A stretch of DNA of 64,000 bases from Marsupella aquatica (lineage: Eukaryota > Plantae > Marchantiophyta). Both the position numbers and the translations under genes were made by a program. Below the pieces are notes generated by a model. The model saw nothing but the letters and a program-made list of their open reading frames with translations, did no database searches and was not told the DNA's origin. Position 1 is the first letter of the stretch. Every line of letters begins with the position of its first letter. Positions 1 to 64,000 of this stretch are shown one piece after another. Where the stretch lies: positions 12,850,359 to 12,914,358 of the forward strand of contig OZ316893.1 in the NCBI GenBank assembly GCA_973895155.1. Direction: 5' to 3'.

Positions 1-200
1 ATTGTCAGAACAGTAAGTCTCCTCTGTCTGTCTCCCCCCCCCCCAACCCCTTCGAAGGCTTGCTGGTGTAGATTGTGAAATCAACACTTGATTGTAGTCT
101 CAGGTACGTAGGCGGTCTGTGTATGTCTCCTACAACGGAATCGTAACAGTATCAGATAGTTTCTGGTACAGTTTTCCCATCCAAGGATTCTCTAGCATGC

Positions 201-2489
201 ATGGAGGATAATCATTTCATCACTGCAGCCATGACGATGAAACGAAGAGCTGGCTGGGGTACCTGCGGTACGAGTGGGCGCGCTGTGGCGATGCTTTTAC
301 TGCTGATAGTCTCCTGTGCAACCTCATCGACTGCACAAGGGAATCATTCCGTCTGCCAGACACTAGACCCTTCCCCCACACTCACACCATTTATAGACGC
401 TCTGCCTATTGTCGCATCGATTGACATTTCAAATCCTGACTGCCAGTTGACTTTGGGCACTTACAAAATCACCCAGGTACGTGTTACTCTCTGTTTTCAG
501 CCTGAGTAAAATTGTCAATGTGATAGGTGTATATAGGGTAGGGAAGCCCGCTGGTTCAACTCTGATCACTCAGATAATGTGCTTTGAAATAGTTCTTGTG
601 AATTTGAAGAAGCCAGTCGTAAGCGATTTAATTACGCTTCATCTGATCGTCCACACAGGAAATTCTTGTCCATAGCTTTTCAGCCACACCGAAAGGTGTG
701 GGACAAAGAAAAACCAAGCATGACAATAGAAATTTAAGTGGGGCATGATTTAGTCGTGTCACATTCGGAGTTACTTTACCTACTTTACCTATAGCTTGAC
801 GTGATACTCGATGCTGAGCGTGAACAAGATGCCTGTGGGGTGGATTCACATACACCATATATCGTGGCTATTCGCTCAGTCTCGTTGATATGTTTCCTGG
901 ACAATTGTATGCTTAATTAGTATCGTGCTCTAATATGTGCATGGCTTTGATTCCTGCAGAAGATGCACTCCGAGCTTCCTCCAACAACGTTGTATGCATA
1001 CGGAACGAGTCAGCACACAGCAACGGTTCCAGGGCCATCACTTGAAGCCACTCGTGGAAAGCCATCCAAAGTTCGGTTTGAGAATCACATCAGCGACAAA
1101 AATCCCTTCCTGCAAGTAGACCGAACCATTCACTGGGCCAATCCACCCAACGGCGGTGTCCCTACTGTGACGCATCTTCATGGAGCAGAAGCACTGAGCG
1201 ACTCTGATGGAAATCCAGATGCTTGGTTCACAAAGTTCGGTGACAAGGGCCCTAAATTCGTCACTCAGAATTACACCTACGCGAATTCGCAGCCTCCCAC
1301 TCTCCTTTGGTATCACGATCACAGTGTCGGAATGACCCGTATTAATGCTCTGGCAGGCCTCGCTGGGCTCTACTTTATTCGGTCACCCGAGGAAGAACCT
1401 CAAGATCTTCCTTGTGGGAATTTTGAAGTTCCTCTTGTCATTCGAGATATGCAATTTTGGCCGAACGGATCCATCAATTTTCCGGACATCGGAAATTCAC
1501 CATCTTATCATCCAAACTGGTGCCCAGAGTACTTTGGAGACACCATACTCGTGAATGGCAAGGCCTGGCCTTACCTAAATGTTTATCCGGCGAAATACCG
1601 ATTTAGGATGCTCAATTCAGCGAACGCTCGATTCTTCAACTTCTCGCTCAGCGACCCCTCCCTTGTTTTTACTCAAATTGGTACTGATGGAGGCTATCTG
1701 CCGTACTCTCAAGATCTCTCTTCGCTTCTTATGGCTCCAGCTTACAGAGCAGATGTGATCATAGATTTCTCGAAGCTCACCCCCGGGCAGTCCGTGTACA
1801 TGAACAACTCCGCCGCAGCTCCATTTCCAAGTGGGTCGGAAGATTTCAGCCCTCCCCAGATCAACTCAGTGATGGAATTCAGGGTCATTGAGACGCCTTC
1901 GGATCTGACGATCCCAAAACAAGTGATCCCGAAGGATTTTGGGCCGGATTCTGCTCTACCTCGCAAGTATAAAACAGATCAAGGGGACTACTACCGATTT
2001 TTGAGTTTGGTAGAGTATGATGATCCTGAGGGCAATCCCATCAGGTCTATTTTGGACAACCACACCTGGGAGGAACCTGTAACTGAGACTCCTACAATTG
2101 GAACCGTGGAAATCTGGGATCTGATAGACCTCACGCCTGATGCGCATCCGATTCATATTCATCTCATCGATTTCTTGATGGTATATCAACAGCCATTTTG
2201 CCAAGATTGTTACACAGCTGGCAACTGCTCTCTCCAGGTGCAGTTTCCTGATCCCGGCAGCTGCTTTACGCAACCTCCCCAGGAACCAGACGCGAGTCAA
2301 GTGGGATGGAAGGATACAGTCATTGTGTACCCAGCTGCTGTAACCAGGTTCTGGACAAGGTGGACTCCTCGTCTGGGTGGGGACTTCCCGTTCGATCCCA
2401 CTGCGTATCCTGGGTATGTCTGGCATTGCCATATTCTGGATCACGAAGATAATGATATGATGAGGCCCATGCGTCCGAAGTGGAAGTAG
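201..2489 (+). CDS. LPR1: Secreted multicopper oxidase, LPR1/LPR2 (CotA/bilirubin oxidase-like) family; exons 201-476 and 960-2489
   Basis: Exon 1 has a hydrophobic signal peptide and LTPFIDALP. Phase-0 intron 477-959 (CAG|GTAC ... TGCAG|AAG ATG) joins YKITQ to KMHSELP. Copper motifs THLHG, WYHDH, HPIHIH and WHCHILDHEDNDMM, plus WCPEYFGD. Confidence 0.93.
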
Positions 2490-3758
2490 ACTTCCGTTGA
2501 GTAACTTCACCGTTCATTTCGTCCGTATAGTTCTTTAATAACTTCACTATTCATTTTGTATAGTTACATCATTAGTTGCTTTCAAACGAAATCATCGTAC
2601 GTTTCTGCAGTGGTCTGAACACTCCGTGTACGATGAGGATTGTACATAATTTCAGTTCCCGTATGCAATTTTTCTTCAGAACGTAGATAATTACTTGTTT
2701 CATAGGGCTACCGAAGAGATTGAATTCGGGATTGTCCACCACTGAATACATGATTTTCGAATTAACACTGACCAGCTCAGCTGTTAGAAAGGGTATAATT
2801 GTTGATAAGAACTTTAACAATTAAGGTGCAACCCTTGCGCGTCTTCCCTTTGTTGCAAGCTGTGTTTTTATTTTTTTTGCATGCCAAATGATGTCAATTC
2901 TTTGTAACGTGACAGTCAAGTTCAAATCTGTGCTCGGACGACTCTTAGAGTATTGTACGATTAGTCATCATCCCTTCCCCTGGGTAGTGGGCACCGCGCT
3001 GTCTTCCCCCCAATTACTCACTTTAACTATTCCATGGAATCTACAGCGAAGGCAACATCATTGCTTAGAACTAGAATTGTTCCAACTAGGATTGCCGATT
3101 GCGTACATGACTTGGTCAGAACCTCACTTCTGAGGAATTCCCCTCCAGGTCAACAGAATGGTCATGTTTGGTTCTCGTCAGTGCAATAGACATCCACCTG
3201 CATATGTCGCGGCCCTTCAAATTATTAGCTAAATAATCGAGAAGAACGCAAGGTTGAAGATAGTAGATGGAAGCAACATCAGAAAGGTATTGCTGCCGTC
3301 ATCTCCTCATAAAACAATCGTGGTATGCGAGTGGTTAGGATTTCAATCTTGCGAGAACAAAACACCAACTAAAAGCTATAAAATCTCCACGGTCATACTC
3401 TAATTCGAGCAAAGTTGTCGAGAGCGTGACTAAACCGCAACAGCGATTCATAAGTCGGTGGTCACGAAACAAAAATTATATTGTGCGCATGCAACTATGG
3501 AAGCATTTGTTAATTTATGGCTGATTTGGTACTGTCATCGAGCCCTGAAGACCAAGCAGCTCCTGACAGTCACGTGTCCAACACTTAACGAAGTCACGTG
3601 TATAATTATTGCACAAGACGATGACTCCTTTTCTCCACGAACAATGAAGTTTAGCTAAGCAGTTTCCTTACCCCCATAAATTAAATCTAATTAGATACAT
3701 TAACTTGTAATAAAACCCCGTAGTACAAACAGACCACTAAGTCAACACAAAACAAAGC

Positions 3759-3919
3759 CAGAATTTGCTTGATGGGACCCAAAATATTTGCATGATGGAC
3801 CTCAAAATGAAACCTCTTACTTGATAGGACCCTGATTGACCTTGAATCAACGTCCCCAACATTTCAGGGTCCTATCAAATAAGACAATTCATTTTGGAGT
3901 CCTATCAAGTAAATCCCTC
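3759..3919. mobile_element. MITE-like foldback element (possibly Mutator-derived)
   Basis: Ends GAATTTGCTTGATGGGAC / GTCCTATCAAGTAAATCC are inverted. Inner arms TTGATAGGACCCTGA / TCAGGGTCCTATCAA. Possible 9-bp TSD AAACAAAGC / AAACGAAGC. Confidence 0.5.
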
Positions 3920-4699
3920 AAACGAAGCATAGTGTTGGGTTTAACAACATTTATTGTTGGGTTTAACAAAATTCCACACAGGCCCAAAACAAAGAGAATC
4001 CAAGTCCTGCGTGAACAGGTCATTGGGTTCCTTTGGGAGCATCTGGAAAAATGAACAGGCCAGTTAACGTTCGTCTCAATCTTCCAACTAAGATATTGCG
4101 GACTATATAGATGCTAGCTTTCTCAATCTTCCAACTAAGATTTTGCATATACTTAATAAAATACGCTGGTGAGCGTTGTTTTTATCGACTTGTTTAAAAG
4201 CATGCCCATCTACAGTAGCACTTCAGAAGTATGAGCAAATACTATCCATTTGTCAAAGATCTTGTCCTTCGTTGCTACTGGTTTTATTGTTGCCATGGCA
4301 CTACGTATTCATTTCTCCAGAATCACTGCTGGAAAGACACTGAACTCAGTAGTGATCGTAGTAGTGATCGTCTTTGAAGGACGTAGGGCCCCAAGCAGAC
4401 AAAGGTGCAGAGCTATGGAGGCAAACCGTTGTTTATGGCGATTTTTGAGGATGTTTGAGCACAATAATGCTGAGTAGATAATTGTCTTCGCAGAAAGTAA
4501 GCTTTGCAAGTTAACAATCAGTGTAGCTAGACGAACCCTACACTCATTGCATCTTCCTTTATGAGAACTTTCCAACTCACTGTTCAAGTTGATCAACAAA
4601 AGTTGTTCGGTGATTGCAAGTGAGGTTGAGTTGCATCAAGGGGCGTCCACTGATCTTGCGTCAAATCGGGCGTCAAATGTTGTTGTCGACACATCATAG

Positions 4700-7600
4700 A
4701 ATCATTCTACAGTAGTTGGTTGCTGTCTGCACTGAAGTGCAGATGTCTCGTTCATGCGAACTAAGAAATCGGTGTGGCGGATCATGATGCACCACGCGTG
4801 GCACGTCATTGGATGTCTTGACCTTGATTAATCTTCGAGCTAGAGATTCTTCGAAAGATCATACTTTTCCTTGACCAATAGTATTTGAGACCATTAAATC
4901 AACTCAAGTTTCGTTTCGAGACCCTTAATTTCAACTTCTTTGCAAGAAGGTCGATCTACCTCCAATGTATGACACCCAAAATTCCAGTCGTTACAGTTAG
5001 CACAACCGCACAGATTTCGTTCGAAGGCCCCTGATTTTCTGAACACGCGCCAGCTAACGGACAAAGCAGTTTCGCGGATGGCCAAGCCTACATCCTACGT
5101 CCCAACAGACTCAAGCCAGCACAGGATGGCTACAGTGATGACCGGGAGCATTGTCTCCCGTAAATTTTCCAAGGCAAGACGATCTCCCTTTTTGTCTTGA
5201 CAAGAAAGCAGAGAATTGTTGCCATTCTTCCACCAGTCGCAAGTTTTGGTTGCTTTGACAATATTTTTATTGAAAACGAAAAGGTGCCTCAGAAGAGATT
5301 CATTCCCAGCCGGATTGACTGTTCAATAAAGTTCCGACATACTTTACCATGACTTCTTAATCTAGCGGTATCCCTACCAACCCTACCTTCAGTACGTTAT
5401 CCATCAGCCACAGGCGTCAGATCGATGCAGGCTGGGGCTTTCAAAAAATTGGTAGCTTGAAGTGCATATGCCAAGCCTTGTATCTGAGTCCAATGCCCCA
5501 ATTATAAACTGGCATCGCTCAATGATCTCAATGCCCGACTGAGCCAGCCTCTGAAAGTATCTACCACATCAATTACGCTGAAGTCCTAGGTCGAGCCTAG
5601 CGGACTACATCGATCCAACTCGTCAAGAGCGTGTAACAACAGGAATGCTATTCCTTCAAAGTGCCAACCCTCTTACTGCAAGATGGACAACCTCTTGCTT
5701 TGTTCATTCAATCTTTACTTTGGAGTCATAGAGTTCCTGGTATTACACCATCTTGACGAGTTGCGTTTCTGAAACTTCTGTTCCAGGAGACAGCTGCCAT
5801 GATCATGTTTTTAAAAATTGTTGCACATAACGTATTGAAACAGGGTCACTGTGGATGGATGGGCGGATCATGATCGATGGGAGCCAGGAGCCAGTAACCC
5901 TACCTTGATGAAGCCGTACAAGGGACCAACAGTCTTAGGTAAGATTGTTTTGTCGAACTTCATCAACCTAGCTTAATATTGTCAATCCTCTAGCTATGCT
6001 GTCTTTGAAATTTCTAGCTGGGTTTCACTGCCAAAAGGTGATTGTGAATACTCTACTTGACAGTTCTTGTTGAGATGGGAGTGGACGAGTACCACAAGTG
6101 ACCCTCCTTTCGTAGTAGTTCCTTAGTCTAGAGACTTTCTAACTAGATGGACGAGCAACGCGTAAAAACTTGAACAGCTGACAACTCGACGGAATTCCTT
6201 CAATGCACAATACATGACGATGGTGCAGCAGCAGCATTTACAAGGAAACTGGCAAAACATCATGATCGATCCGAGCCAGATGCCACTAACCCTACTGTCA
6301 TGAAGAGAACAAGGGACCAAAGTCTTCGGTAACATTGTTGTCAACCTTCGATTAGTCTTGCTCGAACGATGGCACGTACTGAGACTTAGCAAATGACCCT
6401 TCCGTGTATATGGCCACCGGAAAATACAAGCTTGAAACTGAGACAAATGGCCACTACTAGATTCAGCTAGAGCTTGCAATACTTTAGCTATATACCGTGA
6501 ACTGCATTGCAAGCGTGAACTTCTTTGCAAGAATGGCTAAAATCGTGGCTAAGCTGAAAGTAGGGCAGAGAAATGGGTGTTGATGACATTATATTCGCAT
6601 ACGTCCTGCACAGTACAACCGATGACAACTACAAGGCTGATGAGCAGGTTTGAACGCTGACAAGCTAATGTACCGGGATTCAGGCCGATACCGTAAAAGG
6701 AAACCTTCACAAGACCTACCTGCACACAGTCATACGGGGATCATTTGCTGATCAAACGTTCTCTCTCAACAGAGCTGCTGCAATGCGCAGGGGAGTCAGA
6801 TCACAACTCAAATAGAAAGAACGAAGCGGATCATTTACCTTGGCTAGCTGCTGGGAGGTTGGCTCCTTTCCCACTTGTTATATGAGTCTGTAGGCCACAG
6901 ACATAAGCTTAGGTACATCTAGGAGAGGCTGAGATTTCAATTGTCGGACGACGCTGAACAGAAACCGGCGTATCGCTATATCCAGGTCGGGCATCGGACT
7001 GCAAACTTCCCCAGGTACGACATGCGAAGGATTTGGTCAGCACAGAAATAAATAACCCTAACTAGGCAGAACCCAAGAAAAGAGCGGCGAACCAAAACGA
7101 ATAGAACCTTGCAACTGTAGATAGAACTCATTCTGCCGACACACGGCAGTCCCACTCCATTCCCTGCCGTTTGAAAATCCACATAGATTGCATTGCTCTT
7201 CTTCTTGCTCCTTCCACTGCGCGCTCCAGATGGTTGAGGTTGGATACTCCAACAGGAGGGAATGGAAGGGGACTGCCCACTGCGGCCCCCCTTGAACTTG
7301 GCTCCTCCTCTTACACAATGGCTCTCGCTGCAACAATCCTCCGTTTGCAGTTCTGCAATTCGTTGATTCCCAATGGCCCGGGGAAACGCCCTTTATCTCA
7401 CCTACTACCCTTGGATGGACATTTTGCTGACAAAGATTTGTAATATTTATGCAACCCAACGAAATCCCCGTTTTGCCTTCGTGGGATGCCCTGCACTCCG
7501 GCACAACCAACACTCACTCGCCTTCAGGACTCTTTCTACACATTTCCTTCTCCACGATACTCTTGCGAAACTACTACTCGACACGGAATTCATCCACCGT

Positions 7601-7900
7601 GTTTTCACAATGAGTACGTAGGAGGGGAAGGTCTCTCCCAGGGCGGGAGGTGACCAACCAGGTACACTGCACTAGGTCACAACACAACAGCCCACCGAGG
7701 CACTCCTTACTCCCTCTCTCCAATAAATCGGGGATCCAGCGCATGCTCTTCACCTCAAGACAAAGAACTGCAGATACCGGAAATTGCGTGCATACTCTAA
7801 GAGACTGAAGTACTGAACTCCATCCTCGTCCAAAGCACCTCCTTCCTTTGCGGGGCTCATGAGAGGAGAGACGAGAGTCCCTGCCCAACTGCCAACTGAT
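4700..7900 (-). pseudogene. Heavily degraded LINE (L1-like) ORF2 remnant
   Basis: Fragments resemble the post-RT GGLGL motif (GIGLRYKAW, ~5465-5500) and a zf-RVT-like W-R...CxxC...FGC stretch (4894-5085). Internal duplication ~5880-5950 vs ~6270-6340. No intact ORF; boundaries approximate. Confidence 0.3.
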
Positions 7901-9059
7901 TACTAGTAACACTCCTCCGTGATCGCATCGTACTCGCTTCGCTACTGATCACTGTTGGGTGTATATCTGTCGGTCTCATCACCGTCATCGCACGAGGAAG
8001 GAGAGCTGGAGAGGAGAGAGAATGAAATTGAGTGGACCTCAATCCTCATCAATCAGTTGTTCCCTTCACCAGCAACCTATGGCAGAAATCTATCGATCCA
8101 GTCCTGTAGCAATTTCCAAGCTGCCAACCGGTACGGGGAAGGGAGCGAGCAATGTCGCGTCAAACTCCGCTCCGAAACTTCGTCGATTCCTCGCCGTAGC
8201 TCCCACCCAGCCTCGATTCGACAAGTGGTCCCACACGCGTGAGCTACAGTCTTCTCATTTTGTGCTCATCATGACGACTGACGACGATTTGCATGATTCA
8301 GATTTTCAGGACTCCACAAAGTCCACAGTCCTCAGTTTTGCGACTTTGCGCTTTCTCTACTATGCCTCTAATTATGCCTTTTTCCCGACCAATTACCGAA
8401 TTCATCAATGCTCAATCCCTGATTACTGATAAGATAATTAGATTACTTAACGCTCAAATACAGATTACTGTACGGCTAGTTATAAATTACTGTACGGCTA
8501 GTAATATACCGGTACTTCAAAGTACACAAAAGGTCGTCCGTACGGAAAAGGATCTGTCTCGCGCTTGCAACCGTCAGATAATCAAGGACGCGTCGACGGA
8601 GGGGAAACAGACGTCGCTGGCGCAATTAGGAGGCGCCACGTATCTGAATTGGGATCCATCACCTTTACACTGTGGACGTGACAGCAACGCAGGTCTGCCA
8701 TGGAATCCGGGTCCCACCACTAGGAGTGGGAGTGACCGACCCCTACTTCCAGGGAACATGCATGGAATCAGGAGAAATTATGCCCACTACAGGGAAGAGA
8801 GTGCAGCCAATAGGGCCTGTCAAAGCACAATTGTAATTCAGTTACGACTAATAAGGACATAAAACATTGTTGCAATCATGACAAATTCACTTTAGTTCCG
8901 GGGAGAACTTTGACATGCCCTAGTAGTTGATAGGCAAATTATGCCCTAATCGGCAGCCAAGAGACTAAATGCTTGCTTGGACCATTCCCATGAACCTTGC
9001 AAGTTGCAACCGGTATAGATCTGGTTACTGTTGACCAGGACAGAACAGAGTCTTGTTTT

Positions 9060-9360
9060 TTAAAAGGCATTATCTGAGTCTAGAAAGATTTTGCAATGGT
9101 CTACATGGGTTGTCCTGCTTCATGAGTACATTTTGGCAAACATTTAGCTTTATTGGGCCTTCAGTTTTCAGCAGCCAAGAAACCAGATTTTCTTACAAAG
9201 GACAAGCATTATCTGAGTTTTGCAATGGTCCATATGGTGTGTTGCTTCATGCGTGCAAGGTTTTGCAATGGTCTACATGGGTTGTGCTGCTTCATTCCAG
9301 GCATTTTGGCAAATATGTAGGTTTATGGGGCCTTCAGTTTTCAGCAGCCAAGAAACCGCA
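9060..9360. repeat. Local tandem duplication of ~170 bp
   Basis: TTTTGCAATGGTCTACATGGGTTG...GGGCCTTCAGTTTTCAGCAGCCAAGAAACC occurs twice (~9088-9185 and ~9260-9358). Confidence 0.7.
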
Positions 9361-10277
9361 TTGTAAGGATTACCCCAAAACTTTTAGTCTTTCATTAGCC
9401 TGGTTACCTTCATCTGTGGGTAAAGATCTAGCACTAAGATGTGTCAGTAGAAGATATTACATAGGGTGAAAATAACAGTACATTCACCACCTGTCCTGAA
9501 GCGAATCCTTCTCAATTAGCTGTTGCACTCCCTCTGGAATCACTAAAACATACCCAGGAAGGCTCCTGGGTGTTTTGGGGTTGGTCTGGCAGTTCTTTTG
9601 TGATGGAGCAAGGGTTAGGTTCAACACAGCAGGTTACATGGCCCTGAAACACCCTTGAATTCTCATTTAACCTTTTGTGCATGGGGCAAGATACAATCTT
9701 AGAGCCTGATTGATCTATCAGCCAGGGTTTCAACTGTGGGATGATTCTAAGCTAACCTGGGTTAGCCTGTCTAACCCATGGTGGAAAAATATGGCAAAGT
9801 ACTAATTAAACAAAAAGAGGGAAAATACATTTAGACAAAAACAAATGGCAACCTAGTAAATCTCAGACTTTTATGCTCACATTAGTGGGAACTTTCAGAG
9901 CCTGCAGGGGAGTAATCATACTAGGGAGGTGTGAGACCATCAGGCTGTGAAGGTGCCTGGACAATTTGAACTTACCCTAGTAGGTCAAGTGTGTGGTTGC
10001 CACAAATTAATGGTAGAATTCACCTGAGTAAAGCATCCCAATCAAGCTTTTGAGCCATTTTCTTGGGCAATTGGTCCATCTCAAGGATGTGACCAAGTAA
10101 TATGTAAGTCTCAATCCTTCATGGGAGATCCCCTGGAATATAACCTAGCTATTTGGAAGATTGTGATTTAGAATGATCCCTCATGGTATACTAGAGCAAT
10201 TTCTCTCTAAACATGACAGTTCCAAAACATTTGAACATCTCAACTTCTTTAATTTAATTTATTGTTATTTTTAAAGG

Positions 10278-10382
10278 GGGAATCTGTGAAACCCCACCGA
10301 AAGGGAAGAGTCAACCACAATAGTTGAACCCAAGACCTATCAGTCTCTACTCTACCCCAAGATCATACCTCTCTGGGCCAAC
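10278..10382 (-). mobile_element. Dispersed SINE-like repeat, copy 1
   Basis: Similar to 36012-36125 (CTGTGAAACCCCAC...GAAGAG...AGTTGAA...AAGA...CAGTCTCT). The minus strand has a degenerate B-box-like GGTTCAACT and an A-rich tail. Confidence 0.4.
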
Positions 10383-13300
10383 TTCTTTATATTTTGAAGT
10401 CATCACATTGAGAAACATTAGGCTAAGCAATCATAGTCATCCTATTTGTATTAGCCTGAATGACCAAGCTTTGCTCATAAATTGATGGTGAGTACCATAT
10501 TGCCTGTTTATAGTTCCACACTCAACTGTAGTCCTGCCTCCACAGTCATAGTCAAGAGGCTTCACTCAAGACAGTAGCCCTTATCCTAGGTTTTGGTTGT
10601 GCTTTGTTAGATGGATTCTGCCTTGCAATTGAACAGGCAAAAGCACCAAATTCAACTTGTATATATTTTCATTGTCATCTATGAGGTGATCACAACCCCA
10701 TCCAAATTATTTGCGTGTTCAATTATAAGATGGAATTTTGAGCTTTGCTCCAATGACCTGCAAGTGACCCACTTAATATTCCTTGCTCGTATCTGCATTG
10801 ATTTAGCTGCAATGCAAACCCAGTCCACGAAAACTTTTGGGCATTAGACCTATTTGCAATTAAAGGTCATGACTGTTTTTTTTGGCAAATTAAGTTTTCA
10901 AAAAATAACCATCTGCAAACTTTCTTAACCCGGCATGATTGGTGCCTCTTTTTGGATGAAAAGTGGCATGAAATGAAGACAACAGCATGAAAGCAATGAT
11001 TTGTGGAAAATACTGGCAACACGATTAATGTGAAAAAAATCTCAAAAATAAGTGTGCCCCATCACTTACAAACGCCATGAGTTTACAGATATGTCTAATT
11101 ATTGGCATAAAAAATGCTAGGTAAGGAAAGACCATTTAGAAATTAGTTAGACAAAGGGTTTGTGCCATTGTAAGCACTGTAATGACTATTGCAGAGAAGA
11201 AAAATGAATCTCTGAAGCAGTGGGATATGAGTGTTCTTGAGCAGGCTTAAATGATAAAGACTCCGACTAGTGTACCAATTAACCTTACTTACAAGAACTA
11301 TTAGTTGCTCGGGTGTCACTTCTGGCAAGTCAGAGACTTGCAGCTCTCTCAGCTTCTTGTCAATGGCCTAAACAATTACAGTCATTAAGTTGATAAGATG
11401 TTCCAGGCAGCTTGCATGCTCTAAGATGAGGGGGAAATGAGAATAATATTTGGCTATCTGATCTGTATATAATTATGATCCGCCCAAGTAGGTTTTGAAG
11501 ATGACCATGAAGCTAGGATAAAATCATACAATATGCTCAGAAGACCACTTACTTCACTCTGCAATTTGTATTGTCGACAATGTCTTCGTTCATTCAAATA
11601 ATCTGCAACGACACTTTCCATGTTGTCGTGTGCAGCCTCAGTCTTGCAGCAGAGCCTGACTTGGTTGCTACTGGGTTTGCTAGCAGTAGCCATACTTGTA
11701 GAACTGTTCTCTACTTTGGGAGTGTCGCTTTCAGTACTAGTGAAACTCATAGCAGACTGGCCACTTTCATCTACATTGATACATAAATTGTTATTTTACT
11801 TATATATGTCCAAGCTAGCAGTCTGGTTAGTAGTGAAATCATTGTCCAGCCCATTTCCATTTTTAAATTTAGGGCTTGCAGGCAGTCAGCTTAATGACAT
11901 GGAATTGAAATATTTAATTTTGGTGGAAATGGATAGGCAAATTATTGAGCAAAGATCAAAACCATAATAGACACTCGACAAAAAATAAGGGCCATTGACA
12001 ATGAGGTGTAATTTCAGATTTAAAACAACTGATAGTAAGGGGGGCTTTACAAGACGGTGGGGGCCGTTCACTCTCTCTTCATCCAGAGCAAAGCTGATGG
12101 CCATTTCATTCCACAAAAGTTAAAATGCCTGAGCCAAAATGTGTCAGGTCTCGAAGTAATCAATGCAATTCCCTTAAAACAAGCGGCCGTTTGCTCCAAG
12201 TTTTTAGACCACCTCAAGAGGAGGTCTAAGTTTTTGACAAAAAAGCTTGCACACCTCACCAAAAGAAGGGACCCACAAGGGGCCCAGTGACAGATGACTA
12301 GGTTTGGTAATGCTTTTTGTTCATTGTGCCCCCAAGTTCATGTAAAGTGAAGTGTGACCAATTCCCAGATATGAATGGCTAAGATTGCATCTTTCACTTA
12401 GAAAAAATGGAATGGCTGCCCCCAAGTTCTTATAAAGCCCCCCTAACCCAACAGGTCAAACAGTACCATTAAGACAATCACCCAATCTTTCCAAAAGTCA
12501 ACAATAGAGACCAGCGAATGTTAATGAGGAGTCATCTGCTTTGTGTAGCTCACTTACCATGTCTATTTTGATATTGGAGAAGCTTATCATCAATTCCAGC
12601 TAACAGTTGAGAATCTTCTTCTGACATCTCAAACCCCTACACTAACACATTGTTAAACCAACAGTTGTAAATAATTGGCTTCATCAAGTGGAATAGCCAC
12701 CTAAATTTCATTAAAGTAGACTAAAGTATGAGTTTGTAGAAGTTGTCATTTTTCACAGATGAATAGAAAATACTTTTCTGTTGGGCCACAAGCAGTGTCA
12801 TTGGTATTGAGTTTGTGCTACCAAATCATATTGAGAGGAAGTCACACTCCCTCCCTCCTCTTCTATATCTGTTTGCTGCAATAACCTCTCCACAAGAGCC
12901 TCCTCTTCTGGCTAGCCCAACAAACAAGATACTTGAGTGAGATTTACAATTGAGGTAAAGTTGATGAGAATCCTAGGCCCAATTGTAAAGCTGGTTTTGA
13001 CCATTAATACTACAATTGCTCATTTAAATTCATTTGTTCTATGGCAAGCTGTACTTTAGTCTGAATTGCTAAACCAAAAAAAGTAATGATGCATTAAGTG
13101 CAAAAACAAGGTAGAGGAGATCGTGAGGTGAAAGAAAATTACAATTTACCTTGAGCATGAAATATCGAGAATTGGGGCCTAGTTTGATGTTCCTTAAGAT
13201 AAATCCTGTACAGTTTTCAGGTTGATTTTGATCCACACTTTCCAGAATTCGTCTTAATTTGCTAGCCTTCAGTCGTTGCTTCCTCTCGTACCTATGTCCA

Positions 13301-15390
13301 GAAGAAATCCAGGTCATAGTTTTGGCATCAACCCAACTTAAGAAGATTGCAACATTACAAAATGGCAGTGTTAATTCAGCTGGATTTGAAAGTATTGACC
13401 TGAGAGCATTTTCAACATGCTCTGAAGACTTTTTTGGGGTGAAGATAGGTGTTGGACTACAGTTTGTCATGGATGAATTGACATTTCTTTGCCTCTCTTC
13501 CACTTCTTTTAATTGCATGTCCAGCTTTTGAATGAGATCCAATCTACAAGCAGAGCACGGTTAAGGAATAAGTTGAGCTTTTACCTATGTTGGTAGTTTT
13601 CTTTACTGGAATAGGCCAATTTGTACAATTGGGCATTGAAAGTTTCATAAAATGGACATCTTCATGCTTTTGAGCAATTTTTAGCTGTCTATCACTTTTT
13701 GCAATATGTCAAATTCCCAAGAACACAAGCAGAAGTTTCAGAACAGTTCCAAGAAGTTTAGCTACTAACTAGACTACAGCTTCCCTATATTTTCTTGCTC
13801 TCGTTAGAAAAACACATTCGTTGATGACATGACTGGTTGACTCACCCTTTTGCAATGTCCATGTCATCTTTATGAGGCTCCTGATGACACAAGAACATTA
13901 ACCTTGTTATATTGATACAACTTAGTTCTTAAGATATTAGGATCATAGGTAATTCCTGACCATTCTGTCTAAAGGACAAATCAATCAATCAGATTTCTGC
14001 CTTTCTCCACTGGAATCGGCGGCAAGTGACCATAAAAATTATCAAAATGGGTCAACTTGAAGTGACCTCAAAGCAAGGTGGAGCAACTTTGAAAGTTATG
14101 TATCTGTATTATTTAGGCCATTTTGACTAAGTAAATTGTAAAGGGCCAAACTGAACTTGTTACGGCAGCTATCCTTAACTTTTTACGAGGGTGTGATCAG
14201 AAATTGTATGTCATAGTGAATTTGACTCTATACAGTTCCACGTCAAGAAGTACAAATGAATTCTTTGATCACCATTGGATCAACTTCAATGTCAATGAAA
14301 ATTAATGTCCCACATGGTTGCTTATTACCTCTGATAGTTGCGAATCATTGGCAATCCGTGCACAACTATTTTGCTTTAGTTGCTCAATAAATGTTTCACC
14401 ATGATTGTCACCCATATTTTATAAATGCTTCCGTTGGCTGATCTATCAGTAATTTGCGAAGGTCTTCCTAATGCGTTTTTGGTGCAATGTCCTTACAAGA
14501 AATTTCCAGTTAAGATCTATGTTTTAAATGCGAGCTGCCAACGCATCCACAGGCTAATTAATTAATTGGTACAATGCCCTTTCCCCGCTCTCCCTTAAAT
14601 AGTTTGCAAGAGTTGGAAGTTCTCATAGTAAGCTCCTTATGTCTTAGATACGGTTTAGGTGGAGAATATTTCAGCAACTTCTTTGAACTCTTTCCCATGT
14701 ACTTATTTACACATCCTGAGTCTTCTACTGTCCTTCCTTTGGGTTTGCAACTAATCCAAAACTGTTTACTATTGTAGCACTGTTTGCCACTTGCATATTC
14801 TCCTAATTGCTTATAAATCGCAACCACTTGCATATAATTCCAAGTGTATAGACCCTAACTCTCAATAAGGACAAAACAAAAGAAAAAAAAAAACAGTGAA
14901 GAAAAAACAGAGTTGGGGCAAAAATGAACTAGACATAATATGTAATCATTTTTATTGCAGGATCCGTTATTGTCTTGGTCTCTTCTTATGTTCAAGGTAC
15001 TGAGGGGGCAATAATCAAATTAGGGGTGGGGGTGAAAAATGGGGATGGGGGTGGAGTAGTGTGGGGAGTGGTGCATTGCATTTGAAAATAGTGGCCGCCT
15101 GTGAAGAAGTCAGCTGTTGTCATCAACAGTCACAGTTCTTCTTCAATTATTTGAAGAAGCTTTGGTCAGCTGCTGTCAGATTGAGGGTTGACAGGTTTTT
15201 ATCCTCATCTCTATTCACATTCAAAGCATGGGTGGGTAATCGGGCTACTATTTACTGTTGTGGATTGAGGGTCAGGCACATCAAAACCAAGAGTGAGCCT
15301 AAGCAAGACCAAAGAAAGATCCAAGGACATTGACTAGATTCCCCACTACTCTCCCCTTTCTCCAGAGATATGCTTAGTAGACCCCCTTCT

Positions 15391-15533
15391 GGAAAAAGTT
15401 TGCTTAATCAACCCCTCTATACTTTTCTCCAATCTGGACCGTTGAATGACCTTTCGATCTCAGATCTGGACCGTTGATAGACCTTGATCAAGTAACAAAT
15501 TTCATTTTGGGGGTTGATCAAGCAAATACCTCC
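15391..15533. mobile_element. MITE-like element related to 3759-3919
   Basis: TTTGCTTAATCAACCCC / GGGGGTTGATCAAGCAAA terminal inverted repeats. Shares the TTTGCTT(G/A)AT terminus and the TTCATTTTGG motif with the 3.8-kb MITE. Confidence 0.5.
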
Positions 15534-16599
15534 CCTTTTCTTTGATAATTTCTAAAAGCCCTTGATGCCAAGGTTCTGCCTATGAGTGTGTAGGCTGCAC
15601 CCATGATGTAGGATTTACATTTTGTTGGCACTTACTGATATGATTGAGCTGCTTCTTGTCAAATATCATTGGGACAATCATTCAATTGCTTTTAGCATAA
15701 TTAGTTGGTGGACCCGTGAATGCCCTATAATTTTAAGGAAACTATGTTACATGTAAATGTGTCATGTGTAACTAACATATTAGTTTCCTCTCTTTTTCTT
15801 CCGAGAGTATCAATTAAAATGTGCCAACAAAGAATATTCTCATAGAGCTGAAACATGTGCCTAAAACAATAACTTGACTGTGCTCATTGTGAAGAATGCC
15901 ACAATTTTGGAAAAGTCAATGGTTGTGGAAGAGGTTTGTCAACCATGACCCCTCAACGTATGAACTAGAATGAGTTTGTGTACTCCCTACTTCTATATGA
16001 TCGATTTAAACTAGTCAGGAAGACTGACATAGTCTCCGGTTTCTGCATACACAAAAAACTCCGACATTCACATAAAAAATTCTCATATTAGTCTTAAACT
16101 AGCCCAATGCCAAATGATGTGTTGCACAAAAGTTGTCAAGGTAAGAAAAGATGTCGAGGAAAGAAATAATACCGAAGTGAGCAAAAGATGTCAAGGAGAG
16201 GAAAAGATGTGGAGAGAAACCCCAACCTATTGCGCCCAATTGCCCCATGGCCCTCGCCTGGACCTGACATCCCAGGGTGAAATGAAATCTGACATGAAAT
16301 GGGCCCCATCCCCAACCCTAAGTGAAATTCTTTCCCTGGATATCAACTCCCTAAACAAGCCCTTGGTTGCCATGATCATCTGCCACCTGATTTAACCTTA
16401 AAGGCGCATGGGTTGGGGGCCAAAATATCGGGACCAAATGTGGCCCGGGGGTCACAGGTCCCCAGAAGTATATATGAGGGGACCACCTCCTCTTAAACAT
16501 CCAGTGTTGAAAAGTTACACAAACCACGCCACCCCCCCAAGGGGGAATGGCGTTGGCAAGTAAGGAGCCGAGTAAACATGGATGAGGTTACCAAAGGGA

Positions 16600-17020
16600 T
16601 TCCATGCGAGGGGTAGGGAATTTGTGCCACTGAAAAGTTGGCCAAGCCGTGCCATTGCCCCAAGGGAGCTTGACTTTGGGGCAGCCAAAGCCAAGTAAGT
16701 GGTCGCAGCGACTTTAAGTTAATCGCTTAAAGTAACCACAACTTTGGGGTTACCAGGGGTTTGGGGATGCAAGGGGTAGGAAAAAGGCCTGTTGAAAAGT
16801 CGGTCTAGCCGTGTCGTTGCCTCAAGGGGTCTTGGCATTGGGGCAGCCAAAGCCGAGTAAGTGGCCGCGGCGACTTCAAGTCACCAAACTTTGGGGTCAT
16901 CTATGGGCCGGGGCCAGTTCCTGGATGCAAAGAGTGACAAAACATTTTGTTGAAAAGTTGGCCAAGCTGTGTCGTTGCCCCAAGGGGTCTTGGCATGGGG
17001 CGGCCAAAGCCAAGTAAGCA
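16600..17020. repeat. Degenerate ~160-bp tandem repeat, 3 copies
   Basis: GAAAAGTTGGCCAAGC...TTGCCCCAAGGG...GGGGCAGCCAAAGCCAAGTAAG recurs near 16632-16700, 16794-16862 and 16952-17018. Confidence 0.65.
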
Positions 17021-17639
17021 AATATGGGTTTAGGGCCGTGTACGAGGCACAACTCCTAGAAGCAGGAGGAACGTCGCCAAGGTTGGGTGGGTGGGATCCT
17101 TATAGGATGTATCCTTGACGGATATTGCCTCCTTCTCATATCTCATGTCTCTTGCGATGGTGTACTCCAATAGGTGTTCAACTTACTTAGGGTTGTCAAG
17201 CTTAGAATTGGGCATGCAAATTCAAATGACTAACAATTTATATTTGCATTTGATGTAGACAACGGACTATGGACAGGACTATGGAGTAATTAGGGGTTTC
17301 TTTTGCTGAGGGTACTGCTGCCAACGTGCCTCCTCCCGACCAGGTATTGGGCTCAGCGTGAGAGGTACACCAAAAACAAAGACGCCATTAATGAAAGGCG
17401 TTGGGAGAGGCGAGCGCAGGGTCGTCAACAACAAATGGGGTGCTTGGAAATAATGGAGGGGCTGCAGGGACTCCAATTGATGGGGTTTGGGCAGAAGCAA
17501 GCACTCAATTACCAAACTTGGTTGTGCGTGCCAACAGTGGAAGACAACTTTGTCGTGAGGCTTGGGGCAAGCATTGGAAAGACCCCATACCATTGCCAAA
17601 AGTATTGTTGGTGATCTGAGCACATCGGTCTTTCAACCC

Positions 17640-17960
17640 ATGGTTCCCCATCACTCACTTGTATTCAATGAAGGATGGCTCGTTAAAGGTGCTTTGGATG
17701 AAAATGAGATTCACCATTCTCCATGGAGTTAGCCTCCAACATGTCCTATGAGGCAGTATCACATATATGTTCAGCAGGAACCTTGCCTCAATGATGAGGA
17801 GTGGCTTATCACAGGGGCGCTAGATGATGGGGGGATTGATTGTACTCCGCAGGAACCGGTGCACTCTCACACTCTAGCTCATTTGTTTGATGAGGAGTGG
17901 CTCATCAATGGGGCAATGGATGACGGGTTTGATCAACATGTTGTGGAAGAATTATATGAC
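17640..17960. repeat. Degenerate ~110-120-bp tandem repeat, 3 copies
   Basis: ATGA(A/G)G(G)A(G)TGGCT...GGGGC...GATGA recurs at ~17668, ~17793 and ~17890. Confidence 0.5.
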
Positions 17961-20719
17961 ACCTTTGATTACTTGAAGATTATTTTGGGTTATCAACACC
18001 AATCAATACCAACAATACACGACCAATCCCGTTCAATGCAATCACACATAGATTTCAAGCCACACATAGATTTCAAGCCAAATTAATGCACCATGCGCTT
18101 CAAGGAATACACGATGCATCCACAACCTGACCAGCCACACCAAAGTTTGTGCTCAAAAGGATCAACATTGAAGATGGTTTTTGAGCCACCACAACCGGAG
18201 AACTATCTCAAAAACATGTGTTAAGCCCTAAAATGCTCAAATAACACACATACAAAAGTTGCCAAACCTAAACAACATGATACACTATCCAACCACTTAG
18301 AATAGTGTGACAGTGTAAACAAAGTTGCAGCTGCCACATTTGGGCCTACAAGCTGACATACAATGGGGTTGCAATGGCAACTTGGGAACTAAGGAGTCTC
18401 ACTGGAGGAAGGGCTAATGTGGGAGGGCAGTAAGTTTTGGACAATAAGTGCACCAATTATGTAAGTTGCTTGTTGCAGTCTCATGCATGAGTAGCAGACA
18501 TTTACACATGACTGTCAATTCAGCAATTGCTCTTAAAGTCCTAGATTCCCAAAATCATGTTGTAGAGGACTGCCAAGATTTGTATAGCGCCATCCAGAAT
18601 GGGCCCACTGGACTTGCCATACATATATGGACACGAACACAACTTAGATTTACTTCTCAAAATTTGTCACGGATAGTTAAAGTAGTGAAGGATTGGAGTA
18701 GAAGGGACCTTAATCAATGGGCCTGCATCTTACTATAAAAGCTCGAAGGAAGTCTACTGTTAAGGGCCTAGAGTGAAGCCTCTAGACAGTAAACCCTAGT
18801 ACAGTCAAAAGTAATCATGAATCTCAATTAAAAATATTTAAAATGAATATTAACTAAACAGCATAGAAATATTATTTTGCAAGATTTCTTTTCTTCATAT
18901 CTGTTTACAAGTAACTGGTAATCGGGCTTTACAAGTAACGGGTAATAGGGGCTAGTGGACTAAAGATGACGAGCACCAAGGGTCACAGACTATTTGACGT
19001 CTATGGGCTCTTGCAATCCATTGATGAAAGATGCATTGGTCAGCTACATGCATGCGTCTTACAGGGACAGGATGATTTGTTTCGCTGTTGCAGAGTTAGC
19101 TTGTAACGTTGCATTCAGTCATGTCTTACCCCGGAGCTACTTGATTGTCGTTGCAAGGTGAAGACCTACTCGAGGACCGACTAAACTCGCGCGGTCAATT
19201 AGGGGCATCCTGGCCAAATAAATGTATTTCATAGTCCGACAACATCATAGGTAATCCTCATCTACTTCATTTTTCCCCTTGGAGGCTATAGAAAAATAAG
19301 CTCTGTCCTTCACTTCAATTTGACAGAAGAGCTCCTGACTGTACTCCTACAATTAAGATGTATATGTCACCCAAATTTGAGTCCAGAAAAGGGTTTGAGA
19401 TTACAAACATTTGGATTGTTGAAAACTTCGTAATTGCTGCGAGAATTGCTGTGGATGCCAACAGAAAAGCTTAGTACATGCTGTGGATGCTCAACATGAG
19501 GCAACATGAGAGTCGGTAGGTCGGAATGACATTTGCTCCAAATTAAGGGACAGTCAGTGGAAAGGCCACCACAAAACTCAATCTCACTTGACCAAAAAAC
19601 GCCAAATGATATGGCTCATTGGAGTGTCTTGATCTTTCTTATTATGTACCGCTTTTCTCTAAGTTTCCCCTTCTTCGTGCTTCTGAAAAGCCTCGATTGG
19701 TGACCCGAACTGAGCTTTCTAGCTGGGTGAATTGTGAGCGAGACTGACCGGCAATCATTAGCTAAGCCACTGTCCAGGAAGATTGAAAAGAAATTTTCAT
19801 AGAAGATATAACATTTATTCCGGTGACTACGGAACGTGATCGAGTGGCATGCGAGTATGCTTGGTAAACCAGGGAGTGCAGTATGGACCAGGCTCGATCA
19901 GTAACGTCCCCACGCAGAATGCAGGGACTTCAATCCTAACGAGACCCTCAACTATTCAGAGCCCTGCTTCGATCTCTTTCGTTCTTGAAGTGTAAGCAGT
20001 CTAGTTACGGTTATTTCAGATAAGTTTCCTCGAGACTGTGACTGAATGTGCAATTTGTTTTTGTCATCCTCAGCTGTAGAGAAAACGTGCCTTGTCTATG
20101 TTTTATCGAAGCCGTCTGGAGACATGGGAATGAAAATGAGGCCTTGCAAACAGACATGTGAATGTTAACGAGACTTAGGGGACGCCATTTGCCCGCTTTA
20201 CCAAGACAGATTTTGCACTTCGCGTCTCATCCTCTGCTAATATGGTCTAACCATACTATTCATTGCTATGCTAGTGCATAGTGAGCTGCTGATCAGCATT
20301 TTGAAATCGATTACTTAGTTTATACGTCGAATTTTATGTTTTAACTTGTGGGGATGTCGCAAGACGGTGGCGAGCACGAAGGGACAAAATTGTCAAGCTG
20401 TAGAGCACATGGGTTTCGCCGATCTACGCAAGGCGAGCACGCGAGGTCCAGCGCCTCACTCGTGCGCTCCACACGCCAATATAAAACGAAAATATACCTG
20501 CAGATAGAATCAATGAATCATAGACTCATAGTGGAAACCGCGACAGTCGACTGTCGACAGAAGCAAACAGTAACGAAGCTATGGTTGCCGTCCATGTCTG
20601 CACATTGATAGCTCGCCAGTGGACAACATCAGTGATCAGTGTGTGCGGGCGGAGTGTGGCTGGCGCAGGGAGCCTTGTGCTCGTCTTGTGCTCGCACCAT
20701 GTCTCGACCCTGGACAACC

Positions 20720-21020
20720 TGTTGATAAAACTATCTAGCATGACTAAGATACCGGAACAGCCAACGGGAAGCACATAAGTACTCGGGGAAAGGGCAAGGA
20801 GTGCAGGGGGCGACAAAGAGGCGCCGCATAGTAGAAGAGCCCAAGAGAAGGGGCGAAAGCATCAGATGGATGCAACCTAGATCTAAAGGTAAGCAGCAAG
20901 GGACAGAAGACGACAACGAACAGAAAGTGGGCCCGTATACTGAAGGGGAAAACAAGGTACTGAAGATCGGCCCGTATACTGAAGGGGAAAACAAGGTACT
21001 GAAGATCGTAGTTTCCAACA
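20720..21020 (-). repeat. 3' LTR of copia element (301 bp)
   Basis: TGTTGATAAAA...GTTTCCAACA; identical by eye to 25600-25900; contains a 41-bp internal tandem duplication. Confidence 0.97.
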
Positions 21021-21028
21021 CCCCCTCT
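21021..21028 (-). other. Polypurine tract (AGAGGGGG)
   Basis: CCCCCTCT on the plus strand directly abuts the 3' LTR. Confidence 0.85.
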
Positions 21029-21134
21029 CGATCTGAAGCCGCAGAAAACAAACGGGAGAGAGAGAGATGATGCAGGTCAGCGAGAGTACCACTGTAGGTA
21101 TAGTGCGGGAGTGCAGTGTACACATATGATGAAC

Positions 21135-24100
21135 CTAGATGAGAAGAGAGGACCTAGACCGAATGCCAAGGAAATCTCGATGCTTTTCAAAAATTTGCCG
21201 ACAGACTTGTTTGGTGAAAATGTCAGCATGTTGGTCATCGGTGTTGATGTATTGTAAAGAGACTTCGCCTTCAAGAATCCTTTCACGTACAAAGTGGTGT
21301 TTGGCCTCAATGTGTTTGGTGCGAGCATGGAAGATCGGATTCAGAGCAAGTCGAATAGATCCTTGGTTATCGCAGTGTAAGTGTAGATCGTGAGAAGTAG
21401 GGATTGCAGCTTCGTGTAGGTCCTTGTGGATGGTGGCATTGTCGCATTGAACAGGAACGGTGACGTTGGAGGTATGTTGGAGCTCGCGAAGTAATCGACG
21501 TAGGTACACAGCTTCCTTAGTAGCCTCAGAGAGGGCCTTGTACTCAGCTTCGGTGGTGCTGTCCGAAATTGTGGGTTGTCGTTTGCTAGCCCAGGAGATA
21601 GGCCCAGAAGCCAGGGTGAAGACATAGCCAGCAGTAGAGCGCCGAGTATCGAGGCATCCAAGGTAGTCCGCATCAGTATATCCTGTGAGAAGAAGCTGAG
21701 AGGAGCGTTTGTAGTGGATCCCATAGTCAAGTGTCTTCTTAACGTACCGAAGGATGTGCTTGGCAGCTTCCAAGTGCTGCAAGTGAGGTTGAGACATAAA
21801 ACGAGCCACCATACCAACTGAGTAGGATAGATCCGGTCGAGTGGTCGTAAGGAAGAGTAGTTTACCCACAAGGGTGCAATACTCTGAGCGGTCAACGGGA
21901 GCCGTGTTAGAGTTAGATTGAGTGGCGAATCCTTCTGGTAGAGGCGTGTGGGCAGGCCTGCATTCAGTCATATTGTAATCACGAAGAATCTGTTCGGCAT
22001 AGGTGTGCTGGTGAAGAAGCATACCGTTTGCAGTCTTGGTGAACTCCACACCGAGATATTTGCGGATTTCACCAAGATCCTTCATTTCGTACCGATTCTG
22101 AAGATTGAGCTTGATAGTGTCGATGAGTGCCAAATCATTGCCGGTAATAAGAAGGTCGTCCACGTAAAGGAGTAAGAGTACAATAGAGGACCCCTGAAAT
22201 AAGTAATACAGGTTGGGGTCAGCATCGCTCCGAGTCCAACCTTGTTCGTGAAGGTACTTATCAATCTCTTGATACCATTCACGGGGGGATTGCTTCAGTC
22301 CATAGATGGATTTGTTGAGCCGGCAAACAAGGTGCTCCAATCCTTTACGAGCAAAGCCAGGCGGTTGTTGCATGAAAAGGAGCTCTTTAAGAGTCCCGTT
22401 AAGGAATGCAGTAACAACGTCCATATGACTGATAGGCCAACCAGATGCAACAGCAAGAGCGATAACAGCACGAAGAGTTGACCAGCGAACGACGGGTGCA
22501 AAAGTGTCATTATAATCTATGCCAGGTTGCTGTTCAAGACCCCTAGCAACAAGACGAGCTTTAAGACGTGCGCGCGTTGGATTATCGGCGTCATGGATAG
22601 GTTTAGATTTGTACAGCCATTTTGATGAAATTGCACGTCTCCCCGGGGGTAACTCCACAAGGTCCCATGTCTCATTTTTAATCAAGCTGTCATATTCTTC
22701 CTGCATAGCACTGCACCAGCCAGGGTCTTGTATAGCATCACGGAAGGCAATAGTGTCACTAACAGGGTTAGCGGTTTCGATAATGCATAAGTCTACATCC
22801 TCCGGGATATGCATTTCATAGTCCCCACTACGAGCCCAGGCTGGAAGCTGCCTGGCCCTTGACCCGCGGCGTTTTGGTAGCGGATTAATCTGAACATTTG
22901 GAGCAAGGGTGGAGTTACAGGGCAGAGGAGGAGCCTCGTCGATGGTGGGGTCGACGTTGTGGACATGAGTCCCACCGTGATTGCCAAGGTCAGCAACGTC
23001 CTTGATGGTGTTGTCATTGGGGAGCTGGGTCCCATCAAGATTGCTAGGGGCATCGTGAGCAGCATGGTCAAGAACATGATGTTCGTCCCCTTCTGGCTCA
23101 GAAGGAGCCTCAGTTGCCGGGAGAAGGTCAAGAAAAATGTCTGACTGGGCAGGAGGAGCACGAAAATCTCCAGGGGAGTCTTCAATAAAGGTGACATTGG
23201 AGGAGATAAGGATCCGACGAGAGAGGGGGTCAAAACAGCGGTAGCCTTTGGTGTTGAGGTCATAACCAATGAAGACAGAAGGGATAGCTCGCGAGCCAAA
23301 TTTCCCATCGGACTTAGTAGGGAGGCGAACAAAAGCTGAGCAGCCAAGGACACGGAGGTGAGAGAGATCAGGCTTCATACCATAGAGAGCCTCAAAGGGC
23401 GTCGAGAGATGAAGGGCCCGAGTGGAACATCGATTGAGAACATAGGTGGCAGCTTTGACTGCCTCAGGCCAGAGGAAGCGAGGATATTTACCCTCAACAT
23501 ATATACTCCTGGCGGCCTCAAGTAAAGTGCGATTTTTGCGTTCAGCTACCCCATTTTGGTGGGGGGTACTAGGGGCAGTCAGTTGACGGCGAATCCCGTG
23601 GTGGCTGCAGAACTCAATAAATTCTTGGGACAAGTATTCGCCACCTCGATCAGAGCGTAAACAGGAGAGCTTGGTGCCAAATTGATTTTCGGCAGCAGTT
23701 TTGAACGTCTTGAAGCAGCGGAAAGTCTCATGTTTGTGAGAGAGATAATAGACCCACGTAAAACGGGTAAAATCGTCGATGAAGGTCAAGATGTACTTGA
23801 CGGGGGAGCTGGAGTGGATGGGTCCGCAAAGATCAGAATGCACCAGATCCAAAACACGTGATGTGCGTCGAATGGAGTGCTTGGGGACATTGTCACGATG
23901 AGTTTTGCCGAGGATACATGACGTACATTGCTTTTTCTGAAAGGAGAGCAAGGGAACACCAGTAACGAGGTGTCGGGCAGTCATGTGATGTGCAGTTTGA
24001 AAGTTGAGATGAGCCAGACGCCGGTGCCATAAGTCGACAATGTCAGTCTCCACATTGGTGATGGTATTCGCTTCATGTGTCAAACAAGGCGGAGGATAAG

Positions 24101-25469
24101 AGCCGGAGGACGACAGTTGATACAAACTGTTCCGCGGTGATCGAGATGCCTGGAGAAAGACGGATGATGGGTTGTCTTTGTCAAACACTAAGCAAGACTT
24201 AGAGTCAAACAAAATAAGATGACCAGCATCGGCAAGTTTGCCCACAGACATAAGATTTTTGTGAACACCAGGCACGTAAAGAACATTGTTGATAGCTTTA
24301 TTGTCAACATGAGCAGTGCCATTGCCAGCAATGGGCAAAGTGTTACCGCTAGCAGTGGTTACACCAGGACCAGAAGGGCCAGCCTGCTGGAAAGTCTCTA
24401 ATGTTGAGCGATGTCCAGTGATGTGATTGCTAGCACCGGAGTCCATGTACCAATCTTGAGAGGTGTTTCTGAATTCGGTAAGGTTGGCAGCAATCTCTTC
24501 CTCGTGCATCTCTGGAAATGGATCAAAATCCTCAGGGTCTGGAGTGAACTCCGTGAGGTGTGCCTGGGGTTTGATTCGACGAAGGTTCCCTGCACGAATC
24601 ATCAGCTGGGAGATTTGATCATCCAGCTTCTTCAGGTCGCACTCAACTTCCCAATGGCCAGATTTGCTGCAGTAGTTGCACGAGCCAGTCGTGCGACGTG
24701 GAGCAGGAGCAGGCGGGTGACAGCGGTTGTCAGCAATGGATCCACGGTAGTCCCCTGGGCGAGAGGGTCGGTGAGAGACACGGCCTCTGACAGCAGGTCG
24801 AGAAAAGCGAGCGAGAAGGGCTTCTTCAGCAACTTCCTCTCGTTTCCCTTTCCTCCAGAAAGCCTCAGCCTGCATACGTTCCACAAGGGAGGAGAACTTG
24901 GGTGTATGGGTTCTAGATAAATCAGCGCCAAAGCTGGATACAAAGGGACCCCAGCTATGTGGTAACCCGCCTAGAACAATGTGAATGAGACGGGAGTTGT
25001 CAACAGTGGCATTAATCGTGGAGAGTTGGGAAGTGATGCTTTCTACTTCCCTGAGGTAGTCTTCGATGTTACTGCCTTCAGTCATCTTGACTTTATGCAG
25101 CTTCTGTTCGAGGAGAAGTCTGCGTTGGAGAAGGTCACCTCGAAAGCGCTGCTTGAAGTGCTGCCAGCAGGCAACAGGATCGTTGCCATATGAAGCAACG
25201 ACATGGAGGAACTTGGTCTTGACGGTGGCCATCAGAATGGACTTGGCCTTGATGATCTTCTTCTTGCGTTCCTTGGGAGTGAGGACAATCTCATCCTCTA
25301 CTGTAGCAACGTTGGTTGTGTCAGTGTTGTCGCTGTCTTCGTCAGCGAACTTCAGTTCATCCCATACCTCGTCTCGCTCGAGCAGGGTCTGGACTTGTAA
25401 GCTCCACGTGATGTGGTTGCTTTCTCCATCTAGCTTGTCAGCTTCACTGAATATTCTAGCTAGGTCCAT
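21135..25469 (-). CDS. Copia gag-pol polyprotein (1444 aa)
   Basis: Gag, zinc knuckle CNYCSKSGHWEVEC, protease WYMDSGAS, GAG-pre-integrase WHRRLAH, integrase HSDLCGP/RSDRGGEY/NGVAERKNR, RT YVDD and RNase H. PR-IN-RT-RH order is diagnostic for copia. Confidence 0.97.
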   Translation of the reverse strand: MDLARIFSEADKLDGESNHITWSLQVQTLLERDEVWDELKFADEDSDNTDTTNVATVEDEIVLTPKERKKKIIKAKSILMATVKTKFLHVVASYGNDPVACWQHFKQRFRGDLLQRRLLLEQKLHKVKMTEGSNIEDYLREVESITSQLSTINATVDNSRLIHIVLGGLPHSWGPFVSSFGADLSRTHTPKFSSLVERMQAEAFWRKGKREEVAEEALLARFSRPAVRGRVSHRPSRPGDYRGSIADNRCHPPAPAPRRTTGSCNYCSKSGHWEVECDLKKLDDQISQLMIRAGNLRRIKPQAHLTEFTPDPEDFDPFPEMHEEEIAANLTEFRNTSQDWYMDSGASNHITGHRSTLETFQQAGPSGPGVTTASGNTLPIAGNGTAHVDNKAINNVLYVPGVHKNLMSVGKLADAGHLILFDSKSCLVFDKDNPSSVFLQASRSPRNSLYQLSSSGSYPPPCLTHEANTITNVETDIVDLWHRRLAHLNFQTAHHMTARHLVTGVPLLSFQKKQCTSCILGKTHRDNVPKHSIRRTSRVLDLVHSDLCGPIHSSSPVKYILTFIDDFTRFTWVYYLSHKHETFRCFKTFKTAAENQFGTKLSCLRSDRGGEYLSQEFIEFCSHHGIRRQLTAPSTPHQNGVAERKNRTLLEAARSIYVEGKYPRFLWPEAVKAATYVLNRCSTRALHLSTPFEALYGMKPDLSHLRVLGCSAFVRLPTKSDGKFGSRAIPSVFIGYDLNTKGYRCFDPLSRRILISSNVTFIEDSPGDFRAPPAQSDIFLDLLPATEAPSEPEGDEHHVLDHAAHDAPSNLDGTQLPNDNTIKDVADLGNHGGTHVHNVDPTIDEAPPLPCNSTLAPNVQINPLPKRRGSRARQLPAWARSGDYEMHIPEDVDLCIIETANPVSDTIAFRDAIQDPGWCSAMQEEYDSLIKNETWDLVELPPGRRAISSKWLYKSKPIHDADNPTRARLKARLVARGLEQQPGIDYNDTFAPVVRWSTLRAVIALAVASGWPISHMDVVTAFLNGTLKELLFMQQPPGFARKGLEHLVCRLNKSIYGLKQSPREWYQEIDKYLHEQGWTRSDADPNLYYLFQGSSIVLLLLYVDDLLITGNDLALIDTIKLNLQNRYEMKDLGEIRKYLGVEFTKTANGMLLHQHTYAEQILRDYNMTECRPAHTPLPEGFATQSNSNTAPVDRSEYCTLVGKLLFLTTTRPDLSYSVGMVARFMSQPHLQHLEAAKHILRYVKKTLDYGIHYKRSSQLLLTGYTDADYLGCLDTRRSTAGYVFTLASGPISWASKRQPTISDSTTEAEYKALSEATKEAVYLRRLLRELQHTSNVTVPVQCDNATIHKDLHEAAIPTSHDLHLHCDNQGSIRLALNPIFHARTKHIEAKHHFVRERILEGEVSLQYINTDDQHADIFTKQVCRQIFEKHRDFLGIRSRSSLLI

Positions 25470-25587
25470 GGCTAGATCACGTTGGGAACTCTCACCAACT
25501 GAAATAGACGGAGGGACAGGTCGCTCAAACTCAGAGAACTCTCATCTAAGTGTAGCGTTGGATCTTAGTCATGGGAGAGCTAACCTT

Positions 25588-25599
25588 GCTCTGATACCA
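25588..25599 (-). other. Primer binding site, tRNA-iMet type (TGGTATCAGAGC)
   Basis: GCTCTGATACCA on the plus strand directly abuts the 5' LTR. Confidence 0.92.
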
Positions 25600-25900
25600 T
25601 GTTGATAAAACTATCTAGCATGACTAAGATACCGGAACAGCCAACGGGAAGCACATAAGTACTCGGGGAAAGGGCAAGGAGTGCAGGGGGCGACAAAGAG
25701 GCGCCGCATAGTAGAAGAGCCCAAGAGAAGGGGCGAAAGCATCAGATGGATGCAACCTAGATCTAAAGGTAAGCAGCAAGGGACAGAAGACGACAACGAA
25801 CAGAAAGTGGGCCCGTATACTGAAGGGGAAAACAAGGTACTGAAGATCGGCCCGTATACTGAAGGGGAAAACAAGGTACTGAAGATCGTAGTTTCCAACA
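25600..25900 (-). repeat. 5' LTR of copia element (301 bp)
   Basis: Same sequence as 20720-21020. Confidence 0.97.
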
Positions 25901-28900
25901 CAACCGGCATTGACTCGCTTTGTCCAATTGACTGATCACCATAGCACCAGCAGTGCAGCACACAGCGATGACTACTGACGGATCACCACTAGCAACAGCA
26001 CACAACGATGACTTCTGTACGTAGAGATGAATGGAGTGTGGTCTGCTGAAGAATACGATTTTAACAATATATGGTGGTGGACAATAAGATACCATTTGTG
26101 GAGTCGTCCATCGCAGTAAGGCTACTCAAAGCTTCAAAGTTGTAGATATGGCTTTTGGCCATAAACAAATGGCATGACAATAGGGTTACTCAAAGCTTCA
26201 CTTGTAGCCATTGGTTTTGGCCATGAAAAAATCTCACAAGATTTATAAACCAGGAATAAAACAAAGTGCAATGAAACTAACAATGAAAGGAAAGAAAAAG
26301 TGGTCCACATAAGACAAACACCAAACCAGTAAAACTAAAAACAAATGCAAAACTAGAAAAGAACAAAATAAGCATCAGAATTTATAAATGAGGGAAAAGC
26401 AAAGTACAATGAAAAAGAGTGATGAAGAAAATATGATGAAGAAAAAGAGAAAAAGTGTCAAACATTACATGAGTGCAAACTCAATGACTAGTGTATGCAG
26501 TGGAATATGTGACAAAAGCTAATGGGTTACATCCCATGTCCTAACCAAATCAGCAAGTGGGACAGAAATGTAGTCTAGGGGGACTAGTGTCTGTGGGGGC
26601 AAAGTGGCACCCACTCTGAGGGCAAAGTGACACCCACTCTGAGGGAAAGGAAGAAGATAAAGAGAAAAGTGTCAAACATTACATGAATGCAAACTCAAGG
26701 ACTACAGGTAAGGTCTACATTGGAAAATGTGATAGAACAATGGACGTCCTAACTAACTTAGCAAGTGGATACTAATGTACTCTAGGTGGGCTAGCATGTG
26801 TGGAGGCATAGTGGCGCCCACTATGAGGGATACACAATAAATTGTGCAAGCTTGGGCACACTGTAAGGACATTGAAAGAGCTGACAAAAGTGCAAATGGC
26901 ATCAGAATGGGGCTACTCAAAGCTTCATAGTTATACTCATGGCTTTTGGCCAAAGCTTTCTCACATGGTTCTGTAAAAATTAATTTTTGTTTGTTTTGTA
27001 TGTACCATGATCAATTTTTATGGCAAAAATGAATTCACTTGATCATAAGTTTTTTTATGGTCTGGGACCTCCTAATTAGGGTTCACCAAATTTTGAGGTT
27101 TCAGACCCTCTTATATTGAACTAAGCTTAAGCCAATTAGTGAAATTTTGACTTGACCGTGTTGGCCTCGGGGGGTTGACTATCAAAAATCTTAGGAACCA
27201 TGTGCGATCCAAAATAAGTATTTTTGATAAAAATTAACTAAATTTTTAAAAAACATAAGAGGCAAAAGAAGGTATTATAACCTCATGTTTATAGAATGTT
27301 CTCTAATATATAATTTTTATAAAATAAAATAAATTATTAATGTTGAAAATGAAAAATATTTTTGGAATATTTTCTTTATAAAATAAATCTATTTATATTA
27401 GGTTAGGATTATAAGTGGTATCCCAAAATATACATTTAGTTAACCCCCAGGTGTTTACCCAAAAACTAAATAACTGTTTAAAATTTGATTCCACTTGACA
27501 AACGTTTATTTGGTGTTTGACTCACTCTTGTAGGGAAGGCATTTTTGACTTGCTAGAATGAACAACTTTCAATTATCGAAGTTGTCAAGTACATTCATGC
27601 TTCATTGGGTGTCTTTATGGGGCATTTATGGACAGAAATAACACACAAAGATTAAGTCATTAGTCCTTGTTTTCAAAAAATCTGTTTATAATGTGGAAAA
27701 CATTTTAAAAATCCAGTGGACCACTTCAAGGGCCACTTCAAGTCATATAAGACACACAGACTAAGTCATTTTTAAACAAGTGGTCCTTGTTTTCAAAAAA
27801 TTGGAAAACATTTAAAAATTGATTCAGTCGCCAAAGGAAATTCCCTGCAAATATTTCCTTTATCGATAGAAGGAAATTCCCTGCAAAGTCCAAAGGCCTA
27901 GGTACTGAGGTCATTGCCCTCTAAACCCTGGAAATGCTCTACATACATCCACTTCATTGACCCCTAAACCCTGGAGATGCTCTAAAGTCATCCACTTACT
28001 AAAATTGGAGCTGGAGATGGATTCTCAACGTCATAAGGACAGCTCACTTAACTCCAGTTTTTAGTCGAAATTGAGTTTATTCCATACGAAGGAGCTACTT
28101 GTGCTGTGCTGCTGACTTCGTCCGGCATGGCTGAATGTGTAAAAAGGATGTAATATTCCCTCATTAGTTTGCTTATTATAAGATTGCGATAATATGGAGT
28201 CAAAGTGGTGGAGAACTTGAGACTGCTCCCAACGTCAAAAGGACAGCTCACTAGTCCTCAGCTCCAGCTGTTTTCTGGTCAAATTTTAGTTGATTCCATA
28301 CGAAGGAGCTATCGTCGATGTGCTGCTGACTTGCTCAGGCATGTCGGTCATGTAACTGATGCCGGTTTTCATGATTGATAACCAATCCCGGTTTTGATGC
28401 ATTGATGATGATGATTGACCCACGCGTACAGGCTGCTGGCCTGCGAGAATCAGCAATTCGGCTAATCACATTTGAGAAGGCAAATCGCACTGATGTCAAC
28501 GAGGGTGAGATCACCCAAATACATACTGTACCCTCGCCCGATTGAATTGCGCAGTGTTGAATCACGAGATGCAATCCTTCTCCCTACTATTTTCGGTGTC
28601 ATAGATTCCAAGAGTAGATTGGCGACAAATAGAAAAGCTTAGAAATTATTCTACCCTTGTCCATTTATGCCGCATAAATCAAAACCTCGTAATCATGGCT
28701 TGGCAGCTAGGATGTTTCGAAACGGGGCACAACTGGCCACAACTGTCTCCCCGGTCAACATTGGTTGTTGCTCCCTCCTCTGGGCCCTCCCGTTGTCCCG
28801 TGCATGCTTCATTCTGTGTCATGGAATGTTATTCAACGCAATCTTTGGAGTCAAAAATTGTATACTCCATTGAGCACTATGGAAATCACCATGCTACGCA

Positions 28901-30082
28901 TAGTAAGCAGCACCAATGCCTTCGAGTTTTGGAAAATAGTTGCAAAGAATTTCAAGACCTGCTCGATTGGACGTGCAGTTTATTAATTAATGGAGGAACA
29001 TTCTTTTTCTGCGCTCGAGAACCGTGGGCGGATATGAGTGAGTGAGAACTCGGGCATGCAGGACTGGGGAGCCAATGTGCAAGAACTCTAGCTGCAGGTG
29101 GAACCGGCCCCGAGCCTCTCCAAAGTCCAAATCGTCTGCAGCTACTTACTAAACAGGTTTCACTCACATCCAAATACTACAACGTACTGCCGGTTAACAC
29201 CGAATTGTCTTAGGTCTCATCAGGGCGTCAGTATTTGTTTTAAATAGTTTGACAAGATATCTGATTATTTTGGTTACTAATGTCAACACCTTCCATGACT
29301 GTTGTTTCGCTCCATCCACTGCAGTGCGTGGCGGAGACCTCATAATTATCCACGAACAATATGTTGTAATTCGTCTGGTGGCTGAAACGACTGTCTACAA
29401 CTTGAATCGGGACTCGAATGTGCAAGTTGGAAAAATGTTATGACAGTACTGGACATTTGGCCAGTCGTAATCAGGCAATTCCACGGTGAGCCATTTCGAT
29501 CATATATCCAATTCCTTACGTCGTCTTGGTTGGCTCTCGAGTGCGTACCTTCTACTCTAACTTGACGGGTTTCCCAAATCATTACCGGTTGTTATGTTTC
29601 GTCTGGTCAGGGAAAACCCATAGATATCAAAAGTCAGAGTCCGAGAATGGGTCTTGTCGACACTGCTATTGTCAAAATAATGGCAACGATAGGATTTAAT
29701 ATGTCTGACACGGGGTACGGTCCACCAAGACCTGCGGACCTTCCGAAACTCATGATTATTATACCCTTGCGTTGAGTGTAGAAGGCCGTTTGCCGTTGAG
29801 AATGGCCGAGATTTGCATTTGAAAAGTACTTCACGAAAATGTCTGGTGGTTAGAACTGACATCGCATGGGTGCTCACTGTTAGGGTAAGTGCAGCTGCAT
29901 CGATCACTGGGGGACTCGCGATTGGAGACCAGTCTGGATACTATTCGGTTGTGATTGCCTGCTCCATATCTGGCACGTCACTGCTTGGTTGCAGAGGTCG
30001 AGCATCCATTATTGAAGCTCAATTCCGGACGTAGCAGTGTGGTACGCAGTCTCATTATTTTTAGGCCAGCATACACTGTACA

Positions 30083-32310
30083 ATGGTTCTTCTGGGCATG
30101 GCTACGAGGTATGTTCTCTCGGTGCTCTTCGCGATCCACCTGTTCGGTGGAGCAACCCTGAGGGTGGTTGCAGCCGATACCTTGAGCTTGTGTCAAGCTC
30201 TGGATCCGTCTCCTGAGCTGGAACCATTCGTCGATGAGCTCATTCAACCGCCTGAAATTGACATTTCGACCGGCTCACCGATCACTCTAGGGGCTTACAA
30301 GATAAAGCAGGTGCATAACCTGCAAATCCCAACTACTTTAGCCAATTTGACGACTATGATGAGGATTCAAAGGCTTTAGATGAAATATGAACTTCGCTTT
30401 TGGGGTTTTTTGGTAAGGCTGTCATTGGGTTCACTTGTATTTAGGTAGTTACTCTGGAGAGTATTAATTTCTGAGTGCTGGCCATTGAAGTGAAGAAGCA
30501 TGCAACGTTCTTGACTCAAGCTTAGTTGTTGAGGAAGCTGCTACTGTCAATTACGTACATACATACAACCTTGTTTTGAGCGCTCATGCTAAAACTTCAT
30601 TACATAGTCCATGACTTATGGACTTCTCAATTCCTCTCACGTTCATAGGGAAGAGAACTTCTTGTGGTTAAGTACTGTAAAATTCTCGGAATCGAGCGCA
30701 GGTATGGCATGCAGTGCCTGGTAAGTTCTTGTCTGGCTCGATCATATACTGATTTCAATCGGTTGAATGTACGAGTGTGTGCGCAGAAGCTGCATAGAGA
30801 TCTACCGGAGACAACACTATACGCTTACGGGTCGAGCCAGGAGGTAGCATCATCTCCTGGTCCGACTCTGATCGCCACCAGGGGAATTCCATCGCATGTC
30901 CGATGGGAGAATCACATGCACGATATGTACCATATACTGCCGGTCGATGACACCATAGCCTGGGCCAAACCCAAAAATGGAGGAATCCCCCTAGTCACCC
31001 ACCTCCACGGCGGAGAAGTGCTGAGTGAATCAGACGGGAACCCTAATAGTTGGCACACTGCAAAGGGAGACGTGGGCTCGGACTACACGACCAACAACTA
31101 CACTTACGCCAATTCTCAGTCCCCGGCGATGATCTGGTACCACGACCACACGGTGGGCATCACTCGCCTCAACATGGTTGCCGGCCTGCATGGCTTGTAT
31201 CTCATCCGCAGTTCCGAAGAGCCCCGAAATCTTCCCAGTGGAGAATTCGAGAAATTGCTGGTGCTCCAAGATAAGTATTTTTTCCCGGACGGAAGCATCA
31301 ACTTCCCCAACGTTGGTATCTCGCCAAACATCCACCCCGCCTGGTGTCCGGAGTATTATGGCGACACAATTCTAGTGAACGGAAAGGCCTGGCCTTTCCT
31401 CAATGTGTACCCCACCAAGTACCGATTCCGATTGCTCAATGCTGCCAACGCCAGATTCTTCGTTCTCACTTTGAGCGGGGAGCCCAGGCTGTCGTTCATT
31501 CAACTAGGAACTGATCAAGGCTATCTCCACACTTACAGGACGAGGAAAAATTTCACACTGGGTCCAGCCGAGAGAGTGGACTTCGTCATCGACTTCTCCA
31601 AAGTGAAGCCTGGACGCTCCGTGGTCCTTCGCAATTCTGGGGCGGCTCCTTATCCGGAAGGAAACCCTGCATTCAGCCCTCCCAGTACGCAGGTAGTCAT
31701 GAAATTCAATGTCGTCGCTTCCCCAGAAAATGTGTCTCTCCCAGAGTTTAACATCCCGAAGACTCTCTCACCGAAAGTGAGGATCAGCACCGAGGGAGCC
31801 ATTCGAAAGACGATGACTCTCACCGAGAACGACGACGACGCAGGCAACCCTGTTAACTCGTATCTGAACGGATTCAAGTGGATGGACCCCGTGACAGACA
31901 TTTCGGTGCTGAACTCCACCGAGATTTGGGAAATTATCAATCTCACCCAGGACGCGCATCCCATGCACATTCATTTGGTTGCTTTCATCGTGAAGAGCCA
32001 CCAAGCATTTGACACCGAGAGCTACGAGGCCGGGAACTGCACGTTGGACAGAGAGTTTGGAGACCCCGAGAGTTGCTACACTGAGGAACCTCAAGGTCCA
32101 TTAGCGGATCATAAAGGATGGAAAGACACTGCTGTTGTGTATCCTGGGAAGGTTACGCAGTTCGTGGTTCGGTGGACCACCCAGAGCGCGGAGCCCTTCA
32201 GCTTTGATGCCACCAGTGGCCCTGGATACGTCTGGCACTGCCACATTCTAGATCACGAGGACAATGACATGATGCGGCCGTTGAAGGTGGTCAATGCCAT
32301 AGAAAATTAA
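30083..32310 (+). CDS. LPR1: Second LPR1/LPR2-like multicopper oxidase; exons 30083-30310 and 30787-32310
   Basis: Signal peptide and LEPFVDEL in exon 1. Phase-0 intron 30311-30786 (CAG|GTGC ... GCAG|AAG CTG) at the same position as in the first paralog. Motifs THLHG, WYHDH, HPMHIH and WHCHILDHEDNDMM. Confidence 0.93.
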
Positions 32311-32571
32311 GGACTGTACATAATTATAATGACCAGACTGCTCACGAGAGAGTTCCGTGATATCGGAATGATTCTCGCAAGAACTTCCGTCAATTTAGTG
32401 CGAATTCCAATGGATCAATTGCGGGACAGCACCAGATTTTCTCTAGTCTGTACCTCTGCTGCAGCAGTTGCGTCTTCATTGCACTGACGTACTTTCGTGC
32501 GAGCAAATCGCAAGCCTGTGCACATTCCAGGTCGTTGTAATCAATCTGTAATGTCCATTAGTTCAATAGAA

Positions 32572-35027
32572 CTAGCTCAATACCCGTGCGTTGCACAAAA
32601 GAAGTCGTGTCGGTCAAGAGGTCATTGAGAAAAAAAGATGTCGTGTCGGCCAAGAGGTCGTTGAGAAAAAAAGATGTCGTGTCGGCCAAGAGGTCGTGGA
32701 GAGAGAAGATGTCGTGTCGGCCAAGAGGCCATGGAGAGAAAAGATGTCGTGTCGGCCAAGAGATCATTGAGAGAAAAGATGTCGTGTCGGCCAAGAGGCG
32801 GTGGAGAGAAAAGATGCCATGTCGGCCAAGAGGTCGTGGAGAGAAAAGATGTTGTGTTGGCCAAGAGGTCGTTGAGAGAAACGGTGTTGTGTCGGCCAAG
32901 AGGTCATGAAGAGAAGATGTTGTGTCGGCCAAGAGGTCGTTGAGAGTAAAGATGTCGTGTCGCCCAAGAGGTCGTTGAGAGTAAAGATGTCGTGTCGCCC
33001 AAGAGGTCGTTGAGAGTAAAGATGTCGTGTCGCCCAAGAGGTTGTTGAGAGAAAAGAAGTGGTGTTGGCCAAGATGTCGTTGAGAAAAAAAGATGTCGTG
33101 TCGACCAAGGGGTCGTTGAAAGAAAAGATGTCATGTCGGCCAAGAGGTCGTGGAGAGAAAAGATGTCGTGTCGCCCAAGAGGTCGTTGAGAGAAAAAGAA
33201 GTTGTGTTGACCAAGATGTCGTGTCGGCCAAGAGGTCGTTGAAAGAAAAGATGTCGTGTCGGCCAAGAGGTCATGAAGAGAAAAGATGCCATGACGCTCA
33301 AAAGGTCATTGAGAGAAAAGTTGTTGAGAAAAAAAGATGTCATGTCGGCCAAGAGGTCGTTGAGAAAAAAGATGTCGTGTCGGCCAAGAAGTCATTGAGA
33401 AAAAGATGTCGTTAAGAAAACAATTGTCATGTCGGCCAAGATGTTGTTGAGAAAAAAACTGTCATGTCGGCAAAGACGTTGTTGAGGGAAAAGATGTTGT
33501 GTCGGCCAAGACACTCTTGAGGGAAAATACATGTGCGTTGCACAAAAGATGTCGTGTCGCCCAACATGTTGTTATGTGGAAAAAATCATGAAGTAAAGAT
33601 GTCGTTACAAAAAAAGAAGTCATTTTGCCAAAGATGTCATTATATGAAATATGTTATCAAGAAAAAAGGTGTCGTTTCACCCAAGCTATCGTGATGTGAA
33701 AGATGTTATGACATAAAAAGTCAAGGAGAGAAGGAGCGAGTCTTTTTCTTTGTTGTTCTTTTTTACCCAAAATACCCCTTCATTTGAATGATGACCACTT
33801 TATAAATTGGTGCAACATTATATTGTCGGTTTCAGATTTAGGTTTTAGCAAAGATGACCATTCTGTCGGTATCCTTTCAATCCTCGTGCGTTGCATAAAA
33901 GATGTTGTTTGGTTAAAGATGTTGTTGAAAAATAGATTGTGGTGCAAAATATATCGTTGAAATAAAAAATGTTAAATATATTATTGCACAAAAACTTTTG
34001 TTGAGTGAAGATATCATTGTGCAAAATAGTGGCTATGGCAGCCACAAAAGTTCCCTTTTCTTTTTCTCTTTTTTCTCCTTGCACAAAAAAATTCTTGAAT
34101 AAAAGATGTCATTGCACAAAAGACTGGCTATGACAACCACAAAAGTATAACAAAATGAGAGGTGTTTTTTTCCTTTTTTTCCTTTTTTTCTCTCTAATAT
34201 TCCTTTCAAACCTTAACCTCCCCCTTTTCCCCATTTTCCTATTTTTGGTCTTCTCTTTTTCACATTCCCCATCACTCCACTCGTTCGCCGCCCCCCCCCC
34301 CCCCCATGTGAGATAGAGGGGCTACTCTACATTGCAAGTGTGCCCCTCGCCTTGCCATCAACCCCCATGCCATGCGCTTCACTATGTCTTTGGGCTTATT
34401 TATTTATTTTTTTGGCATTAAAAATGACACTGCAATGACTGTAAAAATCACCACAAATATTGGGAGAATAGTTTTTTTGTTGATCTAGTGACTAAAATGT
34501 TATTAGCAATTAAACTACTCTCACCAATATTACACAAAATTATGATGCACACAATATTGAATATGTACAATGAATCACAAAATTATGATGCACACAATAT
34601 TGAATATGTACAATGAATATATACAATACAAACTTGCATATGAGTATGACTATACAATACTTACTTGTATACCTTGTTGAGGCCCTTCCTAGCCTTAATT
34701 GGTTTTGAAAGGTCCCAGCAGCCCTTGGCAAAAACCTTAGCTGCTGTGCCTAGTTTGAATTTGGCGGCATATGTTTTGGCCAATGACGTGCATTGATGTA
34801 TCCTCCTTGATCCTCGTGCATTGATCCGTGTGCATGTTAAAGTCTTTCACTTTTTTTTGTGTATGGTGTGATTGTCTTGGACACTGGTACAACTTTTTGT
34901 GACTCACACTAAATTCAATTCAAAGCTTTATTGCTTACCTTTGACCAATTTTTTTAATTTTTGTGCCCTGCAAATTTGAATGACGACCACTCTAAAAAGT
35001 GGCGCAACTGTGTATTATAGTTCTTGA
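32572..35027 (-). mobile_element. Non-autonomous Helitron, probably compound (two units)
   Basis: Minus-strand 3' end reads GTGCAACGCACGGGTATTGAG-CTAG|T (hairpin plus CTAG, 32572-32600). 5' end reads A|TCAAGAACTATAATAC at 35027, giving an A|T insertion site. A second 5'-like end lies at ~33836 and a second hairpin at ~33885. Confidence 0.6.
32597..33700. repeat. 35-bp minisatellite (~25-30 degenerate copies)
   Basis: Unit TGAGAG(T/A)AAAGATGTCGTGTCG(G/C)CCAAGAGGTCGT, e.g. 32941-32975 and 32976-33010; it decays to the right. Confidence 0.92.
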
Positions 35028-35984
35028 TAGCTGACATTCCCTGTTCAGAGAAGTAAATTAATAATCGCTCAAAGAGCATTCTCAAGCACTTTCACGTTTT
35101 GATCCTTCTGGGTCGTCGATTATCACTGTATATGTAATGGTTGACATTGACTTTAGTTGCCTGGAAAGCAATTTTTATATTGGTCGATTTGATGCTCCTA
35201 TATGACCTCTCAATAGTTTGTCTTATTCATACTTTATGCTGTGCATTTTTTATTTTTCAGTGTGCCTCCTTTGTGTTATTTAGATTTTGAAGTTATTTTG
35301 GCATCCCGCTTCATGTTATTCATCTTAGTTTGCCATCCTCGAGCTCTTGTTTCCCACTAATTTTAGATTGAAATATTGTGCGTACAATCCCTTTAGCAAG
35401 CTCTTCTTTCACGCTAATTTCAGATTTCAATATTGTGCGTACAATCCTTTTCTCAAATCTCAAGAAATTATATCACTTGAAGCTGATATTATCTCTTCTC
35501 ATGAGTGAGAGAAAAGTATCAAATTCTAAATCATTGCAGACACCTCGTGTTTTAGTTATCCTCGGTGGTTTTGTTTTCTAGGTGATTGATTTAATGCCAT
35601 TACCTAAGGTGTGAGATCTGTAGGTTAATTAAGTGCACAAGGCAAGCCAGTATATGTACTTTATGTGCAATACTTACTTTATGTGCACAACTATTCAACA
35701 CCTTTGTACCATAGATTTGTACTTTTCCTGGTCATTTTATTTAAAAAATACTTCCCTTGCCTCGCTGTACTTTATACTCTTGCATTCTATCCCAATCTTA
35801 ACAAATACTATGCAACAGTCAAAAAGAAATTTGATTAGTTGCACATCACTACTAGAGAAAGAAATGTAATATGTTGTGTTATGAGCATGCTTTACTGTTA
35901 TTTGTCGATGCAAACGTAGTACATGAAGACCAGGCAACCCTAATAGTTTGTTACTTTCTAAATGGCCAGTTTTTTTGTTTTGTT

Positions 35985-36125
35985 CTTTTGTTTTAAAATA
36001 AAAATTTTAAGTGAATTCTGTGAAACCCCACAGAAAGAGAAGAGCCAGTCACAACAGTTGAATCTAAGATCTACAGTCTCTAATCAACAAGTGAGCTACC
36101 ACAAAGTCATGCCTCCATGGGCAAA
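35985..36125 (-). mobile_element. Dispersed SINE-like repeat, copy 2
   Basis: Similar to 10278-10382, with an A-rich tail on the minus strand (TTTTTTGTTTTGTTCTTTTG on plus). Confidence 0.4.
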
Positions 36126-36480
36126 TGACCAGTTCTTATGTTTACTTCAAACATATCAAGTGCAAACTAAGGGAACTTCATGCTAATTTCCGGTTTCAAT
36201 ATTCAAATACAAAAATCAAAAACATTTATTGATTTAGCTGTTTTGGGACTACTTCAATTAAATAATCCGTCCAAAGTTGAAACTTTTTGTTCAGACTGTT
36301 TTCATTCACTTCTTGGGAATGTGATGCTAAAGTTTTTTGTTCCCTTTGGACTCACCATCAAAATTCCTCAACGCTCTTTGGTTTTGGCTTGCTGCCCACA
36401 GCATTGCGTGGAGGTACAAAACTCTAGATGGACTAGACATCAAACTTGATAGACCTTACACTTCTTTAAAACCCACCTAC

Positions 36481-36505
36481 ATCACCCTATTCATTAAAAC
36501 TGGAA
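36481..36505 (+). repeat. Left terminal inverted repeat
   Basis: Inverted match to 48970-48994; preceded by CTAC. Confidence 0.85.
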
Positions 36506-37281
36506 TTTCTCTAGTCCAGAAGTTGACCTTCAAATTTCTTATTTTACCCCCAAAAGTTCTATAACTTGTTCCCCAAAAGCATATATTTTAGTGGCCAAAT
36601 ATACACTTTTTGAGGTCTAAAATTACAATTCTAATGCCCAAATTATTAATTAAATATTTCAGTTATCAATTATTAATACTTATTAATTAAAAGACAATAA
36701 AGTGTTCTTATTATATACAATATAAACAATGAAAAAATAGAATAAGACAATATAATAAATTCAAATGACCCGTGATAACCAAGTTACACAAACAGGGAAG
36801 GTAAACCAGTGATGTATTATAAAAGTAAAACACCTATTTTTACAGGGTCGAGACCACGTTTGCCCCAATGCAGGCTCTAGATGGTTTTGACCGGTTGTTG
36901 AATGTATATCAATTACTATGTAAAAATCTATGTCGATATTATCTCGACCCAAATGTAGGGTCCACATAATTTTGACCCGTTGTTGAATCTATATCTCTAG
37001 CTATTCCCTTTGTATAGGGTCGAGACCCAAATAACCTTTTTCTCTACAAGTAAAAGAGGATCAACAGCATCTAGACTCAATTGGATCTACAACTCACATT
37101 GTAACTGTCAGTGTAGGGTCGAGATAATCTAGACCCAAATCTCATGCTCCTCCACCCCGCAGAATTCATTTGAGCAAGTAAATCTAGACCCTGATTGGTC
37201 ATATTTCATATCACAATTGCAGAAATCGAGAGGCTTCCTATTCCAGAACTTCGTGGTGAGGTCCCTACACCTCAAGACTTC

Positions 37282-38403
37282 CTAAACAAATCCCCGATGA
37301 TTGTCTCTGTAGGGTCCTGTGTACTGATATCCAATTAACGTCTTTGCAAGGTCGTTGATCGCCTCCTCCGTCAATTCCTTCATTGGTGGTAATTGTTGCA
37401 CTTCATTCTTGACATCCCAAGGAATTTTGTCCGCTATGACATCCAAGACTGTATGGATAACCGAATGAACCCATACCATACTACCCCACCGCTCCGTCAA
37501 CAACGCATAAATGGCAGCCTGTTGATCTCTGTCCGCTAAAACATTTATCATAGACCACTTTGGATGATTGATAAAAAGGTAGTGCTGAAGATTGAAGGCA
37601 TGATACAATTTCCTGAGCATAGGCCATAGTATTTCTGGAAAGAATGTATCATCCGTGGAGTGATGCGAAAATGAGGAAGGAAACAACCCACAATTCTCTG
37701 GATTCGCAAATGCCTTCATTGGAGTGTCATCAAGAAGGAGTGTATTAGTTTCGTCGTATAATCCACCATAACGTTTCCAAACCACCCTCAAATCCTTCAA
37801 ATGAATATTTGCCTTCCCATCAGTAATGTCAGGCCTTTGGATTCCAGTATCGAATGTATCTTCTTGTGTGAGAATAAACTTGAATTGCTCTCGCTCTTCT
37901 TGACTGAAGATCAAATGAATCATTTCATCTGTCCTGGGTTTCCTTACACAAGTCCAAATGGCAACATCAAATAACGAAAAAGCTGCGATTAAGAACTCGT
38001 GAAGATGGGGTCGCTCAACATACATAAAGTTAAACCCTCCACGTCTCCCCCAGTGGACACCCTTGACACTTGTTGCACTACGGCGCGGTCTGGAACTTGT
38101 CGTTTTGACAGAATCCCAACACATTTTGTTGAGGTCAAGAATCAATAGCTTCCGTCTGATCGGACCGTGAAGTGGAGGCAAGGGTCCTACAAACAAGGAA
38201 CACCAATGTTAGAATTGTGGAAGATAAAACAAAGGAATGCTCGAGACGAACTCGAGCATCACAAGTGAATGAACAACAGTCAACGTCATACCTATTGTTG
38301 GTTGAAGGTTAGTAGTTGAAGAAATCTCAGGACATCTTTGGAGATTATTGTCGACGCACTCCACAACTGGTAAGGGCCCGCCTATTTCTGTGAAGGTAGA
38401 CAT
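37282..38403 (-). CDS. FCP1/SCP (NIF)-like HAD phosphatase domain carried by the transposon; exons ~38403-38292 and 38186-37282; possibly pseudogenised
   Basis: Motifs KLLILDLN, VERPHLHEFL, FDVAIWT, LKDLRVVW and TNTLLLDDTPMKAFANPEN. Phase-1 intron 38291-38187 (ATAG|GTATGA ... TTTGTAG|GACCC) keeps the frame. The frame continues past the TAG at 37282 into a Cys-rich tail. Confidence 0.75.
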
Positions 38404-41400
38404 AATAATTTAGACGGCTGAATTTCAGGGCTGTTCAAACTAACTTGGGTTTCAACCTCACGTGCTGAAAGACCCAAATTCATCTAGAAGGTTATCTCCT
38501 AGTTGGTTTTGGATGTCCAAATTTATCCCTCCGAGAAGGGTCTTAACAAGAGCTGGCTCAGACCAAACTGGCACTAATTTGAACTTATCCTTCCTATACT
38601 TTCTAGATCGAATAATCTTCTTAGACTGCTCATACTGACTTGTTGACCTTTTGACGGTCCATCAGTCCAAACATAATGAGTAGCACTTGCTTTGAGTGAT
38701 TTGTAACCAGTTCTACCAATTTCAGTCCCCGATTTCCTAACAAAAGGGAGAATTACGGGGCTTCCAGTAGAAGAATCTGTGAAAACAAGCTTATTCTCTG
38801 AAGCGCAAAACATTTGGTCCAAGGGAGAGGACGATGCACCTGCCTCGTCCTGAGGGGGAGTATGGCAGCCACTAGCTTTCTTAGTAGAGAAAATCTCATC
38901 TAGTTGAGGAGGGCTTGGAATTGGTCTCGGGGGTCTCACTATATGGGGACCTCCCCATCGCCTGCGACGTTTTTAGGCCTCGGACCCCCTAAAATGTAAG
39001 AAAAACATTAATTTTTTAACCCCTATAAAGTTGGAATATTCTTGGAATATTCTAAAAATTGGATTAAAAAGACCCTAATGTTCTTATAAGTCTCAAAATT
39101 GAATTTAAAAGACCCTATTGTTCTTCTACAAAAATTCTTAAGTCTTCCCTTAGAACCAATAAAATGACCCTATCCTTCCTCGCACGTGATATGCCATTTT
39201 TGTGGAAGTGAAACCCCCGAGGAATTGGTTGGCTAATTGCATCCTGCAAGGTGGATTCCTAGCCAACATCCAAGGTTGAAGACTGTTCTTCATGTTGTGC
39301 ATCCCCAAGGTCACCCGATGAAGGAACACCTGGAACGTCGAGATCATCTCGAGCATCATTTCCAAATTCAGGCAATATTTCACCCTCCTCTTCCATGTAG
39401 CTTGTGATTTTCGAGCCCTCCATTTTGCGATGCTCTAAATTCTCCGCAAATACTTCCTCATAAACATTGGCTTCCATTGGAGCTATGTCTAAGGCCGCCT
39501 CTTCTATTACAACAAGAGGACCGACAGTAATTTCCTCAGATGGTAACGACTCCTTGGGTGGCACATATAAAACCTGCTTGTTGTCATGAAGGAGCTGAGC
39601 AAAGGCTTCTGTGAATTCCATCTCTTGAGCTGTGTCCAAATACACAAAACAATCACGACCAAGAATGACACAAGCTTTCAATGTCTGTCCTCCAGAGAAG
39701 AAATCCAACACTGTATGACATGGGCACGAGAAATAATCAACAAGACGCTTTGTCATTCACAAAGGCTTTGCTCTCGGATTTACAAAGCCACCACGCCGAC
39801 CGACCATCTCATAAGATGGGGCCATCTTCTCCAAAACTTCGACATCAACAATGGATTCATCGAGCTTGTCTTTCCCCTTTGATTGGTCTTCGTTGTTCCC
39901 AGTAGGGGCCTTCAAAGGCAAGACTGTGAAGTCTCTGTCCCACTTCTCACTGTAGTTCCAGAATGCATAAAAGTCATCAAAGAAAATTTGGGACCAGTCT
40001 GGTTCCTCTTCACAACAAATTCCCCCAAAGATGATTGAGTCTCGGGCTCCAATGAGAAAATCTCCCTCCTCCTTGGGCAGCTAATCACGGTAGTAGCTCC
40101 CGTACTCCAGCTTTGTGTGGACTTTTTTCTCACGATGAATCTTTTCAAAGGCACTCTGAATCTGGCCTATTATTGGGCCTTGACGGACAAAAAATATTAC
40201 TAAGAGCTCTGTTGAGTTCGCCATCTGCAAACAATACTCTAGCAAGACAAAAAATTTGGCATCTATCCACTGCCGTTGTCAAAGACGACCAAAATCGAGA
40301 ATGGAGAGTGGGCACTTCCTTTGCACCGAGTCAACAATCTAAAGCTTCATTGTCTTCATCAAATTATCACTAAAAAATGTGCGATAAGGAGTATCCTCCA
40401 TTGAAGGCAATCCGCCAAATACCTTGCAATATATTTGTTCAAGCCTAACAATGAGACTTTGCGGAAATGGGTCTTTTGGCCTATTTCTTTTTAGGAGGTT
40501 GGAAATCCAAACCTTTCCAGCAAGTTGTCTAAGTTTTGGCAACTCACCACGATCCATAAATGCAGGCAAAAATTGAGTTAGCTCAAACCAAGTGAGTGAA
40601 TTGGCAAACCGATCCGGATACTTCAAAACAAAGTACTCCACAATTTTTGCCCTCAGCTTGGTCATGACTTTGAAAGTACGAGCCATATCACTCATTGATT
40701 GAACATCAGATTTGTTGGCTAGGTCTTTCTTCAATAAAACCTTCTGTTATTGAACGGCAGTAAAAACTTTCAGAATGTCGTCACTACTCAGGTCTCCTTC
40801 AAAGCATCTAAACCATGCCGGCGTAATCATTTTTGTTGTCCGGGATTTCCCATTTATTTTTGAACCTAACTCCCCTAGACCATCCAGAAGAAGTCCCTTG
40901 ACCCAATCGATGCACATTTGTCTCCAAGTTCGGAAGAGGTTCTCATCCAAAAACAACAACCAAAAAATATTCCTCAGATCGGATTTTCCAGTCGTTATTT
41001 TGGCAAGGGCCATAAAATCCTGATCCAAACAGTACAAAGAAAATCTGAGGCTCGAGACGATCTCGAGGTAGAATTAAGAAACTATGGTAAAATTATGGGA
41101 GAATACATGAAGATAAATCAAATACAGAAACTTGACCTCGAGGCTCGAGACAATCTCGAGCTAGAAGTGGATTTGAGTTTGAATTTACCTGGAACTTTTG
41201 ATGATCCGTTAGTCTATTGGATCCAATCACGGGTCTCTCCGGACGGCCACACTTGTCAAACTGTCGACGGGCATGGACCATAGTATCAAGAAAAAAGGAC
41301 TCATACTCCATGGTCTTATTAACAGCATTTGCCCTTTGTGAGTGTTGAGCAAGTATTGTTCTTGGAGTTCTGTCCGAAAGAATTCGTGACTTTCGATATT

Positions 41401-44400
41401 GCAGACTCTTCGCGACCTCCTTCAACTTTGCATCGCTCTTAGCCTTTGCCGAGTGTTGTCCACTGATTGCAAGGAACTGCACCTTCTTACTCTTAACACC
41501 CCACTCGAACTCCTTTCGATCCTCAGCAGTATTCTCATAATGGAGCAACTGCAAACTCTCTCTTGAATACGGAATTAAATCCGCCATAGCTGGTACCATT
41601 CCAGGGTTTCTAACCATGGATTTTGCGACCTCCATGGCATGGTCTTTATTGAACATCCTATATACCAAAACTGCAGACGGAAAATCTATACTAGTGACAG
41701 GAATGTCAAAAGTTTCATTCATGCCAAATGTGTAATACTCCTCAATCTCCTTAAGAACTTCGGCTCCTTCCTTAACGCTCATTTCTCCCGGAGCATCTCC
41801 TGGAGTGCCATCATCATCGGTATGTGCATTCACACCCGAGGAAGATGCCGGAATGAGATCTACCTTGGGTGGCGTGGATTTTTTTTGAGGTGGAGCCTTC
41901 TTTGCTTTGCTTTCGGGTTTCTCAACCCTCTTCCTCTTTTGAGACACCTTTGCTTTCTTTTTGTCCAAACCTGACGTCTTGTCTCCCGCAGCTACAGATT
42001 TCAATTTACCTGTTTGTCTCCGATGAGACAACACCCACTTTTTACAAGCATCCTCGTCAAATTCTCCGGCTCCAAACACAAAATCAGAGGATATCAATTC
42101 AAACTCCCCCAATTTGGATTCCGACATTAGTCTCAAAACCTTTCACGTGAAAGGAGTCGTGAATGCATCATCACGATCAAACCCATACTTTCGACAATAA
42201 AGGAATCCAAAAATTATGTCCGCTCCAGATATTGGAGTATCTTCTAGCAAATTACTTGTAGTATAACCCTCGGGAAAGAACCTCATTGATATCACGCTCA
42301 GTTGTTTCCTGGCTGCACGTTCAATGTTAAGATCGCAAGAGTAGTTTTTGGTGTGAAGTCTAATTAGAGCCCACTTCCCTGTCTCGTGGTTCTCCACCGT
42401 CAAAACCATGTCCTTACCGTTACTCGTCACAATAGAAAAAATAGGCCCTAGAAGGCTGCACACTAGAGGATCGATTGATGGAGACCTCGTCTTCACACAA
42501 ATAATAGTTCCTTCCATGTCTTCAGTTTCAGCAAGCTCAATGGCCCAACAGAATCCAAATAAACCCTGTCCAGGGCAAGAAACCTTGATTGCATGTTCAT
42601 CTTTGACTACCAAATTAGGCGATCCCAATTTCGCACGTGGTACAGCCAAAATGTAGCAATTGTCAGAAACATGTACTACAAAACCAAGAAACAAATAGGT
42701 GGCTCGAGATGATCTCGATCTTCCTTTTAAGTTTAATAGTCTGACATGTTCCAATGCCATTTCATCCATGGAATTTGAAAAGAGATTTCAAACCCAAGAA
42801 ATCTAAAAAGATAACACAATAGGCTCGAGATGATCTCGAGCCACCATCTGTTTAAAAGATCTCGATCCTCATATATATCAGTTGAGGTTTTATTCCATTG
42901 CATATCATGAACCAGTCAAATTTAACGAACAACATTTTCAAGAATGATCCAATGTCACCTATTCGACCACATTCAAAACCCTCTAACTCAGTGGTTTGTC
43001 ATCTTCACAAACGAGTTGGAGGACTAAGAAAGTGGTCCAAAAGGCAAGCTTGGATCACAATGAAAAGGATATTAGTAATTGACGACATGGAGTCCTTCCA
43101 ACTGGAAGAAATTGGCCAAGGGATACGAATGACCATAAAGGAAGATGGTGAGGGATATATTTGGCTTGAGACAATCTCGAGCCTAACATGTCAAACGAGT
43201 GATCCGAATATCATATTCAACAATGAACATCATATTCAATCAATGATTAAAATCCACTTTCTCCATTGATTTCTGATACCCACAAACCCGTTCGGATGTC
43301 AATAATCAGAACGAGTTGGAGGGTACAGAAGTCCCTGGAGGAAGGAAATTTTAGATTTTTTGGATATGATGTTTCACTTTTGAAGGATAAGGGTTTCCAA
43401 CTTGAAGAAATCTCACTAGGTCACATGCAGGAATTTCATATTGGCTCGAGACGATCTCGAGCCTCATGCCACTTACATCAAATGCAAAATCAATTGATAG
43501 ATCACAACTTTTGAAGCAAAGTATTGCAGAAAACATCAATAGGCTCGAGATGATCTCGAGCCTCAACTGCACCCAAGGAATCCAGAAACAAGTGGACCAA
43601 TTGAAGCTCGAGACGATCTCGAGTTAAACCTGAACAGAACAAAGATGATGAATTACGTTTAATGGTGCGATGGATCTAATGCGCTGAGTCTAGATGGGTC
43701 TGAAGCTCTTCGCCAACGGTTGCAAGGTTGTACTCAGCGAAGTCCTCCTTGGAGAAATCTACAACAGTCGACATGGCTGGTGAAGAGAGGAATGTACTAC
43801 GGTCTGAGAACTTAAAAACAAATCTCAAGCCTAAACAAAATATCTCAACCCTATCGAAGCTCGAGCTTAAACACAAAATCTTGACCCTATAAAATCTCAA
43901 GGAAAAAACCTAATCTCGACCCTCTGCAATCTCGAGGCTAATACAAGGATCTTGAGGCAAGAGCGCAAAACAATCTAGAGGCAAGGAGGCAAGGGACGCG
44001 AGGAGGCGAAGAGGCGAGGAGGCGAATGTGAAAATGGGGAATTCAAAACCCCTGAAGCCACTATAAGCCCCTCGGGGGTCGGCCTTGGCCGTGCCAAGCG
44101 TGCCAGGGCTCGTGCAGGCTCAGGCAGGCTGCCACGCAACCTGCTGGGTGCGTACAGTCATTATTACGGTCACACATGTTGTCATTATTGTTATCCGTAC
44201 TTCAGCCCTGCCGTGAGTTTAGCCGTGACACAAGTTCAACGAAGCCATCTTATTGGCCTTTTTGTCTGTCAGGGTTTTATATATTGCTTCTCTTTGGTCT
44301 CCAGTGGGTCATTCTTCTCATTTCGTTTCATTGCTCGCCCGTTTCTCCCTCTGCCTCTCTCTCCCTCTCCCTCTCCCTCTCTTTGGCTCTAGATTTCTGC

Positions 44401-45427
44401 TCTGATCTCTTTCTGTTGTTCTTTTCAAGGGTTGTGGACTCTACGTTTGTGTTTAGGATATTTCGAGAAATTCTCATTTTAAGCCCTGAAGGAGGTCTAA
44501 AATAATTGAGCTCCTATCTTTTAGAAAACCAAACCTTTTCAGCTTATACTAGTGTCGGTCAAAATCCATTTGGAAGCCTTTTCCCTCTATTTGATGGCCT
44601 TTTAGAAGCTATTTCTCAGTTTCTGGAAGTAAACTGGGAGCCTACTTTCTTAATTGCACCAAATCATTTCTCTAGATCATCTAGAGCCATTTATATGTTC
44701 TTATTCTGGGTGGCTTATTATTCATAATAGTTTCTTTGTCAAATGCAATATCCTTTTTGGCTCGAGATCATCTCGAGTCATAAGTTTTATCCTCAAACTT
44801 ATTCACTTTTGCCTTCTTTCTAATGGTGCATTCGGTTTTCCTTCTTATAATTGAGTTTGTAGAGAGTCAGAGGTATAGAATCTGAATTCGCTATTCAGTG
44901 AGATTTCATATTTTACCTCGAGATCGTCTCGAGCTAAATACTTCTGAATTTTTACCCTTTCCTCACAATGGAGCCGATACCGTTCAGGAAGCATTGGACA
45001 CTTTTGTATTCTGGAATTTAAAGGATGTTACTCGGAGGAGTTCTTCCCAGGATATTCTAAACGACCTGTCCACACGGGATGTTTTTTCAAATTATAATTT
45101 CAAGGATTATAGTTTGCGTTCTAATTGGATGACCAAGGAGGTGGAATTGTATGCTGAGGATAATCGGACCAAAGTGGGGGTTGGCATCATCACAGTTCCT
45201 TTCAAGTCAGGTGCAATTGATGATGATGTTCTTGGACCAGATCACGTTGGGGTTGCTGTCACACCCGTGATTGACCCTCTATTTTTCCCAAATATCTCCC
45301 CAGGAGTGCTTGGTCTTGTTAGGTGGGCCGTCCGTTCACTTCTGCTGATATCAAGGGGTATTTTTCTTCTGGATCTCATTGAAGAGGTTTCTCCAAAACC
45401 AATTATTGATGATCGAGATCATCTAGA
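38240..45427. repeat. Dispersed 17-bp palindrome CTCGAGAnnnTCTCGAG (~13 copies)
   Basis: Copies start at 38240, 39337, 41051, 41144, 42703, 42824, 43165, 43445, 43544, 43607, 44761, 44917 and 45412; several carry 1-2 mismatches. Confidence 0.9.
39259..42769 (-). pseudogene. Transposon-borne ParB-like plus N4/N6 DNA-methyltransferase-like protein (~1100 aa), broken by in-frame stops
   Basis: ORFs 42143-42769 and 41093-42136 share one frame; 40747-41037, 40339-40734 and 39259-39756 share another. The two blocks join via phase-0 intron 41188-41020 (CAG|GTAAAT ... GGATCAG|GAT). ParB-like FLAISGQHS; beta-MTase-like VNPRAKP*MTKRLVDYFSCPCHTVLDFFSGGQTLKACVILGR. Further 5' exons probably extend to an ATG near 43773. 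Confidence 0.65.
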
Positions 45428-48119
45428 GGTAGATATGAAAGGTGACATTGAGTTTTCAAAGCGCCCGTATAATTTCATCAAGAGAACGAAGGTCAACCTA
45501 GATGAAAAAAGAAAGAAGCACTTGGAGTCTCGGGCGATACTGAAAATCACAAAGGAGGAAATTGACTCCATCCAAAAAGAAGGTTGTTGTAAGTTGAAGT
45601 GTTGCCTCAGCATGCCGAGAGAAGACCTACAGGCAATAAGGAGGGAATACCATGGGATGTCAAGCGACAACAAAACCAGTCACATTCTCACTCTTTTTGG
45701 CTGTAGGGAGAAGGAAGTGGATACAAAAGGATATTTCGTTGTAAGAAGTAGACTTGTTTGCAAGGGTGCATTTATTAAAATGCATGGATTCAGCACTGCC
45801 AAGTATTATGATTACAAAAATCAATATGAAGCAGGTTGCACGGTTGGATTCCACGGAAACAAGGGTTCACACAAGACACGGGGAAGCACCTTGCATGCTC
45901 GTGCTTTGTTGGAGTCCATTATAACCCAAAACGGAGAACCCATGCCGCATCTTCCCTATGGAGGGTCTCACGGGATTGACACGGTTGAGTACAGACTTCC
46001 ATCTTGTTTCACGAAGAAAGAGATTTTTGAGGAGGTATACTCAAAAATGGAATTAGATGGCTACATGAAGGTGAGTGAAAACACTATGTATAAACTCTGG
46101 AGTGAGTCCTTCATGAATTTTGACTTTCACAAGGGAAGTGCATTTGCAAAGTGTACACTTTGCACTGAGTTCAAAGATCAGTTGATGCGGGAGAAGAGAA
46201 AGAAAGAGCGTTTGGAGATTGAGGAAAGAAGAGCTCGCCATCTTCGTGAGCAAATGTCTAGGAGATATATTTACTATGCTCATAGGGTTCTTGCGAAGAA
46301 GGATCCTGAGAACTATCTTTGCATTATACATGACAAGATGGACCAGGCCAAGACATGGATCCCTAGGTTGGTCCCCACTCCTAAATCATTGTCTGGTAGT
46401 GGTCAATCGCTCCCCATTGCGCTCACTGGGATGTTGACCCATGGAAGGGATCCCGGAGTGTATGCTCACTTCAGTTTCACTGGGCTTTGGCCGGGAGATG
46501 CAGACTTCACAGTGACATCATTGGCCAAGTGCCTTAGAGATCTGGAGGATTACAAGGGGGACAAATCTGGAGACCTCCTTGAAGGATTATATTGGGCTGC
46601 AACGAGGCCAATTTTTCAATCTCTTTTGGACTTTGAAGCATTTCTCGCAGGTTACTTAGAACCCAAAAAAGTCTCAATTGCTAGATTTCAAGGAGCTGAA
46701 GATGACCAAGACTACTTTGGTGTTGATCCCAAGGCTACGTCTACCTCTTTCAAACCATTGCCAAGGCACCTGACCTTGTAAATGGATAATTCAGGGAAAG
46801 ATAACAAAAACCAGTACGTGATGGCATTTTGCAGTGAGCTTGTTAGTAGAGGGGTTTTTGAAACAGTGCAGATGTCGTTTCTCATGGTTGGTCACACCCA
46901 TGAGGATGTTGATGCATTGTTTTCAAAAGTATCCAACCAAGTGAAGTACAAGGAGGTTTCTACCCTCTTGGGGTTGATGGCTGAGGTTTGGGAGTGTGAA
47001 AGCATTCATCCTGTCCCACGGTTGATCCAAGAGGTTGCAGCTTACAAAGAGTTTTTGAAAACTTTGAAGGTAAAAGACATAGAGGGTCACTCAATACCAG
47101 TGGCATTTCTTTTCTCTATGAGAGATAATGTTCCAATATATCAATACAAAGCACATGTGAAACAACCTTGGTACCCTCCAACCGGAAGGTCCATTTGGAG
47201 AACTGATTCCAGCACCAATGCTCTCATTTTACCAGAAGGTCAACCATTTGCAAAACCCATCTCCGGGGATGTACGAGGCAAGGTTGAAGAAATCATCCCA
47301 TTCCTTAATCGTTACATTGAGTTTTTGAAGAAGAGTTGTAAGGATGAGACCTCTACAGCATATCGTGAGCGGTTTCCTTTGGTGAAATATTGGGAGATGG
47401 TGGTGCAAGTATTATCTGGGGAGCTTACAATTGAAGGGGAGGCAGAAATACAGTTAGCATTGACATATGAATTCTGGCCAAAAACCAACCACGAAACTGG
47501 TTACAAGGTTAATAGTACAGGAACCTCTGAACCATTGGGGGAGCCTAGTAGTAGTACACAGAATCCACAAATGGTGGAGCTTCAGAATGAGTACCTGGAA
47601 GAGATGGAGGATCAAGCTGCAACATTTGTTGGTGCTCGACACGAGCGAGAACTTGCACGTTGGATTCCTCTGCAGGACATTCAAGAGGGTCACTTTGTAT
47701 TTCTCCGTCCAGAGGATGAATGGGAAAAGAAGAATGGGAAAGAACGTTTCTGGTTGGTGAGAGCTTTGGGTGTTGTGGACCCAAACCATGAAGTTCCTTC
47801 AGGACACTTGCAATGCAATGAGAATTCTCCTACTAGTACACAGTATGCTCCTATGTTCCAAGTGCAATGGTGGAGGCCTAAACATGGTAAGCATGATGCA
47901 CCGGATCATGTGCGATATTCACGTTGCTTTCAAACCACTAAGACTTGGGAGGTGGATCCTGGGTTTGACAGTGCCACTGAATGTTGGCAATTTGCTAATT
48001 CTGCTATGTATGGATTCAAGTCACGCTCTAGAGAAGAAAATATAATTGATAGAGGTTTGACCATTCCCAAGAATGTTTTGAAAACACTCAAAACCTACAT
48101 GGAAGGGATTGTTGAGTAA
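44898..48119 (+). pseudogene. Sola-like/DUF7869 DDE transposase with one premature stop (TAA 46779-46781)
   Basis: ORFs 44898-46781 and 46782-48119 are adjacent and in frame. Motifs CCKLKC, KCTLC...H, IHDKMDQAK, HLTL*MDNSGKDNKN and FLMVGHTHEDVDALFS. The stop replaces the usual Q of LQ(L/M)DN. True start uncertain. Confidence 0.85.
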
Positions 48120-48596
48120 GTCAAATGTTTTTTAGTAGTCACTCTATCAGAGTGAGGGAGTCTATGTCATTTAGTTTGGAATTAGACATGTCAGAGTGAG
48201 GGAGTCTATGTCAATTAGTTTGGAATCAGACATGTCTTTAGTACTTACTGTTGGTTAGTACTAAGTAGTATATATATCTATTTAAGTAACTAATTATTAT
48301 AATATTTTGGGATACTAGTTTGATTAGGTGGAGGTAATTGGACTTGGATACCTTTATAATTTCTTTAATTAATTATTATATCAATACAGACTATATATTA
48401 CATGAAGTCTTAATATCCATGATAGGATGTGAGTGCCTCTTAGTACTGTCTAGTAGTAAACCTTAGTTTCAACTCGAGTTGCTTAGAATGTAACAAATTA
48501 CTTGTCTGAATGGATAGTAAGCCAGGTATCATTCAAATTTAATATATTAAATGCTCTCAATTAGTAACTAAGTAGAAGGTTAATTTAGCTAGCTAA

Positions 48597-48737
48597 GGGT
48601 AGAGATCATATTGAAGCTTTACTAGTTATATGGGTAGAGATCATATTATTTGAAGCTTTACTAGTTATATGGGTAGAGATCATATTGAAGCTTTACTAGT
48701 TATATGGGTAGAGATCATATTGTTCAAGCTTTACTAG
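48597..48737. repeat. ~35-bp tandem repeat, 4 copies, in the transposon 3' subterminal region
   Basis: GGGTAGAGATCATATTGAAGCTTTACTAGTTATAT repeated. Confidence 0.85.
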
Positions 48738-48969
48738 ACACATATTCTATTAGTCAAATTGAATCAATGTAAGTAAGTTCTACTTCTTATCCAACATATT
48801 TTACATTATTATCACCCAAATGTTTTTCTTTAGAATCCAAATTAATATTTCATTTTCTCCTATGTACAATCTTGATCCCCCAAATGTACAACTCCCACTG
48901 CCCAAATGTACAATTCTTGTGCCCAAATATATATTTTTTGGTGCCTAAATGTCCAAAGATCAAAGAATT

Positions 48970-48994
48970 TTCCAGTTTTAATGAATAGACTGAT
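48970..48994 (-). repeat. Right terminal inverted repeat
   Basis: Inverted match to 36481-36505; followed by CTAC. Confidence 0.85.
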
Positions 48995-51065
48995 CTACTT
49001 AAACTCACGAGTGCTCCTTCCCAACTCTCAATCCATCATTGAAATTTGTTGTCCCTTGACATGAAAAGGAACTATCCATGAAGGGAACTCCAATTGATGT
49101 TCCTGGACATGCTGCCGCCAAGGCGGCCCGGCTCAAGGAGGAGGCTTATGTGATTCGTTACCCAGGGGATGTTTTTACCCTTTTGCCCCTGAGGCCTTTG
49201 GTGCTCTCCACCCTCGTTTTGACCACTTCCTTTGAGCTTGTGTTATGTTTTATATTGAGCGGAGGTCTTTTCCCCTGTTTCTGTCTTCATTGCCTTCTTT
49301 CAACAAAAGGTGTCAGTGGCACTTCAGAGGGCCTAGGCTTTCACTATTCTTTGTAGGGCCGAGGCAGTCGATTTTAGGGCCTCTAGACAAATTCCCTCCG
49401 TGACCCTCCTACCTGCCCTCCTATGCGGTTTACTCCATAGCTCTACCAGACTTTTCAATTAAAGTCAGGTAGGGTTTTTAGTTTGTTTTTGCTTCTTAGC
49501 TTTTTTGTTGTGTGGGAAACTCCTTGGCTTGGTGTGTCTCTTTGGTCTTCTTGTGGTCTTTCCCTTCCCCCTTTTCTTGGGTTCTTTTGCCTTTTGTGAT
49601 CTGTCTCCAGGTTCGGCTATCTTTTGGGCTATCTTTTTGACACTTTGATATATATAATAACTGAGTGATTTGAGACCACTTATCGTTGTGGGGGACTTAG
49701 TCTCGCATTCTCAGTGGAGTCGATGGAGGAACGTTAAGAGCAGCATTTTAGTAGTTGAGTCAAAGCTCGGAATAGGATTCATAACTCTACTATAAAACAA
49801 AAAGTTCAGTGGATCTCATCTGAATTTAAAAGGTAATGATGAAGTATGACACGTGAAAAAGACTGTGATTTAAGCAAAACTACTATTTGGAAGTTGTATG
49901 CGAGCTGCGACTATCATGCTCGAGGCTTGCTTAATTACTCGTCCGGGTTGCAAGAGTTTTGGGTGCGCGATACTTGTCTTGATCTGTTCTATTCTTTCTT
50001 GTGTGGATTCGATACTCGGAGGTGGACTGGGAGAAACTCAGTCAAGCAACTAGGCAGCTCTCCTGTTCTTCCATTCTAATTGTTGCGTGGCTGGAGATTG
50101 AGTTCAGCTCTCGGTTGAGCTGGTTTTGCGAGCTGTGGGTCTTAGTTAGGAACATGGATGAGGCGCAGGTGTGGGCGTTGGTCATCATGAAGAATTAGTC
50201 ACAGTGTGACATTGGTGGTTGGAGTGGTGACTTTTCCATGATGGTAATCTGCGTGAGATCGATAGCATGGTTGGCGCAAGCAAATGAGGAAGGGAGGGAG
50301 GACTACAGAGTACGCAGGCATGACTGAATGCTGGTGCTGCCCAGTTGGTTCCAATTCAAAGATGATGGCATGCTGAGATCCTGCCAGGAGACGCGATGGT
50401 GGTGACTCGTCCTTGCGGTGAGGTGCGGTGAGGTGTTGGCAGACTAGCCAGACACTATGGTTTGGACGAAGTATTGATTGACTTCATTAAGTATTGATGA
50501 CTTCATTTTAATTGGTTGTAATCTAGGCCTTTATCGTCAAAGTACGTATCGTGTCGACACGACAAATGTGCTAAAGCAAGTGCTGGAGTTTCCTGCAATC
50601 TAAAAAGTGAGTCGAAGGAAAGCTGGTTTTCGTCAGCTGCTCCTGCTCCCTCAGAACGATCCTAGCAACATGGATCAAGCTTCTTGCGTTCTTAAACGAA
50701 GGGTACGTAGTATGTTTGGTGGAGTCACTGTTGCATGTGGCCAACGGCTATATCTGACTTGAACGGACAAGCAGCCACCACAGGGAACACTCAATAATTA
50801 CTGGCGCCACGTTTCTGTGGAATTGTTCAATGATCTGATGCTGGTGTCCTCATCCAAACGACCAAACGAGTGTGTTTTATTCCGAACTCGAGTTTGGACT
50901 CATGTACGTGATGAACGAGCAAGAGGAGGGGAGTGGCATGGAAAACTTTCTTGCTGACGTCTTACTTCGTCTACATTACGACCTTTTCGCACTTTTCGAG
51001 TGACGGAAGAAACAAGTGGAGAGGCAGCCAGAAGCCGAGAACTTGATCTACACTCGCCGCTGTTG

Positions 51066-51268
51066 AAAAAGAAAGTGATTTGCACTCGAGTGTGTTTGTG
51101 GTTGCCGCTCGGCCGCTCCTGAAAGAGAAAGTGATTTGCACTCGAGTGCCTTTGTTGATTCCGCCTTGAAGGAGAAAGTGATTTGCACTCGAGTATTTGT
51201 GGTTGCCTCCTTTTCGCGAGAAAGTGATTTGCACTCGAGTATTTGTGGTTGCCTCCTTTTCGCGAGAA
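51066..51268. repeat. ~46-56-bp tandem repeat, 4 copies
   Basis: GAAAGTGATTTGCACTCGAGT starts near 51071, 51127, 51174 and 51220. Confidence 0.8.
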
Positions 51269-52168
51269 GCCACGGGATAGGATAGTAGATGAGAGAGGAG
51301 AGAGGGGAGAGGGGTGGTGTGGAGCGGAGGGAAGAAGCCAGCTCACTGGAGAGGAACGTGTAGAGGGGAACCTATGGCCGCAACACAGGGGGCTTATGGT
51401 GTGTAACCCCGACGGCGGTGAGCCCGAGGGGGTTACAGCCATGGCCCCCGAGTGGCCATGAAATAACAAGGGTTACTCTATTATGATTTAATAGCCCAAT
51501 ACTTACTTTCATCATCTGCTCTCTATTACATTAAAGCAATAATTTCCACTACACTCCTCTTTCACAACATGAATAATTCAAAAGATCGTCACGATTTCAT
51601 CGGTACCAAGAGACAGCTTCGGAATGAAGACAATCCAATCGGTCGCATGAACAGAAACAAAGGTAACCTAAAGTTGGAACAACCTTTTCAACTGTACCAT
51701 TGAAAAGCTTACATTGTGTCGAGGGGACATCTTAAACTGTTTTTGCGAGACAAGTGAACTACATGATGAAGCCCTTTGGTTCAACACCGTCGTGTCCAAC
51801 AGCTCACTTCGCAGATAATAGATGTCACACATCAAGCAGAACGTGAGGCGAGGAAAGAAGCTCAAGACTTAACCTGGGCTCAGTGAATGATAGGAGCATT
51901 TACATTTAGTTGAGCCTTTTTCAGTGGAGTTTTTGAACCCATTCTGATTACTAAAATCTAGTATACAACCTCTGGAGGGTACTCTGATGAGTTTTGCCTA
52001 CCCAGCTACAAAGGTGGTCAAATTGGACATGCGACAGGTTTCCAAGTAATGTTCGACAATCCACCTCGGTTGTAATTGTCAAGAGTACTGTAGGCAAACA
52101 GTGTCCGTACCCTTACTCGTGATGAGCGAACCAAAGAACCACGGCGCATTGATGTTATTCCTGACTCA

Positions 52169-55100
52169 TTAGAGAGTGTTCATAGTTGTTGAAAATCCAT
52201 ACTTTGAAGGAGATACTCTCATCATATGCCCGTCTTCATTGTTGGATTGTAAAGTAGCTCGATATTGCATGTATCGCTTGTGCCTCACTGCAACGACACA
52301 ATCAGCAAAGATAATCTTAGCTGCAGTCTTGTTAGCAAGCTGGATGGAATCACCCTCCAGATTTAATGTCAACATTTGGTATCAACTCGAGCTGCCATTT
52401 TCCACGGACGTATCACTTTAAATGTGATGGGCAGTCACTTTCCACTAGCGTGATTTACAACAATTCTTGGGACTTCAAGTGTCAAGAAAAGGTACACTTA
52501 CTCGCAAGTTGATGAGGAAGTCCAAAGTTGTAATCATCTTGGTCATGCTTCCTTTTGATGTAAATCCATATCAGCCCGGCGAGCAGAGCCACTGCTGCCA
52601 AAACTCCAAAAGCCGTCCCCACTTTAGCTCCAGCTGACATCCCTCCTTTACTCCAGAAACTGGGGCAAGCCGGTAGAGATGGTATTCCACAGAGCCCTTT
52701 GTTCAAAGACAAGCTGCAGCAACGCAATGGAGAGAGCCGACACATTACAATATTATCAGCAAAAGGGACAAATTTACAATCAAGTCAAAAGCATTGGGTT
52801 AGCTACAGACCACAATTGCTACAATAACAACAAGCAATCAGATGTGCCCTTTCACAAAAGATAAACGAGACGTCTCATTTCTTTGCCTTGAAGAACCGCA
52901 TAAAAACTCTTAGGAGGCTAGTGAAAACACTCATTGCTTCCATATACTGCATAACATATTCAAAACAGAACTTACTTGATAAATCCACCTTCTACACCGA
53001 TTGAATACAGTGATTCAGGCACTTGCCCACTCAATTGGTTCTCATTCAAAAGCCTGTAGTGGTCAGCAAACTATTAGCCGGCAATCAAAGGATGAGGTGT
53101 GAGAAAAAGCATGGGATGCGACTTCATTGGTTTCCCCTTTCCTTTGACACATATGAACACGCCAGGTTACCCCACCTGTTAGCAAAACATGGCACAAATG
53201 TTGACAGGGCAACTCAGCAGAAAAGGTTTTGAACGTACACTTTTACTAGCTGCGGCGAGCCCAGGCTATCTGGAATTATTCCAATGAGACTGTTGGTTGA
53301 TAAATCCCTGCACGTACATTTGCATTTAAGGCCATATATATTAGCTTGCATCTCCTTGATTTGGAGCTGAGTTCCCCTCACTGATAAGAACAACAATGCT
53401 TCAACAATAAATTTACTCTGGGGCCCAAGTCGTCATGAATTGTGGGAAAATTCTCAAACTACTATTGTTTTGGTTTGTAGAGAGTACGGATGAATTTACA
53501 TCTCGGTGCTCTTTTAAACGTGCTCTCCATAAATCCACATTGCCATCATACTGTAAATATTTTGACATACAGGAAGACTGAAAGTGGATGCATAAGAACT
53601 CACACACTCTCAAGGATTTTGCCTCCTAGCCCTGCCGGAATGCTACCACCAATCTGATTATTACTCAAATTCCTGCACAAAGTTATTCAGAACCACCAAT
53701 ATAAGAAAAAATCTATCGAATGAACTTCACCACAGATGCAGAGGCAAATGAAATGAAGCTATTAATGAGAGACTTCAATAACATCTATGTGACAGAATCC
53801 ACAGCTAGAGTAAACCTTACTCACAGATAAAGGAGGTAACTTAATGACGTGATTGAGTCACTAACTATCCCAGTGAGTCCTTGATTTGATAAGTCTCTGC
53901 AGAACAGGGCCCACCACTTGCCATCTTAGAAGCCTCGGACACTTTACCAGAGAAGAAATGCAAGACAAGTGCATGAAATAAAGCGAAAATTGCAACAGAA
54001 TAAAGCGTGTAGCTTGACAATCAGCGAACTACTACTCAATCTGGAAACATGAACAAATATAGCATTTTTATTAATTGTTTCCCTCGTTCGCTATATTATG
54101 CACTCACAAGCGGCTGACTACAAGAGCTTTTCCGTCATTGCTGAGAGTGCAGCTCACTCCATCCCAGGCATCCCAAGACGAAGGAGCACACGGGTCTCCA
54201 TTCCATCCCATTCTGTCAGGAATCTGCAACGATGTCTTCAAATTTTGCATCGCCAAACCTGCGTCAAAACAATAATGATATAAGCGAGCCAGCAGACCGC
54301 CAGAACTCCCAACCTCCAGCAATGGGGAGCGGTTGGGACCTTGTTCATCCTGGTTCCATTCCCCAGATATAAAGCTTTCAGAGAATCAAAAATACTCGGC
54401 TAATTTTTCCCATTCCTCGATAGTCAAACGTCACACTGAAAGTCTCTACGGTCATAAGCTCACACACTGCTCACAGTCAACCAGTTCCAATTAATGTGAA
54501 AGTCTAAGACGAACCTTCCGCTGGATCCGTTGCAATTTCCGTAGGCAGTATGGCGAGGATTTCTAATCCACTCACGAGAGGCACTCCCGCAAAAGGAATG
54601 AATTTGAAGTGCAAGTGTGTATCAGAAAGGTTCTTCATTGTGTAGTTCAAATCGTAAGCTGCATAGTTCCCAACCGCTGCAAAGATGTCCACCTTTGGAA
54701 ATACCAACACGCCATTCACTTGAATATCAAAAACGCGTTGCCCAGGTGCACTGATAGTAGGATCGATCTCCGCAAAATGCAGCCAAATCATGTAATCCGA
54801 GCTGGAATCAACTCTAAAAAAGTAGTCGATCTCAGGGTTGGGCTGCATCTGAAGAGTCCGAGCTGATTGATAAAGTTCGGTTGGAAAATAGTTGGGCGCC
54901 ACATTTGAGTTCCTAATTGGCTCAGTTGTCCTCAAAAATTGTTTACTTGTTGGAGAGTACATGGTGTCGTCTTCCCAAGCCCGACCGCCCACATCTGAAT
55001 TGTTGGTCAAGCCTGCTCCAAACGAGGTGTTCCCTCCTGTGAGCCGACCATAGTTCACTAAAATGACATTCTGCCCTGTTGTGGTAGATTCATAAGACAG

Positions 55101-57901
55101 AGGGTCGACCTCCACAATCTCCAAGGCCCCAATCAGAGGGGCATCTGTAGACAAACTGTAGAAACATACTGACGCTTCGCCATCTTGGACGTAAGTAATG
55201 AGATCCGAGTAGCCCCCGATATCGGCGACGTTGCCGGCCCATGGAGACCTCCAGCTGAACACTACAGTGTTTTCCACAGATACGTCAAAGTTCGGAGCTA
55301 GCCGCTTGTTGTCGTAATCATTGTACACGAAAAACATCCGGACGAAATACCTTCCGTTTGGCACGGGAACGAGATAGCAATGCTTCTTGCCTCCAGTCGT
55401 AGGGAAGTAACGAATTGTGCGTTCTGCTCTCTGTGAAAAGTTGCCCGGTTGTGAGACCGACGACGCTGAGCCCCCTGTAAAGAACGAGTCCTGGATCCAT
55501 GCCTCATTGTACTGATCTGTAAAATTGATGAATCCTCCAGCATCAATTCGGATCACAACCCCTGCGGTGACAACGAAACAAACTATCAATCAACGGGAAA
55601 ATTCATACCGGATAGAAGAACCATTACGGGTAGAAGGCATCCAGGGCCGCCAATTTTTCATTGTGAGAGCTCCTTAAGGTCAACTTTTCCTCACCAAAAT
55701 ATCAATGCAGAACTCTCACTTTCCGCTTAAACCGGGTGTCTTCATATTATCCCTTTGTGTCCATAATACCAAATGGTGCATTGTGAGATCAAAACTTTGG
55801 AAGATATTTCCCCTGTACTCCTATTTCCAGGTACCTTTACAAGCACCATTGTTGTAGATTTGGTCCCTTGACATTTCAGATAGGCCTGGTTCGCGGTAAC
55901 CTAGGCTTCCCTGAGTCCATTCTTAATTTACTGGATTAGATTATTTCTCTACTTCATTTACTAAATTAGGATACTAGTTCCATATATGAATTATTGGCAG
56001 ACGCCCGAATGCCATTCCGGGAGAAAGACTCTTAATCCACGCTTCCACTCATCCTGACTCCGTTCGATTGAAGACATTTTCATCATCAGCTCGAGTTCGC
56101 GCTAGCATCACAGCCATCGACCACGATATATTCCAAACACACCTTGCACCTTAAATTCATGGGATAGTTGAAGCATACAATAGAACCGGAAGGAGAAGCT
56201 CACCATGACCTTCACCAAGAAGCTAACAGAGTAATCCAGCTCAGAGAGAAAGCGTAAAGAGAACGGAAAATCGGCCAAGAGACGGGTCGCAGGGCAGAAT
56301 GGATTGGAAAACTGATTGGAAATGCCGCTAGTCCAGAACCAAACCCAGAAGCACGGCACCAGCTAGAAAATACTGCAGGAACCAGAGAGCAACTCCAGAG
56401 CAGAGTACAGGCCAAGGAAAACTACTACCTCATAAATAAACGAGGATGTTCCGTTTCCTGCACACATCCCTGGATGCCACTAACCTAATTGGAGCTAAAA
56501 CGCCGAGGCAACTTGGACCACATAGAAGAGGATTAAAAAGTTAAATTTGGGTAGGTCAAATGGCCTGGTGGTGGAGGAGGACAGGGAGACAAGAAATTTG
56601 AGGTCTGTAAGATCCCCTCTGTAAGCGACGAAGACAGCTCCCATGACTGAACTGGCACAAATACAACTAATCCATTGCGAAAACGAAGTTCACAAACAAT
56701 GGAGCTGGAGCATCAGCAGATCCGTCCTATTCATGAACGCAAAACGATGGAATGCAATCCATCCCAGTGGTTCGCCAAACGAAGACACAAGCAACTAAAC
56801 TTTTCCAGATCACGCCAAACGCCGAAATGGAGGCGGTCCCACAGAGAAGCAGAGACGGAAATTTTTGGAAAAGACAAAACTGGGGCAAAAAACCTTTGGA
56901 AAAGACGAAAAAGTCTCTTATTGGACAGTCTAACCATAGGTAAACGCCGAGTCGTAATGGCGTGGGGCATGAACTTTCAGAAGCCGGTCTGCCCCACATG
57001 ACAACCATCCAGAATTACCCAGCAGACCAATAGTGGGCGTAAAACCAGGCGCAGATCAAAAATATAGTTTTGAATAAGGAATGCAAGTACCAAAGACCGA
57101 GGCATCACAACAAGTCCGCAACAGACACACAAACGCATACAACGTTGGAAGCTTAACGCTGCCAGGGCCAAGAAAGTGAATGTCTTCTCGTCATGACTGC
57201 AAATACTCCCGCACTTCAATGGCCCTCCACACAACTCGCAGGTGAGGCGACATCTCCAACAAACGACCACAGTCGAATTTTCAGCTCAATAGACTACACA
57301 GGAGCAGACAATCGTCCAAATTCTGCCCTTCCAAAAACGGACGTACTTAGTTTACGAAATCTGATAAATAGTCACCGCTGCCGCTCCGAGTAAAGTAGTA
57401 AGGTCATGTCCACATTCCTCTCCCCACCAGATAGGGGAGATTTTCAAGGCTTACCAAGTCCTTTCTGTTTGTTGGCAAATCCCACATGCTGGAACAAAAC
57501 TTCAATTCATTCACCTTCCCTTCCGCTACTACACTCTCGTAATGACATCGGAGAAATTGATCCCTCATACTTCACCCGCAGCACCTTCCTCCCAGTGCTA
57601 AAACCCGTAGCGAATCTCGACAATGTGGCCATTCCGGGATGGCGCTCGGATTCCCCCTCCTTCTCCTCCTCTTCATCTTCCTCCGTCGAAGACTCGCAGA
57701 AGACAGAAGAGAAAGAAGAACAAGAAGAAAAGGAAGTCCCATTGGAAAAGAAGTAGGAAAGATGGGGAAGAAGAAAACAGAAAGAATAAGCATTTGTCTA
57801 CCTTGAGCAGAAGCCGTCGTCGAGAAAATAACGAAATGCAGGAAAAGCAGCGGCAACAACAGCTGCATCCACGACAACCCAGTCCAGCCGAAACGCTCCA
57901 T
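52169..57901 (-). CDS. RLP4: Malectin-like/LRR/transmembrane receptor-like protein (RLP4-like, no kinase); exons 57901-57802, 55561-54515, 54258-54108, 53896-53825, 53672-53604, 53307-53239, 53053-52976, 52713-52502, 52287-52169
   Basis: Signal-peptide exon; malectin-like domain (IRIDAGG, GRYFVRMFFVY, LHFAEI); LRRNT GWNGDPCAP; short LRR exons (DLSNQGLTG, NLSNNQIGG, DLSTNSLIG); TM helix then DYNFGLP. All junctions are GT-AG with consistent phases. Confidence 0.88.
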
Positions 57902-60900
57902 GGTGCGCCTCCTCACTTCCTAGCTCCACCTGCTTACTACTGTAATTCCGCTACTGCTTGGCTGCTGGCCCTGCTCCTGCTCGACCTCCATCTCCAGCTC
58001 CAGCTAGATCTGCTGCTGCATTCCTCTCATCAGCAGCTCCTCCTCCTCCTCCTCCTCTACCTCCTACTGCTACCACTGCTGCAACATTCTCCTGTCCCAC
58101 CGCTGCCGTGCCAGACGGCTGTCTCCAAGTCCTATCAATCTGTCACAAATCACCTCACCTCTCGTGCTGTAATGGGGCGGCTTTGTCAGCAGCCCTCCCT
58201 ACTGCTGCTGCTCTTCGCAAGCAGAGCAAAGGCCGCCATCTCGACACGACACCGACGACACCGTGCTCTTTCCTTCACGTTCACACGCAAGAGGAGGCCG
58301 GTGCCCGAGGTTGCACGAGAAACGAAATGCTTCACTCACAATGCGTCCACCACGACGACGATGAGAACATCACTGATTCACTGATTCACTGCCTCTGCAC
58401 TCGGGAACGACGCAGAAGAAGCGCGCCGAATGTGATGGATGACGAGTGGGAAAGACGCAGAAGCGGAGCGAATTGCGGGCCTCGAGCTTCTCCCCTTCTC
58501 AGTCTCCGTTGCTCTCGCATCTCTCGCATCTACTGTACTACTCTACTACTACTACTATTGCAGCACTGCAGTGTAGTGTAGTACCTCGAGCTTCGCTCCT
58601 TTTCGTCCCCACTAAGGCCTCTCAAATATGGAAAACAAACGCACCTAAAGCTTCTCTCCTTTTCTTCTCCACTAGGGTCTCTTAAATATTGAAGGGAAAA
58701 AAAAAAAAAATTGTCTGTTGTGGAGCTTGTTCTTTTTCATCTCCACTAGTGCATCTCAAATATTGAAGAAAAACTAAAACCCTGGAGCTTCCTCCTTTTC
58801 ATCTGCGCGTTTCTTGATAATTGGGCGTAGGTTGCTCCCGCCTTGGCCTTGTGTTTCGTTGTGGACCTTTGGCTTATACTGTCTGACTCGGTCATGGGAG
58901 TGAAGAACCACCCTAAACCCGTTTCAGGTCCAGTTCCGTCATGCACGGTCATTATTGTCGGTGGACGTGCAAAGCATTGTCCCTGCATTTGAAGGGGTTG
59001 TTTTGGATAGCCCGGATCGAGTCCAACTAGTGATCTCTGATTGCATGCACCGACATACCCTTTCTAGCATGCTTCTGAGACACCCTCGGATTCGGTTCAG
59101 GCAAGTCTCTTATCCGGCCATGGAAAGGCTTGTCCACACACTTGTGACTGCAGACCCAAACTGTACATTCAGGCCCAGGATCTTCTTGCAACCTATAAAG
59201 GGTTGCAACTCCCTAATAATAGGGCATCTCAAAGATAGCCTATTGTATTCCCAATGGACACCTGGTACTTTCGTGATGCGGGTCGCCCAAATCAGGTGGT
59301 TGGCCCACCAAGTTCATCATCACAAATTTCTTACCAGGTTTGTTAATGATCCAAACTTACACTATGTCTGTCACAGACTGACTTAATTCAGGTTTGAGGC
59401 AAGGTTCAACCCCGTTTTTGGAGCACTCAATTTTGCATCCCAGTGTTCATTTTTGGGAAGCGATCTGAGGCATCCGGGTGACCGGAAGGAGCTCGCAAAT
59501 CTATAGGGTCGAGACAGCCTAATTAATCACTGGTTAAAATGAAGAAGAAGAAAAACCTTGAAATTTCCCTCTGGGTGGCCGCCAATAACCAAACCATTTT
59601 TTGTCCTCCATTAACCAGACCGGCGCGCCGGACAAACCCTGATCAGCGAGTGTCCCGCCATATCGCCACCCGCAAACAGCGCAGCACCCTCACTCTAACT
59701 AAAAGCAGAATTGACCGATTTTGTCGTCTCTGCGTGATCCTTGTCGTCTAGGCAAATCCCTTTGTTGACCAGTTTTGTCGTCTCTGGCCCCGTCTCTGTC
59801 CCGATCTAGAGTAGAGAGGAACCCTGTGTCGTCTAGCAAGCAGCAACGCCCTCACGGTGTCGTCTAGTGCATCCATACTCCCCCGCTTGAGCCACTCTGT
59901 CGTCACCACCTGTGGCAAATCCAGCGCGCCGCGTGTGGCGAGGACTTGGAAATCGGCTCACCGGTCACCGAGCCGCTCACGTCTCCAAAAACCGTGGACC
60001 GCAGATCTTAATTTGGCGGCCAATTATATAAAATAAATAATAGATGGTGCTATTGGTGATGGAGTTCATAGGTGGTGACTTTTTTGCCGAGCCCACAAAT
60101 TGTGGACAGATTCTGCCAAACAGCTCACCGGTATGGAGTGAACGATCTCAAATATTTATAATCCGGGTACATAGTTGTCGGCCCCTCAACTCGGTTTTTT
60201 TCCCTCTGGGGGGGCGGGCGGCAGGGGTAAAAAGACCAAAGAACGGAGTTAGGTACAGGCCTAAATTATGCAGTTCATTTGTGTACCCATCCTTGTGATG
60301 GTTTAATGTTTATAAGGAAGTTAATATTACCTAAAGACTGGAAATTTTGAATTCCCAAATAACTCTTTGCAGTCCTCCAAATTCTATCATTTTCATTTCA
60401 AGGCATAATATCCAAGGATGGTCTACAATCTATTTCTGACTCCAACATCAGTAACTCTTCTACTACCACAATAAGCTTTCAGAGTCTGTCTTTGTCAATT
60501 TGTCACAAAGTTCCATATTGTCCCCGATATTGTCCTGAGGACTTCAATTACTATATATTCATGACACTCATATAAATAGCACACTGCAAAAGAACAGTCG
60601 CCCAAACAGGAGTCATGGTCCCACAAGCGAAAGACTGAATCAAGGGGAGGGCAAAAAAACCCTAAACCCTATCTCTTGACACTTTCTCCATTATTTTCAA
60701 AATTTTACAAGCTTTACGAATCTAGACACTCAAGCACATAAAATCAGCGGTGTCATCTAATCAGCGGTGTCACACTTTAGAGTTGAACTTGCTCTGTGAT
60801 GTCGTACAAGAGGTTGCTTAAACTCCCTGAATACGGATTTTGAGCAACTCATCAATTGAATATGCAAAACAAGTTCAACCTTTTTCTTTCTCCAACTCAT

Positions 60901-62538
60901 TCCCATAAGGACTGTAGAAGCATTAAGCAACTCACCTTTTGGGGGCTCAGACTCATGTCAGTTGCAAGTCTAGAACATGCCCTATTCTATCTCATCAAAC
61001 TCTTTCTGGATTGTCTGAGTTGGAGTGGAGTTTAGGGTTTAGGTCCTCCACTCCAACTCATTGTAAAGAATGTTGCCGTCTAGGTGTGGGCCAATTTTTA
61101 AGCGTCAACTCATTTTACAAAGTGGTTTTAAAAGTTGCTAACCACACCTGCCCCTTTAAAAGCTACAGGTTGCCCGTAGTTACCATTAAAAGGAATGCGA
61201 AAAAAGGGGGGAGTCTTGGAACACTTTTCCCTTATATATGGCCAGTGGTGGCTTAAAGCCCCTAATGTGTTAAAGACATGTGACTACAAACATGAGGGGT
61301 AGTCATGAGAACACAAACCAAGGGGGGACAAGAGGGTGTCTCAATCTTTGCAGTTCTTGTTTGCAGTGTTACAGGCTACTGATTGCAAAATGTCTTGCCC
61401 GGATGTGGCTTCCTGGCATGCGTATCCAAGTGGGGGTGAACTTTGAGAGGGCTCGTAGCCAGTCCGCATGCCGTTTGGTAAAAAGCCCTGGGCGAAAAGA
61501 GCAGTCGCCAATTGAGTGTACTGTGCACATTAAGTCTCAGTCCCACACCACACACTCTTGGCCCCACTAAAACAGGAGCTTGCGTTGGGAGGCAAAGCAG
61601 ACTAGACATGAAAGTTGAGTTCCAAGTGCACTTGATCTCTACTCTATCACTTGAAGTACTTTGGAATTGGTTCTAAGGTTTGAGACCCTCACCACAAACC
61701 CTTGGCCCAACTAAAAGCCAGGGTCTTCTAAGGTTTGAGACTCCCTAATGGTGGTGGAGGAGGCCACCCCAAAGGACTGCAACAAGGCACTGCCCAACAC
61801 CCCCAACACACTGTCCTGACGAGATATGCTGCGCTGCCATGTTGAGCTTTTCTTGGCATGTTTGTGTCTCAGGAAACACAAATTGACAAGGCGAGATCTG
61901 TTTTGTTGCTGTTGTTTTAGGGATGTACAGCATGCTCTCTGTCAACGATATGGGTCTTCATAGTAGGGCTAGGGGTTCAGTACTTCCTTGTTAGATGCAC
62001 CGAACATGACAGAGCTCACCACAAGCTCGTCCACGAATTGCATCTGAAACTGCAATCTGAATCGAACTCAAAAACATCACAAAATCTGGAGCCAGACGAC
62101 GAAGAGGTCACTGACAAGAAGAAGATAGGCCAGTGACGCTTTCAGCTACGCTGCTCTAGTCCTCTCTCTTCTCCTCTGCTGCTGCGTCCTCTGCTCGTGA
62201 GCGTCGCTCTCGCATTCTTTGATGGCAATCACTGTAAGTTGGGGTGGATGGATGTGGTGCTGTAGTATTGTTTTTGATAAGTTTTTAAATGCATGTTTTC
62301 ATTGAGAGTTTGATGAACCCAATTTCCGATTTGAATTTAAACAGTGTTGTCGAATAGTTCAGGTTTGAGCATTGCATTGAAAACTTTGTAATTGGGTTGC
62401 TTCCTCTAATTGCCACACATGCTCAGTCTGCATCACTACCGCCCTCGCCTTCTTAGTTATGGCATGTTGCATGAGATGACCTTGTGGGGATTGAACATGG
62501 TGTCGTCATTCCATTGAATTGCCCAGCGGACTCGGACA

Positions 62539-62711
62539 ATGGGGTGGACGGCGACCGTTGTGATGGCAATGTTGCTTTTCTTGGGAAGTGCGAAATCACA
62601 TGCAAATGATTGGGACGACGAGTTCGAACAAGCTCCGACGATACGGTCTCTCGATGACCGAAGCTTCGAACACGAAACACAAGCAGCCACCGGCCAAACC
62701 ACTGGATCATG
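62539..62711 (+). CDS. First coding exon of a secreted/ER thioredoxin-domain (PDI/TXNDC-like) protein; the rest lies downstream, probably outside the window
   Basis: Signal peptide, then LDDRSFEHETQAATGQTTGSW, the segment that precedes FYAPWCGHC in this thioredoxin subfamily. Probable donor TG|GTTGGT at 62711/62712. Confidence 0.7.
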
Positions 62712-62999
62712 GTTGGTTTCTTCATTCTCTCTCACCTGCAGTCTCAGTTATACAACTTGGACTGCTCAGCGTTACCTGTGTACAGGCGGGGCCGGGCACT
62801 CGAACCCCGTTCATATACCGAGAGACTTATGATGCCTTCTATGTTTACTAAGAGGAATTTTGGAGTCCCTTTCTGAGACTGTAAATATTTCACTCTGCGA
62901 GGTCGAAAGCATCCTACCCGAACCATGCGGAGAGCTTTAAGTTCCTTTTGAAATGGAGTTTGTGAACTCCTTCCTTTGGAGTCTCCCGCCGAACGGGCA

Positions 63000-64000
63000 C
63001 GAAGCCCGAAACCGATTTTAGTTGAAGAGGACTAAGCTGCTCCAGAGTGGATTATTCCAGAGTCCAACACCCATGATAATCGTCATTTGGAAAGCAAATT
63101 TAGTGGGTGAATGGTTACTCAGGGGAAAATCAGCAAAACGGAAGGTGTTGAAACCGGCTTCATCTCTTCCTAGCTATAAGCGAATTCCTTTCTGACCCAA
63201 ACTATGTTTCAGCTGGCTAACGTAACCTCTCAGACTCCACAATCGTTCCAGCAAGTCTAGGGTATTGTGTTGTATCCTAGCTTTTTAAGAGGACGTCGTT
63301 TCCATTGGGGTACATGTGTATCCACTTTCACATGGAGTATTCTCAAAGAGATTTGGAGAGTAAGAATATTCCTTTCCAGAGCGGTCTGGTGAGCTGACTT
63401 GAAGGCATGTTACAACAAGTTGGGAGGGTTTGCTTTCAATACTCCGTGCAAGGCCTGTGTCATACACGAACATTTGAAGTGATTCCCTTTGAGTACCTGG
63501 AAATGGGACCCGGAGAATCGAAGGGGAACTTGCTGACGCCTCCATTTTTTAGCGGGGTAGATGAAGAATATCAGTTGGAATTCAGTTGTTTCTTGCTGAT
63601 TGAAGCGTCCCCAATATTCCTCATATTCAGGGAATTCATGCAGGCTGGTCCTCTTCACCAGTTCTGGCTGTGTGACATGTGGAGATGTGGAATCGACCCT
63701 GCTGCGAATGATACCAAAATTGAATGGAGGACTGCCAATTATCGCTAAGGTAGATGGTTTGCCTGCTGCTTGTGCTTCTTTTCCTTCGCTGGAGTTTGTG
63801 GAGCAGCATTGTGAGCGTAAATCTTTCCTTGATAGATTCACTTGAGTTTCCGCTACATATATGATTCTGATGTGAACTTTATTACTCTGTACTCTCAAGC
63901 TCATAGAACAGCCACACAATACATCAACAATTGTTTTCCGTGTCACCGGTCCACCGTATGGAGAGTCGCCTATATTTTCAAAGCAGACGGAGAGAGACTT
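63000..64000 (-). pseudogene. Degraded LINE ORF2 fragment inside the thioredoxin gene intron
   Basis: Broken frames with weak post-RT LINE-like patches (KNGGV ~63545, LWKG ~63380); no intact motif. Confidence 0.25.

Follow-up and report, generated by a model that had tools for sequence, protein, structure and literature searches.

The window, the whole 64-kb stretch of DNA analysed here, contains a 12,514 bp Sola-type element between two copies of a 4-bp target site duplication (TSD); it is one damaged copy of a cut-and-paste DNA transposon that recurs as a 12.5-kb unit and carries two accessory genes. The transposase gene lies on the plus strand and the accessory genes, A and B, are transcribed divergently from the minus strand. 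The features are as follows.

36477-36480: left TSD, CTAC; copies of CTAC flank both ends
36481-36505, plus strand: left terminal inverted repeat (TIR), 25 bp, 23/25 identity with the right TIR
36932-45428: 16 palindromes CTCGAGA-N3-TCTCGAG, starting at 36932, 37118, 38240, 39337, 41051, 41144, 42703, 42824, 43165, 43445, 43544, 43607, 44670, 44761, 44917 and 45412
37129-38403, minus strand: gene B, NIF/HAD (UBLCP1-like) phosphatase-like, about 389 aa; exon 1 38403-38292, intron 38291-38187, exon 2 38186-37129
38458-43774, minus strand: gene A, with ParB-like, helical and N4/N6-methyltransferase (MTase)-like regions, about 1284 aa; exon 1 43774-43657 (predicted), exon 2 42675-41189, exon 3 41019-38458
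38926-39221: nested MITE inside gene A, 296 bp, with a 14-bp TIR (13/14) and an 8-bp TSD
39580-40400, minus strand, limits approximate: beta-class N4/N6 DNA methyltransferase-like domain, clear over the SAM-binding half but without the catalytic motif
41189-41827, minus strand: ParB/Srx-fold-like domain of gene A, motif ISGQHS, from weak but concordant searches
43775-44885: putative divergent promoter and 5' region common to gene A and the transposase, from its position between the two, with a half-site cluster at 43821-43939
44886-48119, plus strand: Sola-type DDD transposase with a DUF7869 match; start codon position approximate, one stop at 46779-46781
48594-48940, plus strand: short subterminal direct repeats, in units of 35-39 bp and CCCAAATGT units of 21-22 bp
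48970-48994, minus strand: right TIR, 25 bp, 23/25 identity with the left TIR, at a depth step
48995-48998: right TSD, CTAC, pairing with 36477-36480

The initial annotation had reported 25-bp TIRs and a CTAC duplication enclosing 12.5 kb, and these ends hold. Among the flank lengths of 2 to 10 compared, the two sides match at 4 only, which at this one insertion agrees with the 4-bp TSD of the Sola superfamily, and the TIRs fall within its reported range of 11-1124 bp (PMC10741241). A scan of the 64-kb window for inverted pairs (at least 25 bp, at most 2 mismatches) returned two distinct pairs, the TIRs and an internal palindrome pair that accounts for six overlapping rows. Contigs from outside the window also back the boundaries. 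At the left end, single-copy contigs stop at 36498-36508, 18-28 nt into the TIR, in three of the four runs listed (X1, X2 and X4), and an X3 contig has other DNA joined to base 36481, giving a second junction. At the right end, depth drops between bins 48988-49006 and 49007-49025 from 761 to 25.7 in X1 and from 28,149 to 137 in X3. The depth steps at both ends and the second junction at 36481 point to multiple dispersed copies with the same ends.

A possible empty site may be represented by a 788-nt contig (X3 and X4) that is about 88% like the right flank; the likeness begins at 48993, with a further 399 nt unlike the element end, and no join to the left flank is listed for this contig. We also note 29 unaligned letters ahead of 48992 in X3 record 10. 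The flanks joined without the element form one continuous reading frame, over which a window paralog aligned weakly in a comparison that had no control. The frame gave no tool match, and we take its product to resemble a LINE protein.

Within the element, X1 contig depth is 304-439 across the transposase, cargo and right end (439.4 and 426.1 in the transposase, 434 at the right end, 304.5 in gene A exon 2, 376.7 at 38353-38846, which covers the end of gene A and the start of gene B, and a further value of 321.5), as against 17-26 in the flanks (17.2, 21.4 and 25.7 for flank and junction contigs). This indicates about 12-26 near-identical copies that carry the cargo and differ from the window by 1-2%. 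Because high depth extends over the transposase, the cargo and the right end alike, the cargo is part of the repeated unit, a linkage read from depth, with transposase and cargo never on one contig and X1 possibly the window's own source. The proposal of a multi-gene element whose cargo travels with it is thus supported by the equal depth of cargo and transposase in X1.

Read through its one stop, the transposase matches Pfam DUF7869 (E 1.5e-41), which we take to be the family of Sola transposases, and has 3904 relatives at E<=0.001, the best with 49% identity over the full length. A CxxC lies ahead of the core, and the acidic motifs HDKMD (46329), MDNSG (46782) and GHTHEDVD (46890) follow patterns matched by 61, 67 and 58 of 67 core sequences; they presumably supply the catalytic residues of a DDD transposase. 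A quick tree of the 67 of 155 proteins that cover the core places the window transposase with a Riccia protein, apart from the named animal proteins (SH-aLRT 97). The divergent arrangement of a plus-strand transposase and spliced minus-strand cargo is as first described, gene A having two GT-AG introns and gene B one.

The cargo proteins are 36-68% identical to their homologues and have an intron position in common with them. Exon 2 of gene A is backed by five homologues (P0001-P0005), all of which stop at the intron-2 donor, and exon 3 by P0012, including the part past the MITE. An alternative end of gene A at 39259 was rejected, as the stop there is private to the window and the homologue runs on past the MITE; a fusion of the phosphatase to gene A was likewise rejected, as the stop at 38458 coincides with the end of P0012.

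The ParB-like domain is a tentative assignment. A Pfam search of gene A gave no ParB match, and no ParB match by any route is significant (E > 0.3, Z 4.6 at best). With a predicted model of pLDDT 57 as query, eight of the top nine Foldseek rows are ParB or Noc, at E values of 0.37-1.2 (no row significant), and the top three VIA matches are PadC (Z 4.6, rmsd 3.6, 87 aligned), KorB (Z 3.7) and ParB-N (Z 2.9). Atlas gives 0.90 for the ParB_N cluster, with DUF3723 as its top family. These three weak searches agree in ranking ParB-like folds at the top for the exon 2 domain. PDB sequence searches with the ParB alignment or P0012 returned nothing significant (best M.RsrI, E 0.11), the predicted model of P0012 has a pLDDT of 31, and the ParB alignment has no related loci in metagenome contigs or prokaryote genomes. 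The ParB motifs GxxR and DGQHR carry a nucleotide-binding arginine; here the motif is ISGQHS in seven of seven aligned sequences and the arginine is missing.

The methyltransferase-like domain matches PF01555 (E 1.1e-4) and phrog_3008 (E 1.9e-6), Atlas gives 0.90-0.95 for the corresponding region of P0012, and hhalign against eight prokaryotic and phage MTases gives a probability of 97 (E 1.7e-11) that is confident over the SAM-binding half only. That half (HPTxKP ... VLDxFxGSG) is present at the C-terminal side; its motif I reads DFFSGG, one residue shorter than the DFFxGSG or DPFxGSG of all eight comparators, and FxGxG is absent from window gene A, P0012 and P0014. The [DSN]PP[YFW] motif, present in 8/8 comparators, is absent both from the 1131 codons of window gene A that were read and from P0012 and P0014, a verdict that covers two lineages; the likely motif IV is DFGR or DFSR, placed by eye where hhalign could not place it. 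Mutation of the catalytic SPPY/DPPY motif abolishes activity, according to the available text of PMC8885841. The description of gene A as a ParB-MTase gene is thus retained for its two domain likenesses and weakened for DNA modification, as neither gene A nor an intact homologue has [DSN]PP[YFW].

These motifs bear on whether the gene A product is a working amino-methyltransferase that recognises the palindromes and deposits 4mC or 6mA there (for example at TCGA/CTCGAG), marking the element as self, as proposed for the algal proteins. The N4/N6-MTase domain matches, the conservation of the region between the window and P0012, and the presence in each half-site of TCGA, named as a target of bacterial N4C-MTases in the part of PMC8885841 available, are consistent with this, and the same proposal is made in the accessible portion of PMC12477816. 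Against it stand the missing [DSN]PP[YFW], the DFGR/DFSR at motif IV and the shortened motif I, and we regard it as improbable. Non-canonical catalytic motifs common to the homologues make self-methylation doubtful; they suggest that the conserved function would be binding, and from these residues self-binding appears more likely than self-methylation.

The phosphatase cargo of the initial annotation is gene B, phosphatase-like by its NIF domain match (Pfam PF03031, E 1.8e-16, 60.7 bits against a cut-off of 21.8), with further similarity to UBLCP1 3shq (E 1.2e-9). The gene has a putative start codon, one premature stop at codon 339 and a cysteine-containing tail, and its three homologues (49-60% identity) extend past that stop; the NIF alignment has no related loci in viral contigs. 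NIF/FCP1-like HAD phosphatases use the catalytic motif DxDxT/V. This was not found in any of the three sequences that cover the position, of four aligned; motif I is DLNK in gene B and DLNKM/I/V in all three. All three cargo domains thus have non-canonical catalytic motifs, and so do their homologues.

At 0, 1, 2 and 3 mismatches there are 8, 12, 14 and 16 palindromes inside the element and 0, 0, 0 and 2 outside it, with a motif defined from the same sites that were counted; at up to 2 mismatches the contrast is 14 to 0 in the 51.5 kb outside. Markov shuffles at 3 mismatches (n=100) give a mean of 0.36 and a maximum of 2. Nine of the 16 sites lie in introns, four in other non-coding DNA and three in open frames, and the CG positions of the motif are kept in 27/32 cases, compared with an element CpG o/e of 0.56. 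The sites had been described as an array, and a tandem array was considered and rejected: neighbours are 63-1714 bp apart and flanks are unrelated (median identity 31%, maximum 42.5%, 120 pairs), which argues against tandem duplication, so the sites are better described as dispersed and mostly intronic. Conservation of the palindrome as a peptide was also rejected, as only two of 172 proteins match and both are the window's own. A metagenome scan gave at least 121 stretches with palindromes, and the 120 loci inspected showed no match to the element or to the proteins it encodes; these were set aside as chance occurrences, the multi-site loci being GC-rich and none element-like.

The window copy is broken by 10 stops, one frameshift and the nested MITE, and all three genes are damaged; neither this damage nor the MITE in gene A had been noticed earlier. 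Eight in-frame stops interrupt gene A, its ParB-like domain shows a gap of 8 residues and its frame shifts near 38631. It also holds the MITE, which is missing from other copies (38916 is joined to 39221 at a depth of 321 in X1 and 597 in X4); the bin of the MITE itself is at very high depth. With similar numbers of at-risk codons (75 and 77), gene A has eight stops and the transposase one (Fisher p = 0.035), so the cargo may be the first part to decay and may not be needed in cis.

Such decay would be expected if the cargo were passengers without a role, and the palindromes sites for the transposase or a host factor, either of which they could bind, or by-products of local repeat turnover. 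The non-canonical motifs in all three cargo domains and the absence from homologues of palindrome-forced peptides are in keeping with this. However, the cargo is kept as open frames in divergent homologues, a brown-algal Sola1 has a ParB-MTase gene in the same orientation (PMC12477816, available text), and 9/16 sites are in the introns of the cargo, at a distance from the ends, at which transposase binding would be expected. We consider this reading somewhat less probable again than active methylation.

A plausible scenario, which we hold to be slightly better than an even chance, is that the ParB/MTase-like protein attaches to the 17-bp palindromes of its own element, probably leaving them unmethylated, and so keeps the element transcribed or mobile. 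The transposase would cut at the TIRs and make the 4-bp duplication. A dimer of the gene A product would recognise the palindromes (two 7-bp half-sites with a 3-bp spacer) as ParB recognises parS and, positioned at the introns and around the divergent promoter, could protect the element against silencing by the host, in the manner of VANDAL accessory proteins. The phosphatase-like protein would play an assisting part, perhaps by binding phosphorylated nuclear proteins, and this is the weakest step. If true, a self-targeted counter-silencing strategy would be added to plant transposon biology, with a possible targeting tool. The sharply defined 17-bp site, the multiple near-identical copies and the likely land-plant host make the self-binding idea directly testable.

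A stronger version is that pseudo-enzymes have rebuilt a bacterial parS/ParB system in a land-plant transposon. The ParB-like, catalytically dead MTase would be loaded onto the palindromes in the introns, cover the element and, together with a phospho-binding pseudo-phosphatase, sustain transcription against silencing. This seems unlikely, if less so than the two alternatives above. If true, plants would have a second self-targeted anti-silencing system, independent of the first, and the site and its protein together would make a portable chromatin tool.

ParB-family proteins spread along and bridge DNA. Gene A might then serve transposition itself, using the palindromes to bridge or compact the 12.5 kb and so let the distant ends of the element pair, and not anti-silencing. 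The sites are spread over 8.5 kb of the interior, and ParB-like genes recur in giant elements in the accessible descriptions, DUF3723 being the top Atlas family. But the right 3.5 kb is without a site, the CTP-binding arginine appears absent, and giant elements without such genes also move (PMC12477816, available text); we judge this the least probable of the readings considered.

The closest known counterpart of the proposed self-binding element is Sola1-1_Ec32 of Ectocarpus, reported in 2025 (PMC12477816, cited here from the part of its text available). It is likewise a giant Sola with a 4-bp TSD and an accessory gene opposite to the transposase that carries both ParB and N4/N6-MTase domains, for which self-modification was suggested; the assumption that Sola elements encode only a transposase is not supported. 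The moss Sola1-1_PPa is named as the best match for the Ectocarpus transposase, and the accessory protein there is 1104 aa compared with about 1284 aa for gene A. By description the Ectocarpus element is the longer, at 21.5 kb against 12.5 kb here; its TIRs measure 282 bp and its termini are AACCG, whereas the window element has TIRs of 25 bp and termini of ATCA. Activity is predicted for the Ectocarpus MTase, whereas gene A lacks the catalytic motif, and the available text does not mention a phosphatase gene or palindromes, both present here.

The red-algal Bostrychia Plavaka (EnSpm) elements with PAG1-3, also from 2025 (bioRxiv 10.1101/2025.02.11.637652, available portion), are again giant DNA transposons in which a ParB-like protein, PAG3, adjoins inverted-repeat arrays and is proposed to bind its own element, and they carry a PF01555 methylase domain as in gene A. 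They differ in transposase superfamily and host, in their fusions, of ParB with a 2OG oxygenase and of the methylase with SET, and in that the repeats are tandem arrays beside PAG3 rather than dispersed intronic sites. With both precedents published, the design is not undescribed, as the initial annotation had thought possible.

Bacterial ParB/Noc-parS resembles the predicted fold of the exon 2 domain and has palindromes of similar length, and bacterial beta-class N4/N6 DNA methyltransferases resemble the SAM-binding half of gene A; unlike these systems, the element has no ParA, no arginine motif, no DPPY/SPPY and a spliced eukaryotic gene. VANDAL is a Mutator-like element of eudicots whose accessory protein, VANC, is unlike gene A. 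It is nonetheless the functional model for this element, being a DNA transposon of plants whose accessory protein acts on the transposon's own sequence; anti-silencing is demonstrated there and putative here. What is new in the window element is the likely land-plant host, the extra phosphatase-like gene, the intronic palindromes and the non-canonical catalytic motifs.

The element at 36481-48994 is bounded by 25 bp TIRs identical at 23 positions and flanked on either side by CTAC, four being the only length among those compared (2-10) at which the flanks match; in the entire 64-kb window the only other inverted pair of at least 25 bp with two or fewer mismatches is an internal palindrome pair. 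Contigs from four public sequencing runs (X1-X4) bear out the element ends of the initial annotation, since single-copy contigs that match the left flank exactly end just inside the TIR (36508 in X1, 36498 in X2, 36507 in X4), an X3 contig has unrelated DNA fused to base 36481, and depth drops at the right end from 761 to 25.7 in X1 and from 28,149 to 137 in X3. The insertion target (36000-36480 and 48999-49100) is apparently a decayed repeat; its joined flanks form a single reading frame that seems to resemble a LINE protein, and have a weak paralog near 10240-10815. A further repeat starts sharply at 49097, where many contigs from all four runs begin. Spliced genes, a malectin-like gene, the two multicopper oxidases and the copia element make the window look like land-plant DNA. 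Features with their coordinates are listed below.

Features of the window
951-2489 and 30649-32310: multicopper oxidase paralogs, 71% identical over 204 nt, ~30 kb apart
20713-25892 (-): copia retrotransposon of recent origin (LTR identity 99% across 300 nt), intact 1468-aa polyprotein
32577-33700: array of ~25 copies of a 35-bp unit, directly behind the second multicopper oxidase gene
38926-39221: 296-bp MITE of very high copy number (TIR 14 bp, TSD 8 bp), nested inside gene A

The transposase frame (44886-48119) contains a single stop, at 46779. Read through this stop, the product matches DUF7869 (E 1.5e-41), contains three acidic motifs, all conserved, and has 3904 representative relatives at E <=0.001, the best with 49% identity over its full length. 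Together with the CTAC duplication these features uphold a Sola-type assignment; in an excerpt of PMC10741241 the hallmarks of Sola are a DDD transposase, variable TIRs and a 4-bp TSD, and its presence in moss is noted. Among ten relatives looked up, the nearest named ones are from the liverwort Riccia sorocarpa, and in a quick tree of 67 of the 155 proteins the transposase groups with a Riccia protein, separate from named animal proteins. Its homologs P0015-P0017 carry a repeated N-terminal module (~60 residues, LP.PH.GA.T....G....W; window 44937-45500) ahead of the core, with no match in Pfam. Ginger and Sola jointly account for 9 of 3203 active plant clusters in an excerpt of PMC12973397.

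Among the X1 contigs listed, depth is 304-439 for those over the transposase, the right end, exon 2 of gene A and the junction of genes A and B, all of them diverging by 0-2% from the window, whereas it is 17-26 for flank and junction contigs. We read this as the whole unit being present in roughly 12-26 copies, an estimate taken from single-contig depths (summed depth gives no copy number), with none of the contigs spanning the element and X1 possibly the window's own source. The similar depth of cargo and transposase agrees with the multi-gene, cargo-bearing element first proposed. An X4 contig ~89% identical over the gene B end has a depth of 4726 against 32-34 in the flanks, and therefore a related high-copy subfamily also has the phosphatase-like gene. 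In X3 and X4, subfamilies ~88-90% identical to 37114-48994, gene B and the right TIR included, are far deeper than the window's own.

Gene A, the larger cargo gene, has three exons and ~1284 codons. Exon 2 is covered by five homologs, all ending at its donor, and P0012 (36% identity) spans exon 3, continuing beyond the MITE, which is missing from other element copies, and a frameshift to a common end. The modelled exon 2 domain (pLDDT 57) retrieves ParB or Noc in eight of the top nine Foldseek rows (E 0.37-1.2) and ParB-family proteins in the top three VIA rows (Z 4.6, 3.7 and 2.9); for 41189-41827 Atlas gives DUF3723 at 0.92 and a ParB_N cluster at 0.90, of low recognition value. Taken singly, these three results are all non-significant. 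DUF3723, the top Atlas family there, is 31% of members and fungal, and several Starship papers mention it; ParB-like genes may recur across unrelated giant elements. The motif ISGQHS occurs in seven of seven sequences and lacks the arginine that ParB has at the corresponding place. The domain in exon 3 has a weak match to PF01555, resembles phage methyltransferase families, and aligns to a profile of eight prokaryotic or phage enzymes (prob 97, confident over the SAM-binding half only). DPPY is present in all eight of these enzymes; a motif scan found no [DSN]PP[YFW] in the window's gene A, P0012 or P0014. A rotifer enzyme requires a motif of this type, according to an excerpt of PMC8885841. 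An MTase-like domain and a putative ParB-like one agree with the proposed ParB-MTase-like gene, but the missing catalytic motif weakens its role in DNA modification, and active self-methylation by gene A seems unlikely.

Gene B starts 55 bp behind gene A and has one intron, ~389 codons and one premature stop, beyond which all three homologs continue. It encodes a NIF/HAD domain, with UBLCP1 the closest among solved structures, in keeping with the spliced phosphatase cargo originally described. Canonical motif I is DxDxT; gene B has DLNK, as do both homologs covering this motif. All three cargo domains therefore have non-canonical active-site motifs common to their homologs.

The palindrome CTCGAGA-N3-TCTCGAG, a pattern derived from the very sites counted, occurs 8, 12, 14 and 16 times within the element at 0, 1, 2 and 3 mismatches, as against 0, 0, 0 and 2 times in the other 51.5 kb of the window; at three mismatches the mean over 100 Markov shuffles is 0.36. 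The concentration claimed as the element's own array is evident (14 inside versus none outside at up to two mismatches), but the spacing is irregular and the flanks are unrelated to one another, so it is not an array in the strict sense. Nine sites are intronic. The element is poor in CpG (o/e 0.56), yet CG positions of the motif are intact in 27 of 32 cases. On sequence grounds the pattern resembles a protein-binding site under selection. The rightmost 3.5 kb, however, has no palindromes, which counts against palindrome binding; a role of gene A in pairing the element ends is a quite improbable alternative.

We lean slightly towards a scenario, built on this anatomy, in which the transposase would mobilise the whole unit and a predicted dimer of the gene A product would bind the palindromes, leave them unmethylated and keep the element active. 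Against it, this copy shows more decay in gene A, with 8 stops, than in the transposase, with 1 (p = 0.035), and the cargo genes could conceivably be passengers, which we think rather unlikely. That the element carries a parS/ParB-like anti-silencing system made of pseudo-enzymes in a land plant is the boldest reading, and an unlikely though not negligible one.

The element is real, and its design is already known and recently described, since Sola1-1_Ec32 has a ParB plus N4/N6-MTase gene on the opposite strand (21.5 kb, 4-bp TSD; excerpt of PMC12477816). This leaves unsupported both the suggestion of an undescribed family and the premise that Sola elements encode only a transposase. In the literature searched, mostly outside subscription journals and Repbase Reports, we found neither a land-plant example of such an element nor a phosphatase among its cargo. 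PMC4738411 describes adenine methylases linked to ParB in algae and phages, and self-binding and self-modification have been proposed for Sola1-1_Ec32 (PMC12477816, in part), which, as far as that excerpt describes it, shares with the window's element the 4-bp TSD and the opposite-strand ParB/MTase-type gene.

Follow-up and report, generated by a model that had tools for sequence, protein, structure and literature searches.

Results

Structure and gene content of the element

The window, i.e. the 64-kb stretch of Marsupella aquatica DNA analysed here, carries at 36483-48992 a 12.5-kb DUF7869 TIR DNA transposon. Its features are as follows (+ and - give the strand, where assigned):

36483..48992: DUF7869 TIR DNA transposon, multicopy family, decayed copy (TIR pair)
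36483..36505, +: left TIR, starting with CAC (similar end in the relative L002)
36932..36948: degenerate palindrome, left subterminal region (PWM 14.7 bits)
37118..37134: degenerate palindrome, left subterminal region (PWM 21.6 bits)
37282..38403, -: NIF/FCP1-type phosphatase-like ORF, motif DLNK (PF03031, E=1.8e-16)
38240..38256, -: palindrome in the 105-bp intron (38291-38187) of the phosphatase-like ORF (motif search)
38458..41019, -: accessory gene, exon B: helical region, beta-class MTase-like domain, acidic linker, C-terminal domain (homology, fold)
38926..39220: high-copy 295-bp MITE inserted in exon B (9-bp TSD and TIR)
39337..39353, +: palindrome in coding sequence, antisense orientation (motif search)
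41051..41067, -: palindrome 1 of the 169-bp accessory-gene intron (41188-41020; motif search)
41144..41160, -: palindrome 2 of the same intron (motif search)
41189..42676, -: accessory gene, exon A: N-terminal domain of unknown type, basic linker, ParB/Srx-fold domain with SGQHS (homology, model)
42703..43623, -: six palindromes (42703, 42824, 43165, 43445, 43544, 43607) in 5' non-coding sequence of the accessory gene (motif search)
44060..44290: putative divergent promoter, axis of the palindrome orientation flip (from sequence only)
44670..44933, +: three palindromes (44670, 44761, 44917) 5' of the transposase ORF (motif search)
44937..48119, +: DUF7869 DDE-type transposase, internal stop at 46779 (PF25273, E=2.2e-33)
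45412..45428, +: degenerate palindrome within the transposase coding region (motif search)
48970..48992, -: right TIR (TIR pairing)

TIRs, a DDE-type transposase and multiple copies, which together define a TIR DNA transposon, were all found, and AT outside both ends is a possible 2-bp TSD at this single insertion site. The unique flanking contig stops at 36508, and the element itself is covered by collapsed high-depth contigs in the same run. C-to-T changes account for 21 of 30 near-fixed differences of the window copy (7 CG, 7 CHG, 7 CHH), the 30 being hand-picked from 40 rows out of ~2,000. Since family copies join 38916 to 39221 and sequencing depth spikes over the MITE, the latter lies outside the family consensus.

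The transposase has 53 homologs, many from Riccia sorocarpa, while a contig scan revealed no relatives in viral contigs. Between the two genes, the putative divergent promoter comprises a GC-rich core and TATA-like boxes pointing outward. The phosphatase-like ORF (exons 38403-38292 and 38186-37282) is distinct from the ParB-MTase ORF, and a weak search for a longer fused phosphatase form found none. A single long fusion of ParB, MTase and phosphatase, interrupted by a third intron, was dropped because the supposed gap is the MITE and because homolog P0001 ends at the same stop as exon B.

Exon A of the accessory gene is 48% identical to P0002 over 520 aa and has 81 homologs; exon B is 35% identical to P0001 over 645 aa, although in the window copy it is interrupted by several stop codons, by the MITE and, near 38631, by a frameshift. 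Homologs of the accessory protein are present in Riccia and Calypogeia. Candidate loci for related elements are R1sor_008738, R1sor_008624 and R1sor_000947 in Riccia sorocarpa and CAM6105388.1 in Calypogeia fissa. The initial annotation had called this protein ParB-MTase-like, and structure prediction points the same way for both parts. The ParB/Srx domain model (AF2, pLDDT 84) gave 11 hits with Z≥2 in a VIA search, all 11 within the ParB/Srx superfamily (best Z 6.9, rmsd 5.1, 121 aligned), and a best Foldseek E of 1.7e-3; the scores are modest but the ranking is consistent, with Noc, PadC, ParB and KorB as top structural matches. Searching PDB sequences with the ParB alignment as query returned nothing below E 0.77. 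The CTPase box of ParB is an arginine-containing GxxRxxA. It is replaced by SGQHS/xGQHx, with SGQHS itself in 30 of 41 aligned sequences and no variant carrying Arg at the last position. The region that follows is modelled as all-helical at low confidence (pLDDT 34-76, 7-sequence alignment), with no HTH among the structural matches listed. The MTase part is predicted to adopt a permuted beta-class N6A/N4C fold with motif I near the C-terminus (VLDFFSGG kept): the model of homolog P0001 matched RsrI (Foldseek E 7e-8) and MboIIA/CcrM (Z 15.5), while the PF01555 match stayed under the cut-off. Catalytic motif IV, [DNS]PP[YFW], is degenerate in all five aligned rows covering the position (ILDF, ILDF, FADF, FLDL, IADL), which keep the Asp without PPY. 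The domain is thus likely inactive, to judge from its sequence.

Number and placement of the palindrome

The palindrome CTCGAGA-nnn-TCTCGAG occurs between 38240 and 45428 in 8 exact copies, 12 at ≤1 mismatch and 14 at ≤2 mismatches, while first-order Markov shuffling of the window gave an expectation of 0.2 copies at ≤2 mismatches. No copy was found in the 51.5 kb outside 36483-48992, which comprise host genes and further repeats. A PWM scan gave 16 sites inside the element scoring 14.7-38.0, against a top score of 6.6 outside. These results bear out the initial annotation, which had reported about 13 copies, all within the transposon, with one in the 105-bp intron, two in the 169-bp intron and a cluster around the divergent promoter, where we find ten copies (42703-45428). 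Its statement that they lie mainly in introns and 5' regions applies to 12 of 14 copies, all non-coding; the other two (39337 and 45412) are coding, although 65% of the sequence is coding (p=1.6e-4). The palindromes extend along the accessory arm, introns included; neither the 3' 2.7 kb of the transposase nor the right end contains any.

Placement near a promoter and within first introns would fit plant enhancers. This counts for an explanation in which the palindrome serves as a site for a recruited host dimeric transcription or chromatin factor, acting like an enhancer, e.g. in germline expression, and the sequence-level selection described below is compatible with any binder. Against it stand the zero copies in the other 51.5 kb of the window and the unrelated palindromes used by different clades, which better match a co-evolving element protein than a conserved host factor. 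We consider such a host factor quite improbable.

Orientation, selection and duplication

The palindrome has a core of T-C-G or its deamination products, for which an ancestral TCG is the better reading; with a TCA core the palindrome is an 8-1-8 site. On the sense strand the core is T-Y-R in 13 of 14 copies, facing transcription, with 39337 as sole exception, and the previously described orientation flip across ~44.1 kb, exception included, was seen.

Two observations could also suit a function as RNA: 13 of 14 copies follow transcription (binomial p=0.0009, the copies not being independent), and 12 of 14 are intronic or 5' non-coding. In nascent transcripts the palindrome would then form a hairpin with a 7-9-bp stem and a 3-nt loop, to which an element or host protein binds, controlling splicing or stability. 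Folding energies of -15.8 and -16.1 kcal/mol, and a double change at 44670 that preserves pairing, agree with this. However, no G-U-tolerated variant occurs among the 28 arm CpGs, in contrast to the decay of 9 of 14 core CpGs, and the only arm deamination disrupts a pair. Moreover, the palindromes of relatives have 0-2 unpaired centre bases, no Rfam match was obtained, and a directional DNA-bound complex or duplication history could also give the orientation. We consider the hairpin explanation improbable.

The CpGs of the motif had been described as largely kept despite C-to-T decay. This is correct for the arms, where 24 of 28 are intact, 1 is deaminated and 3 are otherwise changed; the central CpG is intact in 5 of 14 copies and decayed in 9. 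Deamination thus affects 1/25 arm CpGs vs 9/14 in the core (p=8e-5, copies not independent), and a CpG-blind motif search (12 sites) gave 1/24 decayed arm CpGs. Since arm CpGs are kept while the central CpG decays, the arm sequence is under selection. Among family copies, conservation of the motif, without which the initial annotation would be refuted, was seen in the single stretch tested: in four runs, 43400-43680 contained variant sites at 0/42 arm, 2/9 spacer and 12/230 other positions, the arms being unchanged, where ~2 arm variants were expected and zero is not significant alone.

The palindrome was multiplied partly by tandem duplication: two 5' copies lie within a decayed ~280-bp tandem duplication (score 133.5 vs a shuffled maximum of 64). 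Together with two copies that share 35 bp of context, and with the decayed tandem units that hold the copies of relatives, this might suggest that local duplication, or cruciform-driven copying, generated the copies as a neutral side effect. Motif identity is, however, 0.89 against flanks at background (0.31/0.35), a partly circular comparison, and the contrast between arm and core CpGs speaks against neutrality as well. This explanation is largely refuted and very improbable.

Palindromes of relatives

Distant relatives (26-33% transposase identity) carry, upstream of the transposase, palindromes specific to their own clade, the palindrome class following transposase clades in a quick tree. 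In L002, motif identity is 0.76 vs flanks at 0.30/0.35, a comparison that selecting on the motif renders partly circular. Among 17 related loci on short contigs, 9 carry palindromes and none gave a ParB or MTase match; the 17 include L011, with ~8 kb upstream of the array, and L008, L012 and L013, with 3.5-5.9 kb downstream. Since the related contigs show no left end, absence of the ParB gene there is not proven.

These loci bear on the main rival explanation, in which the DUF7869 transposase, or its N-terminal repeat domains, binds the palindromes as internal sites in self-activation or synapsis, with the ParB-MTase gene as cargo or partner. In its favour, the sites lie directly 5' of the transposase in each of the 9 relatives with palindromes, on contigs that show no ParB gene, the motif class tracks transposase clades, and the AtMu1c transposase alone binds cognate motifs and causes hypomethylation (bioRxiv 10.64898/2026.08.24.746577). 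However, AtMu1c binding is TIR-centred according to the same source, while the sites in the window are internal and asymmetric, with none near the right end and two degenerate ones near the left, and some reside in accessory-gene introns 3-6 kb from the transposase. In addition, two diverged ParB homologs show palindrome-compatible peptides within the same intron: 3 matches were found in 82,957 residues, 2 of them within 875 residues of intron read-through tails, namely in P0004 and P0082, and the P0004 tail also holds a second-frame compatible match. The peptide pattern was widened after P0082 was seen, and compatibility was read from peptides rather than codons. Overall, we regard a transposase site as unlikely, yet as an explanation to be taken seriously.

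CpG retention around the motifs

Once the motifs are masked, the CpG/(TpG+CpA) ratio is 158/822 in coding DNA that bears motifs and 37/349 in the part of the transposase that has none (p=0.002); at equal promoter distance it is 65/295 vs 37/349 (p=0.0009). Inside the transposase alone the gradient does not reach significance (21/138 vs 37/349, p=0.22), and the MTase exon also shows strong codon-controlled CpG loss (OR 0.18 vs 0.10). That the window copy is decayed at CG and CHG sites counts against a protected element.

Discussion

Taken together, the palindromes are probably real, selected, family-specific sites for a dimer encoded by the element. The predicted ParB-MTase accessory protein is the likeliest binder, though we put this at somewhat less than an even chance. 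Just as tentatively, we propose that its dimer binds the palindrome and thereby marks the element's own copies, so that their promoter and accessory arm stay open to transcription and carry less methylation. ParB proteins and beta-class MTases both work as dimers on palindromes. The dimer might read the two CTCGAGA arms via its pseudo-MTase and/or helical region, while the ParB/Srx domain could supply nucleotide-dependent closure or spreading. Site occupancy would then counteract CG/CHG methylation by the host, in the way that VANC acts on VANDAL and VirB on H-NS-silenced DNA, and co-divergence of site and protein would give each subfamily its own palindrome. One might speculate further that an imported bacterial ParB-methyltransferase module runs a nuclear parS-like system in a transposon clade of non-flowering land plants, i.e. 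a nucleotide-gated clamp with a dead MTase as reader, spreading, a methylation shield and site-reader co-evolution; this full version we consider doubtful. The label 'parS-like', given by the initial annotation, suits the predicted ParB/Srx fold and the repeated palindromes but not the CTPase box, and is used here as an analogy rather than as membership.

To our knowledge, sequence-specific anti-silencing by transposons is known in few systems (VANC, TnpA, AtMu1), all from flowering plants. The element would represent an independent candidate, apparently assembled from bacterial parts, whose 17-bp target is sharply defined. As the subfamilies provide natural pairs of protein and site, moss or liverwort models would allow direct tests of binding, of nucleotide use and of effects on methylation, and the element may provide a first handle on ParB-like cargo of eukaryotic mobile elements, e.g. 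DUF3723 of Starships. If the nuclear parS-like reading were true, it would amount to an anti-silencer of ParB/parS type in eukaryotes, from which programmable epigenetic shields might be derived. A literature search over largely open-access sources found no published account of a DUF7869 or ParB-MTase bryophyte transposon.

Comparison with known systems

As for the element itself, a DDE-type transposase and TIRs are common to it and to Sola and CMC (CACTA-Mirage-Chapaev) transposons. The CAC start and possible 2-bp TSD are reminiscent of CMC; Sola1 is listed for Physcomitrella (PMC9033089).

The accumulation of motifs in non-coding TE regions and their difference between subfamilies resemble VANC/VANDAL. 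In this Arabidopsis MULE system a TE-encoded accessory protein goes with short motifs in introns, intergenic and terminal non-coding regions, which were multiplied by tandem duplication, are subfamily-specific and show CG hypomethylation nearby, as described in PMC5735166. However, the VANC motifs are 8-9-nt and non-palindromic (YAGTATTAY, AGTTGTMC; PMC5735166), whereas a 17-bp palindrome is found here. The VANDAL host is a MULE, while the window holds a DUF7869 element whose protein has predicted ParB/Srx and MTase folds; VANC is set apart by Pfam and fold, and no element ORF gave a MULE or VANC-type Pfam match. Furthermore, hypomethylation was measured for VANDAL, whereas the window offers CpG retention as an indirect signal.

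ParB-parS, Noc-NBS and KorB share with our candidate the ParB/Srx fold, predicted here, and dispersed 16-18-bp palindromes near their own gene. In contrast to bacterial CTP clamps with their GxxRxxA box, the window protein carries SGQHS, is fused to an MTase fold and goes without ParA, no ParA-like Pfam match being found among the element ORFs. The system resides in a eukaryotic host and has introns; no ParB-gene locus was confirmed in metagenome, viral and GTDB contigs, and a phage tblastn with the accessory protein came back empty.

Phage and prophage fusions join a ParB-type domain to an amino-MTase, and DIRS1 is a precedent for an inactive TE-borne MTase (PMC4738411); among the Physcomitrella and Selaginella entries inspected, no land-plant transposon ParB-MTase appears. 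Compared to those fusions, the window gene has a degenerate motif IV and accompanying palindrome arrays. Bdelloid N4CMT (8s9n) has the same beta-class fold as predicted for the MTase part (Z 12.8); N4CMT and Marchantia DN4MT1 share with it a likely bacterial origin, and DN4MT1 also the occurrence in liverworts. Both are, however, active host 4mC MTases with an intact catalytic motif.

In the ESM Atlas, the nearest named clusters of the ParB-like domain (score 0.95) carry DUF3723 on 31% and 78% of their members, while no PF12520 HMM match was obtained. DUF3723 is a conserved Starship cargo of unknown function in fungi (PMC9156397). Since Starships use tyrosine recombinases and the window element is DDE-type, we treat this link as a lead only.

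Finally, Shigella VirB is a ParB-superfamily protein of a mobile element that moved from partition to sequence-directed anti-silencing (PMC10653881), as is proposed for our candidate. VirB retains its HTH and the ability to bind CTP and acts against H-NS (PMC10653881), whereas the putative silencer here would be DNA methylation.

Results

The 17-bp palindrome CTCGAGA-nnn-TCTCGAG is real, selected, confined to the DUF7869 transposon and mostly non-coding. Eight exact copies, 12 with at most one mismatch and 14 with at most two were found in the window, all within 38240-45428, against a chance expectation of 0.2 (Markov shuffles). A PWM scan added two degenerate copies (36932 and 37118), and its best score outside the element was no higher than 6.6 bits. 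The initial annotation, which had seen the palindrome inside the element only and in its introns, was right on both points. That the palindrome is the site of a host factor is very unlikely. A function as RNA hairpin is also quite unlikely. Two of the 14 copies are coding, compared with 65% of the element (p=1.6e-4). Half-sites of the form GG(C/G)TC(G/T)AGA cluster at 36840-37200 and 43860-43990 (21 in the element, 2 outside), with TCTAGA as a recurrent variant.

Features of the transposon
36483 and 48992: terminal inverted repeats, bounding the 12.5-kb unit
37282-38403, minus strand: NIF/FCP1-type phosphatase-like ORF, starting ~55 nt past the MTase stop
38926-39220: MITE in the accessory gene, 295 bp, with TIRs and a 9-bp TSD (Mutator-like), very high-copy

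The transposase is encoded on the plus strand, and its homologs occur in Riccia sorocarpa and Ceratodon, with distant ones in bivalves. The minus strand encodes the two-exon accessory protein and, separately, the phosphatase-like ORF. The element is a multicopy family, since in sequencing run X1 the left flank is matched perfectly by a unique contig (depth 17) that stops at 36508 and the interior is covered by contigs at depth 320-440, which is not an exact copy number. The phosphatase, MTase, ParB and transposase regions are covered in all four runs (three organisms). Stops, a frameshift and the MITE, whose depth in run X1 is ~100-fold that of the element, disrupt the window copy; in other family copies, the MITE is missing and several of the disrupted positions carry sense codons. 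The phosphatase-like ORF reads DLNK in place of DLDET and is possibly inactive. A transposon-borne phosphatase could affect Pol II CTD phosphorylation.

Both flanks (35500-36480 and 48993-49453) are repeated sequence in the sequencing runs, thus the transposon sits in a nested repeat region. Its neighbors include a malectin-like kinase, copia and multicopper oxidases, two of which are intronless paralogs (951-2489 and 30649-32310) with 64% DNA identity over 758 bp. These genes indicate a land plant, and the homologs suggest a bryophyte. Judging from its identical 302-bp LTRs and open 1468-aa ORF, the copia element (20720-25901) is a very recent insertion. A 35-bp unit forms an array of ~30 copies at 32577-33730, and four 46-56-bp repeats, each with GAAAGTGATTTGCACTCGAG, lie outside the transposon at 51069-51263.

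On the sense strand, 13 of the 14 cores are TCG (n=5), TCA (n=6) or TTG (n=2), the remaining one being TCA reversed; the core set is a CpG plus both its deamination products. Decay affects 9/14 central and 1/28 arm CpGs, in line with the earlier claim that CpGs of the motif are largely kept, while the interdependence of the copies limits this statistic. When sites were sought without regard to whether their arm CpGs were intact, 12 were recovered, with 1/24 arm CpGs decayed. As arms and core are parts of one 17-bp site, the contrast suggests selection on the arm sequence beyond mere local protection. Among 16 variants listed for family copies at 43400-43680, none falls in 42 arm positions and two fall in spacers, which is not significant alone. 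An origin of the copies through neutral copying is extremely improbable. With sites masked, CpG o/e in 500-bp bins is 0.35-0.86 up to 45982 and 0.39-0.00 beyond. CpG retention is higher in motif-bearing coding DNA than in the motif-free transposase part (p=0.002), where gene origin could confound; inside the transposase alone, the contrast is not significant (p=0.22).

Among 17 metagenome loci with related transposases (identity 49% in one, 26-34% in the others), there are nine in which repeated palindromes lie on the 5' side of the transposase and not in number elsewhere, the patterns being defined from those same loci. L002 has 10 copies of a TTTGGCCATATGGCCAAA-like palindrome (0.2 expected), L003, L004, L007 and L014 a GCTCAAAC-n4-GTTTGAGC-like one, and L006, L008, L009 and L011 a GAAATCTAGCA-n2-TGCTAGATTTC-like one. 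The n4 class has the outer half-site GCTC(G/A)A in common with the window site, with a spacer longer by one base. The other eight loci showed no palindromes in the 4-1033 bases upstream of the match. Each class is a single branch of a quick transposase tree, in which near-copies make clustering easy. At L006:2105-3880, the element's own 5' region is joined to the transposase as an inverted copy; this contig is chimeric or rearranged.

Discussion

An element-encoded dimer probably binds the palindrome. Tentatively, we regard the accessory protein as candidate binder, and prefer it to the transposase because the sites run along the accessory arm, introns included, and keep clear of the right end. 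Prokaryote-style gene calls running on into the ParB intron (44 homologs, 875 residues) likewise favor the ParB-like protein: at peptide level only, two read-through peptides of homolog P0004 are compatible with the exact site and one of P0082 with a symmetric variant, compared with one match in the remaining ~82,000 residues. The main result against it is that none of the 17 related loci has a ParB or MTase match on the sequence covered by its contig, which in no case includes a left end. A transposase can itself be a regulator, according to a preprint (bioRxiv 10.64898/2026.08.24.746577). The DUF7869 transposase as binder is a less likely alternative. The outcome of binding by an element-encoded dimer might be anti-silencing or self-activation.

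The ParB-like domain (41180-41860) has 81 homologs; the Calypogeia fissa homolog of the protein is spliced at the same intron, and Riccia homologs extend from this domain into the MTase region. A ParB/Srx fold is predicted: for the domain model (pLDDT 84), all 11 structure matches with Z≥2 belong to this superfamily (best Z 6.9), and the best Foldseek match is Noc (E 1.7e-3). The signature SGQHS, present in 30/41 sequences, is nearer to the DndB/DGQHR type than to the ParB CTPase box; DndB itself matched weakly in 2/41. The structure model of the intact homolog P0001 is that of a beta-class amino-MTase (E 7e-8, Z 15.5); motif I is retained, PPY is absent from 5/5 rows covering its position, and a pseudo-MTase fold is predicted. 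Between the two folds lies a helical region, modelled at low confidence. The N-terminal domain (41900-42676) is conserved in P0002, P0003 and P0008-P0010 and gave no Pfam match. In the ESM Atlas, clusters of fungal DUF3723, a Starship cargo, are linked to the ParB-like domain, a hint that DUF3723 may be ParB/Srx-like.

By sequence, the protein does not qualify as a classical ParB, whose CTPase box it lacks, or as an active beta-MTase, since PPY is missing from motif IV. That the element is a eukaryotic parS-like clamp system is unlikely. A published description of this element was not found in the literature searched, which excluded Repbase and most subscription journals. In its proposed way of working, the element resembles VANC/VANDAL (PMC5735166); however, protein and element differ from VANC. 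It also recalls VirB (PMC10653881). Fusions of ParB with MTase are known from phages (PMC4738411).
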